NCBI GenBank assembly: GCA_049315825.1
Contig: JBMOJK010000004.1
Coordinates: 648-64,647, forward strand
Direction: 5' to 3'
DNA: 64,000 bases
Origin: Patescibacteria group bacterium
GTDB taxonomy: Bacteria > Patescibacteriota > Gracilibacteria > BD1-5 > UBA2023
Shown here piece after piece: positions 1 through 64,000 of the stretch. Made by a program: the position numbers and the translations under genes. The notes under the pieces are model-generated. The model had not been told where the DNA came from. It was given only the letters and a program-made list of their open reading frames with translations, and searched no databases. How positions within the stretch are numbered: position 1 is the first letter of the stretch; each line of letters opens with the position of its first letter.

Positions 1-3000
1 CCATCGTATGAAACCACTGGACCCTGTGCCAAGAGGAAGGCATCAAGATTGGTGATAGAAGGATTTACGAACATCCACCCCTTCTTGTCAGCGTTTGAGA
101 TATCTGGAGATGCGCCGTCAATGGTGAGATTCTCTAGACCACCAAGATTCATAACACCGAGGAAGAACTGACCTGCTGTTTGTACACCTGATGCATCGAG
201 TGTTGAAATGTTTGACTTCAGGGTAAGTGATCCGTTCTGCACTATGATACTGCGCTTCTTTGAAACATGACAGTCACTTGCGCCACAGTCGAGCGTACTA
301 TTTCCATCAATGAATGAAATCTCTTCACCATTGACCGTAATTGTACAATCTGGGTTACCAGAATTAAGGAATGCCTGGTTGATCGTCATGCCACCACACC
401 ACTGCTTCGTACCTGCAGGAGAGCCAACTGGTGCAAATCCAGCACTCTGTACTGCTACGTTTTTCTTGATTGTAGCAGTAAGATTTGGACGTGAGAGCTC
501 GGTAGAAACATTGGAATTTGCCTTCGAGCCTCCGACATCAGTTGTGATCGCGTTATAGCGATTCGTAAGACCTGTAACGGCGATATCCGTGATCATGCTT
601 GCCTGAAGTGGAAGTGGCACAGATCCGATTGTATATGAGTTCGAATAATAATTTCGAGCCATCGCATACTGATCAAGCCCTGCATTTGAAGCATCCTTGA
701 TATTACGTGCAACAGATGGAAGGAAGATCGTATTTCCACCTACATTATACGTAAGCCCCGAAACAAATGCTGTTCTGAGCTTTGTTTTGTCATATGCTGC
801 ATGCCCTGGAATAGCAGACATCTGCACTTCCGCGGAGAATCCACTTGAGCCAGCACCAGCGATGTCGAAATTCTTACTGATCAATGACCCTGGAAAGAAT
901 GCAGTTGTTGCAGCAGGGTATCCTGCCCCTTCGTTAAAGAGAGAATTATCCGTTGTTCCTGTCTTACGGATATCAAAGTTTAGCACCCCTGGCTGTTCGT
1001 CCTTGTCGGTATTGTAGGCAACAAGATTACGCTCGTAAACTGTTGGAGAACCTACGCCGCCAGATGATCCGATTGTATAGAGCTTTTTGTAGTGCTGCAT
1101 GTACTGACCATCAATCAGTGTCTTAAATCCAACAAGACCATAGAGGTATGGAGATGCGTACTCAAGATTTACACTTCGACTCGAAAGTGTATCAAATGGA
1201 ACATTACTTGCATTTGCATATGCGTATTTACCGTAGTCGTTTTCATTTACACTGATATTGCTAAATCCACCTGACTCAGAAAGATTTCCAGTATTTGGAA
1301 CAACGAGTCCGTTTGTTGTGCCAGCAGTTGCCTGTGTGTTTGTAAAGTATCCAAGTCGTGAAGATCCAGTTCGTGGATAGGTAATATCACCAGAAACTGA
1401 TCCATCGGCAGAGTTGTCAATAGACTGAAGTCTGAGCGCAGAAGAAGATGAGAGGTATGGATAAAATCCAGTCGAAGGCACTTTTGAAGCGAATGCGACA
1501 GAGTAGTTCCCGTTTGGCTTCTTACTGATATCTTCTTGCATGAGAAGATTTCCTGATGTATTGATCGCCGAAAGATCTACAGAAAGATTGTCTGTTTCGT
1601 TATCCGTTGCGGTAACAAGCTTTGCACCAGTGGGCGAGTTCGTGCGCTGATCTGCTGCAAGTCCATTGAGGAATCGAGTCTGTGTGCTTACCGTCTTGAT
1701 GTTCGTTGCATTTTCTTCTGAATATACAGGGACCACTTTATTTCCGTATGCATCACGAAGTGCGTACGTGAACTTATATGCATCGATACCATTTGCCATC
1801 ATCTTTCCTGAAGAATCCGTCACAGTCGCAAGAGAAACATGTGACTGTGTATTGTTGAGGGTATTGGCTACAACACGGAACTTGAGCTGAGGATTGATAC
1901 AATTTCCTACGAGATCACACAACTGTGAGATACCGTTCGTGAGGAACTGTGTATCATAGTATCGATAGGTTTCATTGCTTGCAAGATTGCCGTTATCAGT
2001 ACGAGAGAAATCCTTCATCTTCGACCCCTGATTGATAAATCGATCTGCTGGCTGATAATAGAGAGACTGAACAATCGGTGCGACCGCAGTTTGGATGTTG
2101 ATGGCTGTATTTGTCGTATCAATACCTGCATTGCAAAGCTTGTAATCCGTACAACCTGCACCCGACGTTACTCATTGCCCAGTGATACCAGTATCGTTGA
2201 TCATGTAGTTAAGTGACTGAGCATCATTGGCAGCAAAGAATCGAGAATACCCTGTGGTAGATGGGTTGTATCCTGGTGTGGTCTTATCGTACACAGTATC
2301 GTTGTCTGGGAACTTCAAAACTGATTCGATTGCGGTATTTACATCGAGTGCAAGTCCATTTCCTCCTACGTTTGGTGCTGTATTATCACGAACTGCATAG
2401 AACGCAGTTTCTGAATAATTTCCAGAATTCGCCGTACCATCTGGACCTACTGTATTATCGTAGAGTCGGAGTCGGTACTTTTCTTGAGTATTTTGAGCGT
2501 TGCTTACGAGGTTTGCTGTCGTGAGTGCGAGCGTTCCACCGAGCGGGATATCTGCCTGTGGAATAGAGTCACTCGTTAGGAGTTGGAATTTATTTTCACC
2601 TGCCGTAAGATCTCCAGATGCCGCTCCATCACTGAAGGTAGCACCTGCAGAAAGGTATGATGAATACGTATCACTATAACTTACACTGGCTGTAAATGGG
2701 CTATTTGCACCAAGTCCAGTCGTTGTATTTTGGAAATAAAATGCGTGGAGATTGTCACGCGTATGATTTGGGCGTGAGGCGGCATTGTCGCCTGAGTATC
2801 CGTTGAGTGCGGGATTTGTATACGAGTCTCCTGTAGACATATCGTTTACTGAGTCATTCTTGTTTACGATCTGTGAAATACCAACACGACCACCATAGTA
2901 TGTATATGCATTTCCACCAGCAAGGTTATTGAGTGCGAGCTGTGGAGCGGTCTTGTCTATCTTGTAGGTAATATTGTAACGTGAAGCATTTTCTGCGTAG

Positions 3001-3425
3001 TCGATAAGTACAACATTGATACGAATCACTCCTTCTCCTTCCATCGCAAAAGCTCCTCCAGTAACTCCTGTGAAGAGATCGATCAGCTTGGTGACATTAG
3101 CAATGGTATCTGCTGTACTCGTCTGAGCACTTGGGATTGCAGTACTAGCCTGAACATTTCCAACTGGGTAATCTTTACCATCATAGACGATCTTTGCAAC
3201 TCCACCGACATTCTGGAAATATCCAGTGCGACACGCAGAGGACCATGCATTTTGGAGTTGATTCCAGTGTGGCGAACACCAGTCAACAGAGTAGAATTGA
3301 TGCTCTATACCAGATGAAAGCGGTATAACGGCAGCTGCCGATACAGCAGAAAACAATCCTGTGAGCATCATGACTGATGCACCAAGGATTGTTTTTGCGA
3401 AGAGGCTTTTGATATTTGTTTTCAT
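1..3425 (-). CDS. Very large secreted surface protein (N-terminal >1,140 aa; C-terminus lies beyond the window start)
   Basis: ATG at 3423-3425 is followed by the signal peptide MKTNIKSLFAKTILGASVMMLTGLFSAVSAAA. Track ORF 2172..3425 stops only at TGA (2172-2174). Translating past it gives ..GITGQ-G-VTSGAGCTDYKLCNAGIDTT... Spot translations of 960-1037 and 3-59 stay open in the same frame, and no competing minus-strand ORF is listed below 2172. The protein is Gly/Asn/Thr/Ser-rich with no catalytic motif recognised. Confidence 0.8.
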
Positions 3426-3452
3426 ACTACTCTATTAGTGAGTAAGTGAGAA

Positions 3453-4001
3453 TTATTTTTTGTTTGTGGTTGTGACTGTATTTTTTGTAGCGGCTGGAGG
3501 AAGTGGTGGATTGCACATTGCGTTGATATTTGGGAAGAATTTGTTCTTAGTATCTACGGATGCCTTGTTTGTTGTGAGATCTCCACAGATGCTCCATGAC
3601 TTATTTTCGATCTGCGCTCCTGCAATCATAACATTGATATCTGCTTCTGTCATCTCAACGCCTATTTTTTTAAGTGAAGCATCGATATCTTCGAGTTTTG
3701 ACATAAGCTCCTTTACAGAGTTTACATCTTTTGTCTTCATATAGTTCACGAAAAGACGACGATCCTTGAGAACTTTCTTACCACCCTGGTTGTCTATCTG
3801 TGTCGCAATGTTTTCATCAGTGAGTGTTTCGAGCTTGTTGATACGAGCACGCTCAGCGATCGCTTCAGGAGTCGCAAGTTGTGACTGTGCAGTATTGTTG
3901 TCAGTTGAACCGTTGTTCTTTGGTTCATCCTTATTCCAGAAACACGAAGTGAGTGCAATCGGAAGAAATGCAACGAGAACGTATCGAGTAAGTGATCGCA
4001 T
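3453..4001 (-). CDS. Lipoprotein of unknown function
   Basis: 182-aa ORF with a TAA stop. The N-terminus MRSLTRYVLVAFLPIALTSC is a signal peptide plus lipobox (L-T-S-C). It lies on the same strand as both neighbours, 27 nt upstream of the giant secreted protein gene and 21 nt downstream of the 4023..4889 gene. Confidence 0.7.
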   Translation of the reverse strand: MRSLTRYVLVAFLPIALTSCFWNKDEPKNNGSTDNNTAQSQLATPEAIAERARINKLETLTDENIATQIDNQGGKKVLKDRRLFVNYMKTKDVNSVKELMSKLEDIDASLKKIGVEMTEADINVMIAGAQIENKSWSICGDLTTNKASVDTKNKFFPNINAMCNPPLPPAATKNTVTTTNKK

Positions 4002-4022
4002 AATTACAAAATTACAGTGTGA

Positions 4023-4889
4023 TTAGTAGTTGTTTGGATTGTATGACGGGAGACAAAATTTCTCCATCCCTGCAATAAATAAACCTCCGTATGCGTAGTT
4101 GAGACGCGTCTTCGATCCATACCCCCCAGAACCAAATACTTCAAATACTGCCTTTTGGTTACTCGCGATACGGATAGAAGCGTCATTGTTATCTTCTCCA
4201 TTTGCTGAGATATTGAACTGACCACGAAGAGTCGTTGCATTTATCGCGTTGAACGAAAGCGCCCAGCCACTATCTGTAACAGCTCGATACTGACATGAAA
4301 TATCAAAATTGGTTGTGTCGTAAACATTTACTTTTTCCCATCCAAGTGTATACGACTTAAGATCCTTTGTAGAACCCGTTGTAATACGAACACCGTCCTT
4401 AAAGTTATAGAGATCAAGGCCATCTGAATAGGTCTTTCCGTAGATAATCCCCGCAGCGTAACCTGACGCATCAGCGTAAGATTTTGTAGCATCCTTGAAA
4501 TGAATCGCACCTCCTACTTTAGGATCAAGCAATCCCTTCGTTGGGAGATTGATCTCATCTACCTGATATCCGGTTACACCGGCGATTTTATTACTACTTC
4601 CACCGAGGAAAGCCGTCATATTGCGAGCTCCATCACGAGTAAGATAGAGAAGATCTCGCACGGCACAGGCCATCTGATTCCACTTTGTGGAGTCTACGCT
4701 ATCACCTGATTCGATGATCACTTGAGGATCAGAACTACAAATACCATTCCCAGAAAAAATCGGAGAATTCGAAAGCGTACTCGAGATCGACTGCCAATTC
4801 GCAAAAACAGAACCTACTGAAAAGCTCACCAATACAGTAACTCAAAGAAGTAACTGAAGCGTTTTGTTACGAAGAATCTTTGAATACAT
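4023..4889 (-). CDS. Secreted protein of unknown function
   Basis: Track ORF 4023..4832 (TTG start) extends upstream through TGA 4842-4844 to ATG 4887-4889. This gives MYSKILRNKTLQLLL-G-VTVLVSFSVGSVFA, a typical signal peptide. TAA stop at 4023. Confidence 0.65.
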
Positions 4890-4952
4890 AGATCAAAAAT
4901 AGCGGGTAATAGATGGGGGCACACGTACAAACAAAGCCATGATATACTAAAT

Positions 4953-4983
4953 AATTCCTCATTTCAATTTAAAATGAGGAATT
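4953..4983 (-). terminator. Hairpin overlapping the GIY-YIG gene stop
   Basis: aattcctcatt (4953-4963) pairs with aatgaggaatt (4973-4983), an 11-bp stem with a 9-nt loop. The right arm is the last codons of the 4969..5259 CDS. Confidence 0.45.
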
Positions 4984-5259
4984 ATCAGGAAAAGTGCAGG
5001 ATTGTATGAGTTCGAGCTTCTCAGATCGGGTGAGTTGTTTGAGTGCATACTCTCTCTTTCGAGCTTCTGACAGGGTCTCAAATGGTTCAAAATAAGCAAG
5101 AGTAACAGGTCGTCGGATCTTGGTATAGTGAGCGCCGGACTTGAGATGATTGTGTTCGTGGAGTCTTTTTTCGAGATGATTGGTGGAACCGACGTAGAGA
5201 GTGCCATCGTTGCATTCGAGGATGTAGACCGCAGGACCTGGCATATTAGATTTCTCCAA
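4969..5259 (-). CDS. GIY-YIG nuclease-domain protein (small stand-alone UPF0213/YhbQ-like)
   Basis: The 96-aa ORF contains VYILECNDGTLYVGSTNHLEKRLHEHN, which matches the GIY-YIG core block. An alternative start is MPGPAVY at 5242-5244. It overlaps the ABC-F stop by 14 nt. Confidence 0.8.
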   Translation of the reverse strand: MEKSNMPGPAVYILECNDGTLYVGSTNHLEKRLHEHNHLKSGAHYTKIRRPVTLAYFEPFETLSEARKREYALKQLTRSEKLELIQSCTFPDNSSF

Positions 5260-6700
5260 GTTCGAGATAATCGTCGATTCTGATTTGCCAAACGAATTCG
5301 TTGACGTGAGAAACTAGGATCATCCCACCTTCGTATGCATCGAGGGCTTCAGCAATCACTGGAAGGTGTCGGAAGTTTACGTGGTTGGTTGGCTCATCGA
5401 GGATGAGAACCCCTGGGCGCATGAGCACGAGACTCGCAAACGAAACGAGCGCCTTTTGTCATTCTGAGAGGTATCCGATCTTCGTCTTCATAACTTCACC
5501 CGTGATGAGGAATCCTGCTGCCATTGAGCGGATTTCTTTTTCGTTCATTTTTCCTTCAGAAGCCTGCTCAAGACACTCAAGAACTGTTTGGTTGAAATCG
5601 AGCGTCGAGAAGTCTTGACGATAGTATCCGATCTTGACCCCTGGAGCGATCTTCGCACCCTTTGCAGTCCCCTTTGCGATAGACTCAAGGAGGGTTGTCT
5701 TCCCGATCCCGTTTGGTCCGGAGAGCAGAAGATGTCGCCCTTTTCGGATAGAAACCTCAACTTCCTTCTCAGTAGCCTCGTGATCGATGATCACGTTTAC
5801 ACTCTTGATCCCGATGAGTTCACCTCCGATGTCTTCCTGAAGTGGAATCTCGAATGCACGAATCGTCTTGTCTTCACGACGAACGTCAACCATGTTTTCT
5901 TCCATTTCTTCTGCCTTTTCTCGCATTTTCTTGGCAACAAGACGGAGCTTACCCCCCTTGTGAGCGAAGACGTTGGCCTGTTCTTTATTGGCTTGTGCGA
6001 TCTTTGCCATCTGAGCATTCTTCATGTTTTCCTTCTCGATTCGTGCAGCGATCTGTTCTACTACGTCGTGATAGTCACCGACGTATTGTTCTACCTTGTG
6101 TGTGTTCACATCGAGGTATAAGACACCACCCGTGAACGCGTTGAGGAAGTCAGCATCATGGGAAATAACGATCACTGATTTCTTGTAGGCGATGAGGAAG
6201 TCCGTGAGGTGTGCGATCCCATCTACGTCGAGATTGTTCGTTGGCTCGTCGAGGAGAAGAAGATCAGGATCTTGGATCAATGCAGCAGCAAGAAGGAGTC
6301 GAGCCTGCTGTCCACCTGAAAACGATCGAACAATGCGATCGAGTGGAGCCCTGAGGTTTACAACTGCAAGGATTTCACCGATCTGACGATCGATGTTAAA
6401 CGCATCACCACGGTAATATTTACGGAAAAATGCCTGGATCGTGAGGTCACGATCTTCCTGAGGCATAACCTGGAAGGCAGTTGCGATATGTACATCAGAA
6501 TCGATGAGAACACGACCATATTTTGGCTTGATGCCACCCGTCATCATTTTGAAGAGTGTTGTCTTCCCTGCTCCGTTCTGCCCCATGATCGTGATCTTCG
6601 ATCCGCGTCGTACGGAGAAATCTACTTCATCCAAGATCATTCGACCGCTTTCGAACTGGAAAGTTACGTTATCAAATCGAACAATTGTCTCGTTAGCCAT
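5246..6700 (-). CDS. ABC-F family ATPase (two ATP-binding cassettes, no membrane domain)
   Basis: Track ORFs 5459..6700 and 5246..5428 join in frame across TGA 5459-5461. Walker A motifs are GQNGAGKTT and GPNGIGKTT. ABC signatures are LSGGQQ and LSE-TGA-QKA (=LSEGQ). Walker B motifs are LLLLDEPTN and ILILDEPTN. TAA stop. Confidence 0.9.
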
Positions 6701-6721
6701 ATCTGGTTCAAAAAATTACAA

Positions 6722-6745
6722 ACAAAAAGGTCTCAAAGACCTAAA
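6722..6745 (-). terminator. Rho-independent terminator-like hairpin
   Basis: aggtct (6728-6733) pairs with agacct (6737-6742). On the minus strand the hairpin is followed by a T-run (tttttgttt). Confidence 0.45.
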
Positions 6746-6788
6746 CTGCGGGTAGTGTATGGAAAATATGGGAAAAGTGAAGAGGAAG

Positions 6789-6890
6789 TTAAGAAGCAAG
6801 TCTAGAAAGTCCGACCCCTATAACAAGAAGAGCAAATGAAAGGAGGAAAAGGGATCCAGCGATGTAGTGATGAGGTTTCATGTTCTTCAT
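6789..6890 (-). CDS. Possible 33-aa hydrophobic peptide
   Basis: MKNMKPHHYIAGSLFLLSFALLVIGVGLSRLAS has one predicted TM helix. It lies between two hairpins (6922-6955 and 6722-6745). The longer 80-aa track ORF would run through the 6922-6955 hairpin. There is no homology support. Confidence 0.25.
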   Translation of the reverse strand: MKNMKPHHYIAGSLFLLSFALLVIGVGLSRLAS

Positions 6891-6921
6891 GTTCTTCCAA
6901 AATAGTGACAAAATATCCAAG

Positions 6922-6955
6922 AAAAAAGAGTCTCCTCCTAAAAAGACTCTTTTTC
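6922..6955. terminator. Hairpin flanked by A- and T-runs
   Basis: agagtct (6927-6933) pairs with agactct (6944-6950). The flanks are aaaaa and ttttt, and the loop contains cctcc. Confidence 0.4.
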
Positions 6956-7032
6956 TGAAATGCAGTATACTGACAATCATTTCCAAAATATTAATTTCGG
7001 GAGGTGAAATTAAATTTTCTTCTGAGGACATG

Positions 7033-7063
7033 AAAAAAATCTAGGTCAGAATGCCTAGATTTT
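7033..7063 (-). terminator. Rho-independent terminator downstream of the GT4 gene
   Basis: atctagg (7039-7045) pairs with cctagat (7054-7060). On the minus strand it is followed by ttttttt. Confidence 0.55.
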
Positions 7064-7176
7064 ACCGGATTTTGTTGCTGATTTTTAAGAAGAATTATCA
7101 CATCAAAGCATATGCCGCCTGCGTGACATGCCTCAAGAACAGGATTTAGGTTTCTGAAAATACCCGAACTTCACAC

Positions 7177-8277
7177 CTACTCCATCTCCAAAAAACCCTT
7201 TAGCTTCCGTTCAAGATTATCCAGTGAGAACTTCTGCGCCTGGATTATACAATCTGCTGCATAGGACTCAGCGAGGTCTGGAGTCATAGTTCGCACCGCA
7301 TCCGCAAGATCATACGGTGTAAAGTATTGTGGAAGGAGTATCCCCGTCTTTCCGTCAATCATAGTCTCAAGAAACCCACCTTCAGCCACGGCGATCACAG
7401 GAACGGCGGATGCAAGGGATTCGATGGTATTCATACCAAAGTCTTCATTCTTAGCAACATAGATCACTGCGATTGCACGGCGCACGATATCTGGAAGTTC
7501 GGCATTGTTTTCGAGTGTGCGAAATGTGACATTTGAAAGACCTTCTGCAAGTTTCATGAATTCATCCTTTTGTGGATCATTCTTGCCGTAGATCACGAGG
7601 AGATTTTTCTCAGGCATGAGCTTGAAGGCTTCGATGATCGCATCAACTCGCTTTGCATGGGCAAGTCGAGCATAGGAGAGATAGTATTTTCCTTTTTCTC
7701 AGCCAGGGAAGAATTCAAGTGTATCTACCGGCGGATAGAGGACCTTTACCTGAACACTTGGAGCGAGGGACTTGAGGAAATCTGCATTTTTCTGCGAATT
7801 GGCAAATATGATATCCATCGCACGAAGATCCGAAATATACCAGATCCGAAAGAGAGTCAGAGCAAGCGAGAAGAATGGTCGCATGATCGGATATACCTTT
7901 TGCATGTATTGCTCCTTCTGATCAAAGAGATGACGAGAAATCGAGTGCGCGTAATACACCTTAAAGGCTGAGCCCGAAAATCTCTGCGCACTAATCCCCT
8001 CGTTGGAGAAAATAATCGTATCGTATTCTCGCAGGAAGTATGTCCGAAACAGGAAGGACAATTTCATCATCAAGAACCCAAACATTCAACGTCTAAATCC
8101 TGGATAGACAGAAAATTTCTTTCCTCGAAATCCCATGGCTTCGAGATCATAACTCGCATCAGAAAACACCGCTGCAACGATGTCAGCGTCGAGCATTTTT
8201 GCAATCTGGATGTTCATCCGTTCGGCTCATCCTTTTACAAAAAAACTGTCGTGAACTATGGCGATTTTTCCTTTCAT
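7177..8277 (-). CDS. Glycosyltransferase family 4 (GT-B fold)
   Basis: Track ORFs 7177..7617 and 7699..8085 share a frame and join through TGA 7699-7701 and 8086-8088. The frame extends to ATG 8275-8277 through TGA 8227-8229. N-terminus is MKGKIAIVHDSFFVKG-G-AERM (GGAE motif). The C-terminal region is EDFGMNTIESLASAVPVIAVAEGGFLETMIDGKTG, typical of GT4. TAG stop. Confidence 0.85.
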
Positions 8278-8336
8278 TTGAAAGAGTGTTTCGTATACTG
8301 CGGTCGATATTACGAACAAAGCCCTACAAGTAAAGC

Positions 8337-9446
8337 ATGGCATTCGAAGATAAACGCATCGCAATCGTATGTGATTGGCTCAAGGATTGGGGTTGAGCTG
8401 AGCAGGTTTTGTATGATCTGCTCGAAGTTTTCCCACACGCGGATTTATACTCCTCGATTTATATCGCGGATAATTTCCCGGACCTCGCAAACCGAGAGGT
8501 AAAGACGACTTTCTTGGATAGGATCCCGTTCATCCGAACTCGACCAAAACTCGTACCATTTTTGCGTCCATACGCTTTTGAGAGCCTTGATCTGAGTGGG
8601 TACGATATCGTGATCTCAAGTTCAAGTGCAGAATCCAAGGGAATCATCACTCAACCGGAAACCCTCCACATCTGTTATTGTCACTCACCAACGCGGTATT
8701 ATTGGAGTCATTCGCACGAGTACATGAAGAATCCTGAGTTCGGGATTTTCAATTTCATCGCGCGATTGGTGATGCCATATTTCTTCCATCGTTTGCGGCT
8801 GTGGGATCTGGCAGCTTCAGCTCGGGTAGATTCGTTCATCGCGAACTCTCGCAACAGTGCCAATCGCATCGCCAAATACTACCGCCGCGAATCGACCGTG
8901 ATCACACCAGGGATCGACAGCGAGAGATTCCAGCTCGAGACAGATAAATCTAACTACTATCTTGCACTGGGGCGCATGATCCCCTACAAGAAGTTTGATT
9001 TGCTCGTGGATACATTCAACGCAAACGGTAAGCGTCTTGTCATAGTAACCAATACACGAAATAAGCTCCTCGCCACACTCATGGCCAAGTCGAAAGACAA
9101 TATCGAATGGCAACTCGGGGTGACACATTCACAAAAGATCAAACTCTTCCAGAAGGCAAAAGCGTTCGTCTTTCCTGCTGATGAGGATTTCGGGATGGTG
9201 CCGATCGAGGCCATGCTCTGTGGAACTCCCGTGATCGCATACGGAAAATGAGGTGCACTCGAAACCGTTCGAGCCTGAGAAAGCGGAGTATTCTTCGAAG
9301 AACAAACCGTAGAATCACTCACGGCTGCGATCGAACACTTCGAAAACCTTAAGTGGAGCGCTTACGATATACGAAAATATGCAATGAAATTCGACAAGCG
9401 AATCTTTGCTGAGCGGATCATAAGTCATATTTCTTCTCTTCTGTAA
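8337..9446 (+). CDS. Glycosyltransferase family 4
   Basis: From ATG 8337: MAFEDKRIAIVCDWLKDWG-TGA(8394-8396)-AEQV (GGAE motif). It runs through track ORF 8409..9251, then ..PVIAYGK-G-GALETVRA-G-ESGVFF.. to TAA 9444-9446. EDFGMVPIEAMLCGTPVIA is the GT4 C-terminal motif. Confidence 0.85.
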
Positions 9447-9449
9447 AAC

Positions 9450-11276
9450 ATGTGCGGGATTTTTGGATACGTTGGTGGGCGTCCTGATGCGCAGAATATC
9501 CTGCTCCATGGACTTGAAAAGCTCGAATACCGTGGATATGACTCTGCTGGTATTGCTGTGCACAATGGAAAATGAATCGATGTTTTTCGCGCCGTTGGCA
9601 AAGTATCCGAACTCGTAAATACAGTAGATAACTGTCGTAACACAGACAAAAAGTATTCGATGTGAATCGGTCATACAAGGTGGGCAACACATGGAGGGGT
9701 TACCCTTGAAAATACCCATCCACACTCTGACGAAAAGCGATCATTCTATCTCGTACACAACGGAATAGTCGAGAATTTCCGAGAGCTCAAAGCTGGACTC
9801 GAAGCAAAGTGAGTGAAATTCTATGGACAAACCGACTCAGAAATCGTAGCGAACATCATCGCTGATACCCCCGGTAATACCCTGCTTGAAAAAGTAGAAT
9901 CCGCACTCCCAAAACTCGAATGAGCCTATGCGCTGCTCATCGTGAGTGCCGAAGATCCAACCGAGATGATCGCGATTCGATACGGAAGTCCGCTCCTGCT
10001 CGGAAAATGAGCAAATGGGGAATTCTTTTTCTCATCGGATGCAAATGCTCTCGCAGAACATACACAGGATGTTATTTTCCTCGAAGATGGGGATCTCGTA
10101 CATGTAAAAAATAACGAATATACCATCCGACAAGAAGGAACGCTTGTTTCCCGCCCAATGGAGCGCATCGATGTCTCAAAGCTCAGCGTGGAAAAAGGGA
10201 AATACAAGCACTTCATGCTCAAAGAAATCCACGAAACCCCAATGAGTATCGCAGAAGTATTTCGAGGTCGTGCCAACTCAGAAGCTCTCACACTCATGCT
10301 TCAGGCGAATTCATTCCAGGAATTACGAGATATCGAATTCAACAGAGTAGAGTTTATCGCCTGTGGAACATCATACCATGCTGGACTCCTCGGATCGTAC
10401 TGGATCGAAGAAATGTCTGGGATCGAATCTCGTGCAACGATTGCAAGTGAATTCTTTGCAAAACCGGTTCATGTACGATCAGATACACTCTATGTTTTTG
10501 TCTCCCAATCCGGCGAAACCGCAGATGCACTCGAACCACTCAAATACCTCAAGGAAAAAGGCGCAAAGACATTTGGTATCGTAAATGTTGTTGGATCGAG
10601 TATTGCTCGCATGACGGATACAGGACTCTTCACACGATCCGGTACAGAAGTCGGAGTTGCTTCTACTAAAGCATTCATCGGACAGTTGGGTGCAATTCTT
10701 CTACTGACACTATTTTTTGCAATCCAAACTGCTGGTGATTATCGTGTCTATCGTCGCGTGCTTGGTCAACTTGAAAAGCTTCCAGAGCAGGCGTTTGAAG
10801 TGCTTGAACTTTCCTCAGAGATTCGCAAAATCGCAAAGGAATTCACATCATACGAACACTGTTTCTTTCTCTCGCGCGGCGCAGGAATTCCAGTTGCGAT
10901 GGAAGCGGCACTCAAATTCAAAGAGATCACCTATCGACATGCGAATGCCATGCCACTTGGCGAGCTCAAGCACGGATCGCTCGCACTCATTGATGCACAA
11001 TGCCCATCAGTTGTCTTCATACCGAACGATGAAAATTTCCTCAAAAATAGCTCATCCATCGAGGAAATCCGAGCCCGTGGCGGAAAGGTTCTCGCGATCT
11101 CTGAACGTGTAATCGAACAAGCAGATTGGAATATTACAATCCCTGCTTCTGACTCTTATTCGTTTGGATTTTTAGCCTCGATCGCAGGGCAGCTTTTCGC
11201 CTATCACACTGCAGATCTTCTCGGACGAGAAATCGACCGCCCTCGCAATCTTGCAAAAAGCGTCACCGTAAAATAA
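9450..11276 (+). CDS. glmS: Glutamine--fructose-6-phosphate aminotransferase
   Basis: [10 protein letters not shown] is the N-terminal nucleophile Cys2. There are five in-frame TGAs before track ORF 10158..11276, the first at 9573-9575. SIS-domain motifs are present ([18 protein letters not shown]) and the C-terminus ends ..AKSVTVK. The start lies 3 nt after the previous stop. Confidence 0.95.
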
Positions 11277-11280
11277 TCAC

Positions 11281-12648
11281 ATGTCACAACTCTACACTCT
11301 CATCCTCGCAGGAGGTTCAGGCACTCGACTCTGGCCATTATCCCGCAAGCAGTATCCAAAACAGTTTATCCAGCTCGCACTTTTTGATGGAAAATCTCTC
11401 TTCCAAAAAACACTCGAACGAGCACTCCTCGGAAGTGATATCACCCAGATTCGCATCGTCACCAACGAATCCTATAAGTTTCACTGTCGATCACAGGCTG
11501 AAGAAATCGGTATAAATCTTACCGATGCCAATCTCATCCTCGAGCCTCTTGCCCGAAACACACTCGCAGCGATCCTCCTTGGACTTGAAAATATCCCGAG
11601 CGAAGCAGATGTCCTCGTGCTTTCATCCGACCATGCCATCGGTGATGAGCCACTTTTTGCGCAAACCGTGAAGAATAATCTCGAAGCGACGAAGGACTCG
11701 ATCGTACTTTTTGGAGTTCAGCCAGCATCGGCCCATACGGGATATGGCTATATCCGACCCGAGCAGGGATCGGTTCGATCAAAGGTGCTCGAATTCAAAG
11801 AAAAGCCAGATATCGAAACCGCACAACGCTACGTTGCAAGCGGATATCTCTGGAACTCTGGAATATTTCTCTTCAAGAAATCTGTCTTTGTCGACCAGCT
11901 TCGAGCGATCAATCCTGCGTATCTAAGTCTCTTCGAAAGCTCGGATGATCTCGTAGAGAGATTCACGAAACTGCCTGATATTTCAGTCGATGTTGGACTC
12001 CTTGAGAAATCATCTCACGTCGCAGTACTCCCCTTCCCATCCTACTGGAGTGACCTCGGAAGCTTCGATGCACTCGAAGAATACGCCAAGCTTACGAACA
12101 AACGCGAATCCCTCATCGAGATCGCTGGAGCGAACAATTTCCGCATCTCGGACGATACATCGAAACCGATCGTCCTCATCGGGATGGATAATACGATCGT
12201 CGTAGATACGACGGATGCTATCCTCATCACGCGCAAGTGAGCATCTCAGTGAGTGAAAGAAGCTGTGAAACTTCTCGAACATTCACACAAGGAGGTCACA
12301 GAATTCCACCGTACAGTCTACCGACCCTGGGGAAGCTATACGATCATCGATGAGGGCACTGGTTTCAAAACCAAACGACTCACGGTTCTCCCTGGTAAGA
12401 AGCTCTCACTCCAGCTTCATCATCAGCGAAGTGAACACTGGGTGGTGGTATCAGGAACTGCGGACGTAACCATCGGAGAAAAAGACATGTTACTCAAGCG
12501 AGGAGAAAGTGTGTTTATCCCGATCGAAACGAAACATCGTCTTGGGAATAGTTCAGGTGAGGTTCTACATCTCATCGAGAGTCAGATCGGAGATTATCTG
12601 GAAGAGGATGATATCGTGAGATTTGATGATGTGTTTGGGAGAAAATAA
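11281..12648 (+). CDS. manC: Mannose-1-phosphate guanylyltransferase / mannose-6-phosphate isomerase (bifunctional type II)
   Basis: Track ORFs 11281..12240 and 12253..12648 share a frame and join via two TGAs (..ITRK-G-ASQ-G-VKEA..). The first fragment is the nucleotidyltransferase part (LILAGGSGTRLWPLSR). The second is the cupin part (YRPWGSYT.., HHQRSEHWVVVSG). Confidence 0.9.
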
Positions 12649-12650
12649 TA

Positions 12651-12675
12651 AAAACACCGCACTGAGCGGTGTTTT
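12651..12675. terminator. Bidirectional rho-independent terminator between convergent genes
   Basis: aaaacaccgc (12651-12660) and gcggtgtttt (12666-12675) form a 10-bp stem with loop actga. A- and T-runs flank it. It sits between the manC stop (12648) and the GT4 stop (12678). Confidence 0.8.
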
Positions 12676-12677
12676 TA

Positions 12678-13763
12678 TTATTTACCAGTGAGACGGGCAA
12701 GAATTTCCCGCCATGCATTCGTTCATTTTTCGAGAGAGTAATTGTAGCCATTCTCCAATCCCTTCTGGATGTATTCGTCTCGTACTTGCTTGTTGAATAA
12801 TGCAGTTTTGATAAGTTCACGAAGTTCATCGGGATTCTTCGGATCCCTGAGGATAAGTGCACTCTCAGCGATGACCGTCTTCAGTGATCCACAGTGCGTC
12901 GTAATTACCGGACATCCACATAACTGTGCCTCTACCGGTGGCCTTCCAAAGCCTTCATAGAGCGATGGAAATACGAACACATCCGCAGCTTGATAGAACT
13001 TTATGAGATCAGTCTCATCAATCCCCGATGCGCGATACGATTCTACCTTCTCATCTTCGAGATTCTTCGTGATCTTCACGTATGCCCGTGACGAAGTATT
13101 TTTCCCAACATGGATGAAATACGAATTCTCGATACCACCCAGAGCCTTCGAGAGAGTGATCAGGTTCTTGCGCGAATCTGTAGTCCCTACGTACAAGATA
13201 CACTTCTTATCAGAGGTAAGTGCGGGGATGGAAAATTTATCAGCCAACTCCGCCCGAATCACTGTACGCTCGTCTCATGAAACTGACGAATACACTACAG
13301 GATCAAACGCACTTGATATGGTGGTGATTTTCTTAGCTGGGACTTTGAGATAGTCGGTCAATATCCCCTTTGTAAACTCAGAGCCACTTACGATATGCGT
13401 AACGTATTTGAGTCGCTTGAAATAGAAATATGTGAGGACTTTAATCAAAAAATCTTCAAGATTTCCTACAGGACTGAGGTACGGATAATGCTGAACGATC
13501 GCAACAGTATCCTCGCTGTTTTTACTATTGATCGCAGTTAAAAAGAGTTCATCGAGGAAGACTTTTACATATCCTTTATAGTCTCTCTCGATAATCTTTG
13601 GAAGTATAAAAAATCTCCAGTAAATAGTAGTTTCGTCTGGCTGATATACATACTCAACCTCGTACTCCTTGTCGAGCGTATTGAAATAGTCAAAGAGATA
13701 TTTTCCTACTCCACTTCTTGCGACTACAGGCTTCTTAGAGAGAAAAACGACTATTTTTTTCAT
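12678..13763 (-). CDS. Glycosyltransferase family 4
   Basis: Track ORFs 13275..13763 and 12723..13262 share a frame and join at TGA 13272-13274. The 12723 'stop' is also TGA, and translation continues ..SLEK-G-TNAWREILARLTGK to TAA 12678-12680. Motif: FPSLYEGFGRPPVEAQLCGCPVI. Confidence 0.85.
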
Positions 13764-14740
13764 GCGATTTTATTGGAAATACGCTCAAGATCTGCAGCAA
13801 CCATCATCTCAACCAGTTCCGTGAACTTAACCTTTGGCTCCCAGCCAAGAACGTTACGAGCCTTATCGGATTTCCCCTGAAGAACATGAAGCTCAGCAGG
13901 ACGCATAAAGCGTGGATCTTGCTTCACATATGGAGCCCAGTCATCTATACCAACATACTTAAATGCGATATCAAGGAATTCTCGGATCGTGTGCGTCTCA
14001 CCTGTAGAGATGATGAAGTTTTCTGGTTTTTCTTGCTGAAGGATCAGCCACATAGCTTCTACGAAATCCCCAGCAAATCCCCAGTCTCGCTTGCTATCGA
14101 GATTCCCCAGAGAGATATCCTGTGCTACACCGAGCTTAATTTTTGCTACTCAGTCGGTGATCTTGCGAGTCACGAATTCAATACCTCGAATCGGTGATTC
14201 GTGATTGAAGAGAATTCCATTCGTACAGAACATACCATAACTTTCTTTGAAGTTATTGGTCATCCAATATGCATACAACTTGGAGATCGCATAGGGACTT
14301 CGTGGATGAAGTGGAGTTTCCTCGGTCTGGATTCCATTCTCACTGCTATTTCCGAAAAGCTCACTCGTAGATGCCTGATAGAACTTCGCCTGAGGAGCGA
14401 AGAGCCTGAGTGCATTGAGGATATGGAGTGTACCAAGTGCATTTGCCTCCGTTGTCATCTTGGCAAGATCCCATGAAGAACCTACGAAAGACTGTGCCGC
14501 AAGATTGTATACTTCATCCGGATGGATGTTTTTGATGATATTAAGGATCGATGCCTCATCTGTGAGATCCCCTGTGATAAAATGGATCTTGTCAGTGATT
14601 CCAAGAAAATCAGTATTTGAATAATTTGGATTCGAATACCGTCGGACCATCCCATATACCGTGTAACCCTTCTCTAAAAGAAGCTTTGCAAGGTACGGAC
14701 CATCTTGTCCGAGGATTCCAGTGACGAGTGCTGTTTTCAT
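13751..14740 (-). CDS. gmd: GDP-mannose 4,6-dehydratase
   Basis: Track ORFs 14150..14740 and 13760..14053 join in frame at TGA 14150-14152. Motifs: VTGILGQDGPYLAKLLLEKGY (Rossmann fold), SPYAISKLYAYW (YxxxK) and NHESPIRG. The listed stop at 13760 is TGA, so the true end is ..NKIA-G-KK-TAG at 13751-13753. It overlaps the next gene's ATG. Confidence 0.9.
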
Positions 14741-14809
14741 GGGTATTTTTTAAAAATTTCGTGCATTCTAATCAAGAATTTCTTGAAAAGTATTCAAAGT
14801 AAAAAAATC

Positions 14810-15808
14810 CTAGCTGAGATTGAGTTTACATATCAAGTCGAATATTGACTGTGCTGTTCAGGTACTACGCAGACACTCTCATAGTTCATTCTTGTTGATA
14901 CAAATTGCAGAGCGATCATGCCAATTCTGAGGACATGGCGAACAGCTGAGCGGTTTATAGTAGAAAAACCGATCACTATATCACTGAGGAAACCACTTCT
15001 GAGGAATATCAGGCCCAAAGACAAATATCTCTGGTGGAGTACACAAGTGAGCTAGGTGCGCCAAACCACTGTCGATCATCACATTATAGCGTGCGTGCTG
15101 CATGAGATGCACTAACTCGGAGATCGTTGTTTTATCAATAAATGAGATTGCGTACTCGTGCAGTTCAGTGCATTGTAGTATCTCAGAAGCAAGTCCAGCA
15201 TCATTAGCTCATCTTCAGATCAACGCGATTTTGACATCAGAGTTGTCTTGATGTATGAGTCGGATGAGCTCAATCCAGGTCTTACTATCCATGCTCCTAT
15301 ATCTCCAAGTCTCCGATCAAAGACCAAGCAGGATATATTTTCATCGAGAAAATTCTAGCACTTCTTGCGATACTTGAAGCGACTGCACACTAGCAGCTAT
15401 CGCAGATCCTCAGGATTTCACATGATCAGCGAGAGCTCAGTGCGCCATGGCATAACTGTTGAGTACATTGTGCTTAAGGAATTCCATCTTCTTCCCAGGA
15501 AATAGAAATGAGCTCAATCTACCCCAAACAGAACTTTTTTCTTCTAGAACAATAACCGACTCAAACTTTCTAACAAATACCGCAAGCCAAGACAGAAATA
15601 CAAAAAGCTTCACGAGATCACTAAACTTTTTCGAGATAACAGGGATCTTGTAGTGCTCAATATCGCAAATTCGAGCAAGTTCAAGTACTTGAGCATTTTG
15701 CAAACAGAGCGTGAAATCCTGTGTATTTTTTGATCTAAAAATCTCATTCACCGCGATGAGCGTATCTCAGAGCTTTCATCAATATTTTATGATCAGTTTC
15801 TTGCTCAT
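14810..15808 (-). CDS. Glycosyltransferase family 9 (heptosyltransferase-like)
   Basis: I translated this codon by codon from ATG 15806-15808 to TAG 14810-14812, giving 332 codons with 12 in-frame TGAs. N-terminus MSKKLIIKYGGKLGDTLIA. C-terminal block TISELVHLMQHARYNVMIDSGLAHLAHLCTPPEIFVFGPDIPQKWFP matches the GT9 pattern (DSG..HLA, FGP..P..W.P). Confidence 0.75.
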
Positions 15809-15809
15809 A

Positions 15810-16544
15810 CTATTTTTGATTTTTGAGAATAGCTACCATGTCAGTACCTCAGAAGAAAATCCAAGGAAGATATTTGTACATAAACTGAATAGACGCCGGA
15901 ATTCCAATGGGACTGATGTTGATTTTCACTTCTTGAGACACACCTGAATTGGATGGGACTTTTGTAAAGGATCTCAAAAACCTATCTACTGCAAACTTAG
16001 AGTTCAGCACAAAATCTGCGATTTGCGAATTACGTATCATGATCGTTTCAAATCTATACGCCCCTGAAATTCGATGGAATGATTTCTGTGTATAGGGGCG
16101 AATATGTGTGTAATCATCCCAGAAAATATGAGTAGATTTTTCATAATCTGGAGTCTCCATGATAAGGATTCAACCCTTCTTCAGCACTCGCTTTATCTCA
16201 AGCATAGCATTCTCAATCGAATGCAAATGTTCAATAACATGAGCAAAAATCACGACATCAAATGTTGAATCTTCATAGGGGAGCTTTCCATTTTCTAAAT
16301 CAGCAACAGCGAGGGGAATTCCGACTTGTTTGTAGAGATCACCGAAATAGTCACTCAGATCACACGCAAAGAGATTCGTATAGCCAAATCTCTTCAGGCT
16401 CATGATATTGCGTCACTGACCAGCTCATAGATCGAGTACATCTGCTCATCTGTCTTTGATATACTCATCAAAGAGTACACAGTAGAAAAAACTTCGAAAA
16501 TCTATCTCTTGTACACCGATTTCTTGGAGGTAGGTATTACCCAT
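15810..16544 (-). CDS. Class I SAM-dependent methyltransferase
   Basis: Three track ORFs (16446..16640, 16170..16403, 15849..16160) share one frame and join through TGAs. Motif I is ADVLDL-G-AGQ-G-RN, with TGAs at 16425-16427 and 16413-16415. The post-II motif is VLKKG-G-ILIMETP. The start is set at ATG 16542-16544, just after the upstream gene's TAG. The end is TAG 15810-15812. Confidence 0.75.
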
Positions 16545-16561
16545 TGGATATTTGATTGGAA

Positions 16562-17401
16562 CTAATTCGATGCTTGACCCTGTTTGCTCTTCTCCTCCAA
16601 ATAAAACATATACTGCATCATATATGAGCAGAACATCCAACTTGCGAAGATCCAGCCTGGAAGGTGTCGGAAGTTTCGGTATTTGATGAGTGAATATCCG
16701 AAATAAAGCGTGGCTATGAAGAAGAGTTTGAATCCAGTAAATACGCGTGAATCTTCTGGGTAGTTCCTTGCACGTTCACGTCCTTCGATCTCTCAATAAT
16801 ACCGTGTCTTCTGAATAAGCTCTGCCACATTCTCAAACGAATAGTGCAAAAGTGGGGCATGCAACTTTGAGACATCCTTCGAGTAAATACGATAGAGATC
16901 GTGTACTTTTTTGAAGGCTCATACCGCAGCTCACTCTGGCCTGAAGAGCAGTGGGAGCTGTACTCATTTGTCTATTGGCTTCCCAAGCAAGAACGTCTCA
17001 CGGTACACTAGGTACACATCATGTACCAGTTCAGTACTGCCAATTTCCTCAACCAATTTATCGCTCAAAACTTCATCCCAGTCGAGTATGAAGATATATT
17101 CACGTCATTGACCTGAGAGTTTTCGCTCCTTGAGAACTTGGTAGTATTTTCCCTTCATCTCATCCATGTTTCCTGCAGAGAGCTCATCTCGAGCGATTTC
17201 GAGATGGAAATCATGAATCTTCGCAAGTTCATTCAGGAAATCAGCAGTACCATCAGTACTCCCGTGATCCACTATGAGAAATGTGTCAGAAATTTTTGCC
17301 GCCTGTGCAATAACATTCTCACACAGTGCTCGTTTCTTGAGTACATCCTTCACCACCATGAAGACGGTGATATTATGTTTTCTATTGGTCTTATTTTCCA
17401 T
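16562..17401 (-). CDS. Glycosyltransferase family 2 (KdtX/WaaE-like architecture)
   Basis: Track ORF 17105..17401 (..FLIVDHGSTDGT..) continues through five TGAs: ..SGQ-G-REYIFILDWDEVLS..LLFRPE-G-AAV-G-AFKKVHDLY..LLHYSFENVAELIQKTRYY-G-EIEG.. to TAG 16562-16564. The pattern DxDE...HE/HD...H-Y-S-F...K...Y is typical of this GT2 subgroup. Confidence 0.75.
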
Positions 17402-17417
17402 ATTGAAGAGTGTAGAA

Positions 17418-18233
17418 CTATTGCTGCGATGTAGATCGAATCGTAAGAAACATAAAGAGCCAATAAATAAATCCCGCAGGAAACATAAGTAATATTTCCT
17501 CTAAAAAGATATACATCCTATCCGAAAAACTCGCCTTCACACCAAGATTCCGTATGGCGCTTTTTTGTATCTCGATAGTGTTTCTAAGTGTTTCTTTGAT
17601 CTTGGTGCTTTTAGTCTGTCAACTGCGAATGCGTAATAAAATGAGTATTTGATCGAGATTCTTAATCTTGTAGCCACTCGCATACATGCGCATCCAAAGG
17701 CTATAGTCTTCCGCAAGATTTCTCCCTGGTTCATATCATCCAACTGCCTCGAAAGCGGACTTTCGGAACATGCTCGCAGGATTGGAAAGAGGGGATTTTT
17801 TCAGAATAACTTTCTGAATATCATCTGAATACTTACGCAATGAGAGTGTTCTTCAGTCCTCATCAATGATGAGATTATGACCTCAGACGACCGAGTATTC
17901 AGGATGACTCACTAAAAAATCGAACTCCAACTCAAGTCGATTATCTAAAGAAACATCATCACTATCTGCCACAGCAATGAAGTCTGTAGCTGTAAGTGTA
18001 ATGAGCCTATTTCTTGTGAAGGCAATTCACATATTCACGTCATTGCGATGCAATTTGATACGCGGATCAACTGCTGCAAATCACTCTGCTATAGCATAAC
18101 TTCCATCAGTCGAAGCGTCATCTACTATGATAAACTCAAAATCCTGGAACGACTGCGAAAGAACGCTTTCGATTGCAGTGGCAACAAAGTCCTTAGTATT
18201 ATAGAGCGCCATCACGACAGAAACTTTTTCCAT
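17418..18233 (-). CDS. Glycosyltransferase family 2
   Basis: This gene is absent from the ORF track because it contains six in-frame TGAs. From ATG 18231-18233: MEKVSVVMALYNTKDFVATAIESVLSQSFQDFEFIIVDDASTDGS..IAVADSDDVS..NPASMFRKSAFEAVG-G-YEPGRNLAEDYSLWMRMY.. to TAG 17418-17420. Track ORF 17537..17743 is an out-of-frame shadow. Confidence 0.8.
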
Positions 18234-18239
18234 GTGATC

Positions 18240-18950
18240 CTACCCAAAAAATTTCTTCCAAATCATCATCCCTGCTATACGAAGTGCACCCCCGTGCCGC
18301 TGACCTTTCGCCATTGTATAATCATCATAGCGTATATTCACTGGTACTTCAGTGAAGTGCAGTTTTTTGATGTTTACCTGTTCAATGAGCTCAGAAGCGT
18401 ATTCCATCCCATCCATTGTGAGTTCAATCTGGCGAACTGCATGCACCGTATGAAGACGATATCCATTGTGCGCATCAGTCAGCCTGATCCCTGAGATAGC
18501 CCATGTAAACCACTTCCCTCCCCATAAGAGAATTCTTCGGAAAAATGGAACATTAGAGTTCGTCTTAACAATAAATCGAGATCCAAACACAATATCAAGT
18601 TTCGAGTCTTTTTCCATTGCCTCAATAAACTTCGGCATGTCTTCTACTGCATGCTGCCCATCAGCATCGAACGTCACGATGTAGTGAACTTCGATTATCT
18701 CAGCATTGCGCCTGAGGAATTCAAATCCTGTTTCGAGCGCAGCACCAGCTCCACGGTTTTGTGGGTGTGCGAGATATATTACATTTTCAAACGCACGTAC
18801 CACCTCCTCGGTATTGTCCTTTGAGCCATCGTTCACTACGAGGATTTTTTTATAGCCAGCATTTACGATTCCTTCGATCACTTCTCAAATACGAGACCCT
18901 TCATTGTAGGCTCGTATGAGGAATATGATGTCAGATTTATTTATTTTCAT
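18240..18950 (-). CDS. Glycosyltransferase family 2 (polyprenol-phosphate glycosyltransferase / DPM1-like)
   Basis: Track ORF 18240..18881 extends upstream through TGA 18885-18887 to ATG 18948-18950: MKINKSDIIFLIRAYNEGSRI-G-EVIEGIV..VVNDGSKDNT..VTFDADGQH. TAG stop at 18240. Confidence 0.85.
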
Positions 18951-19284
18951 AATCATCTAGTTTGGATCGGAGCATCGCCATCTCGCGAACGAGTCGTGTG
19001 ATATCTTCACGATTTTTTTCGGCTCTTGCAAGGAGCATAAGTACGAAGTACATGAGAAAAATAATACTCACGTATACGAGCACGTCTGCCCCTCGTGGCA
19101 GTCCGAAGATATGTCCGAGCATATCCAGGATACCTGGGAAGAATGTAAATACCAAGAGTCCCGCACCTACTCCAAGGAATACCAAGAAGTGAAGAGCATT
19201 GAATTTTTGACGTCGCGAAATATCGAGTGCGAGTATAAAAATAATCACACCGGAAACGACGAAGACGAGTTGGAGGAGATTCAT
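18937..19284 (-). CDS. Small membrane protein, DUF2304-like
   Basis: 115 aa, with three hydrophobic helices followed by a charged coiled tail (EKNREDITRLVREMAMLRSKLDDYENK). It overlaps the downstream GT2 start by 14 nt. This size and GT2 pairing are typical of DUF2304, recalled from memory. Confidence 0.6.
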   Translation of the reverse strand: MNLLQLVFVVSGVIIFILALDISRRQKFNALHFLVFLGVGAGLLVFTFFPGILDMLGHIFGLPRGADVLVYVSIIFLMYFVLMLLARAEKNREDITRLVREMAMLRSKLDDYENK

Positions 19285-19370
19285 GTCCTGTATGATATCG
19301 AGGGAATATCTTTGAGCAAATGAAAGGTGTAATTGAGCCTTAAAAACTCAGAAAAACTTAAAATACTTTT

Positions 19371-19397
19371 TTGACTCTCAAATCGAAACTATATAAT
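19371..19397 (+). promoter_or_regulatory. Putative sigma-70-like promoter
   Basis: TTGACT (19371-19376), a 15-nt spacer, then TATAAT (19392-19397). It lies 27 nt upstream of ATG 19425 in a divergent intergenic region. Confidence 0.3.
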
Positions 19398-19424
19398 CAT
19401 CAGTTAATTATTTTTCAAAAAACT

Positions 19425-20561
19425 ATGGATTACTACGCAGAGAGCCTACGACTTCACAAGCTCTATCAGGGAAAACTTGAGACCAATACTCGCATGGCAG
19501 TTGAAACTCGCGATGATCTCTCACTCGCCTATTCACCAGGCGTGGCTGAGCCTTGTCGTGAGATTGCGAAGGATAAATCAAAGGTCTACGACTATACACT
19601 CAAGGGTCGAACGGTAGCCGTTATCTCAGATGGAAGTGCAGTACTCGGACTCGGGAATATCGGACCAGAAGCTGGACTTCCGGTTATGGAAGGAAAATGT
19701 GTTCTCTTCAAGGAATTTGCAGGACTCGATGCATTCCCGATCGTTCTTGATGTACACGATGTAGAAGGAATCATTGCAGCCGTGAAGGCGATCGCCCCAA
19801 CATTTGGAGGCATCAATCTCGAAGATATCGCTTCTCCGAAGTGTTTTGAGATCGAGGAACGACTCAAGGCAGAGCTCGATATCCCAGTCATGCACGACGA
19901 TCAGCACGGAACTGCTATCGTTACACTCGCTGGACTCATCAATGCACTCAAAGTAGTTGGAAAGAATAAGGAAGACATCAAGGTAATAGTTTCTGGACCA
20001 GGTGCAGCAGGAACAGCAATTATCAAACTTCTTCGTCTCTATGGTGTTGAACATATAATCGCCTGTGACTCAAAGTGAGCACTCTCTCGAAATCGAACAG
20101 ATATCGACGATGCAAAACGTTCGTTACTTGCGTTCACCAATCTCGAGAACGTAGACGGAACACTCAAAGAAGTAATCGTAGGGGCAGACGTATTTATCGG
20201 AGTTTCTGCACCGAATGTCATCGACCGACACGATGTTGCCAAGATGAACAAGGATGCGATCATCTTTGGTATGGCAAATCCAACACCCGAAATCATGCCC
20301 GATGAAGCAAAGGCAGGTGGGGCTGCGATCGTCGGAACTGGACGCTCGGATATGCCAAACCAGATCAACAACGTGCTTGCATTCCCTGGTATCTTCAAGG
20401 GAGTACTCGCCTCTGGTAAGAAGAAAATCACAGACGAGATGAAGCTCAAGGCTGCACATGCACTCGCAAGCGCAGTTGCAAATCCTACCGCTGATATGGT
20501 GATCCCAAATGCACTCGACAAGAGCGTGGTAGACATCGTCGCAAAGGCAATGATGGACTAG
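19425..20561 (+). CDS. NAD(P)-dependent malic enzyme (short, MaeB N-terminal type)
   Basis: Track ORFs 19371..20078 and 20244..20561 share a frame and join at TGA 20076-20078. Motifs: LSLAYSPGVAEPC, VISDGSAVLGLGNIGP, FGGINLEDI, VSGPGAAGTAI, NPTPEI, NNVLAFPGIF. I chose ATG 19425 (MDYYAESL..) as the start. Confidence 0.9.
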
Positions 20562-20586
20562 TATAAACTATAAAATCCAATATTAT

Positions 20587-20619
20587 GCGCGGAAAGGTAT
20601 CACTTTCTGCGCATTTTTA
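20587..20619 (+). terminator. Hairpin plus T-run after the malic enzyme gene
   Basis: gcgcggaaag (20587-20596) pairs with ctttctgcgc (20603-20612), with one G-U pair, followed by attttta. It abuts the permease ATG, so it may act only as a partial terminator. Confidence 0.4.
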
Positions 20620-22007
20620 TGGAAAAATCCTGAACTCAGACCTCACTTGCCGCCTGAACACTCTGAATTGCTGAATCGATCGTCATGGGAATCGCAGGAA
20701 CTGCTCCTGCGTACAGTATCGAGATTACTACCTCAACCCTCATCGCTGCGGCGGGAGTGTTCGCACCAGCGAGCATCCTGATGTGCGGTCTCATCATGTT
20801 CGGGATCACATTTGCATTCATCCATCTCAACAAGATTTCTGCAAATGCGGGGACATCGTATTCGTGGGTGAGTATGATATTCGGAAAGACTACAGGATTC
20901 TTTGCGGGTTGGGCACTCTTGGTGCTGTGCTGTATATTCATGGTATCAGCCATGGTTCCGGCCGCCAACGCAACCCTGCTCATCCTCAGTCCAGACCTCG
21001 TAAACAATGTAAATTGGGTGACAGGAATTGCCGCCGTTTGGCTCACAGTGATTAGTCTCGTGGTGATCAAATGAGTCAAGCTCACGAGCTACATGCAGAT
21101 CGCGATGACGATCATCGAGGGGATCATCCTGCTTGCCATCATCGTGAAAAGTTTCATGATTTTCCCTACGCTGCAGATTCATCCATTTTCATGGAATTGG
21201 TTTTCACCTTTTGAGTTTACGCCGACACTTTTTGCGAGTAGTTCGCTCATCGCGATTTTCTTCTACTACGGTTGGGATGTGACGATGAATCTTAGCGAGG
21301 AGACCAAAGATCCCAACAAAACTCCTGGTCGTGCGGCGTTTTGGTCGATGATTTTCTTGATTATTTTCTTCCTCGTATTCATCACGATCACACTTTCGAT
21401 GCTCAGTGATGCGGAAATCCAGCACTATAACACCAATATCATCTTTGCCATCGCCGAAAAACTCTTCGGTCCAACTTGGTGATATGTCGCCATTGTAGCT
21501 GTGCTTCTGAGTACAATCGGGACCGTAGAAACCCAGATACTCCAATTCACTCGCACGCTCTTCGCAAAGGGGCGTGATGGTGTAGTACATCCGCGGTACT
21601 CAAAGCTGCACCCAACATGGAAGACTCCGTATATTGCGATCATGTTTATCTGGGTTACAGGTCTCGCGCTTCTCTTTGGATCATCGTACCTTCCAACGAT
21701 CAATGACATATTGCAGAGCTCGATCGCGGCACTTGGATTTCAGATATCGTTCTATCTTGGGCTCACAGGATTTGCATGTGCTTGGTATTTCCGCAAACTG
21801 CTATTCACGGATATTCGAATGTCACTTACACGGGTTATCTGGCCCGCGCTTAGTGGAGCATTCTTATTCTTCGTTGCTGGATACAGCATCCCCGAGTTCG
21901 ATCTTGTCACCAATGTCGTAGGACTGGGTGGTATCGCGATTGGGATTATTCCACTCCTCGTTAATCGCTACTGGAAAAATCCTCAGACTTCTATCATTTC
22001 ACAGTAA
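20619..22007 (+). CDS. APC-superfamily amino acid permease
   Basis: Track ORFs 20685..21074, 21093..21482 and 21501..22007 share a frame and join at TGA 21075-21077 and 21483-21485. The frame extends upstream through three TGAs to ATG 20619 (MEKS-G-TQTSLAA-G-TL-G-IAESIVMGIAGTAPAY). About 12 hydrophobic segments. Confidence 0.85.
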
Positions 22008-22011
22008 ATCT

Positions 22012-22260
22012 ATGTTCGGATCACACATCGAGTTCACACTCACCAACGACGAAAAACTCGACTACATCTACACAGAGCTCAAGAAATGAGAATCTGATCG
22101 CAGATGGTCGTGCGTTTGGAAATGGATATGGAGATTTTTTCTCATCGCGAGTACTTTCTGGCTCTATCTCCATCCAGAGACTATCTTCGATATGGCAAAA
22201 TGACTGACTGGCAACATGACCAATAGCCTCATGTGACTTCCAACTGATATACAAAAATAA
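22012..22260 (+). CDS. Small membrane protein (82 aa), unknown function
   Basis: From ATG 22012: MFGSHIEFTLTNDEKLDYIYTELKK-G-ESDRRWSCVWKWIWRFFLIASTFWLYLHPETIFDMAK-G-LTGNMTNSLM-G-LPTDIQK to TAA 22258-22260. It is packed 4 nt after the permease gene and 2 nt before the hydrolase gene. Minus-strand track ORF 22021..22254 is the alternative reading. Confidence 0.5.
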
Positions 22261-22262
22261 TC

Positions 22263-23762
22263 ATGCACATCTACTCACTCGGTCACACACAATGTTTGAT
22301 CGAAATACCAACTTCGGGTAACGCACTCCGCATCCTTGTGGACGGATGGCTCTCTGACTACGCTGTGAGCGATCTCATGGAGCGCAGTCCACGAATCACG
22401 ATCGACTGGGCAAATCTCCCGAAGATCGATATCGTCTACATCAGCCATTCTCACATGGATCACATCGATCCATACTTTTTGAACGAACTCTACAAGCATC
22501 AGTCGCCCACGCTCCTACTTGCAGAAACTCTTGCATACATCGTACCTACACTTCAGAAATATCTTCCAAGTACGAAGATCGAACTCCTCAAACAGCTCAA
22601 ACCCTACGAGATTGGTGGAGCGAAAATCACCGGGCTCATCTTTGAAAATCCAGAAGTTGGAAATGAAGAAGATGTGATGTCACTCTTCGTAGAGCATGGA
22701 AACTCGTGTATCTATCTCGAGATCGACACCCTTCCGCCAGAAGATCCTGCTGAACAAGATAAACTCTGGGCACTGTTCAACAAAAAGCCCTACAAGAATC
22801 GACTCTACGTCTCATCACGTAATGAACTCGAAGGGAATCTCAGTATCCTCGATATCACCCCGACAAAGCGCAAAAACTACGAAAAACAGTACCGCGCAAC
22901 CCGCAAAGAATGGATCGAATGGCAGTATGAAAAATTCGATACAGAAGCTGTGGAGTATCGTGATATTCGGGATCTACCAGGATTCTACCTCGCACTCATC
23001 GGCCAGGGAATGCAGTGTCCTGAGTCGGTTTCGCCTGAGCTTGCATGCACCAAGATATTTCCGCTCGACGAGATCGCTGAGATCGAGCGCGCAAGTGCAC
23101 GAAGATTTCACAAGAAATTCGAAGTGACGGCACTCACGGCCGGAAAGTGACTCGCACTGAGTGAAGGCGGTATCTCAAAATCAACCACCACTCCGGTCGG
23201 GATGACATTCAAAAAACAAGCTCCTCGCAATCTCGACCATACTATCGAGATGCATCGTCTCGATAAACCCCTAAATACAAGTGATTCGCCATTCCACGCC
23301 CAAGAATCACTCATTCTTCAGGCACTTAATACACGATTTCTCCCTACGAAGATTGCTGATCCGTATGACAACTTCAAAAACATCGTCCTACAAAATCCAG
23401 GGCACTGTTACCAAGTAGAAGTTCGATACTGAAATACAGCACCTTTTGAATCACGAGTCTACCGATGGGACTTTTCAACGACTGGATTTATGCTCGTTTC
23501 GGTGCGAGATAGCAAGATCGATGAATCGTATTTTGCAAATGATCTCGTAGATTTCCTAGAAGGAAAACAGGAGCTTTATAGCAATTTCCTTCACAAGCTC
23601 GACCCAAAGAAAACCTATCGATTCTGGACGGTTCTCGGGAACAATTTCCTCAATCATGATTTGGTAATTCGAAAAATCGAGTATCATTTCACTCGAATAG
23701 CACAAGGACTTACCGCGGAATCATTTACTACTGAGTATTACCGAAGTAACGTATCTCTCTAA
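22263..23762 (+). CDS. MBL-fold metallo-hydrolase family protein with a long C-terminal extension
   Basis: Track ORFs 22263..23150, 23202..23432 and 23490..23762 share one frame and join through two TGAs. The motif VYISHSHMDHID is the HxHxDH zinc motif. TAA stop. Confidence 0.75.
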
Positions 23763-23766
23763 AAAT

Positions 23767-23946
23767 ATGGCAGAAAATCTCAAAATTCAGCCTCCTTACC
23801 CAAAAGATACAAATTCCTCCTGAGACACACTCCCCTTTGCAAAAAGTGTCATCGAAACAACTCGAAGACACTTTTTGAACATAGATAGTCAAGAGCTTAC
23901 TACTGATGCTTCGGTTTGAGATATATCAACATGAGATACTTCAAGC
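23767..23946 (+). CDS. Possible 59-aa ORF
   Basis: From ATG 23767: MAENLKIQPPYPKDTNSS-G-DTLPFAKSVIETTRRHFLNIDSQELTTDASV-G-DIST-G-DTSS to TAG. It lies 5 nt after the hydrolase stop and is followed by the 23987-24026 hairpin. No motif recognised. Confidence 0.25.
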
Positions 23947-23986
23947 TAGCTTGAATATTGCAAACAATCAATACATACAAACTAAA

Positions 23987-24026
23987 ATCACCCCTTTTCT
24001 CTCTATATAAAGAGAAAAGGGGTGAT
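23987..24026. terminator. Strong perfect hairpin (16-bp stem)
   Basis: atcaccccttttctct (23987-24002) and agagaaaaggggtgat (24011-24026) are perfect complements, with loop ctatataa. The hairpin marks the left edge of the AT-rich island. Confidence 0.6.
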
Positions 24027-24152
24027 TTGTAGCAACTTCAGATTATATAATTAAGACAATATCTCTATGTAGTCAGCATTCTCCAGAATCTTACTAGAAA
24101 AAATAATAGTATAAAATCCAGCTCAATCTGTAGAAATTACATCAGATACATC

Positions 24153-25058
24153 TCCTACTCATACCTCAATCGAATCAAATCAATAATTATATCGAGGCAC
24201 GAGAGTTTTGGTTTCTGATTTTCAGTGAATCACAATAGTTTCGCCAATGTTCTTGTATCGCATTTTTAGTGGCAGTTTTCCTCAGAGTTTTTTATAGTCG
24301 TCTAAATGTATTAAAACAGAATTTTGTGTTCATCGAGAAGTACATGTCTGTACATTTACAAGGGCAGAAATTTTTCTTCAGCTTATGACACCACTCGACT
24401 GAAAGTAAAGTTGATCTGAGATAGGATGCGGGGTAGTTGCAGCGATATACTTCATTTGAGGATATCTTGCATTCGTATCTTTAAATCGAACTATTTCATT
24501 TTCCGGAGAAAATTGATCAGAAATTTCAGTTCTCCAACTCATGCTCAGCGGATAATCTGCGAGCGCCCCTGTATGATTTTGCCCCTGCTGTAAACCGACG
24601 GCGAGTCCCACAACTGTAGTTTTCGATGTAAAGTCTCAGATTGTATCAACTCTTGAGCCTATATTTACACAGAAGTTATCACCTGCATTGCTTGCGGTAT
24701 TATTTGATTGAAATAAAGTGCTGTATTTTTCAGTACTTTCCTTAATGGATTGCTTGTACTTTTCCTGACATTTTTCCGTGGATGATGACATTTGCTCGCA
24801 AATCTCTCATGCACTTAAAAGTCCTGATATATTAGTAAATCCATCTATATTCAAGAAGTATCAATTATCCATTGGAGCCGTAGCAATCTCAGACTTCGGT
24901 GATTGTATAATAGGATATATATGAATCGAACTATCAATAGAACCTGTACCAACCACTACTCAAGTAGAAGTGACCACCGATTGTGAAATAGTTGCCTTTG
25001 TACAGCTTCCCAGAATAAAGAATGAGAGTGTAAGGAGGGATAGATGTTTAAGTGACAA
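24153..25058 (-). CDS. Putative lipoprotein, unknown function (TGA-dense)
   Basis: I translated this codon by codon. The frame of track ORF 24378..24611 stays open from 25175 to TAG 24153-24155, with 10 in-frame TGAs. There is no in-frame ATG before the signal sequence. TTG at 25056-25058 gives MSLKHLSLLTLSFFILGSC, a signal peptide plus lipobox. The start codon is uncertain. Confidence 0.45.
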
Positions 25059-25134
25059 GATGAATAACTTTGATGATAAGTTTATACGGTGATTGTATCT
25101 AGATTTTGAGAAATAAGATTGAATAATTCAGTCT

Positions 25135-25164
25135 AAAAAGCGGGTATAGGTATACCCGCTTTTT
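25135..25164. terminator. Bidirectional rho-independent terminator
   Basis: In aaaaagcgggtataggtatacccgcttttt, agcgggt pairs with acccgct and A/T runs flank the stem. It lies 12 nt downstream of the stop of the pcrA-tail copy at 25176. Confidence 0.7.
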
Positions 25165-25175
25165 AGTGTAGCTTT

Positions 25176-25431
25176 TTAGCCAATCTTCTCCAGTGGAGCT
25201 ATCTTGATATTGAGCTTCTTGATCCCTTTGTAGAGACCACCGAATGCAATTTCTGCAATATCATCTCGCAGACTCACGATCGTACCTTCTCCAAACTGTG
25301 GATGTCGAACTCGGTTTCCGAGTGAGAATTCACCTGCAACGTGTTCCTTGATAGATCGTACCTGTGGCTTCACGCTCGATGCAAAACTTGCAAAAGATGA
25401 TGGATTGAACGATGTAAATCGGAACTCTGGT
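25176..25431 (-). pseudogene. Detached duplicate of the last 84 codons of pcrA (C-terminal Tudor-like domain), lacking the helicase body
   Basis: It encodes ..PEFRFTSFNPSSFASFASSVKPQVRSIKEHVAGEFSLGNRVRHPQFGEGTIVSLRDDIAEIAFGGLYKGIKKLNIKIAPLEKIG. This is identical in protein sequence to the C-terminus of the intact gene at 26678. A TAA lies 8 codons upstream of the homology. The only in-frame start is GTG (track ORF 25176..25373). Confidence 0.75.
25177..25431. repeat. Direct repeat copy A (255 bp)
   Basis: It aligns base for base with 26679-26933 (offset +1502), with 244/255 identical positions. Homology ends abruptly at 25431/25432 and at 25176/25177. Confidence 0.95.
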
Positions 25432-25462
25432 GCGCTATACTTAAATCTTAATTAAAAGTGAA

Positions 25463-25490
25463 TTGACTTTCCTTACTTGAAAAATAAATT
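25463..25490 (+). promoter_or_regulatory. Putative promoter of the island cassette
   Basis: TTGACT (25463-25468), a 16-nt spacer, then TAAATT (25485-25490). It is upstream of ATG 25583, with gaaaggaaa just before the start. Confidence 0.3.
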
Positions 25491-25582
25491 ACAAGCGCTT
25501 CTAGAAATAGGTTCTAGTGAGTCAGAGGTTACTTTGTAATCGTTGTTAAACAAATACACAAATTGAAGAAAGGAAATACCAC

Positions 25583-25945
25583 ATGAGTATTTTCAGAAAA
25601 ATCCTTGTCATCGGTATTATTGCAACTCTGAGCATGACTGCTCATGCAGAACGTAAAACCGTATACACAGCACCAACTTGGGTAGAACATTACTATGAAT
25701 TCAACACTACCCAAACAGAAAATCCTGACCAAAACTGGTGGTGTGGCCATACTGCTCTCAAGATAGTAGCACGGTATCACACTGGACAAACTCACTCACT
25801 GCAAACCATCCATAATACATTGCTTAATATATATACACGCAAAATCATTGAAAAATTCTTACATAGAGAATTTCGTAATGATATATGAATACCTAATCTA
25901 ACCCTATGAAAAAAACTCTGTTCGCTCTTTTATCGCTTGGAATAG
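25583..25945 (+). CDS. Secreted peptidase-C39-like N-terminal fragment (probably truncated)
   Basis: MSIFRKILVIGIIATLSMTAHA is a signal peptide. NWWCGHTALKIVARYHTG resembles the catalytic-Cys block of C39-like peptidases (CG.t...M.l.y.G), but no downstream His/Asp region follows. The frame reads through two TGAs to TAG 25943-25945 and overlaps the next gene by 40 nt. Confidence 0.4.
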
Positions 25946-26625
25946 TGAGTTGTGCGCCATCTACAAACAACATTCAAACACCACATTCATCTAACGCTCT
26001 ACAAACCATTGCAATATCCTCTGAAGCAATTTGGAACGATCCAATAAATTCTAAATACAATGACCTTACTGGACCAACGATAGAGCTTGTTCGAAAAATG
26101 CCCCCACGTGAGCGATTCACGTATAACTGCACTGGATCAAATACTGAAATGTATACTGCAATTCAAGCTCTCCCAGACCAAATAAGCATGTGGATATCTG
26201 CAAGTCCTACTTGCCAAGGAACGTGGATTCCCGTCGAATTAAAAAAGATACTTCTCAATCGCAAAACAATGGTTCTGTGATTACATGGATTTGCCTATCC
26301 AAATGAGGATTACGCATTTTTAGCACAGATTCCAAGTCATATTCTTTTTATTCAATCTCCCGACTGGCTTCAGTTTCCTTCAAGCAGTGAAAATGCAAGC
26401 ACACTTCTTCATGCTCCAAATAAAAAACTATACGTTATAAACTGATATACTAACACAGAAAATCGACTTGCTACCCAAAAAGAAGCAATGCTATGTGAAA
26501 AAATTCTCCAATCACCTATAGTAAAAGATTTTCATTACGGACAACAAGCACCGTCAAAAGAACAAATAGACATCTATCGACAATATGATAAATGTTATAT
26601 GAACATACCTACGATACAAAAATAG
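25906..26625 (+). CDS. Lipoprotein of unknown function
   Basis: MKKTLFALLSLGIVSC is a signal peptide plus lipobox. Track ORF 25906..26280 continues through TGA 26278-26280 and one further TGA (..KTMVL-G-LHGFAYPNEDY..VIN-G-YTNTEN..) to TAG 26623-26625. Confidence 0.6.
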
Positions 26626-26677
26626 AATACGATCTCAGTTTGAGTGTTAAAAGAGAATGAATAACCTCTTTGCTTAC

Positions 26678-28885
26678 CTAGCCAATCTTCTCCAGTGGAG
26701 CTATCTTGATATTGAGCTTCTTAATCCCTTTATATAAGCCTCCAAAAGCAATTTCTGCAATATCATCTCGCAGGCTCACGATCGTACCTTCTCCAAACTG
26801 TGGATGTCGAACTCGATTTCCGAGTGAGAATTCACCTGCAACGTGTTCCTTGATAGATCGTACCTGTGGCTTCACGCTCGATGCAAAACTTGCAAAAGAT
26901 GATGGATTGAACGATGTGAATCGGAACTCTGGTTCTTTGCGGTTTGATTCAAGGAGATGCTCTGGGATTTCTTTGAGGAATCTGGAGCGTGGATTGGCAC
27001 TATATGTCCCAAAACTATAGCGTTCTCGGGCACGGGTGATGAAAAGTGCTTTCTTTGCTCGTGTAAGAGCAACATACATAAGCCTGCGTTCTTCTTCGAG
27101 TTGCTTGCTGTCTTGAAGTGAGCGGGAATGTGGAAAGACTCACTCTTCTGCTCCTGCGATGATAACGTTCTTGAATTCGAGTCCCTTTGCAAGGTGGATT
27201 GTCATAAGCGAGACGAGATTTTCACCCTGCTCCTCACGATCAGAATCCGTGATAAGCGCGATATCTTCGAGGAACATCGAAAGTGCTTCGCGCGGTTCAA
27301 GTCCATCGTAGCGAGACGCCATATTGGCGAATTCCTTGATGTTTTCTTCCTTTCCTTCGGCTTCTTCTTTGCTGAATTCTGCAAGCAGATAGTCAGCATA
27401 TTTTGTGCGCTTTACGACTTCTTCGAGTGTCTCACGAACGCTCTTAGTCTGTGCGAATTCTACGAGTCCGTCATAGAGCCCAAGAAATCCTTCAAATGCC
27501 TTCATAGCAGCTCCTCCGAATGCATTTTCCGCAATTCCTTGCGAGATTGCTGTACGGAAATCAAGCCCGAACTGTCCTGCGAATTGCAGTAGATCACCCA
27601 CGGACTTATCACCGAGCTTGCGGCTTGGGACGTTGATAATACGCTGAAGACTCGCGATGTCTGAAGGATTGAAGATGAGTCGAAGGTATGCGAGGATGTC
27701 CTTGATTTCTTTGCGCTCGTAGAACTTCACACCACCATAGATACGGTATGGTATACTCTTGCGGATGAGAGATTCTTCGATAAGTCGCGACTGACTATTG
27801 GTTCGATACAAGATCGCCCAGTCAGAATACGCGCCTGATCCATCGCTTACGTCACTTGTGATGAATGATACAATCTCTCTCCCCTCTTCTTTTTCGTCGG
27901 AAGTTTCGAGTTCGATGATCTTCTCGCCTTGCTCGTTCTCAGTCCAGAGGGTTTTATCGAGGGCTTCTTTGTTGTTCTTGATGAGCGCGTTAGCTGCAGC
28001 GATCACCGTCTTGGTTGAGCGGTAGTTCTCCTCGAGCTTAATGACGTTCGCATCTGGATAGTCCTTCTCGAAGTGGAGGATATTTTGGATATTCGCCCCT
28101 CGCCAGCTATATATCCCCTGCCAGTCGTCTCCAACGACTGCAAGATTGCGAGACTTCTCAGCAAGGAGCTTCACGATGCGGTACTGAATCTCATTGGTAT
28201 CCTGATACTCATCGACCATGATATAGCTGAAGCGATCATGAAAATACGCCTTCACTTCAGGAAGTGAGAGCATCTCGTACACCTTGAGGAGGATATCATC
28301 GAAGTCGAGTGCATTTGCTTCTTTCATGCGCTTCTCGTACTCGAGATACACGGCAGCAACGATAGATTTTACATAACTATCCGCAGATCTGCGGTACTGA
28401 TCTGGGGAAATTCCTTCGTTCTTGGCAGCAGAAATCATCCCAACCACCTGACGTGGCGGGATTTCTTTCTCGTCTACTTTTTGGGTTTTGAGGATGTCTT
28501 TGAGGAGGCGAATCTTGTCATCTTCGTCGAAGATGACAAAGCTCTTCGAGTATCCGATCCGATCGATAAACAGCCGCAAGAAATACACTCCAACCGAGTG
28601 AAATGTCCCGACCATCGGAATCCCTTTTTGGCGATACGGGTTGACCGAACCAAGCTCGAGACCGAGTTTCTTGGCGGTTCGTTCGCGCATCTCTTTGGCA
28701 GCCTTGTTGGTAAAGGTTACACACAAAATACTCTCCGGTGGAATCCCGACATCAAGCACCAAATGCGCCACACGCTCCGTGAGGGTGTGAGTCTTCCCTG
28801 CCCCCGCACCGGCAAGTATCAAGAGCGGTCCGTCTATATGATCGACGGCCTTTTTTTGTTCTGTATTGAGCATAATTTTATGCAC
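26678..28885 (-). CDS. pcrA: ATP-dependent DNA helicase PcrA/UvrD (superfamily 1)
   Basis: Track ORFs 27140..28885 and 26678..27079 share a frame and join at TGA 27140-27142 (..AGAEE-G-VFPHSRS..). Motifs: AGAGAGKTHTLT (Walker A), DEYQDTN, VGDDWQGIYSWRGA, TIHLAKGLEF, YVALTRAKK. TAG stop. Confidence 0.95.
26679..26933. repeat. Direct repeat copy B (255 bp, the 3' end of intact pcrA)
   Basis: Partner of 25177-25431. There are 11 mismatches, 8 of them within the 25 nt corresponding to copy A positions 25221-25245. Confidence 0.95.
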
Positions 28886-28894
28886 AGAGTATAT

Positions 28895-28925
28895 AAAATC
28901 CCCTCACAAATGCGAGGGGATTTTT
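28895..28925. terminator. Bidirectional rho-independent terminator
   Basis: aaaatcccctc (28895-28905) pairs with gaggggatttt (28914-28924), with loop acaaatgc. It lies between the M23 peptidase gene and the pcrA start. Confidence 0.7.
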
Positions 28926-29081
28926 GAGAAAATTATTTCTGGATTCGTTCAAAACTTACTGTGCGAGATTTATAACCATGATCTGTATTTTCTCTAAAAA
29001 TTGAACTCTGGGCTCAGAGTTGAATCAGGAGGAAATGGTCGAGATTTTTCATGGTGTGAGAATTTGATATCAGTCATGGGC

Positions 29082-30614
29082 TTAGCTCTGAGTTTTCCAC
29101 ATGTAGAGCATACGAGCTCCTTCTCCACGAGTTACTGCTACGCTAGACTGAAAACGTGTGACACGATATCCTGATCTGCGTGAGAAGAGATTGAGCGTTG
29201 CAACCTCCATAGAAATACGTGCAACTGGTGTTACTTCCGTACCAGAAAGTCGAACTAAGAGAGCCACAAACTCTGCCTTTGTGATCGTCTCGTCTGGTCG
29301 GAAAGTAAATGCTGGTTGGAGCACTCCCTTTGCCTTAAATGAAGCAATATAACCGATTGCGGGGTCATTAGATGCGATATCAGCGAATGGAGGCTGTGCT
29401 CACTGCTGAGCCTCGATTCCGAATGCTCGAGCAAGAAACACCACCGCGTCTCGTCGTGAAATATTTTCTGCTGGTCGGAAGGTTGCATCGTCATACCCCT
29501 GTGAAACTCCAAGCTCTTTGAGGTATTTTGTTGCTGCGAAATACACAGAGTTACGTCCGATGTCTCGGAAAATCTGATCACTCGGTACAACTGGTTTGGT
29601 TACAGAGACGATCGGTGAAGTCGCTGTCGTATCCGGTAGATTGGGTGCTGAATTGAGTGGCGGAACTGTCACAACAGGCTTCGGTGTAGGTGGTACAACC
29701 ACTCCTGTCACGATAGTCTGTGGATTTGTGGGTGTAATAGTTGCAGCTACTTGGATATCGCTCGTATTTGCATCTTGTTTTACTCATGCGAGAGTCTGTA
29801 CAAAATCCATCGGATGTACAGTGTACTTCATAGCATTTTCTTTTCCAAGTCCTACATTTACCGCGTCAAAGAAATCAAGTCCGGCTTCCTGTGCATCGCG
29901 AAGGCTGTATGGCCAATATGCATGAAATGGCGCATCTGCCTTATCAATCTGAAAATGCAGATGTGGTGTGGTTGTTACCCCAGTCATCCCAACTTTACCG
30001 AGCACCTGCCCCTTTGCGATCTTTGTACCCTCTACTGCAAGGGCAGATTCTAGATGGAGGTAGGTAGAATAGTATGATTGTTTGGCTCCTCCATCAAAAC
30101 TCACTCCATCATGACGAATAACAACATAGATTCCATCTCCACCATTGCTGATATTTACCTTTGTGACGATCCCGTTTGCGATAGCAAGTACGGGCGTGCC
30201 GAGTGGAGCACGGATATCAACTCCGAGGTGAGAACCATCGTATTCCTGGAAGTTCATACGATAACTTCCCATGTACGGCGTGATATATGTTGCGCGTTGG
30301 AGGAGAGCGATTTTTCCTTTATCTGTGTCATCCTCGAAGATATTTGGATCGTAGAATGGGAGGTCTACAAAATCCGCAGCAGGAATACTTTCAAAACGAG
30401 TCGATTTGTTAGAGTATTTTGCATCGAGCCAGTTTGGCACATAGCGGATTGGATAAATCGTACCATCGAATGGATCGGATTTTACATTTTGATACTCAAG
30501 CACTGAAGACTTGAGAAATGGCACACCAACGATCCCAGTTATATAGATAACTAGGAGTGCGAGATTGAAGAGCCAGAGGCGCGCGAGCGAGAATGGGGAG
30601 AGAGACTGATCCAT
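29082..30614 (-). CDS. Membrane-anchored M23 family metallopeptidase with two C-terminal SLH domains
   Basis: Track ORFs 29784..30614, 29400..29711 and 29082..29324 share one frame and join at two TGAs. N-terminal anchor: LARLWLFNLALLVIYITGIVGV. M23 motifs: HLGVDI (HxxxD) and TTTPHLHFQI (HxH). A Pro/Thr-rich linker follows. The two SLH-like repeats are FRDIGRNSVYFAATKYLKELGVSQGYDDATFRPAENISRRDAVVFLARA and FADIASNDPAIGYIASFKAKGVL..FRPDETITKAEFVALLVRL. Confidence 0.8.
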
Positions 30615-30732
30615 GCAAATACAGAAGTTACATGAATGCTATCACAATAATTTCCCAGGCGCAAAAAATGGGTGTATAAGAAAACTTTTGTGTGGATTTA
30701 TGAGAAATACACACCCTCCGTGTGGTCGCAAT

Positions 30733-30762
30733 AAAAAAAATTCCTTCTAAAAGGAACTTTTT
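30733..30762 (-). terminator. Rho-independent terminator about 165 nt downstream of ychF
   Basis: ttcctt (30741-30746) pairs with aaggaa (30751-30756). On the minus strand the hairpin is followed by tttttttt. Confidence 0.6.
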
Positions 30763-30927
30763 ATTTTCTCAAATCATGACATTTCCAATCCTCGCAATCC
30801 TACAAAGATTGCAGAGAGCAAAGATATTTGTGCGAAGTTCGAGCACCGCAGTAAGGTGTAGCGGAAGCTACTCCGCACGAGGAAGCGCAGAACTGAACGC
30901 AAAGATCGAAGCTATGTGCAATCTTTC

Positions 30928-32016
30928 TTATGCTCCGAATTTGAAGAGCATGACATCTCCATCTTGTACGATATACTCCTTCCCTTCCATTCGTACATAC
31001 CCATTCTCACGAGCCTTTGACCAACCACCTGACTGTACGAGATCGTTCCAGTTTACAACGTCAGCCTTGATAAATTTCTTCTCGAAGTCTGTATGGATCA
31101 CACCGGCAGCTTCTGGGGCTTTCGCACCCTTGCGGACCGTCCAAGCACGAACTTCGATTTCACCTGCAGTGAAGTAGTACTGAAGCCCGAGGAGGTCGTA
31201 GCACTTCTTGATGAGGATATCAGTTGGATTTTCTAGAATTCCGAGATCCTTCATATATTCGATACGATCTTCAGCGGAGAATTCCATCATATCAAGCTCC
31301 ATCTTGGCACTGATCGGAAGCACTGGGATCGAAGCATCGGTGATACCTGTGAGTTCACGAAGTTTTGCTTCAGACTCGTTGACACTTGCCTCATCCACGT
31401 TTACAGCGTAGACGAATGGCTTATTCGTGAGAAGGAAAAGATCTCGAAGCAGGAGAGCCTCTTCGTCTGTCTTTTCAAGCAGACAAGCAAGCTTTCCAGA
31501 CTCGAGGTGTGGCTTGAGTCGAACGTAGATCTCTTGTTTTGCCTTGGCTTCTTTGTCTCCAGCGCGGATCTTCTTGTCGTTGTCACCCATGCGCTTCTCG
31601 AGAGTTTCAAGGTCGGCGATGATGAGCTCAGTATTGATGATCTCGATATCACGCTTTGCATTTACAGATCCAGAAACGTGGTGAACATTGGAATCACTAA
31701 ACCCACGAACTACCTGAAGGATCGCGTCTACCTGTCTGATATGTGAGAGAAACTTGTTTCCAAGACCTTCCCCCTTTGAGGCTCCTTCTACGAGTCCGGC
31801 GATATCAACGAATTCAACATTCGCAGGAACGGTTTTCGCTCCATTGATCGTAGATCGGAGGATCTCGAGTCGATCATCGTGTACATTTACAATACCAACA
31901 TTTGGTTCGATCGTACAGAACGGGAAATTCGCAGCTTCTGCAGCGTATGACTTTGTAAGAGCATTAAACAAGGTAGATTTTCCAACATTTGGAAGACCAA
32001 CAATACCGACTTTCAT
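30928..32016 (-). CDS. ychF: Ribosome-binding ATPase YchF
   Basis: Uninterrupted 362-aa ORF. Motifs: GIVGLPNVGKSTLFNALT (G1) and DIAGLVEGASKGEGLGNKFL. The C-terminal TGS-like region contains FTAGEIEVRAWTVRKGAKAPEAAGVIHTDFEKKFI. Confidence 0.95.
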   Translation of the reverse strand: MKVGIVGLPNVGKSTLFNALTKSYAAEAANFPFCTIEPNVGIVNVHDDRLEILRSTINGAKTVPANVEFVDIAGLVEGASKGEGLGNKFLSHIRQVDAILQVVRGFSDSNVHHVSGSVNAKRDIEIINTELIIADLETLEKRMGDNDKKIRAGDKEAKAKQEIYVRLKPHLESGKLACLLEKTDEEALLLRDLFLLTNKPFVYAVNVDEASVNESEAKLRELTGITDASIPVLPISAKMELDMMEFSAEDRIEYMKDLGILENPTDILIKKCYDLLGLQYYFTAGEIEVRAWTVRKGAKAPEAAGVIHTDFEKKFIKADVVNWNDLVQSGGWSKARENGYVRMEGKEYIVQDGDVMLFKFGA

Positions 32017-32019
32017 GAT

Positions 32020-32271
32020 TTAGTAAATTTCTTGGATAGAAGTTTCTTGCACCGTTTTTGGCGCAGGGGTAGCTCGCATTTCGGAGAGCACTATATAGTA
32101 CCCGACGATCGTGAGAGCAAGGAGCACAAAGAATACAAGCTTGGTAACAGGGACAATATGTGTTGAATATTGCTTGAACTTATAGACGTGAATACGTGCA
32201 ATGAGGAAGAAACCCCAGACGAATATGAGACCCGTCGAATAGAGTGCAAAGAGAATCCAAAACCAAATCAT
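32020..32271 (-). CDS. Small membrane protein (83 aa), unknown function
   Basis: From ATG 32269-32271: MIWFWILFALYSTGLIFVWGFFLIARI.. Two hydrophobic helices. TAA stop, 3 nt before the ychF ATG. Confidence 0.55.
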   Translation of the reverse strand: MIWFWILFALYSTGLIFVWGFFLIARIHVYKFKQYSTHIVPVTKLVFFVLLALTIVGYYIVLSEMRATPAPKTVQETSIQEIY

Positions 32272-32330
32272 AGAATCCAAGAAGATAGAATGCTTTAGCG
32301 GATACTAAAAGATTATTGCAAAAAGGCAAC

Positions 32331-33635
32331 CTAGGATAGTGCTATCAGATCAAAATACTCACTCTTTTTCTTGAGCCAACGTGGTGACTGACGACAAAGG
32401 TTGTCGATATCACGCATATCAAAGAGGAATTCTTTGATCCCTTCTTCGAGGAAGATGGTGTTCTGACTTCCCTTTACAAAAATTGCCTTCTGACCCTCAA
32501 TCTCATAAAGAAGTTCACGAACCTTCTGACCAGCAACACGAGAATTTGCAGAATGAAATACACGATCTTCGCCCAATTTTTCCTTGAGCGCAGCAACAAC
32601 GTATTTGCGCATTTCTTCTCCAACAAGGACAATAAACACAGGGTTGAGCTCCACAATGCGTTCGATGAGATCTTCGTGCATTTCGCGAGAGTCTGCACCA
32701 AGTTCGCGCATATCACCAAGAAACAGCGCCTTGGAGATAGATGGATCGAGTTCTTGGAGGTATTCTATACCAGCAGTAATCGCTTCGTGGCTTCCGTTAT
32801 AGCTTCCGTCGAGGATAGTTGTTTCATTGACCCCATGCAAGATAGATCCGCGCCCTTTCTGAGGATGAAGATGCTCGAAGATACTCGTTACCTCGTGGAT
32901 ATCCTTCCCGAGTACACGAGCGAGAGCAAAGACTACGAGGATGTTGTATGCCTGATGTCCTCCTACTACTGGAACCTTTACCGGTACTGTAAGATCGCCA
33001 GATTCTACATCAAACGTCAGTCCTTCAAGAGTAGATACGATCTGAGTAGCACGGAAATCAACTGGTTCAGCTGATTTACGACCAAAAGAGAATGTATTTT
33101 CTCGTGGCTTATCGAGGATAGCACGTCGGATCTTGGCATCATCACCATTGTAGATGAGTGCCTTACATCGGTGAACGAGCTTGAGCTTCTCAGCAACGTA
33201 TTCATCGTAGCTTGCAAAGTTTGCAACGTGATTCTTGGAAATCGCAAGAAGTACACCAACATCGGGTTCTGCGATATCAAGAAGCATGTCCATCTCACCT
33301 GGATGATCGATCCCATATTCGAGGACGAGGTATTTTGGATAATTCTTTGTGAATAACAAAGCAAGTCCTTTAATAAATACCCATGCCCACAGAATTGGAT
33401 TCGAGTGTGGAGACGCGGTTTGGAGAATGGTGAATGGAACACCGTATTCTCAGTTGTAGTTGTGGAAGGACATGAAGACCTGACCGCGACCATAGAGTAC
33501 CTCGAGAGCATCGAAGAGAAAATGAGTCGCCGTAGATTTTCACACCGTTCCGGTAACTGCTACGACGAAGGGCTTATGCCTGCGGACTACCGCCTGCGCA
33601 AGTTTCTGTAGCAGAAAAAGGAAGAATGATTTCAT
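32331..33635 (-). CDS. murF: Mur ligase family protein, MurF-like (UDP-MurNAc-tripeptide--D-Ala-D-Ala ligase)
   Basis: Track ORF 32331..33359 extends upstream through two TGAs to ATG 33633-33635. The P-loop reads VAVTGTV-TGA(33540-33542)-KST (=GTVGKST). Motifs: DGSYNGSHEA (MurF-type D.SYNanp) and FLGDMRELG. It lacks the usual MurF N-terminal domain. Confidence 0.7.
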
Positions 33636-33702
33636 AGACTTTCGCCGCAGAGTATATAGAGCTTTTGTAAAGTCACAAAAAAAATGTTCGTACGGGCAAA
33701 AT

Positions 33703-33729
33703 TTGCGTTCACGAAAAACTCTCTATAAT
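33703..33729 (+). promoter_or_regulatory. Putative promoter
   Basis: TTGCGT (33703-33708), a 15-nt spacer, then TATAAT (33724-33729). It lies 27 nt upstream of ATG 33757, with AGGG 5 nt before the start. Confidence 0.3.
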
Positions 33730-33756
33730 ACGCATCAGTATTCATCATTTAGGGTT

Positions 33757-34134
33757 ATGGCTCAGGTCACAAAAGACGGTTTCGTATTTACTATTCTCGA
33801 TGAGATCGAGCAGCAATATCCTGAGCTCGTAAAGCTTGTGCTCGCTACAGAGAGCATGGACAACAACGAAAAACAGTATTGGTTCGATATCCTCCCTTCG
33901 ATGACTGATGATCAAGTAGATCGTCTCTTCGACATCCTCGAAACTGAACGAAAGAAGCTCGAAGAGCTCGAGGTTAAGTACCAAGAAGAGATCCGAACTC
34001 TCAACGAAAAACACCTCATCGAGTGGCAGGAGTTCCAGTCACGAGACGCGCGCACGAAGGTGGCACAGGCGGAAGCATCAGACAAAAAGGATGCAGATGC
34101 TGACAATATCTTGGGCATGCTCGACAACATTTAG
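33757..34134 (+). CDS. Hypothetical acidic coiled-coil protein (125 aa)
   Basis: From ATG 33757: MAQVTKDGFVFTILDEIEQQYPELV... Followed by a charged helical tail. TAG stop and a downstream hairpin. No motif recognised. Confidence 0.55.
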   Translation: MAQVTKDGFVFTILDEIEQQYPELVKLVLATESMDNNEKQYWFDILPSMTDDQVDRLFDILETERKKLEELEVKYQEEIRTLNEKHLIEWQEFQSRDARTKVAQAEASDKKDADADNILGMLDNI

Positions 34135-34148
34135 TCTTCACCAAAAGT

Positions 34149-34177
34149 AAAGCCCGGACACTGATCTGGGCTTTTCT
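34149..34177 (+). terminator. Rho-independent terminator-like hairpin
   Basis: agcccg (34151-34156) pairs with ctgggct (34166-34172), with one G-U pair, followed by tttctctc. Confidence 0.4.
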
Positions 34178-34187
34178 CTCGCAAACT

Positions 34188-36122
34188 ATGATCGTCTCAC
34201 ACATTTATCGCCACGTCGGAACTCATCTTGCGAGTTCTGTGTCAACCAAAAAGATTCGCATTGATACTGGTGCGGAGATTTATTTTCAGATAAGCTCAGA
34301 CAGCTCTTCTGTCGTTTCACTCCTCGAGAGTTCACTCGTTGATCTTTGCGGCAGTGGAAAGCCAGCTTCAGAATCTGATGAGATCTTCTTCTCGCGTGTT
34401 CTTGAAGCTCTCAATCGCTTCCTCCTGATGAAGGAGCAGATGATCGCACGAACCAATCTTAAGGTTTTCCTTTCAGTGCTTCGTGGTGATCTTTTGTCAT
34501 TCTCAGTATGTGGTGAATACCAGGCATATCTCCAGCAAGGTGAGCGAATCACCAACATCGCAGATGGCATGGGATCAAACAATCGAGAATTCTCGTATGT
34601 TTCGAGTGGAACCGTAGGCCTCGGTGATGCGCTCTATATCGCAAATAAAGATCTCCTGAGTTTCCTCACAAAAGAAGATCTCACAGAGTTTGCTCGGACG
34701 AATGATTCAACGATTGTAGAAGGCCTATTGTCTCGTGAGTCAGCTGGCGATTCGATCGAATGTCTTGTATTTCAAAATTCTGCGGAGCGCGATTATTCAG
34801 ATGTTAGAACTTCGCGCTTTGAGAAGCCAGAGAATTTCATCAGTATGGCAACTGACGGGATAGTTGCGGGTTATAATTGGGCTGCTAAGGCGATCGCAAA
34901 CCTCGAACTCGAACGCCGTGTTCGCAAAATTATGGCGCATGAGAAAGTACAAGCTGCACTTGCAAATAAACGAGTACGAACCTGACTCTTTGGAGCGGGA
35001 CTCGTGGTGGCACTATGACTCCTCTATCTCATTACGAGTTCGCTTTTCCATTCTCGAATGGGCTCAGTCGTGCCAGAAGAATACAAGAACAAACTCGTTG
35101 AAGCGAGTCAGATCCTTAATCGATCTTCTCGCGATCTTGCGAACAAAGAAGCATTTAAGCAAAACATCAAAAAAGCCGAGGATCTTATATTTGAAGTACG
35201 AGATCAGAAACTATTCTCCAACGACGTAAAGGAACTTCTCTCACAGATTTCCCTCCTCAAGAAACAACTCAATGGAATCGAAACCTATTCTCTGAGTTCA
35301 CATCCTGAGATGTTTAACTTCGGAGCAGGAACTTTTGAACCGATTGAACTTTTTGAAAATGCTCAGAAGCTCTATTTCGTAGGAAAAAATGGTCTCTATG
35401 GCCCATATGTTCAAGGAACAACTCCAAAGAAGGAGTCTTTCCCTGACGGAGAAGAAGCCGTAAGTGCAGACATCAGTCCTGAAGGTGTTATCTACATCCT
35501 CACAAAATCAAACCGCGTTATTAAGTATAGCAAAGGATCATTTGCATATGTAAACGTTGAAGGTCAGAGCACTTGGGAGCCAAGTTCTAAGATCCGTACA
35601 TTTATCGGAAATATCTATCTGCTTTCAGCCGATGGGACACAGATCTACAAACACCGACCAAGTGTAAACGGATTTACAGGAAAATCTCCAGTGATCGACG
35701 GTGGAATTAAGGGGAATACACTCCTGGACTTTGCACTCGATGGTGGATTCTATGTGATCAAGAACGATCTTGCCTTTGAAAAGGTATTTACCACTCCTTC
35801 ATTCTCACGCAAAGGACTTCTCCTCAACAAGCTTCCTGACAATTATTCAAACTCAGACGGTGGAGGAATTCCAAAGATCACAACAAGCTCAAGCGCAAAC
35901 TACCTCTACCTCATTCTTTCGAACAAGGTATGGATCTTTGAGCCAGATTCTAAGAACATCAAGGATGTACGTGGCCTCAAGTACGTAGGACAGATCGAAA
36001 TCTCTGACCGCAAAGTCTACTCAGTGATCGTTCCAAAAGACGGAGAAATCCTCGCACTCACAGATACGGGAGTTTCATCGATCAAGTTCGAAGTTTCTGA
36101 CGGCAAGATCAATATCCACTAG
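34188..36122 (+). CDS. Membrane protein, 644 aa, unknown function (cytoplasmic N-domain, one TM helix, extracytoplasmic C-domain)
   Basis: Track ORFs 34188..34985 and 35058..36122 share a frame. The linker reads ..KRVRT-G-LFGAGLVVAL-G-LLYLITSSLFHSRMGSVV.., a TM helix containing two TGA-Gly codons. The N-domain resembles PP2C/SpoIIE only weakly (LSFSVCGEYQAYLQQGERI..GLGDALYIANKDL). The C-domain looks beta-rich. Confidence 0.6.
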
Positions 36123-36664
36123 AAATGTTTATTACGGATTGAGTCCTTCTCAAATGGAGCGAGATAAAAGATCGTGAGCGCATTTATACGGTATTTACGA
36201 AGCGATATTGAAAGATATCCGCTTTTCGTAAAGAAAGCCCGACTGCGGGATACATCGACCTCTGAACTCATATCGAGTGTGGTATCGATCGCAAATGAAC
36301 CACCAACAAGCTCTCGAGCGTTCGCCCCATTCATGCATTTCGCAAGGAAGGACGAAATTACCAAGAAATGGTACGGTTTCTCTTTGTGATGAAAGTCCTC
36401 GCTGAAATGCTTCCAGAGTGACTTGAGGAAACAGATCTCTTTGATGAGACACTCTACTATCTGGAGGCATGTGAATCGACAGAGACATCATTCCTTCAGC
36501 TTACAGCACTCTTCTGCTTGCGAATTGGACACTTCTTCGGAATACAGCAGACAGGAGCGAGCGATCCAATACTTGAAAAGCTCATCCATCTCGCGCACTC
36601 AAATACGCTCGCGCAGCTTATGAATATACGCTGAATAACCGACGAGCATATCGAAGTCGTCCAT
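36119..36664 (-). CDS. Hypothetical Cys-rich protein (181 aa)
   Basis: Track ORF 36119..36364 extends upstream in frame through TGA 36488-36490 and 36599-36601 to ATG 36662-36664 (MDDFDMLVGYSAYIHKLRERI-G-VREMDELFKYW..). The frame has no TAA/TAG for 181 codons. TAG stop. No motif recognised. Confidence 0.45.
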
Positions 36665-36699
36665 CAATATAGCCTGCGCATATTTCAATCTCGCTCATC

Positions 36700-37545
36700 A
36701 TGGTAAATTTTGCATACGTAGCTCTCGCGCTCTTCGGGGCGATATTTGGAAGCTTTGCCTCAGCACTCATCCCAAGACTCAAAGAAGGACGAAGCATGTC
36801 CAAAGAACGAAGCGCATGTCCGGCATGCGATCATACGCTCGGAGTACTTGACCTCTTCCCTATCCTTTCCTTTGCACTACTGCGAGGAAAATGTCGACAC
36901 TGTGGAGCAAAGATTCCAGCGTATCATTTTCTGCTTGAGTGTCTGATGTGTGCGGTCTTTGTACTGAGTGGAATGTACCACGTGGATATGAGCGCGATTC
37001 TTCTTGGTGATACCATCGAGGCAATTCGGCTCGCAATATTTCTCGTATCAGGATTCGTTGCAGTAACGTTCACGGTCTACGATATTTTATACATGGAAAT
37101 CCCTGACGCAGTGATTTTGCCATGTATTGCGGGATTATTTATACTTTTGAGTATTGATCACTTTTCATCGATTTCTCTCTTTAGTCACTATCTGCCTTTT
37201 GCGACTGAGTGGATGAATCTCCCGCTCGCGAACGCACTCATGGGGGCTGCGATTATATTTGGATTCTTCTTCCTGCAGATCGTAGTATCAAACGGTACAT
37301 GGATGGGCGGTGGAGACCTTCGTATAGCCATCTTTATGGGGCTTCTTGCAGGTACAAAGATTGCACTGCTTGGACTTTTTGCAGCATATATTATCGGAAG
37401 CATCATCGGAGTTGGGATCATTGCCGTGAAACGCAGTCGCAATATCCAAGTACCTTTTGGACCATATCTCGCAGCAGGTCTGTATGTTGCACTCTTTTTT
37501 CATGTCGAGATCTTGAATTGGTACTTTGGATTATTGCACATTTAA
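36700..37545 (+). CDS. pilD: Prepilin peptidase / N-methyltransferase (peptidase A24)
   Basis: Uninterrupted 281-aa ORF. The Zn-binding N-terminal box is CPACDHTL..GKCRHCGAKI. It has multiple TM helices and the catalytic-Asp regions YDILYMEIPD and GGGDLRIAIFMGLLAG. Confidence 0.9.
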   Translation: MVNFAYVALALFGAIFGSFASALIPRLKEGRSMSKERSACPACDHTLGVLDLFPILSFALLRGKCRHCGAKIPAYHFLLECLMCAVFVLSGMYHVDMSAILLGDTIEAIRLAIFLVSGFVAVTFTVYDILYMEIPDAVILPCIAGLFILLSIDHFSSISLFSHYLPFATEWMNLPLANALMGAAIIFGFFFLQIVVSNGTWMGGGDLRIAIFMGLLAGTKIALLGLFAAYIIGSIIGVGIIAVKRSRNIQVPFGPYLAAGLYVALFFHVEILNWYFGLLHI

Positions 37546-37571
37546 AAAAATCTTTGTCAATCTCGCTTTCA

Positions 37572-37598
37572 TTGCTGTAGAGCGGATCTGGGTATAAT
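37572..37598 (+). promoter_or_regulatory. Putative promoter
   Basis: TTGCTG (37572-37577), a 15-nt spacer, then TATAAT (37593-37598). It lies 28 nt upstream of ATG 37627. Confidence 0.3.
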
Positions 37599-37626
37599 AG
37601 AGGCGTTACTTTCATACAAATATACC

Positions 37627-38166
37627 ATGACTGACCAAAAGAAGCTTGCGGCAATTCGCGACTTATTGGAGAGTGCAGGAAAATCAGTTTCAGCAGCGCG
37701 AAAGATCCTCGCAACACTTGCAGGAGAAGACGGAGCAGCAGAAGGACTCGAATACATTAATGCCAGCGGCCTCAATAATTATAAGAGCGGCACTGACAAG
37801 ATCGTCGAAGGAGTATTCACGGGAGATTCTATGCTCGGTTCAGATGGAGCAATCTATCCAGTTCCACAGAACTACGCATCTAAGTCTCACCTCGTTCAAG
37901 GAAGTAAACTCAAGGCGATTATTGCCTCTGATGGGAAGATCACGTACAAGATCATCGAAGAAATCCCATACGATACTGTGATCGGACTTCTCACTATGAA
38001 CCGAGAAAAGTATCAGGTCGTCTCAGAAAACAAGACGTATAACGTCCTCATGGCCAGTGTAACCTTCCTCAAGGCTGAGATCGGTGATACGGTTTCTGTA
38101 CGTATTCCAAAGGGGAAAGAAGCTACCTACGCAGCAGTTGACGCTATTATTCCGAAGGAGATTTAG
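37627..38166 (+). CDS. Hypothetical protein (179 aa)
   Basis: Uninterrupted ORF with a TAG stop, between pilD and the FecR-like gene. No motif recognised. Confidence 0.6.
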   Translation: MTDQKKLAAIRDLLESAGKSVSAARKILATLAGEDGAAEGLEYINASGLNNYKSGTDKIVEGVFTGDSMLGSDGAIYPVPQNYASKSHLVQGSKLKAIIASDGKITYKIIEEIPYDTVIGLLTMNREKYQVVSENKTYNVLMASVTFLKAEIGDTVSVRIPKGKEATYAAVDAIIPKEI

Positions 38167-38249
38167 CATATCCTATCAAATTCCAAACTCTCCGCTTGCC
38201 CTCGGGGAGTTTTTTGATATATTTCATCCATATCATTTCACTCAAAACT

Positions 38250-39722
38250 ATGCGACGAGGCTGAACTAATCGCACAAATGCGATGACTCTCGTACTTCCG
38301 GTATGTATTGCGATCATTATTTTGGTGATCATTATCAAGGCGATCATGGGGTCTTCTTCCTCATCGAACGGTACAAAAGATACCGCGCCTGCAGGAACTG
38401 CGTCCGTACAAGTCATCCCAAAAAAGGATGCAAAAGTGAGTATCTATATGTCTTCTGACACACAAAAAGAGCTCACCGGACCAGCCAAGCTCCTCTCAGG
38501 AGATAAAATGGTAAAGGTAGACTCGGGTGATGCAGATATCGAAATCGAAGGTTCGACTTCTAAAATCTCTATCGAGAGTCTTTCTGAGCTTCACTATGAT
38601 GGTCTCGTAGATGGAAAGCAGACTTTCACACTCAACAATGGTTACGCTTGGGTTGATTCACCAAACGGTGACGTAATTGTGAAGCTTAAGCTCTTCTCAG
38701 TGACTGCAGATAAGGGTACAGTGTATATCGTCAGCCAAAATACACGTGCAAGCAATGCATACGTCCTCAAGGGTGGTACAGCCATCGCTGCAGAAAGTGC
38801 ATCAACACTCGCACAGGCTAACCAGATGATCTCACTTCTCCTCTCTGAAGCAAAGAACACAAACATCGCAGATAAAGTGGTTGTGCTCGATGATTTCATC
38901 AAGCAATCAAGCATCTATATAAAGAAGGATGGTTCTTCTGTTCTTAGTAGTGTTTCTGACATCCCATCAGCAACTGGCAGCACAGCAAGTGGCGCAACCG
39001 GAGTTACTACGACAGGAACTGGCGAAACAAATACTACAAATGGTAAGTCGGTAAGTTTCACTTATCCAGAAGATGAAATGTCTGTCGATACTGGTTCGAT
39101 CAACATCACAGGAAAGCTTCTTAACTCTACTGTTTCAAAGATCGTTATCGGGAAGCGTGAGGCACAAGTTCTTAAGGATGATAAATCGTTCCGTCTCAAC
39201 AACTATCTCCTTCCAGATGCTTCAAACGATCTTTCATACAAGGTATTCGACGATGCGGGAGTAGTTATCGAGAAGGGTGTTATCACAGTGAATGTAAACA
39301 ATAAGAAGACTGCAATCAAGAAGCCTGATGTTGTAAACTACCCAGTCTCCAACAAGGATTTCAAGATCATTAGCCCAGCAGATAATCCATTCAAGACTAC
39401 AGAAACTTCTGTAAAACTCCGTGGATCCTTCGCTGCAAACATGGTGAAATACATCAAGGTTAACAACTACCAACTTCAGCAGTTCAAGGCATTTGGAACA
39501 TCATGGTCGTATAACGCGAGCATCGACAACGGAAATATGGAAGAAGGAATGAACGAATATCTCATCACCTACTACGGTCCAAGTGATGAAGTGCTTGGAA
39601 CTACTAAGATCTATGTCGTAAAAGATACTGCGAAACCAGCACTTCCGACTGAAACTCATACTACTCCAGTAGCCCCTGCAGCTGACCATACAGCTAGTGG
39701 AACTACCAAGCCTTCACTCTAG
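38250..39722 (+). CDS. Single-pass membrane protein with a FecR-like beta-sandwich region and an Ig-like C-terminal part
   Basis: Track ORF 38283..39722. An in-frame ATG at 38250 adds MRRG-G-TNRTNA before the TM helix LVLPVCIAIIILVIIIKAIMG. The segment LLSGDKMVKVDSGDADIEIEGSTSKISIE..TLNNGYAWVDS..FSVTADKGTVYIVS..AYVLKGGTAIAAE follows the FecR pattern (recalled from memory). The C-terminus is Pro/Thr-rich. Confidence 0.55.
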
Positions 39723-39725
39723 TCC

Positions 39726-40385
39726 ATGTTTACTAATTCTCGCGGGAATTCGATCATAGAAGTTATTGTAGTCATGCTCGTACTCACGACAGGATTAACG
39801 GGTGCCTATGGTATTCTTTCGAGCGGTCAGACACTCGCGGTGACTACAGAAAATAGAATCAAGGCAGTTAATATTGCTCGAGAAGGGATAGAGGCAGTCG
39901 AAAATATCCGCTCTACCAACTGGATTAAATTCTCCAGCGACTACAACGCCTGCTACGATACTGCAGACTACAATCCGCTCTGCATCGGGAATACAAACCC
40001 CGCACGTCCCTATAGTTTAAAATCAGGTTCGTACATCATGACTGGTAACTCTGGCGGAGCCTGGAGTCTGAGTGGAGTAACCTCACCAGGAAGCTATACA
40101 GGTGCGACCAGGCCTCAGTATCTTGCAGTATTTCCAATATACCTAGACAGCAACGGACTCCTCTCTCAAAAAGGCCCCCCACCGAGTCTTAAGTGCACAA
40201 ATACAATCTCACGAAACTGCGTATCTATTTTTACTCGAGAAATACGTATCACTCGTCCAGCTGATTACAGTAATATACAAATAGAATCCATTGTTACCTG
40301 GAAAGATGGAACTCGTGATGAGCCGTATTCGATCACCCTCAATCATACGCTCACAAACTGGAAATACAATTACTACCAAAAATAA
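39726..40385 (+). CDS. Type IV pilin-like / pseudopilin protein
   Basis: MFTNSRG|NSIIEVIVVMLVLTTGLTGAYGIL is a class III (prepilin) signal, with Gly at -1, Glu at +5 and a hydrophobic helix. It starts 4 nt after the previous gene and lies in the same operon as pilD. Confidence 0.75.
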   Translation: MFTNSRGNSIIEVIVVMLVLTTGLTGAYGILSSGQTLAVTTENRIKAVNIAREGIEAVENIRSTNWIKFSSDYNACYDTADYNPLCIGNTNPARPYSLKSGSYIMTGNSGGAWSLSGVTSPGSYTGATRPQYLAVFPIYLDSNGLLSQKGPPPSLKCTNTISRNCVSIFTREIRITRPADYSNIQIESIVTWKDGTRDEPYSITLNHTLTNWKYNYYQK

Positions 40386-40386
40386 T

Positions 40387-40408
40387 AAAAGCCCCTTAAG
40401 GGGCTTTT
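40387..40408. terminator. Bidirectional terminator between convergent genes
   Basis: aaaagcccctt/aaggggctttt is a perfect palindrome between the pilin stop (40385) and the PKD protein stop (40410). Confidence 0.75.
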
Positions 40409-40409
40409 A

Positions 40410-42722
40410 TTATTCATCAACCTGCATGTCGAGATTTGCTGTACGAACTGTTCCATCAGCGTAGGTAACAGTAAGCTTCACTTGGTACGTACCTGACTTT
40501 TCAAATACATGTGTTGGATTTGCTTCTGTGGAAGTGGTTGTCCCATCTCCAAAATCCCACTCATATTTGTCGATCTGACCAACACTTCCGAAACTATCGA
40601 AGTCGATGCTCATCCCTGCCTTTCCAGAAGAAAGACTCGAATGTACTGTGAGTTTCTTTGGAACTTCTTTGATAATAATCTTGCGACTCGTGGAAGCCTT
40701 TGATCCATCATCCTTCACAATCGTGAGCGTGGCAGTGTACTCACCCGGGATGTAATATGCGTAGGTTTTTACAGCATCTCATTCGCTTGGCTCTTTTCCT
40801 TCGCCAAAGTCGTAGATGAATTTGGATATTTTACCCGAGCGAACGCTCGATGCAGATCCATCGAAGGTAATCTTTACTGTTGCATAGAGGCTATCGAGAT
40901 CACTTTGTCCATCTGGAAGAACGAGCTTAAAGCTTGGTGAGATTTCTTCTTTCTTTCCTTCGATAATAATCTTTTCAGATGCATTGAGCTTCTCATCCGA
41001 ACCCTGCTTCTCAAAGATGTAGTTCACATTGATTTCATATCGTTTTTCAACGACGAATTCCTGTTGAACAATGAGTCACTTTTTCTCATCTCCACCGAAA
41101 TCCCACTGTACATCCGTGAGTTCATAACCTGGATTCTTAACTCGTACATCCGATGCATCGAAAGTGAGCTTCGATGGGATTGTAAAGTTCTCAATCTTAT
41201 ATGCTCGAAGGTCCGAGTTATATGTACCCTTAAGGAGAGATTCCCCTGAATCATTTGTCACTTTTATCATCGAATCTGAATTCGAATTTCTAATAAGTGC
41301 GAGCGGAGCTTTGATTGTAATTCGCTCTGTTACTGTGACAGTATTCCCTGCTGTATCACGAAGTACAGCGCTAATCTTATATGTTCCATAGCTTGGAAAA
41401 CTCGTTTCGAAGGATTCCTCATTGGAAAGTGTTGCGGTGTCATCGAGTAACCACTTAACTGATTCGATTTCTCCCCCACTTTTTGACTTCTTATCAGTAA
41501 GTGAGAAACTGATTTTTCGGACATCCGTAGGATCAACCTGATACTTGATAGATGCACTAATAGGAGAATCTGATCTAGATTTTACAAAGAAAATACGATC
41601 ACAAACATCCTTCCTCTTGGGGTCACTGTTTGCTGCAAGACAGACGAATTTATCTGCCTTCTCGATCTTGGTCGTAAACTTCAGTTCACGCGAAGCAACA
41701 GTATCAAGGTTATCACTCGTATACCAAGCAAGATTCCCCAGTGTTTTAAGATCCGTTGCATCGAAGACCACATTCTTGTCGGTAGACTTGATATCTACAC
41801 TCCCAACAATATTGATCGACTCAAAGACGATCGGCACCACTTTCCATTCTCGAGTAACGGTATCATATCCACTATATGTGCCCTTTGGAGTAAATTTACC
41901 CTTACGATCGTAGGTGTAGACCAAACTTTTGTCAGCAGCTGGATTAGATCATTTCTTATCTACAGTGCCATCGCCATCGTAGTCGATTTCATAACCGTCA
42001 ATATCGATCGTCTTAGACGCAAATTTCACATCCGATGCGAGATCGTATCGGATCGTCACTGGTCCGATGATATTATTGAAGTCTACGATTTCAGCAGAAT
42101 CTTTAAATCGATCGGAGAGATAGAGATCATTGTCATATGCGATCACTCCCCCGTTCGGATTTACGAAGTCTGAAGCCCCGATTTTCTTGAAAAGAAATGC
42201 CCAAAATCCGATGTTCGAGAAGAGGATGATCCCTATAAACGCAGAAAGGATGAAGTAAACAGTCTTCTTACGTCGGAATTCTTTCTTGGTAATAATTGCC
42301 CGAAACAAGAAGATTACCCAAGTTACCGAGAGGATAAATGTAATCGATCCGAAGATTCCATTCACTAGATTACTCAGGAGTGATGCCACCTGAGAAGGAT
42401 TGATCCCAAATCGGATAAAAAATCGCGCCTCTCCAGGATTGAAGACAATATATGCCAGGAATGACCCGAAGAATATTAGTGCGACGAGAAAGAGTGTACC
42501 AAGGATCTTCATAAACTGAGCCGGCTTCATAGGCTCGCGCTTTTTGGGAGGTTGAACTGGTGGAGTTGGCGGAGTTCATACAACCGATGCTTGTGGAGCT
42601 ACGGCAGGAGTTGATGTCGCCTCCTTAGACACCGAAGAAGCCTCTATTGAAGAGGCTCATTCGGCGAGGATAGCATCGAGAAAGCTTGGTCGGCTTGTCT
42701 CGTTATTCTCAGGTGTGGTCAT
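40410..42722 (-). CDS. Polytopic membrane protein with PKD-type repeats (770 aa)
   Basis: Four track ORFs (41949..42530, 41076..41924, 40779..41027, 40410..40718) share one frame and join at TGAs. The frame extends upstream through two more TGAs to ATG 42720-42722. The N-tail is Pro/Thr-rich and is followed by three TM helices. PKD signatures: EIDYDGDGTVD, VQWDFGGDEKK, FIYDFGEGKEP, YEWDFGDGTTT. The start lies 11 nt after the giant gene's stop. Confidence 0.8.
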
Positions 42723-42732
42723 AGATTTTTAC

Positions 42733-45700
42733 TTATTTAAGCCAATCAGGGAGATCATCCATATTCGTGGTAGATGGAAGAATTGGAGTCTCTGTTGTTG
42801 GTATTGGTTCTGCCTTCTTCTTGGCTGAAGATTTTGCCTTTGGTTTTGGAGTAGGCTTTTCAGCTACAGACTCAGACTTAATCGAAGCTGGTACTGACTC
42901 AACTACAGCCTGAGGTACTGAGGGCTGAAGATCTTTCAACCAATCAGGAAGGTCGTCCACTGCAGGGGCTACAGGGGCTGCAGCTTCCGGAGCTGACTCA
43001 GGAATAGCAACAGCTTTTGATTCCTTAGACTCGTCCAATGGGAAATATTGTGTAGTTACTGGCACATCTTGAGTATATGCAGGAGCTTCTTCCTGGTGAA
43101 TCTCCTCTGTAGGCATTTCCTGTGGAGTACTTTCTACAGCAATCTGTTCTTCCTGTGCTGCAGTTCCAGAGAGCCAACTTGGAAGTTCAACTTCAGCCTT
43201 TTCCTCCACGGCAATGGAAGGTTCAGATGCTGGAGATGTAACTTCTTCAGCAGCAATCATAGAAGGTACTTCAGCATGGACCGCTTCTACCGTCTGAGTT
43301 GTCTCAGGCTCTGGAACAATAGGTGCTTCAGGAGTGGAAATTGCTGATGGAGTAGTCGCAGATAGCCAACTTGGAAGGGTAACTGGTTCTGGAGTTACAG
43401 GAGCTGCCACAACTGGTTCAGCTGGTTTCTCATCAACCACGAGTCGTTCAGTTGTACCCTTAAGCCAATCGGGAATGACAGCGGGTTGAGATTGAGTAGC
43501 ATCTGTCGAATTCCCTTCGGATGAACTAAGTGGATCAAAGGTAGGTGTTGGAGTAGATGCTACTGAAGCTGGGACGCTTGCGAGGAGATCATTGAAAGCG
43601 GGGGCCTTTGGTTCTACCTGAGTAGAGAGAGTTGAGCCAACAACCGTCGAACTTACCACAGGAGCCGGACTTCCCTTATGGAAGATTTTCTCGATGAGGA
43701 AATCTTGGAAGCCCATTGTCCCATTTCGATTTGTGATCTTGAAAATCCCGAAGAGTGCAATAAATGCAAGAACGATAAATCCAACAATGTAACCAAATGC
43801 CTTAAGGATGCCAAGTAGGATAGATATGATATCAGTTGGTCCTGTTGATGTCTGTGTTTCGGTTGCTACTGAGAGGTTCTTTGATCCTCCGTTGATGATA
43901 ATGCGGAGTTGCTCCTTGAGCGTGAGCTTATCAGCATCGCTGATGTTTTCATCAGACTTGATATACCCAAGAATCTTTTCTCCGATCGTCTTGTTGAGTT
44001 CAGTATTGGTTGGATGACCGAGGATTTCACCTACGAGTCCAGACTTACCATCCTTTCCAAAGATTTCTTCGTAGTGCGTATTCGATGTTGGGATGAGCTT
44101 TTTGAGCACACTCGTTGCGAGTGACATTTCATCTTTGGTTTCTGACTCAGTAAGGAGGAATCCATCGAGGATCGTGAGGAATTCATTCTTCACGTCGTCA
44201 GAGACTGAGAGATCAGCCACTGTTCGTTCCATGGCAACTACAGCCTTAGTTTTTTCTGTAGTATCCTGCCATCCATCCTGAAGCTGGCTAAGCTGTTGCA
44301 TAAGCTTTACGCGGTCTGCTTCTGGAGCTTTTGTTCGTACGAGATCTTTGAGCTTTCCGAGAGATGCTTTGTCAGCATCAGAAATCGCCTTGTTAAGCGC
44401 TCCTGAGCCTTCGAGTGTATCCTTGATAGCATTTTCATCCGCGTAATCAAGAACGATCTTGATCTTCTGTGATCCGATCTTCTTCCCTGATCCATCATAG
44501 ATTGCAACCATAATGTTGCGCTCCTTGGTAGAACCGAGGTTTCGGATCATAAATGGCGCTCCGTTGGTGTATGAGTCAGTTCCAGCATTATCGGCATCGT
44601 CTGAGACCTCACCATTGAGATCACTATCCGCAGTGATATCAGAGTCGATTGTATACTTCGTTACATCACCCTTTGATTCTCCAAGATATACGAATACCTT
44701 TTCGTCAGAGCGAGAAACATGGATTTCGTTATCTTCTGCCTTTGGATATGTAAATACTACGAGGTTTTCAGAAGAATTCTTGAGACGTGCTGCATTGATA
44801 ACATCCTTGCGGAGTGGAACTGTAATTGTCTTCGTATCTGTTCCATCCGAAACTTCGAGTGTCACTTGTGAGGTCGTATCTTCTGTATCGAGGTTTACAA
44901 CATATGAGTCACGATTCTCTGATGTATTTTTTCCTACTGTCCACTTTACCTTGCTGTAGATTCCGCTTGTTGTATTCATGAATACATAGCGGTTTCCGAT
45001 ACCGTAGTATTCGAGGTTTGGCCGGAGCTCGTTGCGGATCGTGATCTGAGAATACTTTGTATTTGAAATCCCCTTGTACGTTGCCTTTACCTTCATATTG
45101 AAAGATCCTGGCTTGTCGTAGGTGTGCTTTACACTTGGAGATGTCGTCGTTTCATCGTAGAAACCATCACCATCGTAGTCCCACTTAAACTCTGTTTTCT
45201 CAGTAATATCCTGCTGGAGAATATTCTTTACATTTGCCTGGAAAGCGAGTGATTCACCTACGTTGGCACTTGATTTAGATGCCTTGAGTGTGATGAGTGG
45301 AGTATTGATATTGTCAGATGCGAGCGTAATAGAATATCGCTCATCGTGTCCTTCTTCTGAGTTTACCTTTGCACCATTTGAGTCTTCGAGCGTCACGGCG
45401 AAATAGTATTTCCCGTTGATGCGTGGAAGAACAAACGTAGTCTTTGGTGTACGTGTAATACGGAAATCCTGTGGTTCTGGATCGCTATCAGTGTAGTAGT
45501 ACCAGAGATATGAAACAATCACTCCATCTGGATCAATTGCATTGTTTGCTGCAACATTTACGATAACTGGATCAGCATCTGGTTTGTCAGATGTTACAGT
45601 GAGTGAGGCGAATGTTGGGAGAACATTTTCAACCTTTACATTCATATATGCGGTACTTGTCTTCCCTGTTTTCTGGCTACGAACCGTAAGGCTCACTGGA

Positions 45701-48192
45701 AAACATCCAAGTTCATCAAACTTATATGAGAAATCTCGCTGTGTAGAGTTCTTTCCTCCGTACTTCCATGTATAGGTAAGTCCGTTGGTTGTGCCATCTG
45801 TATTGATACTCTCTTCACCAGTAATTCGAATTGCCTTCGTGCGGTCTACGATATAGGCATCCCCTTCAGGACATGCATTTGCAACCGGTTCTACTGTATC
45901 TTGATCGTTTTTAACCGTGATCGCTGCAAGCGGTGAATCTGCATCGGAAACATACACCTTTCGAGTGATCGTGTTTGAATTTCCAGCATTTGGATTTCCA
46001 CGAACTGTGAGTCGTACATCGAATGTTCCAGACTTCTTGTATGTATGAAATGCTCGGCTTTCGCTTGTGTTTTCGCTTGTCCCATCACCGTAATCCCATT
46101 CGAATACAGTGGCCTCTTTTGACTCTGCAACGATAGCAACGGGTGATCCAAGCTGTCCAACCTTTGGAGTGACGATCAGCTTCACAGAGAGGAGAGATTC
46201 TACATTGAAATCCTTCTTTGTATTCGTTACCTTCCCCTGCTGGTTTCCAAGATCGAGAACGATCGTATGATTTCCCTTTGTTGTGAATGTATAGTAACCG
46301 AGTGCACCATTTCGTGAGCTATTGTTGAGTTCAACTCGTTCTCCATCAATCGTCCAATTAAATGTAAGCTTTGAGGCATCGAGGCTATCTGGATCATAGC
46401 TACGAGTTGCATCGAGCAGTACAGTGTTTGGAGTTTCTGCAGATGCAGACTTTACTTCAAACTGAGCGATTGGATCTTTTGAATCAATACGAACTGAGAT
46501 ATTGTCCGTATCCTGCTGACCATTCGAAGAAAGAGTCTTCAGTCGCACTACATAGTTTCCCATGCGTGGGAACTTGTAGTTGATAGACGAAGCCTTTGTA
46601 GAATAGAGTGACTTTCCTGAATCTGCTTCGAGAATTGACCATTCGTATGTAAGAAGCACAGATGCAGCATTGGAGCTTGCCTGAAACTTGAAGTCATCGC
46701 TTGCAAAACCGGAAGTCTTATCGGCTCGGATTGTAGCGATTGGATCTTGAACCTGGAGGTTGATCGTCTTGACAACTTCAGCCTTCTCGTTCGTTGTGAT
46801 CTTGAGTCGGATTGTGTAATTCCCAGCTCGTGCATACACCTGACGCTCTACACGTGGAGATCCATTGTATACAGAAGTATTTCCATTTCCGAAATCCCAT
46901 TCTGTCTTGAGAATAGTAGCTCCTGCTGCCGCAGTAGAAGATGAAGCATCGATGATCAATCCTGAATTTCCCTGGTTTGGAGTAATCTTGTAGCTATCTG
47001 TCTGCGAAACATTTGATCCATTAAGATAGAGAAGAATGTTTGCAAGCTTTGGTTCTACACGGATTTCTTGAGTTCCATTGAATGGGAGAACGTCCATTCG
47101 CCCCTTTGAATTTCGACTTGCAGAAAGAATCTGGAGATTCACAGTGTATACCCCTTCTTCCGTGAATTTATAACCGATTGATGGACCATTTCCGATCACC
47201 TTTCGAGTATTTCCTACTCCCTTGAGCCACCAAACATAGTTCGAATCTGGGATGCGAACTCCCGATGGATCACGCGCTTCGTTTGCGCGGAGCGTTACGG
47301 TAAGTGCAGCATTTCCATGATCAGGAGTTGCGCTGATCTTAGTAGAAATCTGTCCGATCTTTACCTTCGTAAGAAGATCCTTGAGTGACTGAGCAAGACG
47401 ATCAGTATAGAGATTAGAATCAGGATATTTCTGAACGAGAGCGATCGAAGTAAGAACTCCGTTTGCAAGTCCAATATTGAGATCCTTGTCCGTATCAGGA
47501 AAAGTATCCATACTCTTCGTGACTGCAGTCTTGAGATCCTGGAGAGATGCGAATTTTACACGTCCGTCTACTTCGTAGTCGCGACCGATAGACTGAGAAA
47601 TAGACTCGATCTGCGCACGGTAGAAATCAAATGCCTTACCCTCATCAGGATCAGCTGCATATGCAGAATCAATTGAGAATACACTAGAAATCGCATTGAT
47701 AATCCCCTCCTTCTTATTCTTGCCTGTTCCAATAATGAAACGTGTAATAGAATACGCAAGGGTAATGAGGATAAGACCAGCAATCGCATAAACGATGATT
47801 TTCTTGGCCTTCTTGACCTTTTCTTCGTCGCCCGCTGATGTGAGCACAGAGAAACCAGCCCAGAGAATCAGCGCTACTGTAATGAGTGCCAAGAATGTGA
47901 GCAAGTATGCTACAACATCCTGAACATATTCAGAGAAGCGCTTATCTGTTTTGATATCGTTGACACCATTCTTTACAAGGTCTGTTCCCTTGTCGAGTGA
48001 ACAGTACTTCGAAGAACTTGGGTCATTCGAGTTACAGATATTTATTTTTGTGTCGTCTTCACAGTTGAGTGCCCAAATGCTGCATGCTGCGTGTGCAGTA
48101 GCAGGAGCGGAAGTGAGTGATCCTGTTTCAATAAGTGAAACAAGTGGAAGAGAGAGGAATCCGAGGAGGATGATTCGCACCAAACGAAGCAT
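42733..48192 (-). CDS. Giant (1,819 aa) surface protein: signal peptide, T4SS-pilin-like (TrbC/VirB2-like) two-helix membrane module, PKD/Ig-like repeat array, third TM helix, Pro/Glu-rich tail with five [LI]P[DS]WL[KS] motifs
   Basis: A single uninterrupted ORF containing no TGA. I place the start at ATG 48190-48192 (MLRLVRIILLGFLSLPLVSLIETGSLTSAPATAHA). The pilin-like block, at about 47728-47970, reads VVAYLLTFLALITVALILWAGFSVLTSAGDEEKVKKAKKIIVYAIAGLILITLAYSITRFI. PKD signatures include EWDFGNGNT, FEWDYGDGTS and FKWDYDGDGFY, plus degenerate copies. A TM helix lies at about 43741-43830 (ISILLGILKAFGYIVGFIVLAFIALFGIF). TAA stop. Confidence 0.85.
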   Translation of the reverse strand: MLRLVRIILLGFLSLPLVSLIETGSLTSAPATAHAACSIWALNCEDDTKINICNSNDPSSSKYCSLDKGTDLVKNGVNDIKTDKRFSEYVQDVVAYLLTFLALITVALILWAGFSVLTSAGDEEKVKKAKKIIVYAIAGLILITLAYSITRFIIGTGKNKKEGIINAISSVFSIDSAYAADPDEGKAFDFYRAQIESISQSIGRDYEVDGRVKFASLQDLKTAVTKSMDTFPDTDKDLNIGLANGVLTSIALVQKYPDSNLYTDRLAQSLKDLLTKVKIGQISTKISATPDHGNAALTVTLRANEARDPSGVRIPDSNYVWWLKGVGNTRKVIGNGPSIGYKFTEEGVYTVNLQILSASRNSKGRMDVLPFNGTQEIRVEPKLANILLYLNGSNVSQTDSYKITPNQGNSGLIIDASSSTAAAGATILKTEWDFGNGNTSVYNGSPRVERQVYARAGNYTIRLKITTNEKAEVVKTINLQVQDPIATIRADKTSGFASDDFKFQASSNAASVLLTYEWSILEADSGKSLYSTKASSINYKFPRMGNYVVRLKTLSSNGQQDTDNISVRIDSKDPIAQFEVKSASAETPNTVLLDATRSYDPDSLDASKLTFNWTIDGERVELNNSSRNGALGYYTFTTKGNHTIVLDLGNQQGKVTNTKKDFNVESLLSVKLIVTPKVGQLGSPVAIVAESKEATVFEWDYGDGTSENTSESRAFHTYKKSGTFDVRLTVRGNPNAGNSNTITRKVYVSDADSPLAAITVKNDQDTVEPVANACPEGDAYIVDRTKAIRITGEESINTDGTTNGLTYTWKYGGKNSTQRDFSYKFDELGCFPVSLTVRSQKTGKTSTAYMNVKVENVLPTFASLTVTSDKPDADPVIVNVAANNAIDPDGVIVSYLWYYYTDSDPEPQDFRITRTPKTTFVLPRINGKYYFAVTLEDSNGAKVNSEEGHDERYSITLASDNINTPLITLKASKSSANVGESLAFQANVKNILQQDITEKTEFKWDYDGDGFYDETTTSPSVKHTYDKPGSFNMKVKATYKGISNTKYSQITIRNELRPNLEYYGIGNRYVFMNTTSGIYSKVKWTVGKNTSENRDSYVVNLDTEDTTSQVTLEVSDGTDTKTITVPLRKDVINAARLKNSSENLVVFTYPKAEDNEIHVSRSDEKVFVYLGESKGDVTKYTIDSDITADSDLNGEVSDDADNAGTDSYTNGAPFMIRNLGSTKERNIMVAIYDGSGKKIGSQKIKIVLDYADENAIKDTLEGSGALNKAISDADKASLGKLKDLVRTKAPEADRVKLMQQLSQLQDGWQDTTEKTKAVVAMERTVADLSVSDDVKNEFLTILDGFLLTESETKDEMSLATSVLKKLIPTSNTHYEEIFGKDGKSGLVGEILGHPTNTELNKTIGEKILGYIKSDENISDADKLTLKEQLRIIINGGSKNLSVATETQTSTGPTDIISILLGILKAFGYIVGFIVLAFIALFGIFKITNRNGTMGFQDFLIEKIFHKGSPAPVVSSTVVGSTLSTQVEPKAPAFNDLLASVPASVASTPTPTFDPLSSSEGNSTDATQSQPAVIPDWLKGTTERLVVDEKPAEPVVAAPVTPEPVTLPSWLSATTPSAISTPEAPIVPEPETTQTVEAVHAEVPSMIAAEEVTSPASEPSIAVEEKAEVELPSWLSGTAAQEEQIAVESTPQEMPTEEIHQEEAPAYTQDVPVTTQYFPLDESKESKAVAIPESAPEAAAPVAPAVDDLPDWLKDLQPSVPQAVVESVPASIKSESVAEKPTPKPKAKSSAKKKAEPIPTTETPILPSTTNMDDLPDWLK

Positions 48193-48270
48193 TGTAAGTT
48201 CCTTTAGAGGGTAGAGAAGCGATTTACGCCTTACCGTCACGTTATCATATGACCGTTTTGAATGCAAAAA

Positions 48271-49665
48271 TTAGCTACCACTACATGCTTCATCGTATCC
48301 AGACTGACCTATGAGGTGCTTTTTTTGGCAGTCCATTTCTTTAACTGTATCCGATAAGATTGCCTTTGCATTGGGATTACTGCGGTCGAGCGCATTTCCA
48401 AAATATGCTTCAAATTCCGAAGTAAGACCGCGATCAAAATTCACAAGACTCACATCTCCTGCAGGGATAAAGCTATCATATCGCACCCAAGGAAAGTTTT
48501 TATTCATGGTTTTATCCTTGCGTTCCTCTACGAGATCATTGCGTGCTGGGAGGTAGTGTGGAAACGCTTCAAGATACGCCTGAGCGGATTCCTTGCTTGA
48601 AAGATGTACGAGGAAATCTGTCGCAGCCGCAGGATTTGGAGCGTATTTAGAGAGAGCAAAGTATGTATAGCGAGCAAGATTGAGCTTCTTACCGACACCT
48701 GTTTGTGGAATCTCGGACGATCGTAGATCTTTTTTCTCAAGAACCGCATCAGAACTCGCACGCTTGAGTGAGTACTCAATCTCACGAAGCAGTGAAGGAT
48801 ATCCGAAGATTACCCCGATCTTTCCGCGTACAAACATATCCGTAGAGGAAATCCCCTGACGATCCATCGCATCTTTGAGCTTTATGAGGTGGTTTGCATT
48901 GTCAGAGCCTGCATCGTTTCCAGAATATGAAAGATATTCACTGAGTGCTTTTTCAGCCTGAGTGTCTGCCATGTTCGAGAATGCATTGATTCCACCCTGG
49001 ATCAAGAAGAGTGATGCAATATTTGCTGCCTGCGTGACATAACGATTTCCCAGTCCAAGTCCTACTGGAACAGTATCTTCGGTGATATTTTCTGAGATGT
49101 ATTTCTTAAGTTCGTCCCAAGTGAGTGGTACAGCATTGCTCACAACTGAGCGATTGTAAAAAGCGCCCATAGTCTCATACGCAAGTGGCACTCACTTGAT
49201 AGATCGGATTTGGATCTCCTTCCCGTCCGCACTCTTTCCTGACTCAGTCACGATGAGATCATCGAAGAGTTTGTTGTAGTTGCGGGCCATATCATCGATA
49301 TTCACCGCTGAATCTGGAAGATTGGCAGTCTTGGTTTCAAGAATCCCAGCGCCCGACGATGGAACAACGAAAATATCTGGAGAGTTCCCATCAGCAATCA
49401 CATTGAGGAGTGATTTCTCATAATCTCCGTAGGTCGCAAACTTGGTAACGACTACGTTCGTATCTTTGTAGCTGTCTTTTTTGAATGCTTTGATGATATC
49501 ATCAAAGCCTGTGCTGTCATCTCCTACAACCCACATGGATATCTCTTTTGGTCCTTTTGGTCCTTTTTGCTGGCTTTTAGAATTCGCCATGAGTGTGAAT
49601 CCAATACCGATCGCGAGCGCAAGCACTGCTATCCCGATGAAGAAGAAGAGTTTTTTCTGTGACAT
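48271..49665 (-). CDS. Extracellular solute-binding protein (ABC transporter SBP family 1-like), orphan
   Basis: Track ORFs 49192..49665 and 48271..49191 are contiguous in frame across TGA 49192-49194 (..IRSIK-G-VPLAYETMGAFYNR..). It has an N-terminal membrane anchor or signal (FFFIGIAVLALAIGIGFTLMA). No permease or ATPase genes are adjacent. Confidence 0.65.
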
Positions 49666-49668
49666 AGA

Positions 49669-50067
49669 CTAGAGATTGGCAATGAGTTGCTCCTGAATAG
49701 ACGTGAATTCTTCAGTAGTAAGCTTAAGCGGATTTCCGAAGTGCGTTTCAGACATATTCTCTGCTGGGATCACATGTACATGAACATGTGGAACATCAAA
49801 TCCAAGCACGTGCAAAGTCGATCGAGACTTTCCAAATGCTTTGATCTGAGCATTGGCGATGAGCTTCGCAGTGGCAAATACCTCAGAGTAAAATGGCTCT
49901 GGGAGATCCGTGAAAGCATCTACCGCAAGCTTTGGAACTACGAGGACGTGTCCTTTTTGAACAGGATTGATATCGAGAAACGCATAGACATGCGGAGTTT
50001 CGTAGATTTTGTACGAAGGGATTTCTCCTTCGATAATTTTGGTGAAAATAGTTTTTGACATGGGCAA
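49669..50067 (-). CDS. HIT-family (histidine triad) nucleotide hydrolase
   Basis: 132-aa ORF with IFTKIIEGEIPSYKIYE and the HIT motif HVHVHVIP. TAG stop, 4 nt before the SBP start. Confidence 0.9.
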   Translation of the reverse strand: MPMSKTIFTKIIEGEIPSYKIYETPHVYAFLDINPVQKGHVLVVPKLAVDAFTDLPEPFYSEVFATAKLIANAQIKAFGKSRSTLHVLGFDVPHVHVHVIPAENMSETHFGNPLKLTTEEFTSIQEQLIANL

Positions 50068-50136
50068 AGTATAGCCTCTCTGGAGAGATTTTCAAATTTA
50101 CAAAACTGTACTTTTCCCTAAAATCACGCATCTAAT

Positions 50137-51585
50137 ATGCAACAGAAAAAAACTTTCTACATAAAGACCTTCGGGTGTGCGATGAACTACGCGGATTCTG
50201 AGAAGATTCACCGCATTCTTTTGCAGTCTGGACTCATGAAAGTCCTCGATCCAACTAAGGCGGATGTCGTGATACTCAATACCTGTTCCGTCCGACAAAA
50301 GTGAGAAGACAAGGTATTCGGTTATGCTAAGGAAGTTAAAGACCATGCCGAGAAAATCGGCAAAGACATCCTCATCGGGGTCACTGGCTGTATGACCCGA
50401 AAAAGCGGTCTCGCCAAGAAATATCTCCCCGAAGCCGACGGACGCAAACGTCCCAACAAAATCTCACTCCTCTCAGACGCGAACTCGATCTTCAACTACG
50501 ACGATGAGCTCTTTTGGCGATCAGAGCGAGTAGATTTCGTCTTTCGCATCGAAGAAACCGGCTATCTCACCAAGATTCTCTCCATCATCTGGAAACTCGA
50601 CATCGGAAACGACGAGAAATGGGAAGAATACCTCAAGATCAAACAAGCCCAAGAAAATCCCGGAAGCGCCAATGTTATCATCCAAACAGGATGTGATAAT
50701 TTCTGTACGTTTTGTATCGTCCCGCATACACGCGGTCGCGAGAAGTCTCGATCTATCGGGGAAATCTCGACCGAAGTGCACGAAGTAGTCGCTGCAGGGA
50801 CACACGAAGTCACCCTCCTCGGGCAAAACGTCAACAGCTACGGAAAAGAGACCCGTGCCAAGCTCTGGAATACAGAATCTCTCACCTGGGAAAAGAACCT
50901 CAGCGGTCAGGTAACACCGTTTCGAGAACTCCTCGACGAACTCGGGACGATATCAGGGCTCGATAGAATCCGCTTCACCTCATCCAATCCGCACGATATG
51001 ACGCGAGATATTCTCGATGCTCATTTCGAGATTCCAGCACTTTGTCCATATCTCCACTTCGCACTGCAGTCTGGCTCAGACAAGATACTCAAGGCTATGA
51101 ACCGCAAGCACACCTATGCGGATTTCAAGGCACAAGTCGACTACCTACGAGCTCGCGATCCCCTCTTCTCGATCTCGACGGATATCATCGTCGGATTCCC
51201 GGGAGAAACCGAAGAAGACTTCCAACTCACTGCTCAAGCCATGCGCGAATGCGAGTTTGATTTCGCGTTTATCGCTCGCTACAGCACACGAGTTGGAACC
51301 TATGCTGCAGATAAGCTCGGAGACGATATCGATGCATGAGAGAAGGCTCGTCGCTGGACGATCCTTAACGATATACTCATCGAGAATGTAGCAAAGCGCA
51401 ATGCACTCATGATCGGACGAACAGAGACCATCCTCGTCACCTGATCTGGACACGACGGACAGATTATGGGAAGAACTCGTAACTTCAAGGAAGTGTATTT
51501 TGAGGGAAGTGCAAAAATCGGAGAACTGGTAGATATAAAAATCGAAGCAAACGAAGGATGGATACTCAAAGGAGTAAGAATCTAA
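50137..51585 (+). CDS. miaB: tRNA-2-methylthio-N6-dimethylallyladenosine synthase (radical SAM methylthiotransferase)
   Basis: From ATG 50137: MQQKKTFYIKTFGCAMNYADSE..NTCSVRQK-G-EDK... It runs through track ORF 50392..51339 (radical-SAM CDNFCTFC) and then two TGAs into a TRAM-like end (..GRTETILVT-G-SGHDGQIMGRTRNFKEVYF..) to TAA 51583-51585. Confidence 0.85.
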
Positions 51586-51600
51586 AAAACAACACCCAAT

Positions 51601-51636
51601 AAAAAAACACCGCCTTTAATTGTTCGGTGTTTTTAT
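51601..51636. terminator. Bidirectional terminator between convergent miaB and murG
   Basis: acaccg (51607-51612) pairs with cggtgt (51625-51630). The flanks are aaaaaaa and ttttt. Confidence 0.65.
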
Positions 51637-51640
51637 TGGC

Positions 51641-52693
51641 CTATGAATTCCCCTTGAGATAATTCCCAATCACAGCGACCGCACTAAGCTCACTTTTAGG
51701 TTCGAGTTCAGTTTTTCGCGTAACGATCTGTGCTACAAGAATCTCCGGAAGCTTATCAAGATCTTTTTCTTCGAGCATCGCATGACCTTCGTGCGTCCCC
51801 ATCCACGAAATAGCATTGTAATACTGATGATAGTACGACGACACTCCGAGCGGGATCATGATCATCCTGATCCCGAACATCTGCATCTCCGCAAGACTCG
51901 TTGCTCCAGGACGCATGATCGCTATATCAGATTCGTGATAGAGTTTTGGGAGCGTGCTTCGATCTGCCCAGTCAAGCACACGAACATTAGAAAATCATTC
52001 AAATTTCTCATGAAGATGCGTATTGAGCATCCCGAGTACGACCGTGAAATCTACCTGGGGAAATCTATCGAGTATCGTGAGTATTTTCTCAAAGATCATG
52101 GTCGATCCTTGGCTTCCGCAGAACACGAGCACCTTAGTTCGATCTCCAACAGGGAGAAGTGGGAGGCCTGCAGTTTCGAGATATTCTTCGAATACTGGAT
52201 CGAGAATCTGTCCGACCACCTGAGTTTTCGGGATATCAAAGAACTTTCGAGCCTCAGCAAATCCGAGGAAAATCTTCGTCGCAAATCTCGCTGAAACACG
52301 ATTAGCAAGACCAGGAATAGTGTCAGACTCATGAAGCGAGAGTGGAATCCCGAGTAGCCACGCTGCAGCCCCAACTGGGAATGATACTGGCCCACCCTTC
52401 GAGAATATCACATCAGGCTTCTCTTGTCTGAGCACAAAGAAAGCCTGTATGAATCCGAGAGCGATCTTGAACGGCGCAATGATCGACCGAAGTGAGAAAT
52501 ATCTTCGAAATTTATCCGAAATAATTCCTCGAAATGGGATCTCGTATTCACGTGCCTTTGTTTCGTCCATCGCCCCCTTCTCCCCTATCCAGACGAATGA
52601 CATATCTGGTTCATGCTTGAGAGCATTGTAGATCGCGACGATGGGCATGATGTGTCCGCCAGATCCTCCTCCGATGAATGCTATTTTTTTCAT
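51641..52693 (-). CDS. murG: UDP-N-acetylglucosamine--N-acetylmuramyl-(pentapeptide) pyrophosphoryl-undecaprenol GlcNAc transferase
   Basis: Track ORFs 51995..52693 and 51641..51979 share a frame and join at TGA 51995-51997. Motifs: IGGGSGGHIMP (G-loop), FSKGGPVSFPVGAAA and CGSQGS. TAG stop. Confidence 0.85.
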
Positions 52694-53763
52694 AGTGTGG
52701 TTGTATACGTTCCGTCGGTGAGCATTTTGATATGCCCGCCAAGCTCTAACATCGAAAGCTCTACGAGGACTTCATCGACTGAGAATCCTGTTTGCGCAAT
52801 GATCTTATCGGGGTGAGCATATCCATTATTTACCACAGTGTAAATCTTTTGTGTGGTTTCTGAGTCAAAAACAGGAAGTACTATCGTGACTGGCTTCGAT
52901 GTTTGGTATTCGTATTCGATCAAAATATCCTCTGGCTCGAGTACGAGTTTCGCACATCCACGCTGGATGAGCTTGTTCGTCCCGATGGAGTTGGCACGCG
53001 AATAATCCGCCGGTGGTACAAATACATCCCGCCCGAGTTCGATAGCGATCTGCGCAGTGATGAGCGTGCCGGACTTTTCTTTAGCCTCGATGAGCAGAAC
53101 TCAACGAGAGAGCCCCGCGATAAGTTCATTTCGCATCGGGAAATTGTACGGCATAGGTCACATCCCGAGGGCGAATTCAGAGATGATCGCACCTCAGGAT
53201 TTGAGAATATCAACGTAGAGGGATTTGTGTGAAGCCGGATAGAACTGGTTAATCCCAGTACCGATGATCGCAATCGTATAGCCTCAGGCCTTGAGTGTTT
53301 CTGCGTGTGCATGTGCATCGATCCCGAGCGCCCCACCAGAGACGATCCCATACCCCGCTCGTACCAGTGCGGGAGCGAAATACTGTACGAGTTCATGTCC
53401 GTACAATGTCGAATCTCGCGAACCAACAATCCCAAGAAATGGACAATCCTTGAGCGTACCAAGCACCGAGAGATAGAACGGCGTATGCGGGATGTGATGG
53501 AAATTGTTGGGATATTCAGCATCACTGTGCATCACGATCCGTGCTCGGGTTTTAGCAAAGAGAGCTGTGTATTGTTCGAACGTATGCTTCGCAAGTTCAT
53601 CACGCACAAACTGACACCGATTCTCGGGAAATCAGACTGGAAAATCTCAGTTGATAACTTTTTGTAGATGATAGAGTGGATCGTCGTGTTCTTCTTGCAT
53701 CAAAAAGAGTTCACGATGTGTGAACCCTATGAAGTGGAGGTATGACCAATTTAAGCCTTCCAT
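52681..53763 (-). CDS. dprA: DNA processing protein DprA (Smf)
   Basis: I translated this codon by codon. Track ORFs 53647..53853 (partly), 53284..53607 and 52690..52923 share one frame with seven in-frame TGAs. Motifs: GIVGSRDSTLYG, GYGIVSGGALGIDAHAH, IIGTGINQFYP, ISEFALGM-G-PMPYNFPMRNELIAGLSR-G-VLLIEAKEKSGTLITA. I place the start at ATG 53761-53763. The listed stop at 52690 is TGA, so the true end is ..TTTL-G-KK-TAG at 52681. Confidence 0.85.
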
Positions 53764-54560
53764 ATGGGGTGCGCGAATGCGTGGGCAAGGGGTAAAAATA
53801 CGTCCCGTGTACAGTCGAGCGCAATAGACTGTACACCGGGGATGGAACTTCATGTTTTGATAGCTTTCTCAGACAGAGCATCAATCGCGACATCCTGACG
53901 ATGTGTACCATCCGATGCCACAAACTCGAAGTCTGCAAGTATTACTTCTTCAAACGGGTGATGAATAGACAGTAAATACACGAGATTTTGTTTACTCATC
54001 TCACTCAGAACCTTCGTCGAGAATCCATCAGGATCGTCACTTATAACAAACACGAATGCATCCTGAAGCGATTTCTGTGTAATAAATTTTGTGAAATGTA
54101 TCGTATCCGAACTATGTGACTGAAGAATAGTTGATTTGAGTTTTTGTAGACAGGATTCGAGTGTTGTGAGATTGGTTGGGAGACTCGTTGTGAAGTATCC
54201 AGAATCTGTCATATAAGCGATCGATCCATTCATTTGCCGTATCCAACTTGATCGGATGAGAAGTTGGAGTGTATTCATCAAGCAATCAATCTTGGAATTC
54301 TGTCCATCGGAGAATCTCAGCGTTGGGGAGATGTCTATAAATATATCGAGTGATCGATCTACTTCGTCTTGATAGGATCGCACCAGTGGATCAGAGCCAC
54401 GGGAGAGTGTTTTTGCCCAATCAATCCGTGCAATATTGTCTCCTGGCTGATACTCACGGATCTCCTGGAAGTCTCCTCCATGCGAAACAAACGAAGAAAG
54501 AAAACTCCCAGACTGCCGACTCGTGATCGTGCGATACTGTGGAAAATTGAGTAATTCCAT
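53751..54560 (-). CDS. DUF58 domain protein (MoxR-associated)
   Basis: GGDFQEIREYQPGDNIARIDWAKTLS is the DUF58 signature (G..eF...R.Y.pGD....IDW). The listed stop at 53850 is TGA, and translation continues 32 codons to TAA 53751-53753. Confidence 0.8.
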
Positions 54561-54562
54561 GA

Positions 54563-55384
54563 CTAACGAATGATGGTTCCGTTATTTTCGAGACTCTCGA
54601 GCACGGTTTCTCCATTCTTCCCTACACGAAGGTTTGCATACACTTTAGAATCACGGATGAGCTGCTCTGTACTGAGTCCTTTTCATTCTTGTACATAGAA
54701 TCGATTTGCATCGAATTCAAGATGCACAACGGATTCTTCTCGAAGGATCTTGAGAATTGTACCATTTGGAAGGCTTGGATCAGACTTAGGAAGTGACATA
54801 GCATATTCACTTCCCTGTGGTTGAGTTTTTGGATCAACATATTTATAAATCCCGCCGATATTTCCCGACTTCGTATCGTAGATGGAAACCTCTACCTTTT
54901 CTCCTTCTTTGAATTTCTGAGCCGAATTCATGCTCTCATATCCATAGTCGTAGTGGATTTGAGTGTATTCTTCGTTGGGTCGAGAGATGATTGCACCTGA
55001 ACCATTCTTGTATGTATACGATACAAGGAGAGTCGTATGTCGCTCTACCGAGGTGAGTTTTGCAGAGACGCATGTCTGATCTGGACAGGCAGATCGTGCA
55101 GCATATAAGCCCTTGATCTTATCCGTCACACCCGAAGCTGTCTGTGAAGTTGAGAGATAGACCCGTGTACCTGGAATAATTGTCTCGTTCACCGCTCCGG
55201 TCCAAGTAGAAAGTGGATAACTGAGCGCTACATACTGACCACGAAAATAATCGAGTGGATCAACTGCCTGCACTAATACTTTCATAGGTACGCCCGTCTT
55301 GAGTACGTACTCGTATCGTGCCGCAATAAATCCAAGGAGGACAAGCTGCAATACGATAAGTCCAATAAAATATGATTTTTTCAT
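54563..55384 (-). CDS. GDYXXLXY-domain protein
   Basis: It has an N-terminal TM helix. AVDPLDYFRGQYVALSYPLS matches the GDYxxLxY motif (with Q for D). Track ORF 54683..55384 continues through TGA 54683-54685 to TAG 54563-54565. Confidence 0.7.
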
Positions 55385-55393
55385 AAAGCGGTA

Positions 55394-56566
55394 TTAACGA
55401 GAAATACTTGCGAGAAGTCTTTTGCGGAGTTGTTCCATGGCGTATCCGATGAGCACAAGAACGATACCACCCACGATAAAGAACAGTGCTCGGTCCATCA
55501 TATTTGAGAATGCGTCGAAGAATTTCGTGAGGATGAAAAGTCCGATGAAGACAACTGAGATGTTGACGAGTTCTTTTGAGTTTCGCTTTACACCAGCATA
55601 TGCCACGAACAAAAGCACAAGGAAGAAATACACAGAGTACCCAATGCTCAACATATCAGCACCTGTCCAATTTCAGAGAACACGATTGGCTAAACTATCC
55701 AGATTTCTCGTGGCAGCAATGGCTGTAATCACAGCCATATGAAGCATGAGCGCTCCAGATTCTGAAAGATTGAACCATTTGCGCACTGCGAGTACACCAA
55801 CAAAACCGATCGCAATCGCTGGAGGAATAAAGAGGAGTGGTAAGTTATAACCCAATCCAGACCAATACCCGACGTGTACGAGATCGAACGTCAGAAAATA
55901 TGAAGCTCATAAAGTCAGGATACTTCCTACGCGAATAAGATCCTTCGAAAAGTCTGGAAACAAGCGCTTATGCAGGAGTGAAAAACTCATAATGATAGTA
56001 CCAACCGCAACCAGGATCACATCCCATGCATATCGGATATGGTATTCCTCAAAATACGCGAAGATTGTTGCAACGATGAGCCCCCACGCCATAAGCAAGA
56101 GTAATCGAAGTCCTGTGTAGTACGCCATTGGCAATACACCAAGCGCCCACAGTGCAAAAGCCCCCAAGAGCGAACCGCCGAGATTGTAAATCTGACCGAG
56201 CAGGAAGATCGATGCTCCGTAGAAAAACGAAGACATAATCATAAGCGCCGCACCTGTCTTCTTCATACCTCGCATTTCCGAGAGGATATACCCTGCAATC
56301 CCCGTAGAAGCAACGGATGCAAGCAACAAGATCGTTTTCGAGAGATCAGAAATATTTCCCCAGTTTGCGGCAAAATAGAGGATAAATCCCAGCCCCACCA
56401 AAACTGCACCCGAACCAGTAAGGAACGGAACAAATCGATCAATATGTGCAGTAGGATCTGCCTCATAATGAGAAAGAATCTTCTTGGCTACCTTCGCATC
56501 GATCACACCGTCTTCTTCGAGACGGGTGATTTCTTCTCGGATGATTTCTTCGCGATTGTTAAACAT
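55394..56566 (-). CDS. Polytopic membrane protein, DUF2157-like
   Basis: Track ORFs 55907..56566, 55673..55855 and 55394..55654 share one frame and join at two TGAs. The soluble N-terminus reads EEITRLEEDGVIDAKVAKKILSHYE and is followed by about 10 TM helices. The family is usually paired with GDYXXLXY proteins (recalled from memory). Confidence 0.6.
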
Positions 56567-56595
56567 AGGAAGCAGTGAGAAATAAATGCAGTTGA

Positions 56596-57555
56596 TTATT
56601 CTATCGATACAGTCGCAAGGAGATCGGCTATGACGGACTTATTGGTCTTCCCGACAGAAAGTGCCTCATATGAGAGTGAAACTCGATGCTCAAGGATATG
56701 TGGTGCAAGTTCCTTAACATCCTCTGGTATCACATAATCTCGCCCCTTAAGTGCTGCGTAGATACGCACCGCACTCAAAAGTGCAATCGATCCACGTGGA
56801 GAAATCCCGTGTGCAAAATCCGTCATCTTCGAATCTCGTGTACAGGTCACGAGGCGTGCAATATATCGGATAATTTTCTCGTCTACGAACACAATATGTT
56901 CGGCACTTTTGCGCATCGCAACGAGCGACTGAGTATCGATGATCGAAGCAAGTATCGGTGTTTCACGGACGTGCGACTGCTTCATGATCGCAATCTCAGT
57001 CTCGAGCGTCGGCATCTCTAGTCGATACGAAAGGAGGAATCGATCGAGTGACGCCTCAGGAAGTGGATATGTCCCCTGTCCATCGAGTGGATTCATAGTC
57101 GCAACAACAAAGAACGGATCAGGAAGGCTATACGAAGCAGTTCCGATCGTGACTTGCATCTCTTGCATGGCTTCAAGGAGAGCAGATTGCACCTTTGATG
57201 GTGCACGATTGATCTCATCCGCAAGCACGAACGAAGCAAAAATCGGACCTTTTTTCATGAAAAATTCCTGCTTTTTTGGATCGTAAATCTCAACTCCTGT
57301 GATGTCCGAAGGAAGTAAGTCAGGCGTGAACTGCACTCGCTTAAACTCAAGACTCAAAAGCTGAGAAAATAAACTCGCGGATCTGGTCTTTGCAACTCCT
57401 GGAGGACCTACCAAGAGCAGATGCCCCCCTGCGAGCAGTGAGACAAGGTAGAGATCAATAAGTCGCTCCGATGAAATCACATGTGGAGCAAGGATATCTT
57501 GAGCTTGCTTACGAAGCTTTTGAAAGTCAGAAAGATTGGATGAATTCATGCGCAT
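56596..57555 (-). CDS. MoxR-family AAA+ ATPase
   Basis: Motifs: LLLVGPPGVAKT (Walker A), VLADEINRAPSKVQSALLEAMQE (Walker B / sensor) and the C-terminal ISPRGSIAL. I place the start at ATG 57553-57555 (MRMNSSNLSDF..) rather than at the track's 57663. Confidence 0.9.
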   Translation of the reverse strand: MRMNSSNLSDFQKLRKQAQDILAPHVISSERLIDLYLVSLLAGGHLLLVGPPGVAKTRSASLFSQLLSLEFKRVQFTPDLLPSDITGVEIYDPKKQEFFMKKGPIFASFVLADEINRAPSKVQSALLEAMQEMQVTIGTASYSLPDPFFVVATMNPLDGQGTYPLPEASLDRFLLSYRLEMPTLETEIAIMKQSHVRETPILASIIDTQSLVAMRKSAEHIVFVDEKIIRYIARLVTCTRDSKMTDFAHGISPRGSIALLSAVRIYAALKGRDYVIPEDVKELAPHILEHRVSLSYEALSVGKTNKSVIADLLATVSIE

Positions 57556-57701
57556 AGTATAGAGGCAAGCAGGGCTTTGTAAATATATCTCACCCCGATA
57601 GCGTACGAAAACCAGGTAAAGATTAAAAGAAAAAACCAAGAAAAAAATCTCACCCGTCTTCATTCCCCAATAAACAGACGAATACTGCGAAAATATGTGA
57701 C

Positions 57702-57736
57702 AAAAAAACCTCCTACGCTCTTGCGAGTTTCGGAGG
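57702..57736 (-). terminator. Terminator/attenuator-like hairpin inside the moxR upstream region
   Basis: On the minus strand: CCUCC-gaaacuCGCAAGAGcgua-GGAGG followed by UUUUUUU (57702-57708). The loop segment CGCAAGAG is complementary to CUCUUGCG about 40 nt upstream in the same transcript. Confidence 0.4.
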
Positions 57737-57886
57737 ACTTCAATGATTCTAGACTCATTCTTTACATATCGGATCTTTATAGGCGCAAGAGAATCTTGCT
57801 TGGATCACCGGTCGTACCAAGCAGCCTATCAATACTAAGAAATCGCCCTGCAGGCTGCATCGACTACAAAAGGTCTTCTGAAAATT

Positions 57887-57916
57887 AAAATTACCCCGAA
57901 AATTCGGGGTAATTTT
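57887..57916. terminator. Bidirectional terminator at the end of the kinase gene
   Basis: aaaattaccccgaa (57887-57900) pairs with ttcggggtaatttt (57903-57916). It overlaps the TAA at 57915-57917. Confidence 0.7.
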
Positions 57917-58478
57917 AATCGAGTAATTCACTCATAATAGCATCTACACGCTCCATAAGCTCAGCTTCATCCGTAGAATTATCGATGATGAATTTTGCCT
58001 TTTCTCGCAGGGAACGAGTGTTGCGTTCCGGCTCCCCTTGTTCTTCTTGGAGAAATTCATCGAATGTTTTCTCTGAATCTCCAGCGTTCTCAGCACGCTT
58101 CGTGATACGAGAATATCGCACCTGTTCATCCGCCTCTATATAGATGAGTACGAAATTCGGCAGATCAAGAAACGGTGCAATATCTGGAATACGACGCGCT
58201 CCATCAATGATCGAGATACGAGAGTCCGAATTTGCCACTTCACGCTTCGCAATTCGTGCGATCGAGTCTTGACCATAGTTTTCACGAAGTAACTGCGAGA
58301 GAAACTGCATGGTCGAGCGACTCACCTCAATATCGAGGATTTCAAGTATCCGACGAAGCGGCTTCGAGGACTTGAAAGTTACTGCGCCGTAGCGACGTTC
58401 AATATACGAAGAAACCGTGCCTTTTCCTGAGCCAATCGGTCCAACGATAGCAAGAATGAGAGAATTGTGTGCAGTCAT
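57915..58478 (-). CDS. P-loop nucleotide kinase family protein (dephospho-CoA kinase / dNMP kinase-like)
   Basis: 187-aa uninterrupted ORF. AIVGPIGSGKGTVSSYI is the Walker A motif. Its size and the IIDGARR block fit small nucleotide kinases. The exact substrate is not assignable. Confidence 0.6.
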   Translation of the reverse strand: MTAHNSLILAIVGPIGSGKGTVSSYIERRYGAVTFKSSKPLRRILEILDIEVSRSTMQFLSQLLRENYGQDSIARIAKREVANSDSRISIIDGARRIPDIAPFLDLPNFVLIYIEADEQVRYSRITKRAENAGDSEKTFDEFLQEEQGEPERNTRSLREKAKFIIDNSTDEAELMERVDAIMSELLD

Positions 58479-58585
58479 GCGTCCTAGTATGTGTGGACTT
58501 AGATGATTGCAAAATCGGATTACTACAAATAGTTGACGTTTTCTTATCTATATGTTGAAATAATAGCATCTAGCCATGAAAGACC

Positions 58586-59884
58586 ATGCTTTGAATAAAT
58601 AATTCTACCACTCAAAAGCCCCTGAGTGCAATTATTAAAGACTTAAGTCCGCAAGAAAAGATTCTCCGCGATGAGATATTGATAGATATTGATGTTTTCT
58701 TCGACAGTCTAAATGGAAAGAATTACAAAGATGATCTCGCTGTATACCACGCACTTGTTGCTCATGTGGGGAAAATTTATAGCGATTCCACAGAAATTCG
58801 AGCGCATTTTAACCTTGCGATATTCAAGTATATTTGTTTCAATCAATCCGCAGAAGCAGCTGCACTTCTTACAAAGCCAGCCGTAAAAATGTATCTTAGG
58901 GAACGCGCTGCATCAAAAAAAGCAGGAACTACAACTCTCAACAATCTCACGCAGTCTGTCAGTAATATAACTGCGGATATTGTACCTCATAAGAGTGCAC
59001 TTCCCACACAGGAGTATCTCGCTGAACGACGCAAGAGTCTCTGAGCAAGAAACAGTGAAATAAATAAAAAATACGCGCATATTTCAGGGAGAGCTATGCC
59101 TCAAAGTATGCTCACTCAAAACAGAGTAGCAGTAATCACCGAACAATCACCTCCTCAAATCTCAAAACCACAATCCACACCAAATAGTCATCAAACACCT
59201 ACATTCACTTCCGCAGAAATAGACAAAATCATGCAAAGTGGTGACACGGCAAAAATTAATGCGCTCATGAAGGTGCTCACAGTAGAAGAAATCCACGTCG
59301 TAAAATCGAAAGACCCAGATGCAATTAGTGAGACTGAGTTCCAGATATCTACCGAGTCACGAGCGCAAGAAAAAAAACACCCAATGATTGAGAAGGGTAT
59401 TACCACAGAAAAATTGATCACAGAGGTTGAGAGACTAAGAAAGTCCTACGGGATTTTACAATACGTAAAGGTAAAGGAAATCCGACTCCTTCAGAACTGA
59501 GACATCGTAGACTTCAGCGATCTTAAAACTGGGCCAGGTGGAAAAATGATCTCACATTTTCGTATCGTGAAGATCGATGATGTTTCAATGAATCACACAA
59601 AGCATACTTATGATATTGTCTGTTTTGCCAACTGTGCATACACGCTCAATGGATCGGGTCATATACTCATAGAAAAGAAGCTTACCATCCATATGCCGCT
59701 CGCAGGTCTAAAAAGTGGCATGGGGTCGCTCAGTGTATTTTCCGAGGGTAACGAACTCTTTATTGCTCAAATATCTGGGCCGATGCTCGTACTCACCAAG
59801 GATCAGTCCGCATACGATGAACCGAAGAAAATACCTGGCACTTCAGTATCTTCAGGAAAACAACGCTTTGTGCGTTTTCACTAA
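58586..59884 (+). CDS. Hypothetical protein (432 aa) assembled from three track ORFs
   Basis: Track ORFs 58679..59044, 59096..59500 and 59546..59884 share one frame. The gaps contain only TGA (59042-59044 and 59498-59500). Upstream, an in-frame TAG at 58571 is followed by ATG 58586 (ML-G-INNSTTQKPLS..). TAA stop, followed by a terminator. No motif recognised. Confidence 0.5.
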
Positions 59885-59919
59885 TAATCTCTTCAAAAAA
59901 GAGCTTTTTCCACTACACT

Positions 59920-59947
59920 AGCGCGCAATTCAAATAGCGCGCTTTTT
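59920..59947 (+). terminator. Rho-independent terminator
   Basis: agcgcgc (59920-59926) pairs with gcgcgct (59937-59943), followed by ttttt. It sits immediately before the dnaE ATG. Confidence 0.55.
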
Positions 59948-59949
59948 AC

Positions 59950-62900
59950 ATGGCATTCGTTCACCTCCATACGCATACCCATTACTCGTTTCTTCAGGGA
60001 CTCTGAACCCCGAAGAAGCTCGCCCACAAAGCCAAAGAACTCGGTATGAGTGCCGTTGCACTCACGGACGTTGGAAACCTGTATGGAGCATTCGAATTCT
60101 ACAAATACGCGAAGGAGGCAGGAGTAAATCCTATCATCGGAGTCGAGTTCACGATCGCACGCAAAGGACGCACCAACAAAGACAAGGACAACGACCTCTA
60201 CCAGATCGTCCTCCTTGCTAAGAATTACCAAGGATATCAGAATCTCATCGCCATGGTTACAGAATCCTACCTCACAGGATTCTATTTCAAGCCACGCATC
60301 GACTTCGAGCTTCTGAGTACCTACCGATCAGATCTCATCGCACTTTCTGGGAATCATACCGGAGAAATCGCGCAGCACGTCACGACTGGTCGACCGACGG
60401 ATTTTGTCGTAGAACGTATCGAATACTATGAAAGCCTCTTTGGGAAAGGAAATTTCTACCTCGAACTCCTCGAACACCCGGACCGCGGATCACAGACGAA
60501 GATCAACGACTCATTTGTAAAGCTCGCTCGTGAATACGGATTTCCGCTCGTAGCAGCAAACGATAGCTACTATCTCACGCCCGATGATGCAGAGCCACAG
60601 GATCTGCTGTTTTGTATCGGAGATGGCCGATCACTCGAAGATCCAGATCGCCCAACGCTCATCGAAGGAAACTACTCTCTGCGTAGTGTACAGGAGATGG
60701 AGGAGCTTTTCGCATATGCCCCGGATGCGATCGAGAATACTGTGAAGATCGCAAACGAGATCAACCTCGACATCCCCTACGGAAAGACGCTCATCCCGAA
60801 GTTCGAACTCGCCGAACCACAAAAGGTCGAATATCGAAAATACATCGCCATCATCCCAGACGGAGTCCAGAAAATGGGAGAAGAAGAATGGAACCTTCGA
60901 AGACTCTGTATCACGGGTCTCAATCGACGATATGATTTTGGTCTCGATGAGGCGACGATTGATGAATTCATCCATAAGCTCGACATCCCAAAGCCTGAGA
61001 AAAAACTCTCTGCGATGAGCGTGAACGAGCTTATCGAGCTTTCTGTTGCATACGAAACCCCCAAGAAGCGTGAGATACTTTCTACGCTCAATGAAAAGCA
61101 AAAAGAGGTTGTAGACCGCCTTGAATATGAACTCGTGGTAGTTGATCTCATGGGATTCAATGGGTATTTCAACATCGTATCTGACTTCATTAACTGGGCA
61201 AAGGACCATGATGTACCAGTAGGACCCGGTCGAGGTTCGGCAGCGGGTGCGATCCTCGCCTACCTCTCAGGGATCACCGACATCGATCCACTCAGATATG
61301 GACTCCTCTTCGAGCGATTCCTGAACCCTGCGCGTATCTCGATGCCGGATATCGACGTAGACTTCTCGGACGAAGGACGTGGAGATGTACTCGACTATGT
61401 TCGCGACAAATACGGAGCGGATCATGTTACGCGTGTTTGTACGTTCGGAACCATGGCAGCTCGTGCCGCGGTGAAGGACGTAGGAAAGGTACTCGGGATA
61501 CCATTTGCCGAGATGAACAAACTCGCGGCGCTCATCCCTGCTCGACCTGGGACGAAGCTTGCGGAAGCGATCGAGGAATCTGTCGAATTCAAGGAAGCGT
61601 ACATGTCCGATCCTCGCTATCACAAGGTTATCGACAATGCCCTGAAGCTTGAGTGATCCGTACGTCAGCTCGGAGTTCATGCCTGTGCGGTTATCATCGC
61701 GCCGGAGAAAATGACGAACTACTGTGCTCTCCAGCACCCACCGAAGGATAACGAAACGATCGTTACCCAGCTTTCACAGTATCCACTCGAAGACCTCGGT
61801 CTTCTCAAGATGGACTTCCTCGGACTTCGAAATCTCACGATCATGAAGCGCTGTCTTGAGATCGTCAAAAATACCCACAACATCGATATAGATCTCCTCA
61901 AGATCAATTTCGAAGACAAGAAGGTATTTAAGATATTTGCCGAAGGAGATACTACCGGAGTATTTCAGTTTGAATCCTCTGGTATGCGCAAATATTTGCG
62001 AGAACTACGACCCAATAGCTTTGAAGATATCATCGTGATGGTTTCCTTGTATCGACCAGGACCACTCGCCTATATCCCGACGTACATCGCCCGTAAGCAC
62101 GGAAAAGAAAAGGTCTCCTACCCTCACCCATCGCTCGAGCTCATCTTGAAGCCAACTCAGGGTATCGCGGTCTATCAGGAGCAGATCATGCAGCTCGTAC
62201 AGGCATTTGCGGGATTCTCCCTCGGTGAAGCCGACATCCTGCGTCGTGCGATCGGTAAGAAGAAGATCGACCTCCTCATGGAGCAAAAAGAGAAATTCAT
62301 CGTCGCAGCCAACAGTCAAGGTCATACGACCGAGCTCGCGAAGTATATCTTCGAGGATATCATCGAACCATTTGCTGGATACGGATTCAACAAATCACAT
62401 GCCGCATGTTATTCGATGATCTCGTACCAGACAGCGTATCTTAAGGCCTACTACCCAACGGAATTCATGACTGCACTCATGGTATCCGACGAAGAAGACA
62501 CCGAGCGTATCACGATGGAAATCGAAGAATGTAAGGCAAAAGGAATCGAAATCCTCCCTCCTGATGTCAACGAATCCAAGAAGCATTTCACCTATATCGA
62601 TCGCTCGCATATCCGCTTCGGACTCAAGGCTGTGAAGGGTCTTGGAAATGGTCCAATCGACTCAATTCGTACTGGACGCGAAGGTGATCCATATAAATCC
62701 ATCCTCGACTTCATCACCAAAACCAACGGCGATGTGATCAACCGCAAATCCCTCGAAGCACTCACGCTCTCTGGGGCATTTGATAGATTCGGTGAGCGCT
62801 CAAGCATCCTGCGCTCAATCCCAAAGATGATCTCCTATGCTAAAGAAAACGAGGCAAAAAGCGCGAGTTCTCAGATCGGACTCTTTGATATGTCGCACGA

Positions 62901-63846
62901 AGATTCGCATCTCTGAGAACTCAATTTCTCTCTCGAAAAAGCACCTCCGATGAGCTTCGAAGAGCGCGTCAAGGGTGAGAAAGCCAGTATCGGATACTCG
63001 GTTTCTGGGCATGGACTCGACGGACTCAAACCATTCGTGGATCGTCGTATCATCGGAAAGGAACACGTTGTAGAATTCCTCAAGCGACAAGAAGAACGCG
63101 AAGTGGTCGTAGACGACATGGGCGATGGTGAAGTCCCAGTCGTCGAAGCACCGAAGGCTCAAGCTGCCCAATCCGACTCCTCAACCCCCGAGGATACCAA
63201 CGATACCCCCAAGAAAAAAGAACGCGAGAAAATGATCCGCGTCCGTTTCGTCTGACTCGTATCGAGCATCCGCAAGATCCAAACCAAAACTGGTAAGATG
63301 ATGGCCGTCGCACAGTGTGATTCAACGGATTTTCGATTCAGCTGTGTCGTATTCCCAAAGGACTACGAACTCCTCTCCCCTCTCCTCGAAGAAGACAAGA
63401 TCCTCCTCGTCGAAGGAAACCTCAAATGCGACGAAGAATCCGGAGAAATCTCCGTCATCGCTACCGGCCTCAAATCTAACACCATCTCCGCCATCCGCGC
63501 CCAAGCCCAAGAGATGCAGCTCTTCGATGCGAAATTCCGCGTCAGCTACTATCTCTCACTCACCACCCTCGCAGACGGTGAAACCCCCCAGAAAGCCACC
63601 GAAGCGCCTCCAAAGTCACTCCTCGTCACCGTGCCAAAGAGTGCATCCAAACAAGATCTCCTCGATCTCAAGCACTTCCTTTCACAGCAGTCCGAAGGTG
63701 TATACCGAGTATTCCTCGATATCCAAGAACAGCGTGTAGATACCAAGCTCAAGGTTACTTCCGAAGAAGTCCTCAAAGCCTGGGTGAGCGAACGCTGGAA
63801 GACTGGGAAGGTGCGGGAAGATTTTGATGCAGCAGTTTTGGGATAA
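59950..63846 (+). CDS. dnaE: DNA polymerase III alpha subunit
   Basis: From ATG 59950: MAFVHLHTHTHYSFLQGL-TGA(60004-60006)-TPKKL (PHP domain). Track ORFs 60046..61656, 61711..62916, 62950..63255 and 63298..63846 share one frame and join at TGAs. Motifs: GPGRGSAAGA, PDIDVDF, MDFLGLRNLT, FQFES.GM, GFNKSHA, and the OB-fold region KTGKMMAVAQCDSTDFRFSCVVFP. 1,298 aa, TAA stop. Confidence 0.95.
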
Positions 63847-63855
63847 AACGATGGA

Positions 63856-64000
63856 TTAGATCGTCTCAAAATCATATCTATCAGCCACCCACACTCGCGT
63901 AAGATCCACTCCTACGATTTCACACACAACATCTTTCACCCAGTCGCCCCGATTCCCTTCTTTGTGACTTGGGTCATCTAGTTCGATACATTTTAGAATG
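63856..64000 (-). CDS. C-terminal 47 codons of an unidentified protein (gene starts beyond the window end)
   Basis: The minus-strand frame is open from the window edge: ..ILKCIELDDPSHKEGNRGDWVKDVVCEIVGVDLTRVWVADRYDFETI, ending at TAA 63856-63858. It is convergent with dnaE. Confidence 0.4.
   Translation of the reverse strand, partial: ILKCIELDDPSHKEGNRGDWVKDVVCEIVGVDLTRVWVADRYDFETI

What the first reader, a model, noticed from the sequence alone, without database searches (positions are those of the whole stretch)
25176..26933. A 255-bp direct repeat duplicates the 3' end of pcrA around a 1.25-kb cassette; all 11 mismatches are synonymous and 8 sit in one 25-nt patch
25177-25431 and 26679-26933 align base for base at a constant offset of 1,502 nt, with 244/255 identical positions.

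Copy B is the true end of pcrA (its last 84 codons). Copy A is a detached tail with a stop 8 codons upstream of the homology.

All 11 differences leave the protein unchanged. Eight of them hit 7 of 10 consecutive codons (IAFGGLYKGI):
- Copy A: ATT GCA TTC GGT GGT CTC TAC AAA GGG ATC.
- Copy B: ATT GCT TTT GGA GGC TTA TAT AAA GGG ATT.

About 100 nt on either side of this patch are almost identical. The stop codons also differ (TAA versus TAG).

The strong terminator at 25135-25164 follows copy A, not copy B. This suggests that copy A plus the terminator is the ancestral gene end, and that the cassette arrived carrying its own pcrA-tail homolog. That is the pattern expected for Campbell-type or site-specific integration into the 3' end of a gene, here with a 1,502-bp unit. 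However, no integrase or transposase is present.

The purely synonymous divergence means both tails evolved under protein-level selection, either in different lineages or because copy A is still translated. A GTG at 25371-25373 would give a 65-aa stand-alone Tudor-like domain, and in UvrD/PcrA this domain contacts RNA polymerase. The synonymous patch could instead mark a gene-conversion boundary, or a recoded recognition site for a nuclease, a spacer or a small RNA.
Basis: partly seen in the sequence, partly recalled or inferred. Interest (0 to 1): 0.75.

Follow-up and report, generated by a model that had tools for sequence, protein, structure and literature searches.

The report
Displaced pcrA tail beside inserted cassette
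A small piece of foreign DNA carrying two surface-protein genes was spliced into the end of an essential helicase gene (pcrA) in an uncultured code-25 bacterium; the gene stayed intact because its last 84 codons were duplicated, a known kind of recombination scar rather than a new genetic system.

Summary
Positions 25177-25431 and 26679-26933 are 244/255 identical at an offset of 1,502 nt. All 11 differences are synonymous, and 8 fall within 25 nt. The genome reads TGA as Gly (code 25). Copy B ends an intact pcrA (PcrA/UvrD Tudor domain). Copy A is detached and is followed by the only strong terminator.

Five relatives (76-88% nt identity) have no duplicate, no cassette and no neighbouring lipoprotein gene. 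The window therefore carries a 2.8-kb low-GC, TGA-rich island. It holds an orphan lipoprotein gene, an 81-codon stump of a secreted C39-like peptidase gene, and a second orphan lipoprotein gene.

At every A/B difference, copy A has the state seen in the relatives. All the changes lie on copy B, so the synonymous-only pattern says nothing about selection on copy A.

The 25-nt patch in B is the most island-like codon stretch in the whole of pcrA.

Best reading: recent integration of horizontally acquired DNA, anchored by homology in the pcrA tail. This displaced the native tail, as in e14/icd-icdC, CIMEs and rhs C-terminal displacement. No recombinase, transposon ends, tRNA or phage/plasmid relative was found.

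No reads or same-species genomes were available, so an assembly artefact cannot be excluded. Moderate-to-low interest.

The parts
26678..28909 (-). pcrA (UvrD/PcrA helicase). Intact only under code 25, with one in-frame TGA read as Gly. The likely start is the ATG at 28873.
   Evidence: UvrD-helicase 1e-86, UvrD_C 2e-79, PcrA_UvrD_tudor 3e-6. Orthologues of 63-85% aa identity occur in Gracilibacteria/Peribacteria-type MAGs.
26679..26933 (-). Repeat copy B: the last 84 codons of the functional pcrA (linker plus Tudor domain), with stop TAG at 26678-26680. It carries all the derived synonymous changes.
26723..26747 (-). 25-nt patch in copy B with 8 synonymous changes in 7 of the 10 codons IAFGGLYKGI. 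It is the most island-like codon stretch of pcrA.
25432..26677 (+). 1,246-bp cassette between the repeats. GC is 36% and GC3 0.26-0.32. It has no terminal inverted repeats and no significant direct repeats.
25583..25945 (+). orf1: signal peptide plus the first 81 residues (25583-25825) of a secreted Peptidase_C39_2-like cysteine peptidase. Homologues are 195-273 aa, so this is a truncated gene stump. A conserved upstream element lies at 25496-25525.
25906..26625 (+). orf2: a 239-aa predicted lipoprotein (lipobox IVSC) with two in-frame TGA codons. It is an orphan and converges on pcrA, with its stop 52 nt from the pcrA stop.
25176..25431 (-). Repeat copy A: the displaced pcrA tail (84 codons plus TAA) with ancestral-type sequence. 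It has no attached gene body. Automatic annotation calls a 65-aa GTG ORF (25176-25373) here.
25133..25166 (.). Strong bidirectional intrinsic terminator just downstream of copy A (15-bp stem, A-run/T-run).
   Evidence: -25.6 kcal/mol, z = -7.5.
24051..25058 (-). 335-aa predicted lipoprotein gene forming the outer part of the same low-GC island. It has 11 in-frame TGA codons and is an orphan.
23985..24028 (.). 22-bp-arm hairpin (one mismatch) that acts as terminator of the 335-aa gene.
   Evidence: -32.9 kcal/mol, z = -8.5.
23767..23949 (+). Remnant of a DUF4116 gene. Only the first ~36 codons (to about 23877) are homologous to the intact 149-150-aa gene that abuts pcrA in the relatives. This marks the far edge of the island.

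Best explanation
**Proposed event.** A recent recombination event spliced horizontally acquired DNA into the 3' end of pcrA, using the pcrA tail itself as the homologous anchor. The incoming molecule came from a close relative that carried a different insert downstream of pcrA. It consisted of that relative's pcrA 3' region followed directly by the low-GC cassette (orf2 plus a stump of a C39-like peptidase gene).

**How it joined.** One end joined by homology within pcrA. The other end joined at an arbitrary point in the resident gene (25431/25432), 84 codons before its stop. This is homology-facilitated illegitimate recombination or, less likely, a Campbell-type single crossover of a circularised fragment.

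**Result.** The order is now: pcrA body, donor-type tail B, cassette, displaced native tail A, native terminator. PcrA stays full length and unchanged in protein sequence. Copy A is a young, non-functional relic.

**The differences.** The A/B differences are donor-versus-recipient allele differences. They are synonymous because both alleles were working gene ends. The dense 25-nt patch is a short stretch of more foreign, island-type sequence inherited with the donor allele.

**Shown versus inferred.** Shown: the anatomy, the polarity of the changes, the foreign composition, and absence from relatives. Inferred: the donor, the uptake route and the order of events.
For: 1. **The insertion is lineage-specific.** L052/L053, L054, L055 (about 88% nt) and L007 (76% nt) have one pcrA tail only. 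Downstream lies a DUF4116 gene, a short spacer, or a terminator followed by the metallo-beta-lactamase-fold (MBL) hydrolase gene. None has the cassette, copy A or the 335-aa gene. None of the 56 fetched loci has a duplicated pcrA tail.
2. **Foreign composition.**
   - Cassette and 335-aa gene are 36-37% GC, against 45-47% in the flanking genes; this is the lowest GC in the window.
   - GC3 is 0.26-0.32 against 0.38-0.51.
   - TGA-Gly accounts for 15/40 Gly codons against 95/1079 in core genes, P = 1.5e-6.
   - The nearest relative of orf1 sits on a 36.8% GC contig.
3. **Boundary asymmetry matches an anchored insertion.** One edge of the homology is exactly the stop codon, which is also where pcrA homology ends among all the relatives. 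The other edge is an arbitrary mid-gene point.
4. **Polarity.**
   - A and B share 6 derived substitutions relative to L054 = L052, so they are sister alleles.
   - A then has 0 further changes and B has 8-11.
   - This rejects in-situ duplication with equal drift (11:0, P = 0.001).
   - Under a uniformly placed Campbell crossover, all donor states would land on B only if the crossover fell in the first 15 of about 255 nt (about 6%). This favours a joint at the 5' edge.
5. **The patch.** In the five clade members the patch differs from copy A at 1-3 positions and from copy B at 7-10. B's codons give log10 LR(island/core) = +1.25. The pcrA mean is -0.98 +/- 0.83, and only 0.7% of windows score as high. 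Copy A's patch scores -1.58.
6. **No mobility machinery.** No recombinase, terminal inverted or direct repeats, tRNA or Rfam family was found. There are no relatives in the viral, phage or plasmid collections.
7. **The cassette is itself scarred.** orf1 is cut after residue 81, as expected in a slot that evolves by illegitimate joints.
8. **Uptake machinery.** A prepilin peptidase and a pilin-like gene lie in the window, compatible with DNA uptake.
9. **Precedents.** HFIR and C-terminal displacement (PMC5361080). Imports of about 28 bp and interspersed recipient segments after transformation (PMC4917963).
Against: - No donor, empty site or second assembly of the same species was found, so neither junction is independently confirmed.
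- HFIR as described experimentally usually deletes recipient DNA rather than duplicating the anchor.
- Microhomology at the illegitimate joint cannot be seen, because it is hidden inside the repeat.
- The patch is separated from the cassette by 44 nt identical to copy A. A single contiguous block of distant-donor sequence therefore does not explain it. A mosaic or an earlier micro-import has to be assumed.
- The peptide IAFGGLYKGI occurs only in this narrow clade, and no sampled member has B-like codons.
- If the patch counts as one event, the branch asymmetry (about 5 events to 0) is only P = 0.06.
- A recombinase encoded outside the window cannot be excluded.
- Natural competence is inferred, not shown.
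Confidence: 0.5

Rival explanations
1. The 1,502-bp unit is a decayed site-specific integrative element, like a CIME or a remnant of an e14-type element. Its attachment site includes a replacement pcrA 3' end. The repeats are attL and attR, the crossover core lies at the 5' edge of the homology, and an integrase acts or acted in trans or was deleted.
For: - The architecture matches e14 in icd. There, the gene continues into the element and a C-terminal pseudogene (icdC) sits at the far end, with mostly synonymous differences that include a two-base Leu change (PMC13626634).
- Integrase-less CIMEs of 1.2-13 kb sit at the 3' ends of rpmG, rpsI, fda and rplL (PMC7563491).
- All derived states lie on the gene-attached copy, as expected if the crossover is at the 5' edge.
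- The patch has element-like (island-like) codon usage.
Against: - No integrase, excisionase, relaxase or vestige of one lies in the cassette or the island.
- No related element occurs at pcrA in the five clade relatives that cover the pcrA 3' end, or in any of the 56 fetched loci.
- Nothing similar was found in the viral, phage or plasmid collections.
- Outside the patch the two copies are 98.7% identical over 230 nt. This is unusual for an independently evolving element-borne gene end.
- The cargo includes a truncated gene.
Confidence: 0.2
2. The structure is an assembly or consensus artefact of a strain mixture in the metagenome. Two pcrA-tail alleles from co-occurring strains, or a free 1.5-kb circle, were threaded into one path. 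The patch reflects reads recruited from another population.
For: - The source is a MAG.
- The two copies share exact runs of up to 104 nt, longer than common k-mer sizes, so phasing depends on read-level information.
- No independent assembly covers the site.
- Related species co-occur in public samples.
Against: - The cassette-to-copy-A junction has no sequence overlap that could create a false join.
- The first discriminating base lies only 16 nt inside each copy. It links the gene body to B-type sequence and the cassette end to A-type sequence. That is the integrated configuration, not the free-circle configuration.
- Both copies are present in the deposited record, where the 65-aa ORF is annotated twice.
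Confidence: 0.1
3. The tail was duplicated in place. Copy A is kept because it has a function: either a stand-alone 65-aa Tudor-domain protein that contacts RNA polymerase, or a spare template for repairing the pcrA end.
For: - Copy A has no frameshift, nonsense or nonsynonymous change.
- An ORF from GTG 25371-25373 covers the complete Tudor domain.
- Automatic annotation calls it a protein.
Against: - Copy A has 0-1 changes of any kind since it split from B, so its intactness is explained by youth, not selection.
- The 11:0 distribution of changes rejects equal drift after an in-place duplication (P = 0.001).
- No Shine-Dalgarno-like sequence precedes the GTG.
- The same GTG ORF exists inside copy B.
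- No stand-alone copy exists in the five clade relatives that cover the pcrA 3' end.
Confidence: 0.05
4. The 25-nt patch is a deliberately recoded target site. The ancestral sequence would be recognised by a sequence-specific nuclease or guide RNA (homing-type endonuclease, CRISPR or a similar system). The cassette-bearing allele would escape cleavage through multiple synonymous changes, as in intron-less homing by free-standing endonucleases.
For: - Eight synonymous changes fall in 25 nt, the size of a homing-endonuclease or guide target. The cluster lies next to an insertion at a conserved gene, with clustering P about 5e-6.
- The ancestral version is well conserved among relatives.
Against: - No nuclease is present. 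Both cassette ORFs carry secretion signals.
- There is no CRISPR array or other repeat in the window and no RNA family.
- The susceptible ancestral site persists in the same genome as copy A.
- The codon-usage match to the island gives a simpler origin.
Confidence: 0.04

Closest known systems
e14 / phage 21 integration into icd of E. coli (icd plus the icdC pseudogene)
   Same: - An insert sits in the 3' end of a housekeeping gene.
- The gene is completed by insert-side sequence.
- The native C-terminal fragment is displaced to the far end as a direct repeat.
- The differences are mainly synonymous, including a two-base Leu codon change (PMC13626634).
   Different: - e14 is a 15-kb prophage with its own integrase and SOS-induced excision. 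Here the insert is 1.25 kb with no recombinase.
- Here the copies are 98.7% identical outside one patch.
- Here there are no amino-acid differences at all.
CIMEs (cis-mobilizable elements) at the 3' ends of rpmG, rpsI, fda and rplL in streptococci
   Same: A small (from 1.2 kb) integrase-less cargo element is flanked by direct repeats at the 3' end of a conserved gene (PMC7563491).
   Different: - CIMEs derive from ICEs or IMEs and are recognised by short att sites shared with such elements, usually in tandem with one.
- No ICE or IME, att core or related element was found here.
C-terminal displacement by homology-facilitated illegitimate recombination (rhs/CdiA orphan tips, T6SS effector-immunity arrays)
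   Same: - Incoming DNA is anchored by a conserved upstream coding region.
- The new 3' part plus its downstream genes becomes attached to the gene.
- The old 3' part is shifted downstream as an orphan fragment that retains a piece of the conserved region (PMC5361080).
   Different: - In those systems the displaced and incoming tips encode different toxins, and the process diversifies the protein.
- Here both tails encode the identical peptide, and the only novelty is the downstream cargo.
- The target is a helicase gene in a candidate-phyla (Patescibacteria group) bacterium.
Micro-imports and interspersed recipient segments after natural transformation (Helicobacter pylori)
   Same: Donor-type patches of about 28 bp, and imports interrupted by recipient-type sequence, are documented outcomes of one transformation event (PMC4917963). 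This matches a 25-nt foreign patch flanked by native-type sequence.
   Different: - The precedent is in a different organism, with donors about 4.5% divergent.
- Here the patch differs at 8 of 25 positions and its donor is unknown.
- Competence of this organism is only inferred.

Membership tests
Homology-anchored integration with anchor duplication (HFIR / Campbell-type; C-terminal displacement) | Heterologous DNA flanked by direct repeats of the homologous anchor, with the target gene kept intact. | tested here: met
   A 255-nt repeat brackets the 1,246-bp cassette, and pcrA is full length.
Homology-anchored integration with anchor duplication (HFIR / Campbell-type; C-terminal displacement) | The insert is absent from related genomes at the same locus and is compositionally foreign. 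| tested here: met
   Absent from the five clade relatives that cover the pcrA 3' end. GC, GC3 and TGA usage all deviate.
Homology-anchored integration with anchor duplication (HFIR / Campbell-type; C-terminal displacement) | One natural homology boundary and one arbitrary (illegitimate) joint with short microhomology. | tested here: inconclusive
   The boundaries are the stop codon and a mid-gene point. Microhomology cannot be read because the joint lies at the edge of the repeat.
Homology-anchored integration with anchor duplication (HFIR / Campbell-type; C-terminal displacement) | Donor-type sequence extends upstream of the repeat into the gene body (HFIR) or not (Campbell). | not testable with these tools
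   No same-species reference allele of pcrA was found.
Site-specific integrative element (e14-like prophage remnant / CIME) | An integrase or excisionase, or recognisable vestiges of one, in or next to the element. | tested here: not met
   The cassette holds only a C39-like stump and an orphan lipoprotein gene. The neighbouring island gene is an orphan lipoprotein.
Site-specific integrative element (e14-like prophage remnant / CIME) | Related elements using the same att site in other genomes. | tested here: not met
   None in 56 loci, including the five clade relatives that cover the pcrA 3' end. None in the viral, phage or plasmid sets.
Site-specific integrative element (e14-like prophage remnant / CIME) | Precise excision products: a circle junction and an empty attB. 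| not testable with these tools
   Needs reads from the source sample.
Transposon / insertion sequence | Terminal inverted repeats, a short target-site duplication and a transposase. | tested here: not met
   The best inverted match between the ends is 10/15 (P = 0.97) and the best direct match is 12/15 (P = 0.13). There is no transposase.
Free-standing homing endonuclease locus (intron-less homing) | An endonuclease gene next to a conserved gene whose recognition site is recoded in the carrier. | tested here: not met
   A recoded patch is present but no nuclease gene is. Both ORFs are secreted or lipoproteins.
PcrA/UvrD helicase with C-terminal Tudor domain | UvrD helicase N- and C-terminal domains plus PF21196 at the C-terminus. 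| tested here: met
   PF21196 covers residues 685-729 and lies fully inside the duplicated segment.

The most novel reading that the evidence does not exclude
The 1.5-kb unit is a minimal, recombinase-less mobile cassette of code-25 bacteria. It homes to the pcrA 3' end by carrying its own synonymously recoded Tudor-tail. The 25-nt recoded patch would then be a functional feature. It could give immunity against a nuclease or guide that cuts the unoccupied site, or it could block reversal by recombination. In that case it is not a passive trace of the donor allele.
Probability: 0.05. Interest if true: 0.75.

Novelty: new member of a known kind. Interest (0 to 1): 0.3.

Why it matters
- It is a clean, datable snapshot of how a genome-reduced, uncultured candidate-phyla bacterium adds surface-protein genes next to an essential gene without breaking it. 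The gene's own 3' end serves as the landing pad.
- The spot between pcrA and the metallo-beta-lactamase-fold (MBL) hydrolase gene is a variable slot. It has four different fillings in six relatives.
- Outgroup polarity can overturn a dN/dS-style argument: 'all synonymous' here reflects the functional copy, not the relic.
- Practically, it flags two things. The deposited genome appears to be annotated with the wrong genetic code. The 255-bp repeat should also make the cassette prone to deletion.
- It does not reveal a new class of mobile element or a new mechanism.

Tried and rejected
- **Same-species assemblies, to confirm the junctions or find an empty site.** Exact-protein look-ups for YchF, the pcrA fragments, the MBL hydrolase, orf2 and the 65-aa ORF gave only a 2.2-kb YchF contig. 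The metagenome scan gave only a 2-kb contig with the pcrA 5' end.
- **Homologues of orf2 and the 335-aa lipoprotein.** None among 5.8 billion proteins. No Pfam hits.
- **Phage, plasmid or viral origin.** No DNA or protein match.
- **Template-switch origin of the patch.** No 10-mer of the B patch recurs nearby on either strand.
- **Transposon-like ends or an att-like short repeat.** Not significant.
- **Structured RNA or tRNA target.** Only sub-threshold Rfam hits and no tRNA.
- **Diversity-generating retroelement.** Rejected, because the changes are not adenine-specific.
- **Is the patch unusual against the background of lineage-specific divergence?** It is not. Clusters of 5-6 window-specific changes per 25 nt occur elsewhere in pcrA. 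It is exceptional only relative to copy A and in its codon usage.
- **Recurrent pcrA-tail duplication elsewhere.** None in 56 loci.

Full report
**1.

- The repeat finder reports one family: 25177-25431 and 26679-26933, 255 nt, 96% identical, spacing 1,502. It is the only direct or inverted repeat of at least 35 nt in the 64-kb window.
- A base-by-base comparison gives 11 mismatches. Eight of them lie between 25221 and 25245 in copy A, which is 26723-26747 in copy B.
- On the minus strand both copies translate to the same 84 residues, PEFRF...LEKIG. The stops are TAA (copy A) and TAG (copy B).
- A random substitution in this segment is synonymous with probability 0.245, so 11 of 11 synonymous has P about 2e-7. 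Eight of 11 within 25 nt has P about 5e-6 when differences are permuted over synonymous sites.

**2. What the genes are**

- The region makes sense only under genetic code 25 (TGA = Gly). With it, pcrA is one ORF (26678-28909) carrying UvrD-helicase, UvrD_C and a C-terminal PcrA_UvrD_tudor domain at residues 685-729. The repeat therefore duplicates the linker plus the whole Tudor domain.
- Copy B is the real gene end. Copy A is detached.
- A very stable bidirectional terminator follows copy A (25133-25166; -25.6 kcal/mol, z = -7.5). Nothing comparable follows copy B (z = 0.2). pcrA transcripts probably run antisense through the cassette.
- The cassette (25432-26677) has two plus-strand ORFs that converge on pcrA.
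  - orf1 (25583-25945) has a signal peptide and the catalytic-Cys motif NWWCGHTALK. It matches 195-273-aa secreted Peptidase_C39_2-like proteins only over its first 81 residues. It is a 5' stump of a gene, with a conserved upstream element at 25496-25525.
  - orf2 (25906-26625) is a 239-aa predicted lipoprotein. It has no homologue among 5.8 billion proteins and no Pfam domain.
- Below copy A and its terminator lies a further orphan lipoprotein gene (24051-25058) with its own strong hairpin at 23985-24028.

**3. Comparison with relatives**

- Scans with PcrA and with its C-terminal fragment recovered these clade members:
  - L007, a complete MAG chromosome: 85% aa and 76% nt identity;
  - four Logan contigs at about 88% nt identity: L052, L053, L054, L055;
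  - L001, a same-species contig (99.8% identity) that covers only ychF.
- None of the five has a second pcrA tail, the cassette or the 335-aa gene.
  - In L052, L053 and L055 the pcrA stop abuts a convergent 149-150-aa DUF4116 gene, followed by the MBL-fold hydrolase gene.
  - In L007 a terminator and then the hydrolase gene follow.
  - In L054 about 25-38 nt of spacer lead into sequence weakly similar to window 23936-23902.
- The window keeps only the first ~36 codons of the DUF4116 gene (23767 to about 23877).
- The window therefore has a lineage-specific island of about 2.8 kb (about 23878-26677), with copy A embedded in it.
- The island is compositionally foreign:
  - 36-37% GC against 45-47% in the flanking genes, the lowest in the window;
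  - GC3 of 0.26-0.32 against 0.38-0.51;
  - TGA accounts for 15 of 40 Gly codons against 95 of 1,079 in core genes (P = 1.5e-6).
- The frequent in-frame TGA codons show that the source was also a code-25 organism. The closest orf1 relative sits on a 36.8% GC contig.
- Homology among all the relatives ends exactly at the pcrA stop codon. The space between pcrA and the hydrolase gene is thus a variable slot.

**4. Polarity of the differences**

- In an alignment of both copies with the five relatives, copy A carries the outgroup state at every one of the 11 differing sites and at the stop codon. One site is ambiguous. Copy B carries the derived state.
- A and B share six derived substitutions relative to L054 = L052, so they are sister alleles. 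After their split, A has 0 further changes and B has 8 by the same criterion.
- Three consequences follow.
  - The 'all synonymous' signal belongs to the copy that is part of the working gene. It gives no evidence that copy A is or was translated. Copy A is simply young.
  - An in-place duplication followed by equal drift is rejected (11:0, P = 0.001). If the patch counts as one event, the asymmetry is about 5:0, P = 0.06.
  - If B is the incoming allele and A the resident one, a randomly placed single crossover inside the repeat would have split the differences between the copies. All of them land on B only if the exchange fell in the first 15 nt of homology (about 6%) or upstream of it. This favours an illegitimate or site-specific joint at the 5' edge.

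**5. The patch**

- All five relatives, even the one at 76% overall identity, differ from copy A's patch at only 1-3 of 30 positions. They differ from copy B's patch at 7-10.
- The peptide IAFGGLYKGI is confined to this narrow clade. The next relatives have IAFSGANRGI or IAFIGTHKGI.
- B's codons (GCT, TTT, TTA, TAT, ATT) match the island's usage rather than the host's. TTA makes up 4% of Leu codons in core genes and 17% in island genes.
- The log10 likelihood ratio (island/core) is +1.25 for B's patch and -1.58 for A's. The pcrA-wide mean is -0.98 +/- 0.83, which puts B's patch in the top 0.7% of windows; the other windows scoring that high overlap it.
- No nearby sequence could have templated the patch.
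- Measured only as lineage-specific change against the outgroups, clusters of 5-6 changes per 25 nt occur elsewhere in pcrA. The patch is remarkable relative to copy A and in its codon usage, not in raw density.
- The simplest reading is a short stretch of more foreign sequence that travelled with the incoming allele.
- The patch is separated from the cassette by 44 nt identical to copy A. A mosaic outcome or an earlier micro-import must therefore be assumed. Imports of about 28 bp and interspersed recipient segments are documented after natural transformation in H. pylori (PMC4917963).

**6. Mechanism**

- I found no integrase, transposase, terminal repeats, tRNA, Rfam family or phage/plasmid/viral relative.
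- The best-supported explanation (confidence 0.5) is homology-anchored integration of horizontally acquired DNA.
  - A fragment from a close relative carried that relative's pcrA 3' region plus a different filling of the slot.
  - It paired with the resident pcrA and was joined at its far end to an arbitrary point 84 codons before the resident stop.
  - The native tail and its terminator were displaced downstream.
- This is the logic proposed for rhs C-terminal displacement and for T6SS effector-immunity arrays (PMC5361080).
- A prepilin peptidase and a pilin-like gene in the window are compatible with DNA uptake, but competence is inferred.
- A decayed site-specific element is the main rival (0.2). 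It is architecturally identical to e14 in icd with the icdC pseudogene (PMC13626634) and to integrase-less CIMEs at gene 3' ends (PMC7563491). It fails the tests for recombinase vestiges and for related elements.
- An assembly artefact (0.1) cannot be excluded without reads. However, the cassette-to-copy-A junction has no overlap that could create a false join. The first discriminating base, 16 nt inside each copy, supports the integrated configuration. The deposited record contains both copies.
- A functional stand-alone Tudor mini-protein (0.05) and a recoded nuclease or guide target (0.04) lack any positive evidence.

**7. Verdict**

- The selection argument about copy A is not supported.
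- This is a new example of a known kind of recombination scar, in an unusual organism and gene. One detail remains unexplained: the origin of the patch.
- Interest is moderate to low (0.3).

Noticed in passing
whole window; e.g. 26678-28909, 24051-25058, 25906-26625: The genome needs translation table 25 (TGA = Gly). The public record behind the window (locus tag ACOYN2_02425, contig 65,399 bp) lists the 65-aa ORF under two accessions (MFZ4461401/2). This suggests it was annotated with code 11, which would break pcrA and other genes into fragments.
   Followed up: partly
24051-26625 vs the rest of the window: Island genes use TGA for 15 of 40 Gly codons, against 95 of 1,079 in core genes (P = 1.5e-6), and have GC3 of 0.26-0.32. 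This is the signature of DNA from a different, AT-richer code-25 organism.
   Followed up: yes
23767-23949: A 60-codon ORF whose first ~36 codons are the 5' end of a DUF4116 gene. That gene is intact (149-150 aa) and abuts pcrA in relatives L052, L053 and L055. The remainder has been replaced, which marks an older rearrangement in the same slot.
   Followed up: partly
25583-25945: orf1 is the first 81 residues of a secreted Peptidase_C39_2-like cysteine peptidase. The catalytic Cys motif is present, but the His-containing half is missing. It is a gene stump created by a second breakpoint, near 25826, inside the cassette.
   Followed up: yes
27513-27535: A 23-nt near-copy (87%) of part of the repeat lies inside the pcrA body. 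The helicase has an internal IAENAFGG that resembles the tail's IAEIAFGG. It is probably coincidental and does not match the B-type patch.
   Followed up: partly
36700-37545 and 39726-40385: A prepilin peptidase (A24_N_bact plus Peptidase_A24) and a protein with an N-terminal methylation motif. These are type IV pilus or competence-pseudopilus components, about 10 kb from the locus.
   Followed up: partly
26755-26773 (minus strand): The T-rich codons of the B patch (GCT TTT GG) create a weak terminator-like site (a 6-bp stem followed by a T-run) inside the pcrA coding sequence. The site is absent from copy A. It is probably incidental.
   Followed up: no
L029:5703-5851 and L029:12914-13059: A Nanohaloarchaeota contig has a 149-nt, 94%-identical copy of the 3' region of its UvrD-like helicase gene 7.2 kb downstream. 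Ordinary housekeeping genes lie in between. This may be another detached helicase fragment.
   Followed up: partly
27024-27118 (minus strand): A sub-threshold Rfam hit (32 bits, against a gathering score of 65) to RF03531, a C. difficile sRNA annotated inside a helicase gene. It most likely reflects conserved helicase coding sequence.
   Followed up: no

What the first reader, a model, noticed from the sequence alone, without database searches (positions are those of the whole stretch)
42733..48192. Giant 1,819-aa protein fusing a T4SS-pilin-like membrane hairpin to a long PKD array and a third TM helix
After a cleavable signal peptide and a Cys-containing segment, residues about 100-180 of the track ORF (about 75-155 counted from the ATG I call at 48190-48192; DNA about 47728-47970) read VVAYLLTFLALITVALILWAGFSVLTSAGDEEKVKKAKKIIVYAIAGLILITLAYSITRFI.

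This is the two-helix pattern (..G.....tSaGd.ek..kAKk.i..ai.Gl.i...) that I recall for TrbC/VirB2-like 'T4SS pilin' proteins. Those are normally about 100-aa stand-alone subunits and are common in CPR and Gram-positive conjugation loci.

Here the module is the N-terminal anchor of a protein that continues with about 1,200 aa of PKD/Ig-like repeats (EWDFGNGNT, FEWDYGDGTS, FKWDYDGDGFY and degenerate copies). A helical region follows, then another TM helix (about 43741-43830) and a roughly 330-aa tail.

The predicted topology places the PKD array outside and the tail in the cytoplasm. I am not aware of a described pilin-PKD fusion of this kind. In an episymbiotic or predatory CPR lineage it is a candidate host-contact structure.
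Basis: partly seen in the sequence, partly recalled or inferred. Interest (0 to 1): 0.8.

Follow-up and report, generated by a model that had tools for sequence, protein, structure and literature searches.

The report
Pilin-hairpin fused to giant PKD surface protein
A real, widely conserved Gracilibacteria gene joins a small VirB2/T4SS-pilin-like membrane hairpin to a giant PKD-repeat surface protein; in some relatives the two are separate neighbouring genes, and the gene sits among type-IV-pilus-like genes, not T4SS genes.

Summary
ORF 42733-48192(-) encodes 1,819 aa with this layout:
- signal peptide and a 4-Cys segment;
- a two-helix hairpin that passes Pfam T4SS_pilin (31.4 bits, cut-off 26.6);
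- a 4-helix bundle and about 10 Ig/PKD domains (about 960 aa, not 1,200);
- an all-alpha domain, a third TM helix and a 330-aa disordered tail.

It is not a chimera: 35 species-level Gracilibacteria genomes carry the same fusion.

New findings:
1. The core protein family has two clades. One has only a plain signal peptide. The other (this one) has the hairpin.
2. In two genomes of the hairpin clade, the hairpin is a separate 149-aa gene just upstream of a giant gene that has its own signal peptide.
3. All 39 fused sequences keep an (A/T/V)-x-A signal-peptidase-like site in the disordered linker (A177-Y-A179|A180). I infer the precursor is probably cut into a free pilin-like protein and a type-I giant protein.
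4. The conserved neighbourhood is SBP, giant, a second PKD membrane protein, a PilV-like type IV pilin, two unknown genes and PilD. No T4SS genes were found.
5. The tail carries 5 copies of [DE]-[ILV]-P-D-W-L-K, which resembles the Gracilibacteria FtsZ C-terminal peptide.

Function (host or surface contact) is inferred, not shown.

The parts
42733..48192 (-). Whole CDS of the giant protein (1,819 aa plus TAA stop); clade-A 'fused' form
48088..48192 (-). N-terminal signal peptide, aa 1-35 (hydrophobic core 1-26, AHA|A)
   Evidence: Hydropathy; aligned signal peptides of homologues
47929..48087 (-). Extracellular 4-Cys segment, aa 36-88 (C37, C44, C53, C64). It is shared with stand-alone pilin-like relatives.
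47725..47928 (-). VirB2/T4SS_pilin-like two-helix hairpin, aa 89-156, with cytoplasmic loop TSAGDEEKVKKAKK
   Evidence: Pfam PF18895 at 31.4 bits versus 26.6. NF045849 at 39.9 versus 40. phmmer found 20,302 representative clusters at E<=1e-3. AlphaFold helices 86-118 and 123-154.
47632..47724 (-). Disordered linker, aa 157-187. It looks like the remnant of the giant protein's own signal peptide.
   Evidence: pLDDT below 50; alignment of 33 fused forms and comparison with split genes
47656..47664 (-). Conserved A177-Y178-A179 | A180, an (A/T/V)-x-A signal-peptidase-I-type site (predicted cleavage, not shown)
   Evidence: All 39 fused sequences keep it. It aligns with the signal-peptide cleavage regions of the split (L044/L068) and clade-B proteins.
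47365..47631 (-). Four-helix bundle, aa 188-276, the first domain of the conserved 'core'
   Evidence: AlphaFold pLDDT about 90. Foldseek finds only generic bundles. tblastn matches in clade B begin here.
44449..47349 (-). Array of about 10 Ig-like/PKD domains, aa 282-1248. Seven are PKD-profile domains at 286-362, 401-471, 489-559, 580-655, 672-737, 783-843 and 969-1041. There is also a Sde0182_C-like stretch at 878-920 and two beta-sandwiches at about 1056-1126 and 1147-1248.
43894..44379 (-). All-alpha juxtamembrane ectodomain, aa 1272-1433
   Evidence: AlphaFold; conserved in alignment A1
43726..43833 (-). Third TM helix, aa 1454-1489, followed by the conserved GFQDF motif
42736..43725 (-). 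Cytoplasmic P/A/E/S/T-rich tail, aa 1490-1819
43459..43476 (-). Tail motif copy 1 (IPDWLK)
43360..43377 (-). Tail motif copy 2 (LPSWLS)
43168..43185 (-). Tail motif copy 3 (LPSWLS)
42934..42951 (-). Tail motif copy 4 (DDLPDWLK)
42736..42753 (-). Tail motif copy 5 (DDLPDWLK), which is the C-terminus
48271..49665 (-). Upstream partner gene: TM-anchored SBP_bac_1/8 solute-binding-protein homologue (464 aa under code 25). It is conserved directly upstream in clade-A loci.
40410..42722 (-). Downstream partner gene 'p770': cytoplasmic N-terminus, 3 TM helices and a PKD array. It starts 10 nt after the giant's stop and is conserved in clade-A loci.
39726..40385 (+). Type IV pilin-like protein (N_methyl, G|NSIIE, weak PilV match), linked to the cassette in 22 clade-A loci
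38196..39722 (+). Conserved linked gene w508 (N-terminal TM helix, no family match)
37627..38166 (+). Conserved linked gene w179 (no family match)
36700..37545 (+). Prepilin peptidase (A24_N_bact plus Peptidase_A24, PilD-like), linked wherever the fetched flank reaches far enough

Best explanation
What it is. This is the fused form of a two-gene surface module specific to Gracilibacteria (code 25). One gene is a small VirB2/T4SS_pilin-family protein: signal peptide, Cys-rich ecto-segment, two-TM hairpin. The other is a giant type-I membrane protein: 4-helix bundle, about 10 Ig/PKD domains, alpha domain, TM helix and a disordered cytoplasmic tail with repeated [DE]-[ILV]-P-D-W-L-K motifs.

Biogenesis (inferred).
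1. The N-terminal signal peptide starts Sec export.
2. TM1 stops transfer, and the KVKKAKK loop stays inside the cell.
3. TM2 restarts export of the roughly 1,300-aa ectodomain.
4. TM3 anchors the protein and leaves the tail in the cytoplasm.

Probable cleavage (inferred). The linker after TM2 looks like the decayed signal peptide of the giant gene. It retains an (A/T/V)-x-A site (A177-Y-A179|A180). I think the precursor is probably cut there. That would yield a free pilin-like hairpin protein and a giant protein with a free distal 4-helix-bundle tip, the same products that the split genes give in two relatives.

How the parts work together (inferred). The giant protein, the hairpin, the SBP-like protein and the second PKD membrane protein (p770) act together at the cell surface. 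They are genomically coupled to a PilD peptidase and a PilV-like type IV pilin, not to a VirB4-type T4SS. The most likely role is a long, PKD-based contact or adhesion fibre for host or prey surfaces. Its cytoplasmic tail would recruit an unknown partner through its short linear motifs.

Shown: architecture, homology, fusion/split states, conserved site, conserved neighbourhood.
Inferred: cleavage, complex formation, adhesion role.
For: Architecture.

Hairpin homology. PF18895 is above its cut-off. Stand-alone 133-152-aa relatives are 42-56% identical. TrbC PF04956 is above its cut-off in family member P0193.

Family survey. 80 Gracilibacteria-type genome loci were fetched. Code-25 ORF analysis shows 35 fused, 1 frameshifted and 2 split loci (L044, L068). 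In the split loci a 149-aa pilin ORF ends in TAA, 24-26 nt follow, and then the giant ORF starts with its own hydrophobic signal peptide. About 36 clade-B genes have only a plain signal peptide. An NJ tree separates clades A and B and nests the split forms inside A.

Linker. It varies from 17 to 45 aa and is predicted disordered. All 39 fused sequences end it with (A/T/V)-x-A about 8 aa before the bundle.

Neighbourhood.
- SBP and p770 flank nearly every clade-A gene and no clade-B gene.
- SBP and p770 are 31-36% identical between the window and distant loci.
- PilD-w179-w508-w219 is linked in 22 clade-A loci, in two different arrangements: convergent downstream, or co-directional upstream.
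- The closest stand-alone hairpins head a PilC plus N_methyl operon.

Tail motif. 317 instances in 68 complete proteins; P and W are invariant; 52 of 68 proteins end with the motif. It is absent from every other reading frame of the window and of L001-L005, apart from one looser-pattern match in L001.

Literature. Giant PKD membrane proteins are already suspected host-attachment factors in the related predator Vampirococcus (PMC8080830).
Against: - No experimental data bear on cleavage, localisation or function.
- The proposed site lies about 23 aa beyond TM2, and the preceding segment (GIINAISSVFSI) is only weakly hydrophobic. Signal peptidase I normally cuts closer to the membrane.
- The conserved AxA could instead have a structural role at the start of the bundle.
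- The N-terminal AlphaFold model is only moderately confident (mean pLDDT 66).
- Neighbourhood conservation shows linkage, not a physical complex.
- I could not examine whole genomes, so a T4SS elsewhere that uses this hairpin is not excluded. A survey reports VirB4 and VirB2-like genes in Gracilibacteria (bioRxiv 10.1101/2025.01.22.634366).
Confidence: 0.5

Rival explanations
1. The protein is not cleaved. The hairpin is a permanent N-terminal membrane anchor, and the PKD array is an arch held at both ends. Through the hairpin the giant protein could co-assemble with free hairpin subunits, as a 'modular VirB2-type pilin' that stays in the membrane.
For: - The fusion is conserved in 35 genomes.
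- The hairpin is as well conserved as stand-alone homologues.
- Polypeptides with 3-8 tandem hairpins exist, so covalently linked hairpins are tolerated and hairpins may pack side by side.
- The AxA site is far from TM2 for signal peptidase I.
Against: - Clade-B proteins share the whole core and have a free N-terminal bundle.
- The split genes in L044 and L068 show that the covalent link is dispensable.
- A 17-45-aa linker would hold the distal bundle within about 10 nm of the membrane, which forces a fold-back of a roughly 10-domain rod.
- The AxA is invariant within an otherwise variable, disordered linker.
Confidence: 0.3
2. It is a true T4SS pilus component. The hairpin polymerises into a VirB4-dependent conjugative-type pilus and the PKD array is its tip or base adhesin.
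For: - The Pfam T4SS_pilin match, with TrbC matches in relatives.
- VirB2-like genes lie near virB4 in many CPR genomes, and a pilin array is essential in Southlakia (bioRxiv 10.1101/2025.01.22.634366).
Against: - No T4SS gene was found in the window ORFs that were scanned (those flanking the gene and most ORFs without an obvious identity), nor among the called genes of the related loci whose precomputed Pfam annotations were returned (L001-L004 and L086-L089).
- A third TM helix plus a 330-aa cytoplasmic tail would prevent extraction into a filament.
- The conserved neighbours are T4P-type genes (PilD, a PilV-like pilin; PilC for the stand-alone relatives).
- The survey reports VirB6 absent, and VirB3/TrsD not clustered with VirB4, in Gracilibacteria.
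Confidence: 0.05
3. It is an artefact: an assembly chimera, or a read-through of two genes caused by using the wrong genetic code.
For: The window uses TGA as a sense codon, so table-11 ORF lists are unreliable for the neighbouring genes.
Against: - The ORF has no in-frame TGA and is bounded by TAA, so it is the same under codes 11 and 25.
- The same contiguous fusion occurs in 35 independent assemblies down to about 33% identity.
Confidence: 0.01

Closest known systems
CPR VirB2-like pilins, Pfam T4SS_pilin PF18895 (for example the essential pilin array of Ca. Southlakia epibionticum ML1; survey in bioRxiv 10.1101/2025.01.22.634366)
   Same: Signal peptide, two TM helices and a short basic cytoplasmic loop. 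The profile match is above the cut-off, and identity to stand-alone code-25 relatives is 42-56%.
   Different: Here the module is covalently joined to a roughly 1,640-aa protein. It is not next to virB4 or other T4SS genes, and it lies in a T4P-flavoured neighbourhood.
Propilin processing of TrbC (RP4) and VirB2 (Ti). The C-terminal trimming, with the LepB-like peptidase TraF acting on TrbC, is established knowledge cited from memory.
   Same: In both cases a VirB2-family hairpin is matured by proteolysis at both ends. The proposed AxA cut after TM2 would be a C-terminal maturation step.
   Different: In RP4 a short peptide is removed and the pilin is cyclised. Here the 'removed' part would be a 1,640-aa functional protein. 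The cleavage is not demonstrated.
Modular type IV pilins, for example Streptococcus sanguinis PilB (PMC8179133)
   Same: The concept is the same: a pilin module grafted to a bulky adhesive domain.
   Different: It is a different pilin superfamily (class III signal, single N-terminal helix). Those proteins have no extra TM helix or cytoplasmic tail and are incorporated into the filament.
Giant PKD-, fibronectin- and integrin-domain membrane proteins of Vampirococcus lugosii (Absconditabacteria), PMC8080830
   Same: Related code-25 CPR lineage. These are very large membrane proteins with PKD domains, proposed to mediate host recognition and attachment.
   Different: That paper describes no pilin hairpin, no cassette and no tail motif. 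Orthology was not tested here.
Ig-domain fibres of other contact-dependent predators, for example Aureispira GhpA 'grappling hook' (PDB 9flw, 9flx and others)
   Same: Tandem Ig-like domains. These are Foldseek hits at E about 1e-4 to the C-terminal beta-sandwiches.
   Different: The similarity is generic tandem-Ig. There is no sequence relationship, and GhpA has a different anchoring and secretion route.

Membership tests
Pfam T4SS_pilin (PF18895) | Profile match at or above the gathering score | tested here: met
   31.4 bits versus 26.6, E 2e-7, aa 101-153 covering profile positions 20-71 of 71
Pfam T4SS_pilin (PF18895) | Signal peptide followed by two TM helices joined by a short, positively charged cytoplasmic loop | tested here: met
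   Hydropathy segments 1-26, 89-121 and 128-156; loop TSAGDEEKVKKAKK; helices 86-118 and 123-154 in AlphaFold
Pfam T4SS_pilin (PF18895) | Small stand-alone subunit of about 100-150 aa | tested here: not met
   The protein is 1,819 aa. Orthologous cassettes in L044 and L068 do encode the hairpin as a separate 149-aa ORF.
Pfam T4SS_pilin (PF18895) | Encoded with T4SS genes (VirB4, VirB6/PrgH, VirB3/PrgI, T4CP) | tested here: not met
   No such Pfam hits among the window ORFs scanned or among the called genes of L001-L004 and L086-L089. Whole genomes were not examined.
Pfam T4SS_pilin (PF18895) | Polymerises into, or is part of, a T4SS pilus or channel | not testable with these tools
   Needs cryo-EM/ET or biochemistry
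TrbC/VirB2 (PF04956) | Profile match at or above the gathering score (27.9 bits) | tested here: not met
   Not listed for the window protein at E<=1. Family members score 23.5-28.9 bits; only P0193 passes.
NCBIfam NF045849 (Mbov_0395 pilin-like conjugal transfer protein) | Score at or above the curated cut-off (40 bits) | tested here: not met
   39.9 bits, E 2.6e-10, aa 85-156: just below the cut-off
PKD-domain surface proteins (PF00801 / PF18911) | Repeated PKD profile matches above the cut-off | tested here: met
   PKD_4 132.8 bits and PKD 126.5 bits, 6 stretches each; 7 domains with a family HMM
Type IV pilins (class III signal, N_methyl) | G|xxxxE prepilin peptidase site and a single N-terminal hydrophobic helix | tested here: not met
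   No N_methyl match in the giant protein. The neighbouring gene 39726-40385 has it: G|NSIIE, N_methyl E 9e-4, weak PilV match.
CPR Pam pilus system (bioRxiv 10.64898/2026.03.03.709456) | Match to Pam models; Ig-like pilins assembled by donor-strand exchange; pam operon | tested here: not met
   Only a 19.5-bit local hit to PamR against a cut-off of 300. The paper reports that system predominantly in Saccharimonadia and Microgenomatia.
Gracilibacteria giant PKD protein family defined here (clade A) | Full-length homology of the core (bundle, PKD array, alpha domain, TM, tail motifs), plus the hairpin and the SBP and p770 neighbours | tested here: met
   Alignment A1 with 26-91% identity over the full length

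The most novel reading that the evidence does not exclude
The cytoplasmic tail is a multivalent mimic of the FtsZ C-terminal peptide. Each protein carries 1-8 copies (median 4) of [ED][ED]x-[ILV]-P-D-W-L-K, usually including the extreme C-terminus. The one Gracilibacteria FtsZ I recovered ends ...GDDLDVPTFLRKKM, and its gene lies next to an FtsA gene (L071). If the motif binds FtsA or another FtsZ-tail receptor, the giant PKD fibre would be a transmembrane link between host or surface contact and the division or cytoskeletal machinery of an obligate epibiont or predator. Separately, the 'T4SS pilin' hairpins of this lineage would be partners of surface-fibre and T4P-like systems rather than T4SS pili.
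Probability: 0.12. Interest if true: 0.85.

Novelty: new variant of a known kind. Interest (0 to 1): 0.55.

Why it matters
VirB2-like 'T4SS pilin' hairpins are among the most abundant CPR-enriched membrane proteins. A pilin array is reported as essential for epibiotic growth in Saccharibacteria. What these proteins actually do is unknown.

A conserved gene fusion, and its split counterpart, with a giant PKD surface protein acts as a Rosetta-stone link. It names a concrete partner and a concrete neighbourhood: SBP, a second PKD membrane protein, PilD and a minor type IV pilin. This makes the question testable in Gracilibacteria and Absconditabacteria cultures.

It also warns that the Pfam label 'T4SS pilin' may not imply a T4SS in this lineage.

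The finding adds two specific, checkable predictions:
- an internal signal-peptidase site that would turn one ORF into two proteins;
- a new repeated cytoplasmic motif that resembles the FtsZ tail.

Tried and rejected
1. Misassembly or wrong-code read-through. Rejected: the ORF is the same under codes 11 and 25, and the fusion recurs in 35 genomes.
2. Sequence search of the hairpin profile against the PDB. Nothing beyond chance, best E 0.65.
3. Foldseek of the N-terminal model. Only generic 4-helix bundles (PsbQ, talin, FAT), E above 0.05, and no pilin hit. A bare helical hairpin is not discriminating.
4. Foldseek of the C-terminal model. Generic tandem-Ig hits only, and no informative match for the alpha domain.
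5. Homology search with the tail alone. It found only a fragment of the nearest orthologue.
6. Full-text search for the tail motif strings. Nothing relevant.
7. Pam pilus of CPR. Considered because of a weak PamR hit and rejected: 19.5 bits versus 300, and a different lineage and mechanism.
8. Stand-alone status of P0061 and P0062. On inspection they are N-terminal fragments of fused genes cut at a TGA by code-11 gene calling, so I did not count them as stand-alone pilins.
9. The figure '268 relatives' from the genome scan. It probably includes unrelated PKD proteins, because one search pattern is a generic PKD motif. I rely only on the best 80 loci.
10. A second hairpin gene in the window. 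None found.
Full report
**1. The observation**

The ORF at 42733..48267(-) is real. TAA codons bound it on both sides and it contains no in-frame TGA. Orthologues start at MLRLVRIILLG, so the ATG at 48190-48192 is the start and the protein is 1,819 aa.

The window as a whole uses TGA as a sense codon. Table-11 ORFs of the neighbouring SBP and MurG genes are split. TGA falls on invariant glycines: the MurF P-loop GTV[G]KS, ABC-F LSE[G]Q, GlmS [G]IGHTRWAT and UvrD AEE[G]VFP. This is genetic code 25, as in Gracilibacteria and Absconditabacteria.

The best database hits and all 80 related genome loci come from MAGs or genomes labelled Gracilibacteria, 'Peribacteria', Patescibacteria or simply 'uncultured bacterium'.

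**2. Anatomy (numbering from the ATG)**

| Residues | Feature | Evidence |
|---|---|---|
| 1-35 | Signal peptide, AHA\|A at 35/36 | |
| 36-88 | Extracellular segment with four Cys | |
| 89-156 | Two TM helices joined by the loop TSAGDEEKVKKAKK | |
| 157-187 | Linker predicted disordered | |
| 188-276 | Confident four-helix bundle (pLDDT about 90) | |
| 286-1041 | Seven PKD-profile domains | |
| about 1056-1248 | Two further beta-sandwiches | |
| about 1272-1433 | All-alpha domain | |
| 1454-1489 | TM helix | |
| 1490-1819 | P/A/E/S/T-rich tail | |

The basic residues in the hairpin loop and after TM3 (KITNRN) fit a topology with the PKD array outside and the tail inside. That topology is an inference.

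**3. Is the hairpin pilin-like?**

Yes, at the level of profile homology.
- Pfam T4SS_pilin PF18895 scores 31.4 bits against a gathering score of 26.6.
- NCBIfam NF045849 (Mbov_0395 pilin-like conjugal transfer protein) scores 39.9 against 40.
- TrbC/VirB2 PF04956 is not detected in the window protein. It scores 23.5-28.9 bits in family members, and one (P0193) passes the cut-off.
- An exhaustive phmmer search with aa 60-165 finds 20,302 representative clusters at E<=1e-3.

The nearest non-fused relatives are stand-alone proteins of 133-152 aa at 42-56% identity. They have the same signal peptide, Cys segment, hairpin and loop. Several show W where the family has G, which means TGA was read as Trp by the gene caller, so they also come from code-25 genomes.

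Sequence search of the PDB and Foldseek gave nothing specific for the hairpin.

**4. The fusion is real and old, and it is one of three states**

A scan of GTDB species genomes returned 80 loci with long matches. I re-called ORFs under code 25 and searched them with the hairpin, the core, the SBP and the downstream gene. The loci fall into these groups:

| State | Number of loci |
|---|---|
| Same fusion as the window | 35 |
| Fusion broken by a frameshift (L027) | 1 |
| Hairpin and giant as separate genes (L044, L068) | 2 |
| Plain N-terminal signal peptide only (clade B) | about 36 |
| N-terminally truncated | the remainder |

- In the fused genes, identity to the window protein goes down to about 33%.
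- In the split loci, the hairpin is a separate 149-aa ORF ending in TAA. After 24-26 nt, a giant ORF follows with its own hydrophobic signal peptide, MKTLRNLSSQSFLIYILIFLSIGTGIVYW...NVSAAY.
- In clade B, a plain N-terminal signal peptide is followed, after about 20-30 aa, by the homologue of the four-helix bundle.

A neighbour-joining tree of the core region (78 sequences, 1,212 columns) separates a hairpin-associated clade A from a signal-peptide-only clade B. The split forms nest within clade A. The covalent link between hairpin and giant is therefore evolutionarily interchangeable with two adjacent genes.

**5. A conserved signal-peptidase-type site in the linker**

In the fused forms the linker between TM2 and the bundle varies from 17 to 45 aa and has little sequence conservation. 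Even so, all 39 non-identical fused sequences end it the same way: a weakly hydrophobic stretch followed by (A/T/V)-x-A. This lies about 8 residues before the TFxEY start of the bundle. In the window it is A177-Y178-A179|A180.

This position aligns with the signal-peptide cleavage regions of the split and clade-B proteins. It lies in a segment with pLDDT below 50.

I read the linker as the decayed signal peptide of the giant gene. Its hydrophobic core became dispensable once TM2 of the hairpin took over export, while its cleavage site stayed under selection. The simplest model is a precursor cut into two products:
- a free pilin-like protein, aa 36-179;
- a type-I giant protein with a free distal bundle, as in clade B.

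This is inference. The site is further from the membrane than is typical for signal peptidase I, and there are no protein-level data.

**6. Neighbourhood: not a T4SS**

No VirB4, VirB6, VirB3 or coupling-protein families appear among the window ORFs I scanned with Pfam (those flanking the gene and most ORFs without an obvious identity). None appear among the called genes of the related loci whose precomputed Pfam annotations were returned (L001-L004 and L086-L089).

Clade-A genes are instead embedded in a conserved set.
- A TM-anchored SBP_bac_1/8 protein lies directly upstream (window 48271-49665).
- A protein with 3 TM helices and a PKD array lies directly downstream (p770, 40410-42722).
- These two are present in nearly all clade-A loci with enough flank and in no clade-B locus.
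- Between the window and distant loci they are 31-36% identical over their full lengths.
- Four further genes are linked in 22 clade-A loci: PilD-like prepilin peptidase (36700-37545), w179, w508 and a type IV pilin-like protein (39726-40385; N_methyl, G|NSIIE, weak PilV match).

These four genes occur in two arrangements. In the window's subclade they lie convergent, right after p770. In the other subclade they lie co-directional upstream, as PilD-w179-w508-w219-(one gene)-SBP-(pilin)giant-p770. Linkage that survives such a rearrangement argues for a functional connection.

Independently, the closest stand-alone hairpin genes (P0063, P0067) head an operon with PilC (T2SSF) and three N_methyl proteins. 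One of those three is homologous to the window's w219.

A recent survey found VirB2-like PF18895 genes near virB4 in many CPR genomes. It also reported VirB6 absent, and VirB3/TrsD unclustered, in Gracilibacteria (bioRxiv 10.1101/2025.01.22.634366). In this lineage the 'T4SS pilin' label may not imply a T4SS.

**7. The tail motif**

The otherwise unconserved tail carries five copies of [LI]P[DS]WL[KS], and the last copy is the C-terminus, DDLPDWLK.
- Across 68 complete family proteins there are 317 instances.
- The consensus is [ED][ED][DEK]-[IVL]-P-D-W-L-K-G-S, with P and W invariant.
- Copy number is 1-8, median 4.
- In 52 of the 68 proteins a copy lies within 6 residues of the C-terminus.

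The motif occurs in both clades. It occurs in no other reading frame of the window or of L001-L005, apart from one looser-pattern match (IPAWMR) on the opposite strand of L001. No paper mentions it.

It resembles the FtsZ C-terminal peptide. The one Gracilibacteria FtsZ in the fetched loci ends GDDLDVPTFLRKKM and lies next to an FtsA gene (L071). In about 1.2 Mb of related DNA, FtsZ was the only non-family ORF of more than 150 aa with [DE][LIV]P.[FW][LMI][KR] near its C-terminus.

This is a resemblance, not a test. I carry it as the novel case, at roughly 12%.

**8. Comparison with known systems, and verdict**

The hairpin is a member of PF18895 by score and topology. It fails two contextual features of that family: it is not a small stand-alone subunit, and it has no T4SS neighbourhood.
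- The giant part is a PKD-array surface protein. Proteins of this kind are already suspected to mediate host attachment in the related predator Vampirococcus (PMC8080830).
- 'Modular' type IV pilins (PMC8179133) are a conceptual analogue only.
- The CPR Pam pilus is unrelated.

I found no description of the following: this fusion, its split and clade-B counterparts, the cassette, the internal AxA site, or the tail motif.

I rate it a new variant of known kinds (CPR VirB2-like hairpins and giant PKD surface proteins), of moderate interest. The architecture and comparative genomics are solid. Cleavage, complex formation and the contact function remain hypotheses with clear experimental tests.

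Noticed in passing
whole window; e.g. 32331-33635, 5246-6700, 9450-11276: The window uses TGA as glycine (code 25). Table-11 ORFs are fragmented, and TGA sits on invariant Gly of the MurF P-loop, the ABC-F LSGGQ signature and Glm[10 protein letters not shown].
   Followed up: yes
42733-48267 compared with the rest of the window; L001, L008, L010, L011, L018: The giant gene has 0 TGA in 1,844 codons, while other window genes use it at about 0.46% of codons (about 8.5 expected). In close relatives the giant gene is also several-fold poorer in TGA than its SBP and p770 neighbours. This may reflect high expression or selection on accuracy.
   Followed up: partly
P0075, P0076, P0078, P0200 and many others: Many proteins in public data carry 3-8 tandem T4SS_pilin hairpins in one continuous polypeptide (for example P0075, 501 aa, 6 copies). 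P0159 has two hairpins plus a PKD array. The hairpin is therefore a reusable membrane module, and poly-hairpin proteins may be pseudo-oligomers or polyproteins.
   Followed up: partly
L086 556-6050; L088 6819-12131: The closest stand-alone hairpin genes head a conserved operon: hairpin, 174 aa, 180 aa, PilC (T2SSF), three N_methyl pseudopilins, 275 aa. This is a type IV pilus/T2SS-like context rather than a T4SS context.
   Followed up: partly
L071 34-2490 and 5811-10019: In one clade-B genome the giant gene lies about 3-4.5 kb from ftsA-ftsZ. FtsZ ends DDLDVPTFLRKKM, and FtsA ends in an amphipathic helix. No other fetched locus contains ftsZ, so the proximity may be chance.
   Followed up: no
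7177-18956: A large envelope-glycan gene cluster. From reading the translations it includes a GT4-like glycosyltransferase, GlmS, mannose-1-P guanylyltransferase, GDP-mannose dehydratase, a methyltransferase and GT2 enzymes; only the GT9 heptosyltransferase-like gene was confirmed by Pfam.
   Followed up: no
29082-30614 (-): A secreted M23 peptidase fused to an S-layer-homology (SLH) domain. In L004 an M23 peptidase gene sits between the T4P-like genes and the SBP of the cassette.
   Followed up: no
24000-26700: A low-GC stretch (0.37 versus about 0.44) encoding two predicted secreted or lipoproteins with no family match (24051-25058 on the minus strand, 25906-26625 on the plus strand).
   Followed up: no
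34023-36122 (+): A 699-aa ORF with no Pfam match, just upstream of a RecO-like gene and PilD. Homologues were seen only in L001, L004 and L032. Its N-terminal roughly 60 aa look like an over-extension of the ORF.
   Followed up: no
L002 15116-15838: In one clade-B locus a signal peptidase I (Peptidase_S26) gene lies immediately downstream of the giant gene.
   Followed up: no

Follow-up and report, generated by a model that had tools for sequence, protein, structure and literature searches.

Five PDWL peptides in the inner tail of a giant PKD membrane protein from a CPR bacterium look like an undescribed docking tag

The stretch of DNA analyzed here (the window, 64,000 nucleotides) comes from an uncultured CPR bacterium in which TGA is a sense codon, and carries on its minus strand a gene for a giant membrane protein between two neighbors of conserved synteny. 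These three genes, and the parts of the giant protein up to its last transmembrane helix, are as follows.

48271..49665, minus strand: upstream gene, family-1 solute-binding protein, 464 aa, one in-frame TGA (49192-49194)
42733..48192, minus strand: giant membrane protein gene, 1,819 aa from the ATG at 48192, TAA stop at 42733-42735
48088..48192, minus strand: putative cleaved signal peptide MLRLVRIILLGFLSLPLVSLIETGSLTSAPATAHA, read from the sequence
47734..47892, minus strand: T4SS_pilin (VirB2/TrbC-like) two-helix membrane hairpin with a Lys-rich cytoplasmic loop (Pfam PF18895)
43834..47733, minus strand: extracellular region, a PKD-domain array and then a helical stalk (Pfam)
43741..43833, minus strand: C-terminal transmembrane helix DIISILLGILKAFGYIVGFIVLAFIALFGIF (hydropathy; AF2 helix with pLDDT 77-96)
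40410..42722, minus strand: downstream gene, 770-aa multi-TM PKD protein, five in-frame TGA

The open reading frame of the giant gene as listed runs from a TTG at 48267 (1,844 aa), and the true start is probably the ATG at 48192 (MLRLVRIILL), which has AAAGGA 7 nt upstream. The frame has a TAA at both sides and contains no in-frame TGA, and thus codes 11 and 25 give one reading of it. Read with code 25, the upstream gene matches Pfam SBP_bac_8 and SBP_bac_1; it lies upstream of the giant gene in 15 of 19 orthologous loci, and the downstream PKD gene begins 10 nt past the giant gene's stop. Orthologs of the giant protein are present in 41/41 related genomes. Its scores exceed the Pfam gathering cut-offs both for T4SS_pilin (31.4 bits versus 26.6) and for the PKD families PF18911/PF00801 (PKD_4 132.6 bits, cut-off 27; PKD 126.5, cut-off 23.5), with K319L-like_PKD scoring 53.4.

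Directly after the last helix comes KITNRNG (positive-inside), and the cytoplasmic tail comprises 331 residues that are acidic and rich in Pro, Glu, Ala and Thr, with a Leu content of 5%. It contains the following elements.

43681..43713, minus strand: conserved juxtamembrane block GFQDFLIEKIF, present in 17/17 ortholog tails
43459..43476, minus strand: motif 1, IPDWLK, followed by G (translation)
43360..43377, minus strand: motif 2, LPSWLS (translation; AF2 helical turn)
43168..43185, minus strand: motif 3, LPSWLS, followed by G (translation)
42934..42957, minus strand: motif 4, DDLPDWLK (translation; AF2 helix at 321-324 with a pLDDT bump)
42814..42858, minus strand: Lys-rich patch KPTPKPKAKSSAKKK ahead of the last motif (K/R fraction)
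42736..42759, minus strand: motif 5, DDLPDWLK, the extreme C-terminus (translation; TAA next)

An earlier note had placed five such hexapeptides in this tail, and all five were confirmed at their coordinates within the one gene, as were the DD ahead of motifs 4 and 5 and the TAA that directly follows the last copy. Two of its descriptions had to be revised. The spacers of 33, 64, 78 and 66 residues that it gave are start-to-start distances, the true spacers being 27, 58, 72 and 60 residues. It had also seen no other conservation in the tail, and this does not hold, as the juxtamembrane block occurs as GFQDF[LI]IEK[IF]F in every one of the 17 orthologs and the Lys-rich patch in most. Specifically, the K/R fraction of the patch is 0.15-0.38 versus 0.03-0.15 elsewhere in the tail in 13 of the 14 orthologs whose last motif is C-terminal. 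A 390-aa AF2 model leaves the tail mostly disordered (pLDDT < 50), with the juxtamembrane block helical (residues 66-75), motifs 2, 4 and 5 marked by short helical turns or local rises in pLDDT, and the highest pLDDT of the tail, 72, in the final 10-residue block.

The number of matches to [LI]P[DS]WL[KS] expected by chance in a tail of the same composition is 8e-5, against the five observed, and among 200,000 tail shuffles one match was seen in 21 and two matches in none. When all six frames of the 1.06-Mb genome were scanned for [LIVM]P[DSE]WL, the matches were the five in the giant ORF and two others in short ORFs of non-coding look; the PDWL motif was found in no other real gene of the genome, SSB included. 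Duplication of DNA, which the earlier note had named as an outcome that would undo its reading, fails as an explanation: TRF finds no tandem repeat, DNA similarity between copies is restricted to 26-31 nt around each motif, and the four differences between copies 4 and 5 are all synonymous. Together with the ortholog comparison below, this marks the motif as a selected peptide motif and not a DNA repeat.

Conservation was followed in 17 complete ortholog tails with 76 motifs in all. These orthologs retain one to six copies, with at least three (3-6) in 15 of the 17; they usually end in DDLPDWLK, and in 14/17 a motif lies no more than three residues from the C-terminus. Over the 76 motifs, P and W are found in 76/76, a count that follows from the search pattern, which required them, while L occurs in 73, K/R at the basic position in 64 and D/S/E in 71. 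Every Trp of the tail falls within a motif in 13 of the 17 orthologs. Identity to the giant-protein tail ranges from 0.47 to 0.97 in the motifs versus 0.23 to 0.43 in the spacers; the motif is kept over the whole order and beyond while the spacers drift. Two expectations of the earlier note are borne out here, namely that motifs would be better conserved than spacers and that the peptides would behave as short linear motifs, with a conserved core of 3-10 residues, diverging flanks and AF2-predicted disorder. Comparison of orthologs shows, at the level of sequence, that the motif is real and under purifying selection and that it favors the C-terminus.

The motif is also found on other proteins of the same class. 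A DNA pattern for [LIVM]PDW[LF]K matched in 78 of 201 class genomes (about 150 matches, versus about 10 for the reversed control); note that families called motif-negative are defined by this one strict pattern and may include false negatives. About 25 non-orthologous proteins carry the motif 0-4 residues from their C-terminus. It ends smaller PKD single-pass membrane proteins, and it ends soluble DHH/DHHA1 phosphoesterases (..IPDWLKQ, ..IPDWLKSE or ..LPDWLKKKSD) that have neither a TM helix nor a signal peptide; certain proteins of relatives end in DDDDIPDWLK. A sample of 284 genomes from other CPR classes gave scattered single matches (about 38, versus about 22 for the control) and no clusters of the motif. 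Broader searches returned little: a tail-only search of a 5.8-billion-protein collection matched one fragment, since a query of such low complexity does not attain significance in so large a database, and a motif profile in which all 30 columns were modelled, flank included, passed four proteins among 1.84 billion representatives.

Outside the CPR, a triple-motif scan of 185,579 species genomes yielded at least 120 loci, and among the 80 loci listed nearly all are from Chloroflexota. These arrays hold up to 42 PDW (59 PxW) copies with the logo [ED][ED][LVI]PDWL and fairly regular box spacing, and their hosts are zinc-ribbon and TPR proteins in which the arrays follow N-terminal zinc ribbons. 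The scan's matches in actinomycetes, in Nitrospirota and in Blastocatellia are leucine-rich-repeat proteins and were set aside as false positives. A Chloroflexota operon was seen to include an actin-fold ATPase. As a shared hub, the partners from this operon were rejected, as neither the MutL-family ATPase nor DUF6754 was found in the genome studied here. These scans show the motif's sequence recurring on unrelated proteins of two lineages (PKD single-pass, DHH/DHHA1, zinc-ribbon and TPR proteins), as is typical of short linear motifs. The Chloroflexota logo lacks a basic residue at +4, and therefore the CPR and Chloroflexota motifs could have different partners or be convergent.

That the tail faces the cytoplasm, as the earlier note had proposed, is supported by the protein's topology, by the endings of the signal-less DHH/DHHA1 enzymes and by the position of the Chloroflexota arrays behind zinc ribbons. 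Both the loop of the pilin hairpin and the residues past the last TM helix are rich in Lys/Arg, as is seen for an inside face. An LPXTG sortase signal would have L-P-x-T-G, then a hydrophobic stretch and a basic end, all of it external to the membrane. It was considered and rejected, as the fourth residue of the motif is always W, no hydrophobic segment follows, and the motif is cytoplasmic and sometimes sits on soluble enzymes. WxL-domain and extracellular cell-wall-binding readings were likewise rejected on sequence and topology.

From these patterns we lean, on balance, toward the five peptides being copies of a conserved cytoplasmic short linear motif, the 'PDWL box', that docks the tail to a partner. 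The box has the consensus [DE][DE]-[LIV]-P-[DSE]-W-L-[KR]-G, and it would bind a protein. In the host, the signal peptide is followed by the VirB2-like hairpin, the long extracellular PKD array and one further TM helix; the disordered inner tail then runs from a juxtamembrane helix through an acidic chain with boxes to the Lys-rich patch and a final box at the C-terminus. On binding, each box would form about one helical turn, capped by its Pro, in which the Trp and Leu become buried, and multiple boxes would together secure the tail, through avidity, to a conserved protein of the cytoplasm that is probably oligomeric or filamentous. The same hub would serve other clients, namely the smaller single-pass PKD proteins and soluble DHH/DHHA1 phosphoesterases of the class and the zinc-ribbon and TPR proteins of Chloroflexota. 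We found no published description of a PDWL motif in the literature on bacterial motifs, Gracilibacteria PKD proteins and pili, or Chloroflexi zinc-ribbon repeats; the motif resembles a docking tag, so far undescribed, for an intracellular partner.

The nearest known thing to the PDWL box is the conserved C-terminal peptide of FtsZ (CTP/CTC; in E. coli ..DYLDIPAFLRKQAD), a ligand of FtsA, ZipA, SepF and others. Like the box, it is a short cytoplasmic peptide near the membrane that ends a long disordered linker, has an acidic-hydrophobic-Pro-x-aromatic-Leu-basic grammar and probably forms a short helix on binding. Avidity comes there from the FtsZ polymer and would come here from a multi-copy tail, if docking occurs as predicted. 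One alternative is accordingly that the boxes mimic the FtsZ tail and bind the pocket for it in FtsA subdomain 2B, which would tether the fiber to FtsA filaments or the division site, or would compete with FtsZ. The common grammar at an extreme C-terminus behind a disordered linker speaks for this, as does the resemblance of the terminal DDLPDWLK to this organism's own FtsZ ending, DLDVPAFLRNKMR. In addition, ftsA adjoins ftsZ in this genome, FtsA is found in 170/170 good-quality class genomes and in 5/5 Chloroflexota tested, and several boxes per tail would fit a filamentous partner. FtsA is moreover the main cytoskeletal candidate because neither SepF nor a true MreB was found in this genome, the sole non-FtsA match lying in a 631-aa ORF that is probably DnaK. 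However, the host is not FtsZ but a T4SS_pilin and PKD protein, and the true FtsZ is encoded on contig C19 with its own C-terminal peptide. The FtsZ consensus is D-[IV]-P-x-[FY]-[LM]-[RK], and in 30 relatives and 7 Chloroflexota copies the peptide reads D[IV]P[ATP]F/Y, with Phe/Tyr and Ala/Thr/Pro and never W, nor D at x, whereas W is present in all 76 CPR and all 966 Chloroflexota motifs (966/966; in both sets the search itself required W) and D prevails at x. The boxes are also mostly internal with several per chain, their +4 position is not basic in Chloroflexota, and a universal FtsA does not account for the restriction of the motif to these clades. We consider FtsZ mimicry unlikely. As the two motifs stay strictly separate in genomes that encode both, in either lineage, the FtsA pocket for the FtsZ tail is in our view not by itself the hub. 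FtsA is present in 198 of 201 class genomes, and a 205-aa TPR protein encoded beside an FtsA-like paralog in 168 of 201, motif-poor families included; neither distribution discriminates between partner candidates.

In a second alternative, the Trp/Leu boxes might act as receptor-free stickers that drive self-association or condensation of the tail, or dip into the membrane interface. Almost every Trp of the disordered tail lies within a box, aromatic stickers recurring along an acidic, disordered chain could work with no folded receptor, the dozens of fairly regularly spaced Chloroflexota boxes suit a stickers-and-spacers layout, and the Lys-rich patch could bind anionic lipid. This reading nevertheless appears improbable to us: the invariant Pro (itself required by the search pattern), the dominant +1 Asp and the exact register point to stereospecific recognition, the acidic flanks, strongly so in Chloroflexota, should repel anionic membranes, and lone copies at the exact C-terminus of soluble enzymes suit a docking tag better. 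SspB docks through its C-terminal peptide, LRVVK, on the N-domain of ClpX, and by analogy a C-terminal box might be read by an AAA+ protease or its adaptor to control turnover. The location of the motif behind a flexible linker at the extreme C-terminus of many unrelated proteins would fit such a tag; it is made very improbable by the internal position of most copies, by clients that are large structural surface proteins conserved as single-copy genes, and by the lack of any link between motif and proteolysis in the data. It is hardly credible that the copies have no function, as chance matches, remnants of DNA duplication or parts of a folded repeat, for instance a leucine-rich one. LPDWL does occur within the LRR consensus, LRR/Roc-COR proteins were the false positives of the genome scan, and motifs 2 and 3 share 17/18 nt of their hexapeptide codons. 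Against this stand the low chance expectation and the ortholog comparison, which already contradicts it. In the true LRR proteins among the scan's matches the period is 23 residues and Leu makes up 17-24%, and leucine-rich-repeat membership was rejected for this tail given its irregular start-to-start spacing (33-78 residues), its low Leu content, the absence of a 23-residue Leu-rich period and the AF2 disorder.

Two other systems resemble the PDWL box as docking motifs. The acidic C-terminal tip of SSB (..DDDIPF) is a hub-binding tag that likewise ends a disordered tail with an acidic run and then Ile/Leu-Pro-aromatic; it stops at the Phe carboxylate, whereas the box goes on with W-L-K and also occurs internally, and PDWL hosts are membrane and phosphoesterase proteins and not SSB. 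In eukaryotes, DPW/DPF/NPF arrays of epsin, Eps15 and AP180, many tiny Trp/Phe motifs in acidic disorder, are read through avidity by hub domains, the AP-2 appendage and EH domains, and the Chloroflexota proteins with 40-60 boxes resemble such arrays. The likeness is an analogy of design only, as sequence and organisms differ, and we know of no homologous receptor of this type in bacteria.

A wider form of the docking proposal is tentative and rather doubtful. The boxes may be ligands of a so far unrecognised cytoplasmic hub common to Chloroflexota and the Gracilibacteria-type CPR class, with a network like that of eukaryotic endocytic adaptors. Through this hub, the PKD fiber with its pilin-like hairpin anchor would be coupled physically to the inside of the CPR cell, DHH enzymes that scavenge nucleotides would be recruited to where it is held, and contact with host or prey would be linked to inner events. 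CPR bacteria live attached to other cells. Absconditabacteria/Gracilibacteria including Vampirococcus lugosii, code-25 CPR with type IV pili, are reported to have giant predicted PKD membrane proteins that are thought to mediate host attachment (PMC8080830), and that paper describes neither a cytoplasmic tail nor a repeated motif in them. Going by their description, they are similar to the protein studied here in size, PKD domains and code-25 CPR host.

A conserved multi-copy peptide provides a direct handle on how CPR giant surface proteins connect to the cell interior. A synthetic peptide of 10 residues can serve as bait for the partner, and much larger arrays of the motif exist in Chloroflexota that can be cultivated. 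Otherwise unrelated surface PKD, DHH/DHHA1, zinc-ribbon and TPR proteins would also be marked by the motif as clients of one hub. If true, this would be a rare case in bacteria of a network built on motif-based interactions, beside those of the FtsZ tail, the SSB tip and clamp-binding motifs. Finally, the occurrence of the motif in one CPR class as well as in Chloroflexota is relevant to the kinship that has been proposed for the two lineages, and the shared motif could be a relic of their common ancestry.

Retranslation of the giant gene confirmed that its C-terminal tail carries five [LI]P[DS]WL[KS] hexapeptides, exactly where an earlier note had placed them as multivalent cytoplasmic docking sites, with the last one directly before the TAA stop codon. 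The distances of 33, 64, 78 and 66 residues that this note quoted as spacer lengths are in error, as these figures are start-to-start distances. The genes and motifs concerned are as follows.

48271-49665 (minus strand): family-1 solute-binding protein (SBP) gene, with an in-frame TGA at 49192-49194
42733-48267 (minus strand): giant ORF, 1,844 residues when read from the listed TTG; the likely true start is the ATG at 48192 (MLRLVRIILL..., with AAAGGA 7 nt upstream), giving 1,819 aa
43459-43476, 43360-43377, 43168-43185, 42934-42951 and 42736-42753 (minus strand): motifs 1 to 5, numbered toward the C-terminus
40410-42722: 770-aa multi-TM PKD membrane protein, beginning 10 nt past the stop of the giant gene

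For a tail of this composition 8e-5 matches to the hexapeptide pattern are expected, and among 200,000 shuffled tails one match was obtained in 21 and two in none. A six-frame search of the 1.06-Mb, 33-contig genome also recovered [LIVM]P[DSE]WL five times in the giant ORF and just twice outside of it, in ORFs of 53 and 103 aa that are apparently non-coding.

The giant ORF contains no in-frame TGA and has TAA on either side, thus its translation is independent of the genetic code. The source genome as a whole reads TGA as a sense codon, consistent with code 25 (TGA = Gly). Specifically, a tRNA with anticodon UCA (contig C27:23382-23460) adjoins tRNA-Gly(GCC) and shares G1-C2-G3 and U73 features with both tRNA-Gly genes, and reading TGA as Gly makes the MiaB-like, MurG, Mur ligase and SBP genes of the window full-length. 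The 770-aa PKD protein is likewise whole only if TGA is sense, and the gene order SBP, giant protein, 770-aa protein is kept across the family. The number of in-frame TGA codons per giant-gene orthologue is 0 in the source genome and ranges from 1-7 up to 60-88 among the relatives (G001-G040), which indicates that usage of the reassigned codon differs enormously among close lineages within this single family.

Pfam places a T4SS_pilin (VirB2/TrbC-like) hairpin at residues 126-178 of the giant protein, together with a long PKD array. The protein is predicted to start with a signal peptide that is followed by the hairpin, with the Lys-rich loop of the hairpin being cytoplasmic, and then by ~1,300 residues, predicted to be extracellular, that lead to the last TM helix, the sequence KITNRNG and a 331-residue tail. 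This layout, based on hydropathy and the positive-inside rule, would put the tail inside the cell. AF2 modeling of the tail region from single-sequence input gave a confident TM helix (pLDDT 77-96) and a short juxtamembrane helix after it, with most of the remaining tail below 50; small helical turns or pLDDT bumps occur at motifs 2, 4 and 5, and the final ten residues reach 72.

Orthologues of the giant gene are present in 41/41 related genomes from three families of one order. Among 17 complete orthologue tails, 15 carry 3-6 copies of the motif and one truncated tail carries a single copy, with the final copy usually forming the extreme C-terminus as DDLPDWLK* or DELPEWLK*. All tail Trp residues lie inside motifs in 13 of these 17 tails, and identity to the source tail is 0.47-0.97 for the motifs versus 0.23-0.43 for the spacers, so the motifs are the better kept. 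The DNA shows no tandem repeat, similarity being limited to 26-31 nt around each motif, and the four nucleotide differences between copies 4 and 5 are all synonymous. Thus, with diverged spacers and no tandem DNA repeat, neither of the two observations that the earlier note named as counting against a docking role was made.

Residue counts per position in 76 motifs from orthologue tails; P at position 0 and W at +2 were demanded by the search pattern
-3, -2: chiefly D/E
-1: L42, I23, V7, M3
0: P76
+1: D51, S12, E8
+2: W76
+3: L73
+4: K55, R9
+5: G32

The further statement that the tail holds no other conservation does not stand, as the 17 orthologues reveal additional conserved elements. A GFQDF[LI]IEK[IF]F block (43681-43713; GFQDFLIEKIF here) that is helical in AF2 follows right after the last TM helix in 17/17 orthologues, and a Lys-rich patch precedes the last box. 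Orthologues from the order's third family (L073-L078) retain PDWLK/PDWM boxes but have a different conserved peptide, HLLxPxHDLIxP, at their C-termini, suggestive of a second docking motif there.

Of 201 sampled genomes of the class, 78 were positive for a DNA pattern encoding [LIVM]PDW[LF]K, with ~150 matches versus ~10 in a reversed control. Sixty of these places were fetched, and three kinds of carrier recur among them: acidic-tailed single-pass PKD membrane proteins 720-1,270 aa long, T4SS_pilin and PKD giants of ~2,000-2,150 aa that end in ..GPIPDWLKG*, and soluble DHH/DHHA1 phosphoesterases of 477-618 aa that lack a TM helix or signal peptide. The last kind, which occurs in three or more families of this class (L037, L038, L079, L081, L083, L099, L116, L117), has a long disordered C-terminal extension with a PDWLK box at its end. 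In ~25 of the fetched proteins, 0-4 residues separate the motif from the C-terminus. That soluble enzymes end in the motif shows, independently of the giant protein, that it works in the cytoplasm. Occasional matches inside folded proteins, for example VPDWLKV of ribosomal protein S4, were set aside as chance. In another family of the class, single-pass PKD proteins of ~700-740 aa (L085, L086, L090) have internal PDWLK/PSWL boxes and share a further conserved near-C-terminal peptide, ..PIAIIKADSL.. (L085/L090) or ..PIMFIRADSL.. (L086). Among 284 genomes sampled from other classes of the phylum there were scattered single matches near control level and no clusters.

In a triple-motif scan that covered one genome per species, at least 120 loci matched; of the 80 listed, almost all belong to Chloroflexota (Anaerolineae, Caldilineaceae, Ardenticatenales, Thermoflexales and Chloroflexia), and one is from Peribacteria. 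The Chloroflexota carriers have either a double zinc ribbon followed by the motif array and C-terminal TM helices, or an array with TPR repeats at one end or both, and 966 of their motifs give the logo [ED][ED][LVI]PDWLx[ED]L. The largest array, in L122 (Anaerolineales MAG, JACKAT010000044.1), has 42 PDW (59 PxW) boxes in >2,300 residues, and the L192 protein has 34 PDW boxes in >1,345 residues. Matches in Nitrospirota, Blastocatellia and actinomycetes (Pseudonocardiales, Trebonia) were rejected as leucine-rich-repeat false positives (L133, L147, L145, L153, L154, L157, L189). LPDWL is part of the 23-residue leucine-rich repeat consensus of Roc-COR and other LRR proteins, and any count of the motif by regular expression needs to exclude these.

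When the neighbors of 78 Chloroflexota loci were clustered, the main cluster of box-carrying proteins held 57 loci, of which ~15-26 share one conserved operon. This encodes DUF6754, a 208-aa polytopic membrane protein, the zinc-ribbon/PDWL protein, a 222-aa polytopic membrane protein, a 584-aa MutL-family (PF13941) actin-fold ATPase and a 320-aa protein (examples are L138:306-2057, L132:2196-2819, L194:4036-4773, L180:920-1585 and L171:7041-8000); we know of no description of it. FtsA also has an actin fold, so by analogy the presence of an actin-fold ATPase next to PDWL arrays is suggestive. Neither the MutL-family ATPase nor DUF6754 was found in the source genome, whose actin-fold proteins seem to comprise FtsA, a probable DnaK and a 397-aa FtsA/PilM-like paralogue. 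The gene of this paralogue is directly preceded on contig C10 (L255:610-2424, minus strand) by that of a 205-aa cytoplasmic TPR protein and followed by that of a membrane protein; the TPR protein occurs as a single copy in 168/201 class genomes, motif-poor families included.

Peptides of the FtsZ C-terminal kind are the canonical FtsA-docking peptides, and the FtsZ of the source genome ends in DLDVPAFLRNKMR, which shares its grammar with the DDLPDWLK boxes. The boxes could therefore be FtsZ mimics that dock where the FtsZ peptide docks on FtsA, a reading favored by this likeness and by ftsA adjoining ftsZ in the source genome, where no SepF and no true MreB were found. However, the FtsZ peptide in 30 relatives reads D[LY]D[VI]P[AT]F-L-R-N; its aromatic residue is F (Y once) and in no case W, and D does not occur at x, whereas the boxes always have W (which the search pattern demanded) and mostly D at x. 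Seven FtsZ copies from five Chloroflexota genomes with PDWL arrays are alike, bar one divergent paralogue (DLPPFFR). FtsA is universal in the class and in the Chloroflexota genomes examined, so its distribution speaks neither for nor against it as the partner. Simple mimicry is not what these peptides indicate; that the look-alike box and FtsZ peptides stay so clearly apart in cells that have both, in either lineage, would most simply mean two receptors, or at least two differing binding demands.

No description of the PDWL motif was found in the literature searched. The box itself is a putative docking element, of a design (a C-terminal docking peptide on a disordered tether) that is already known, and the FtsZ tail comes closest to it. 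Sequence analysis, as far as it reaches, supports the proposal that the boxes are multivalent cytoplasmic docking sites, and a nucleotide-processing DHH/DHHA1 enzyme appears to be recruited along with the surface proteins to a common hub.
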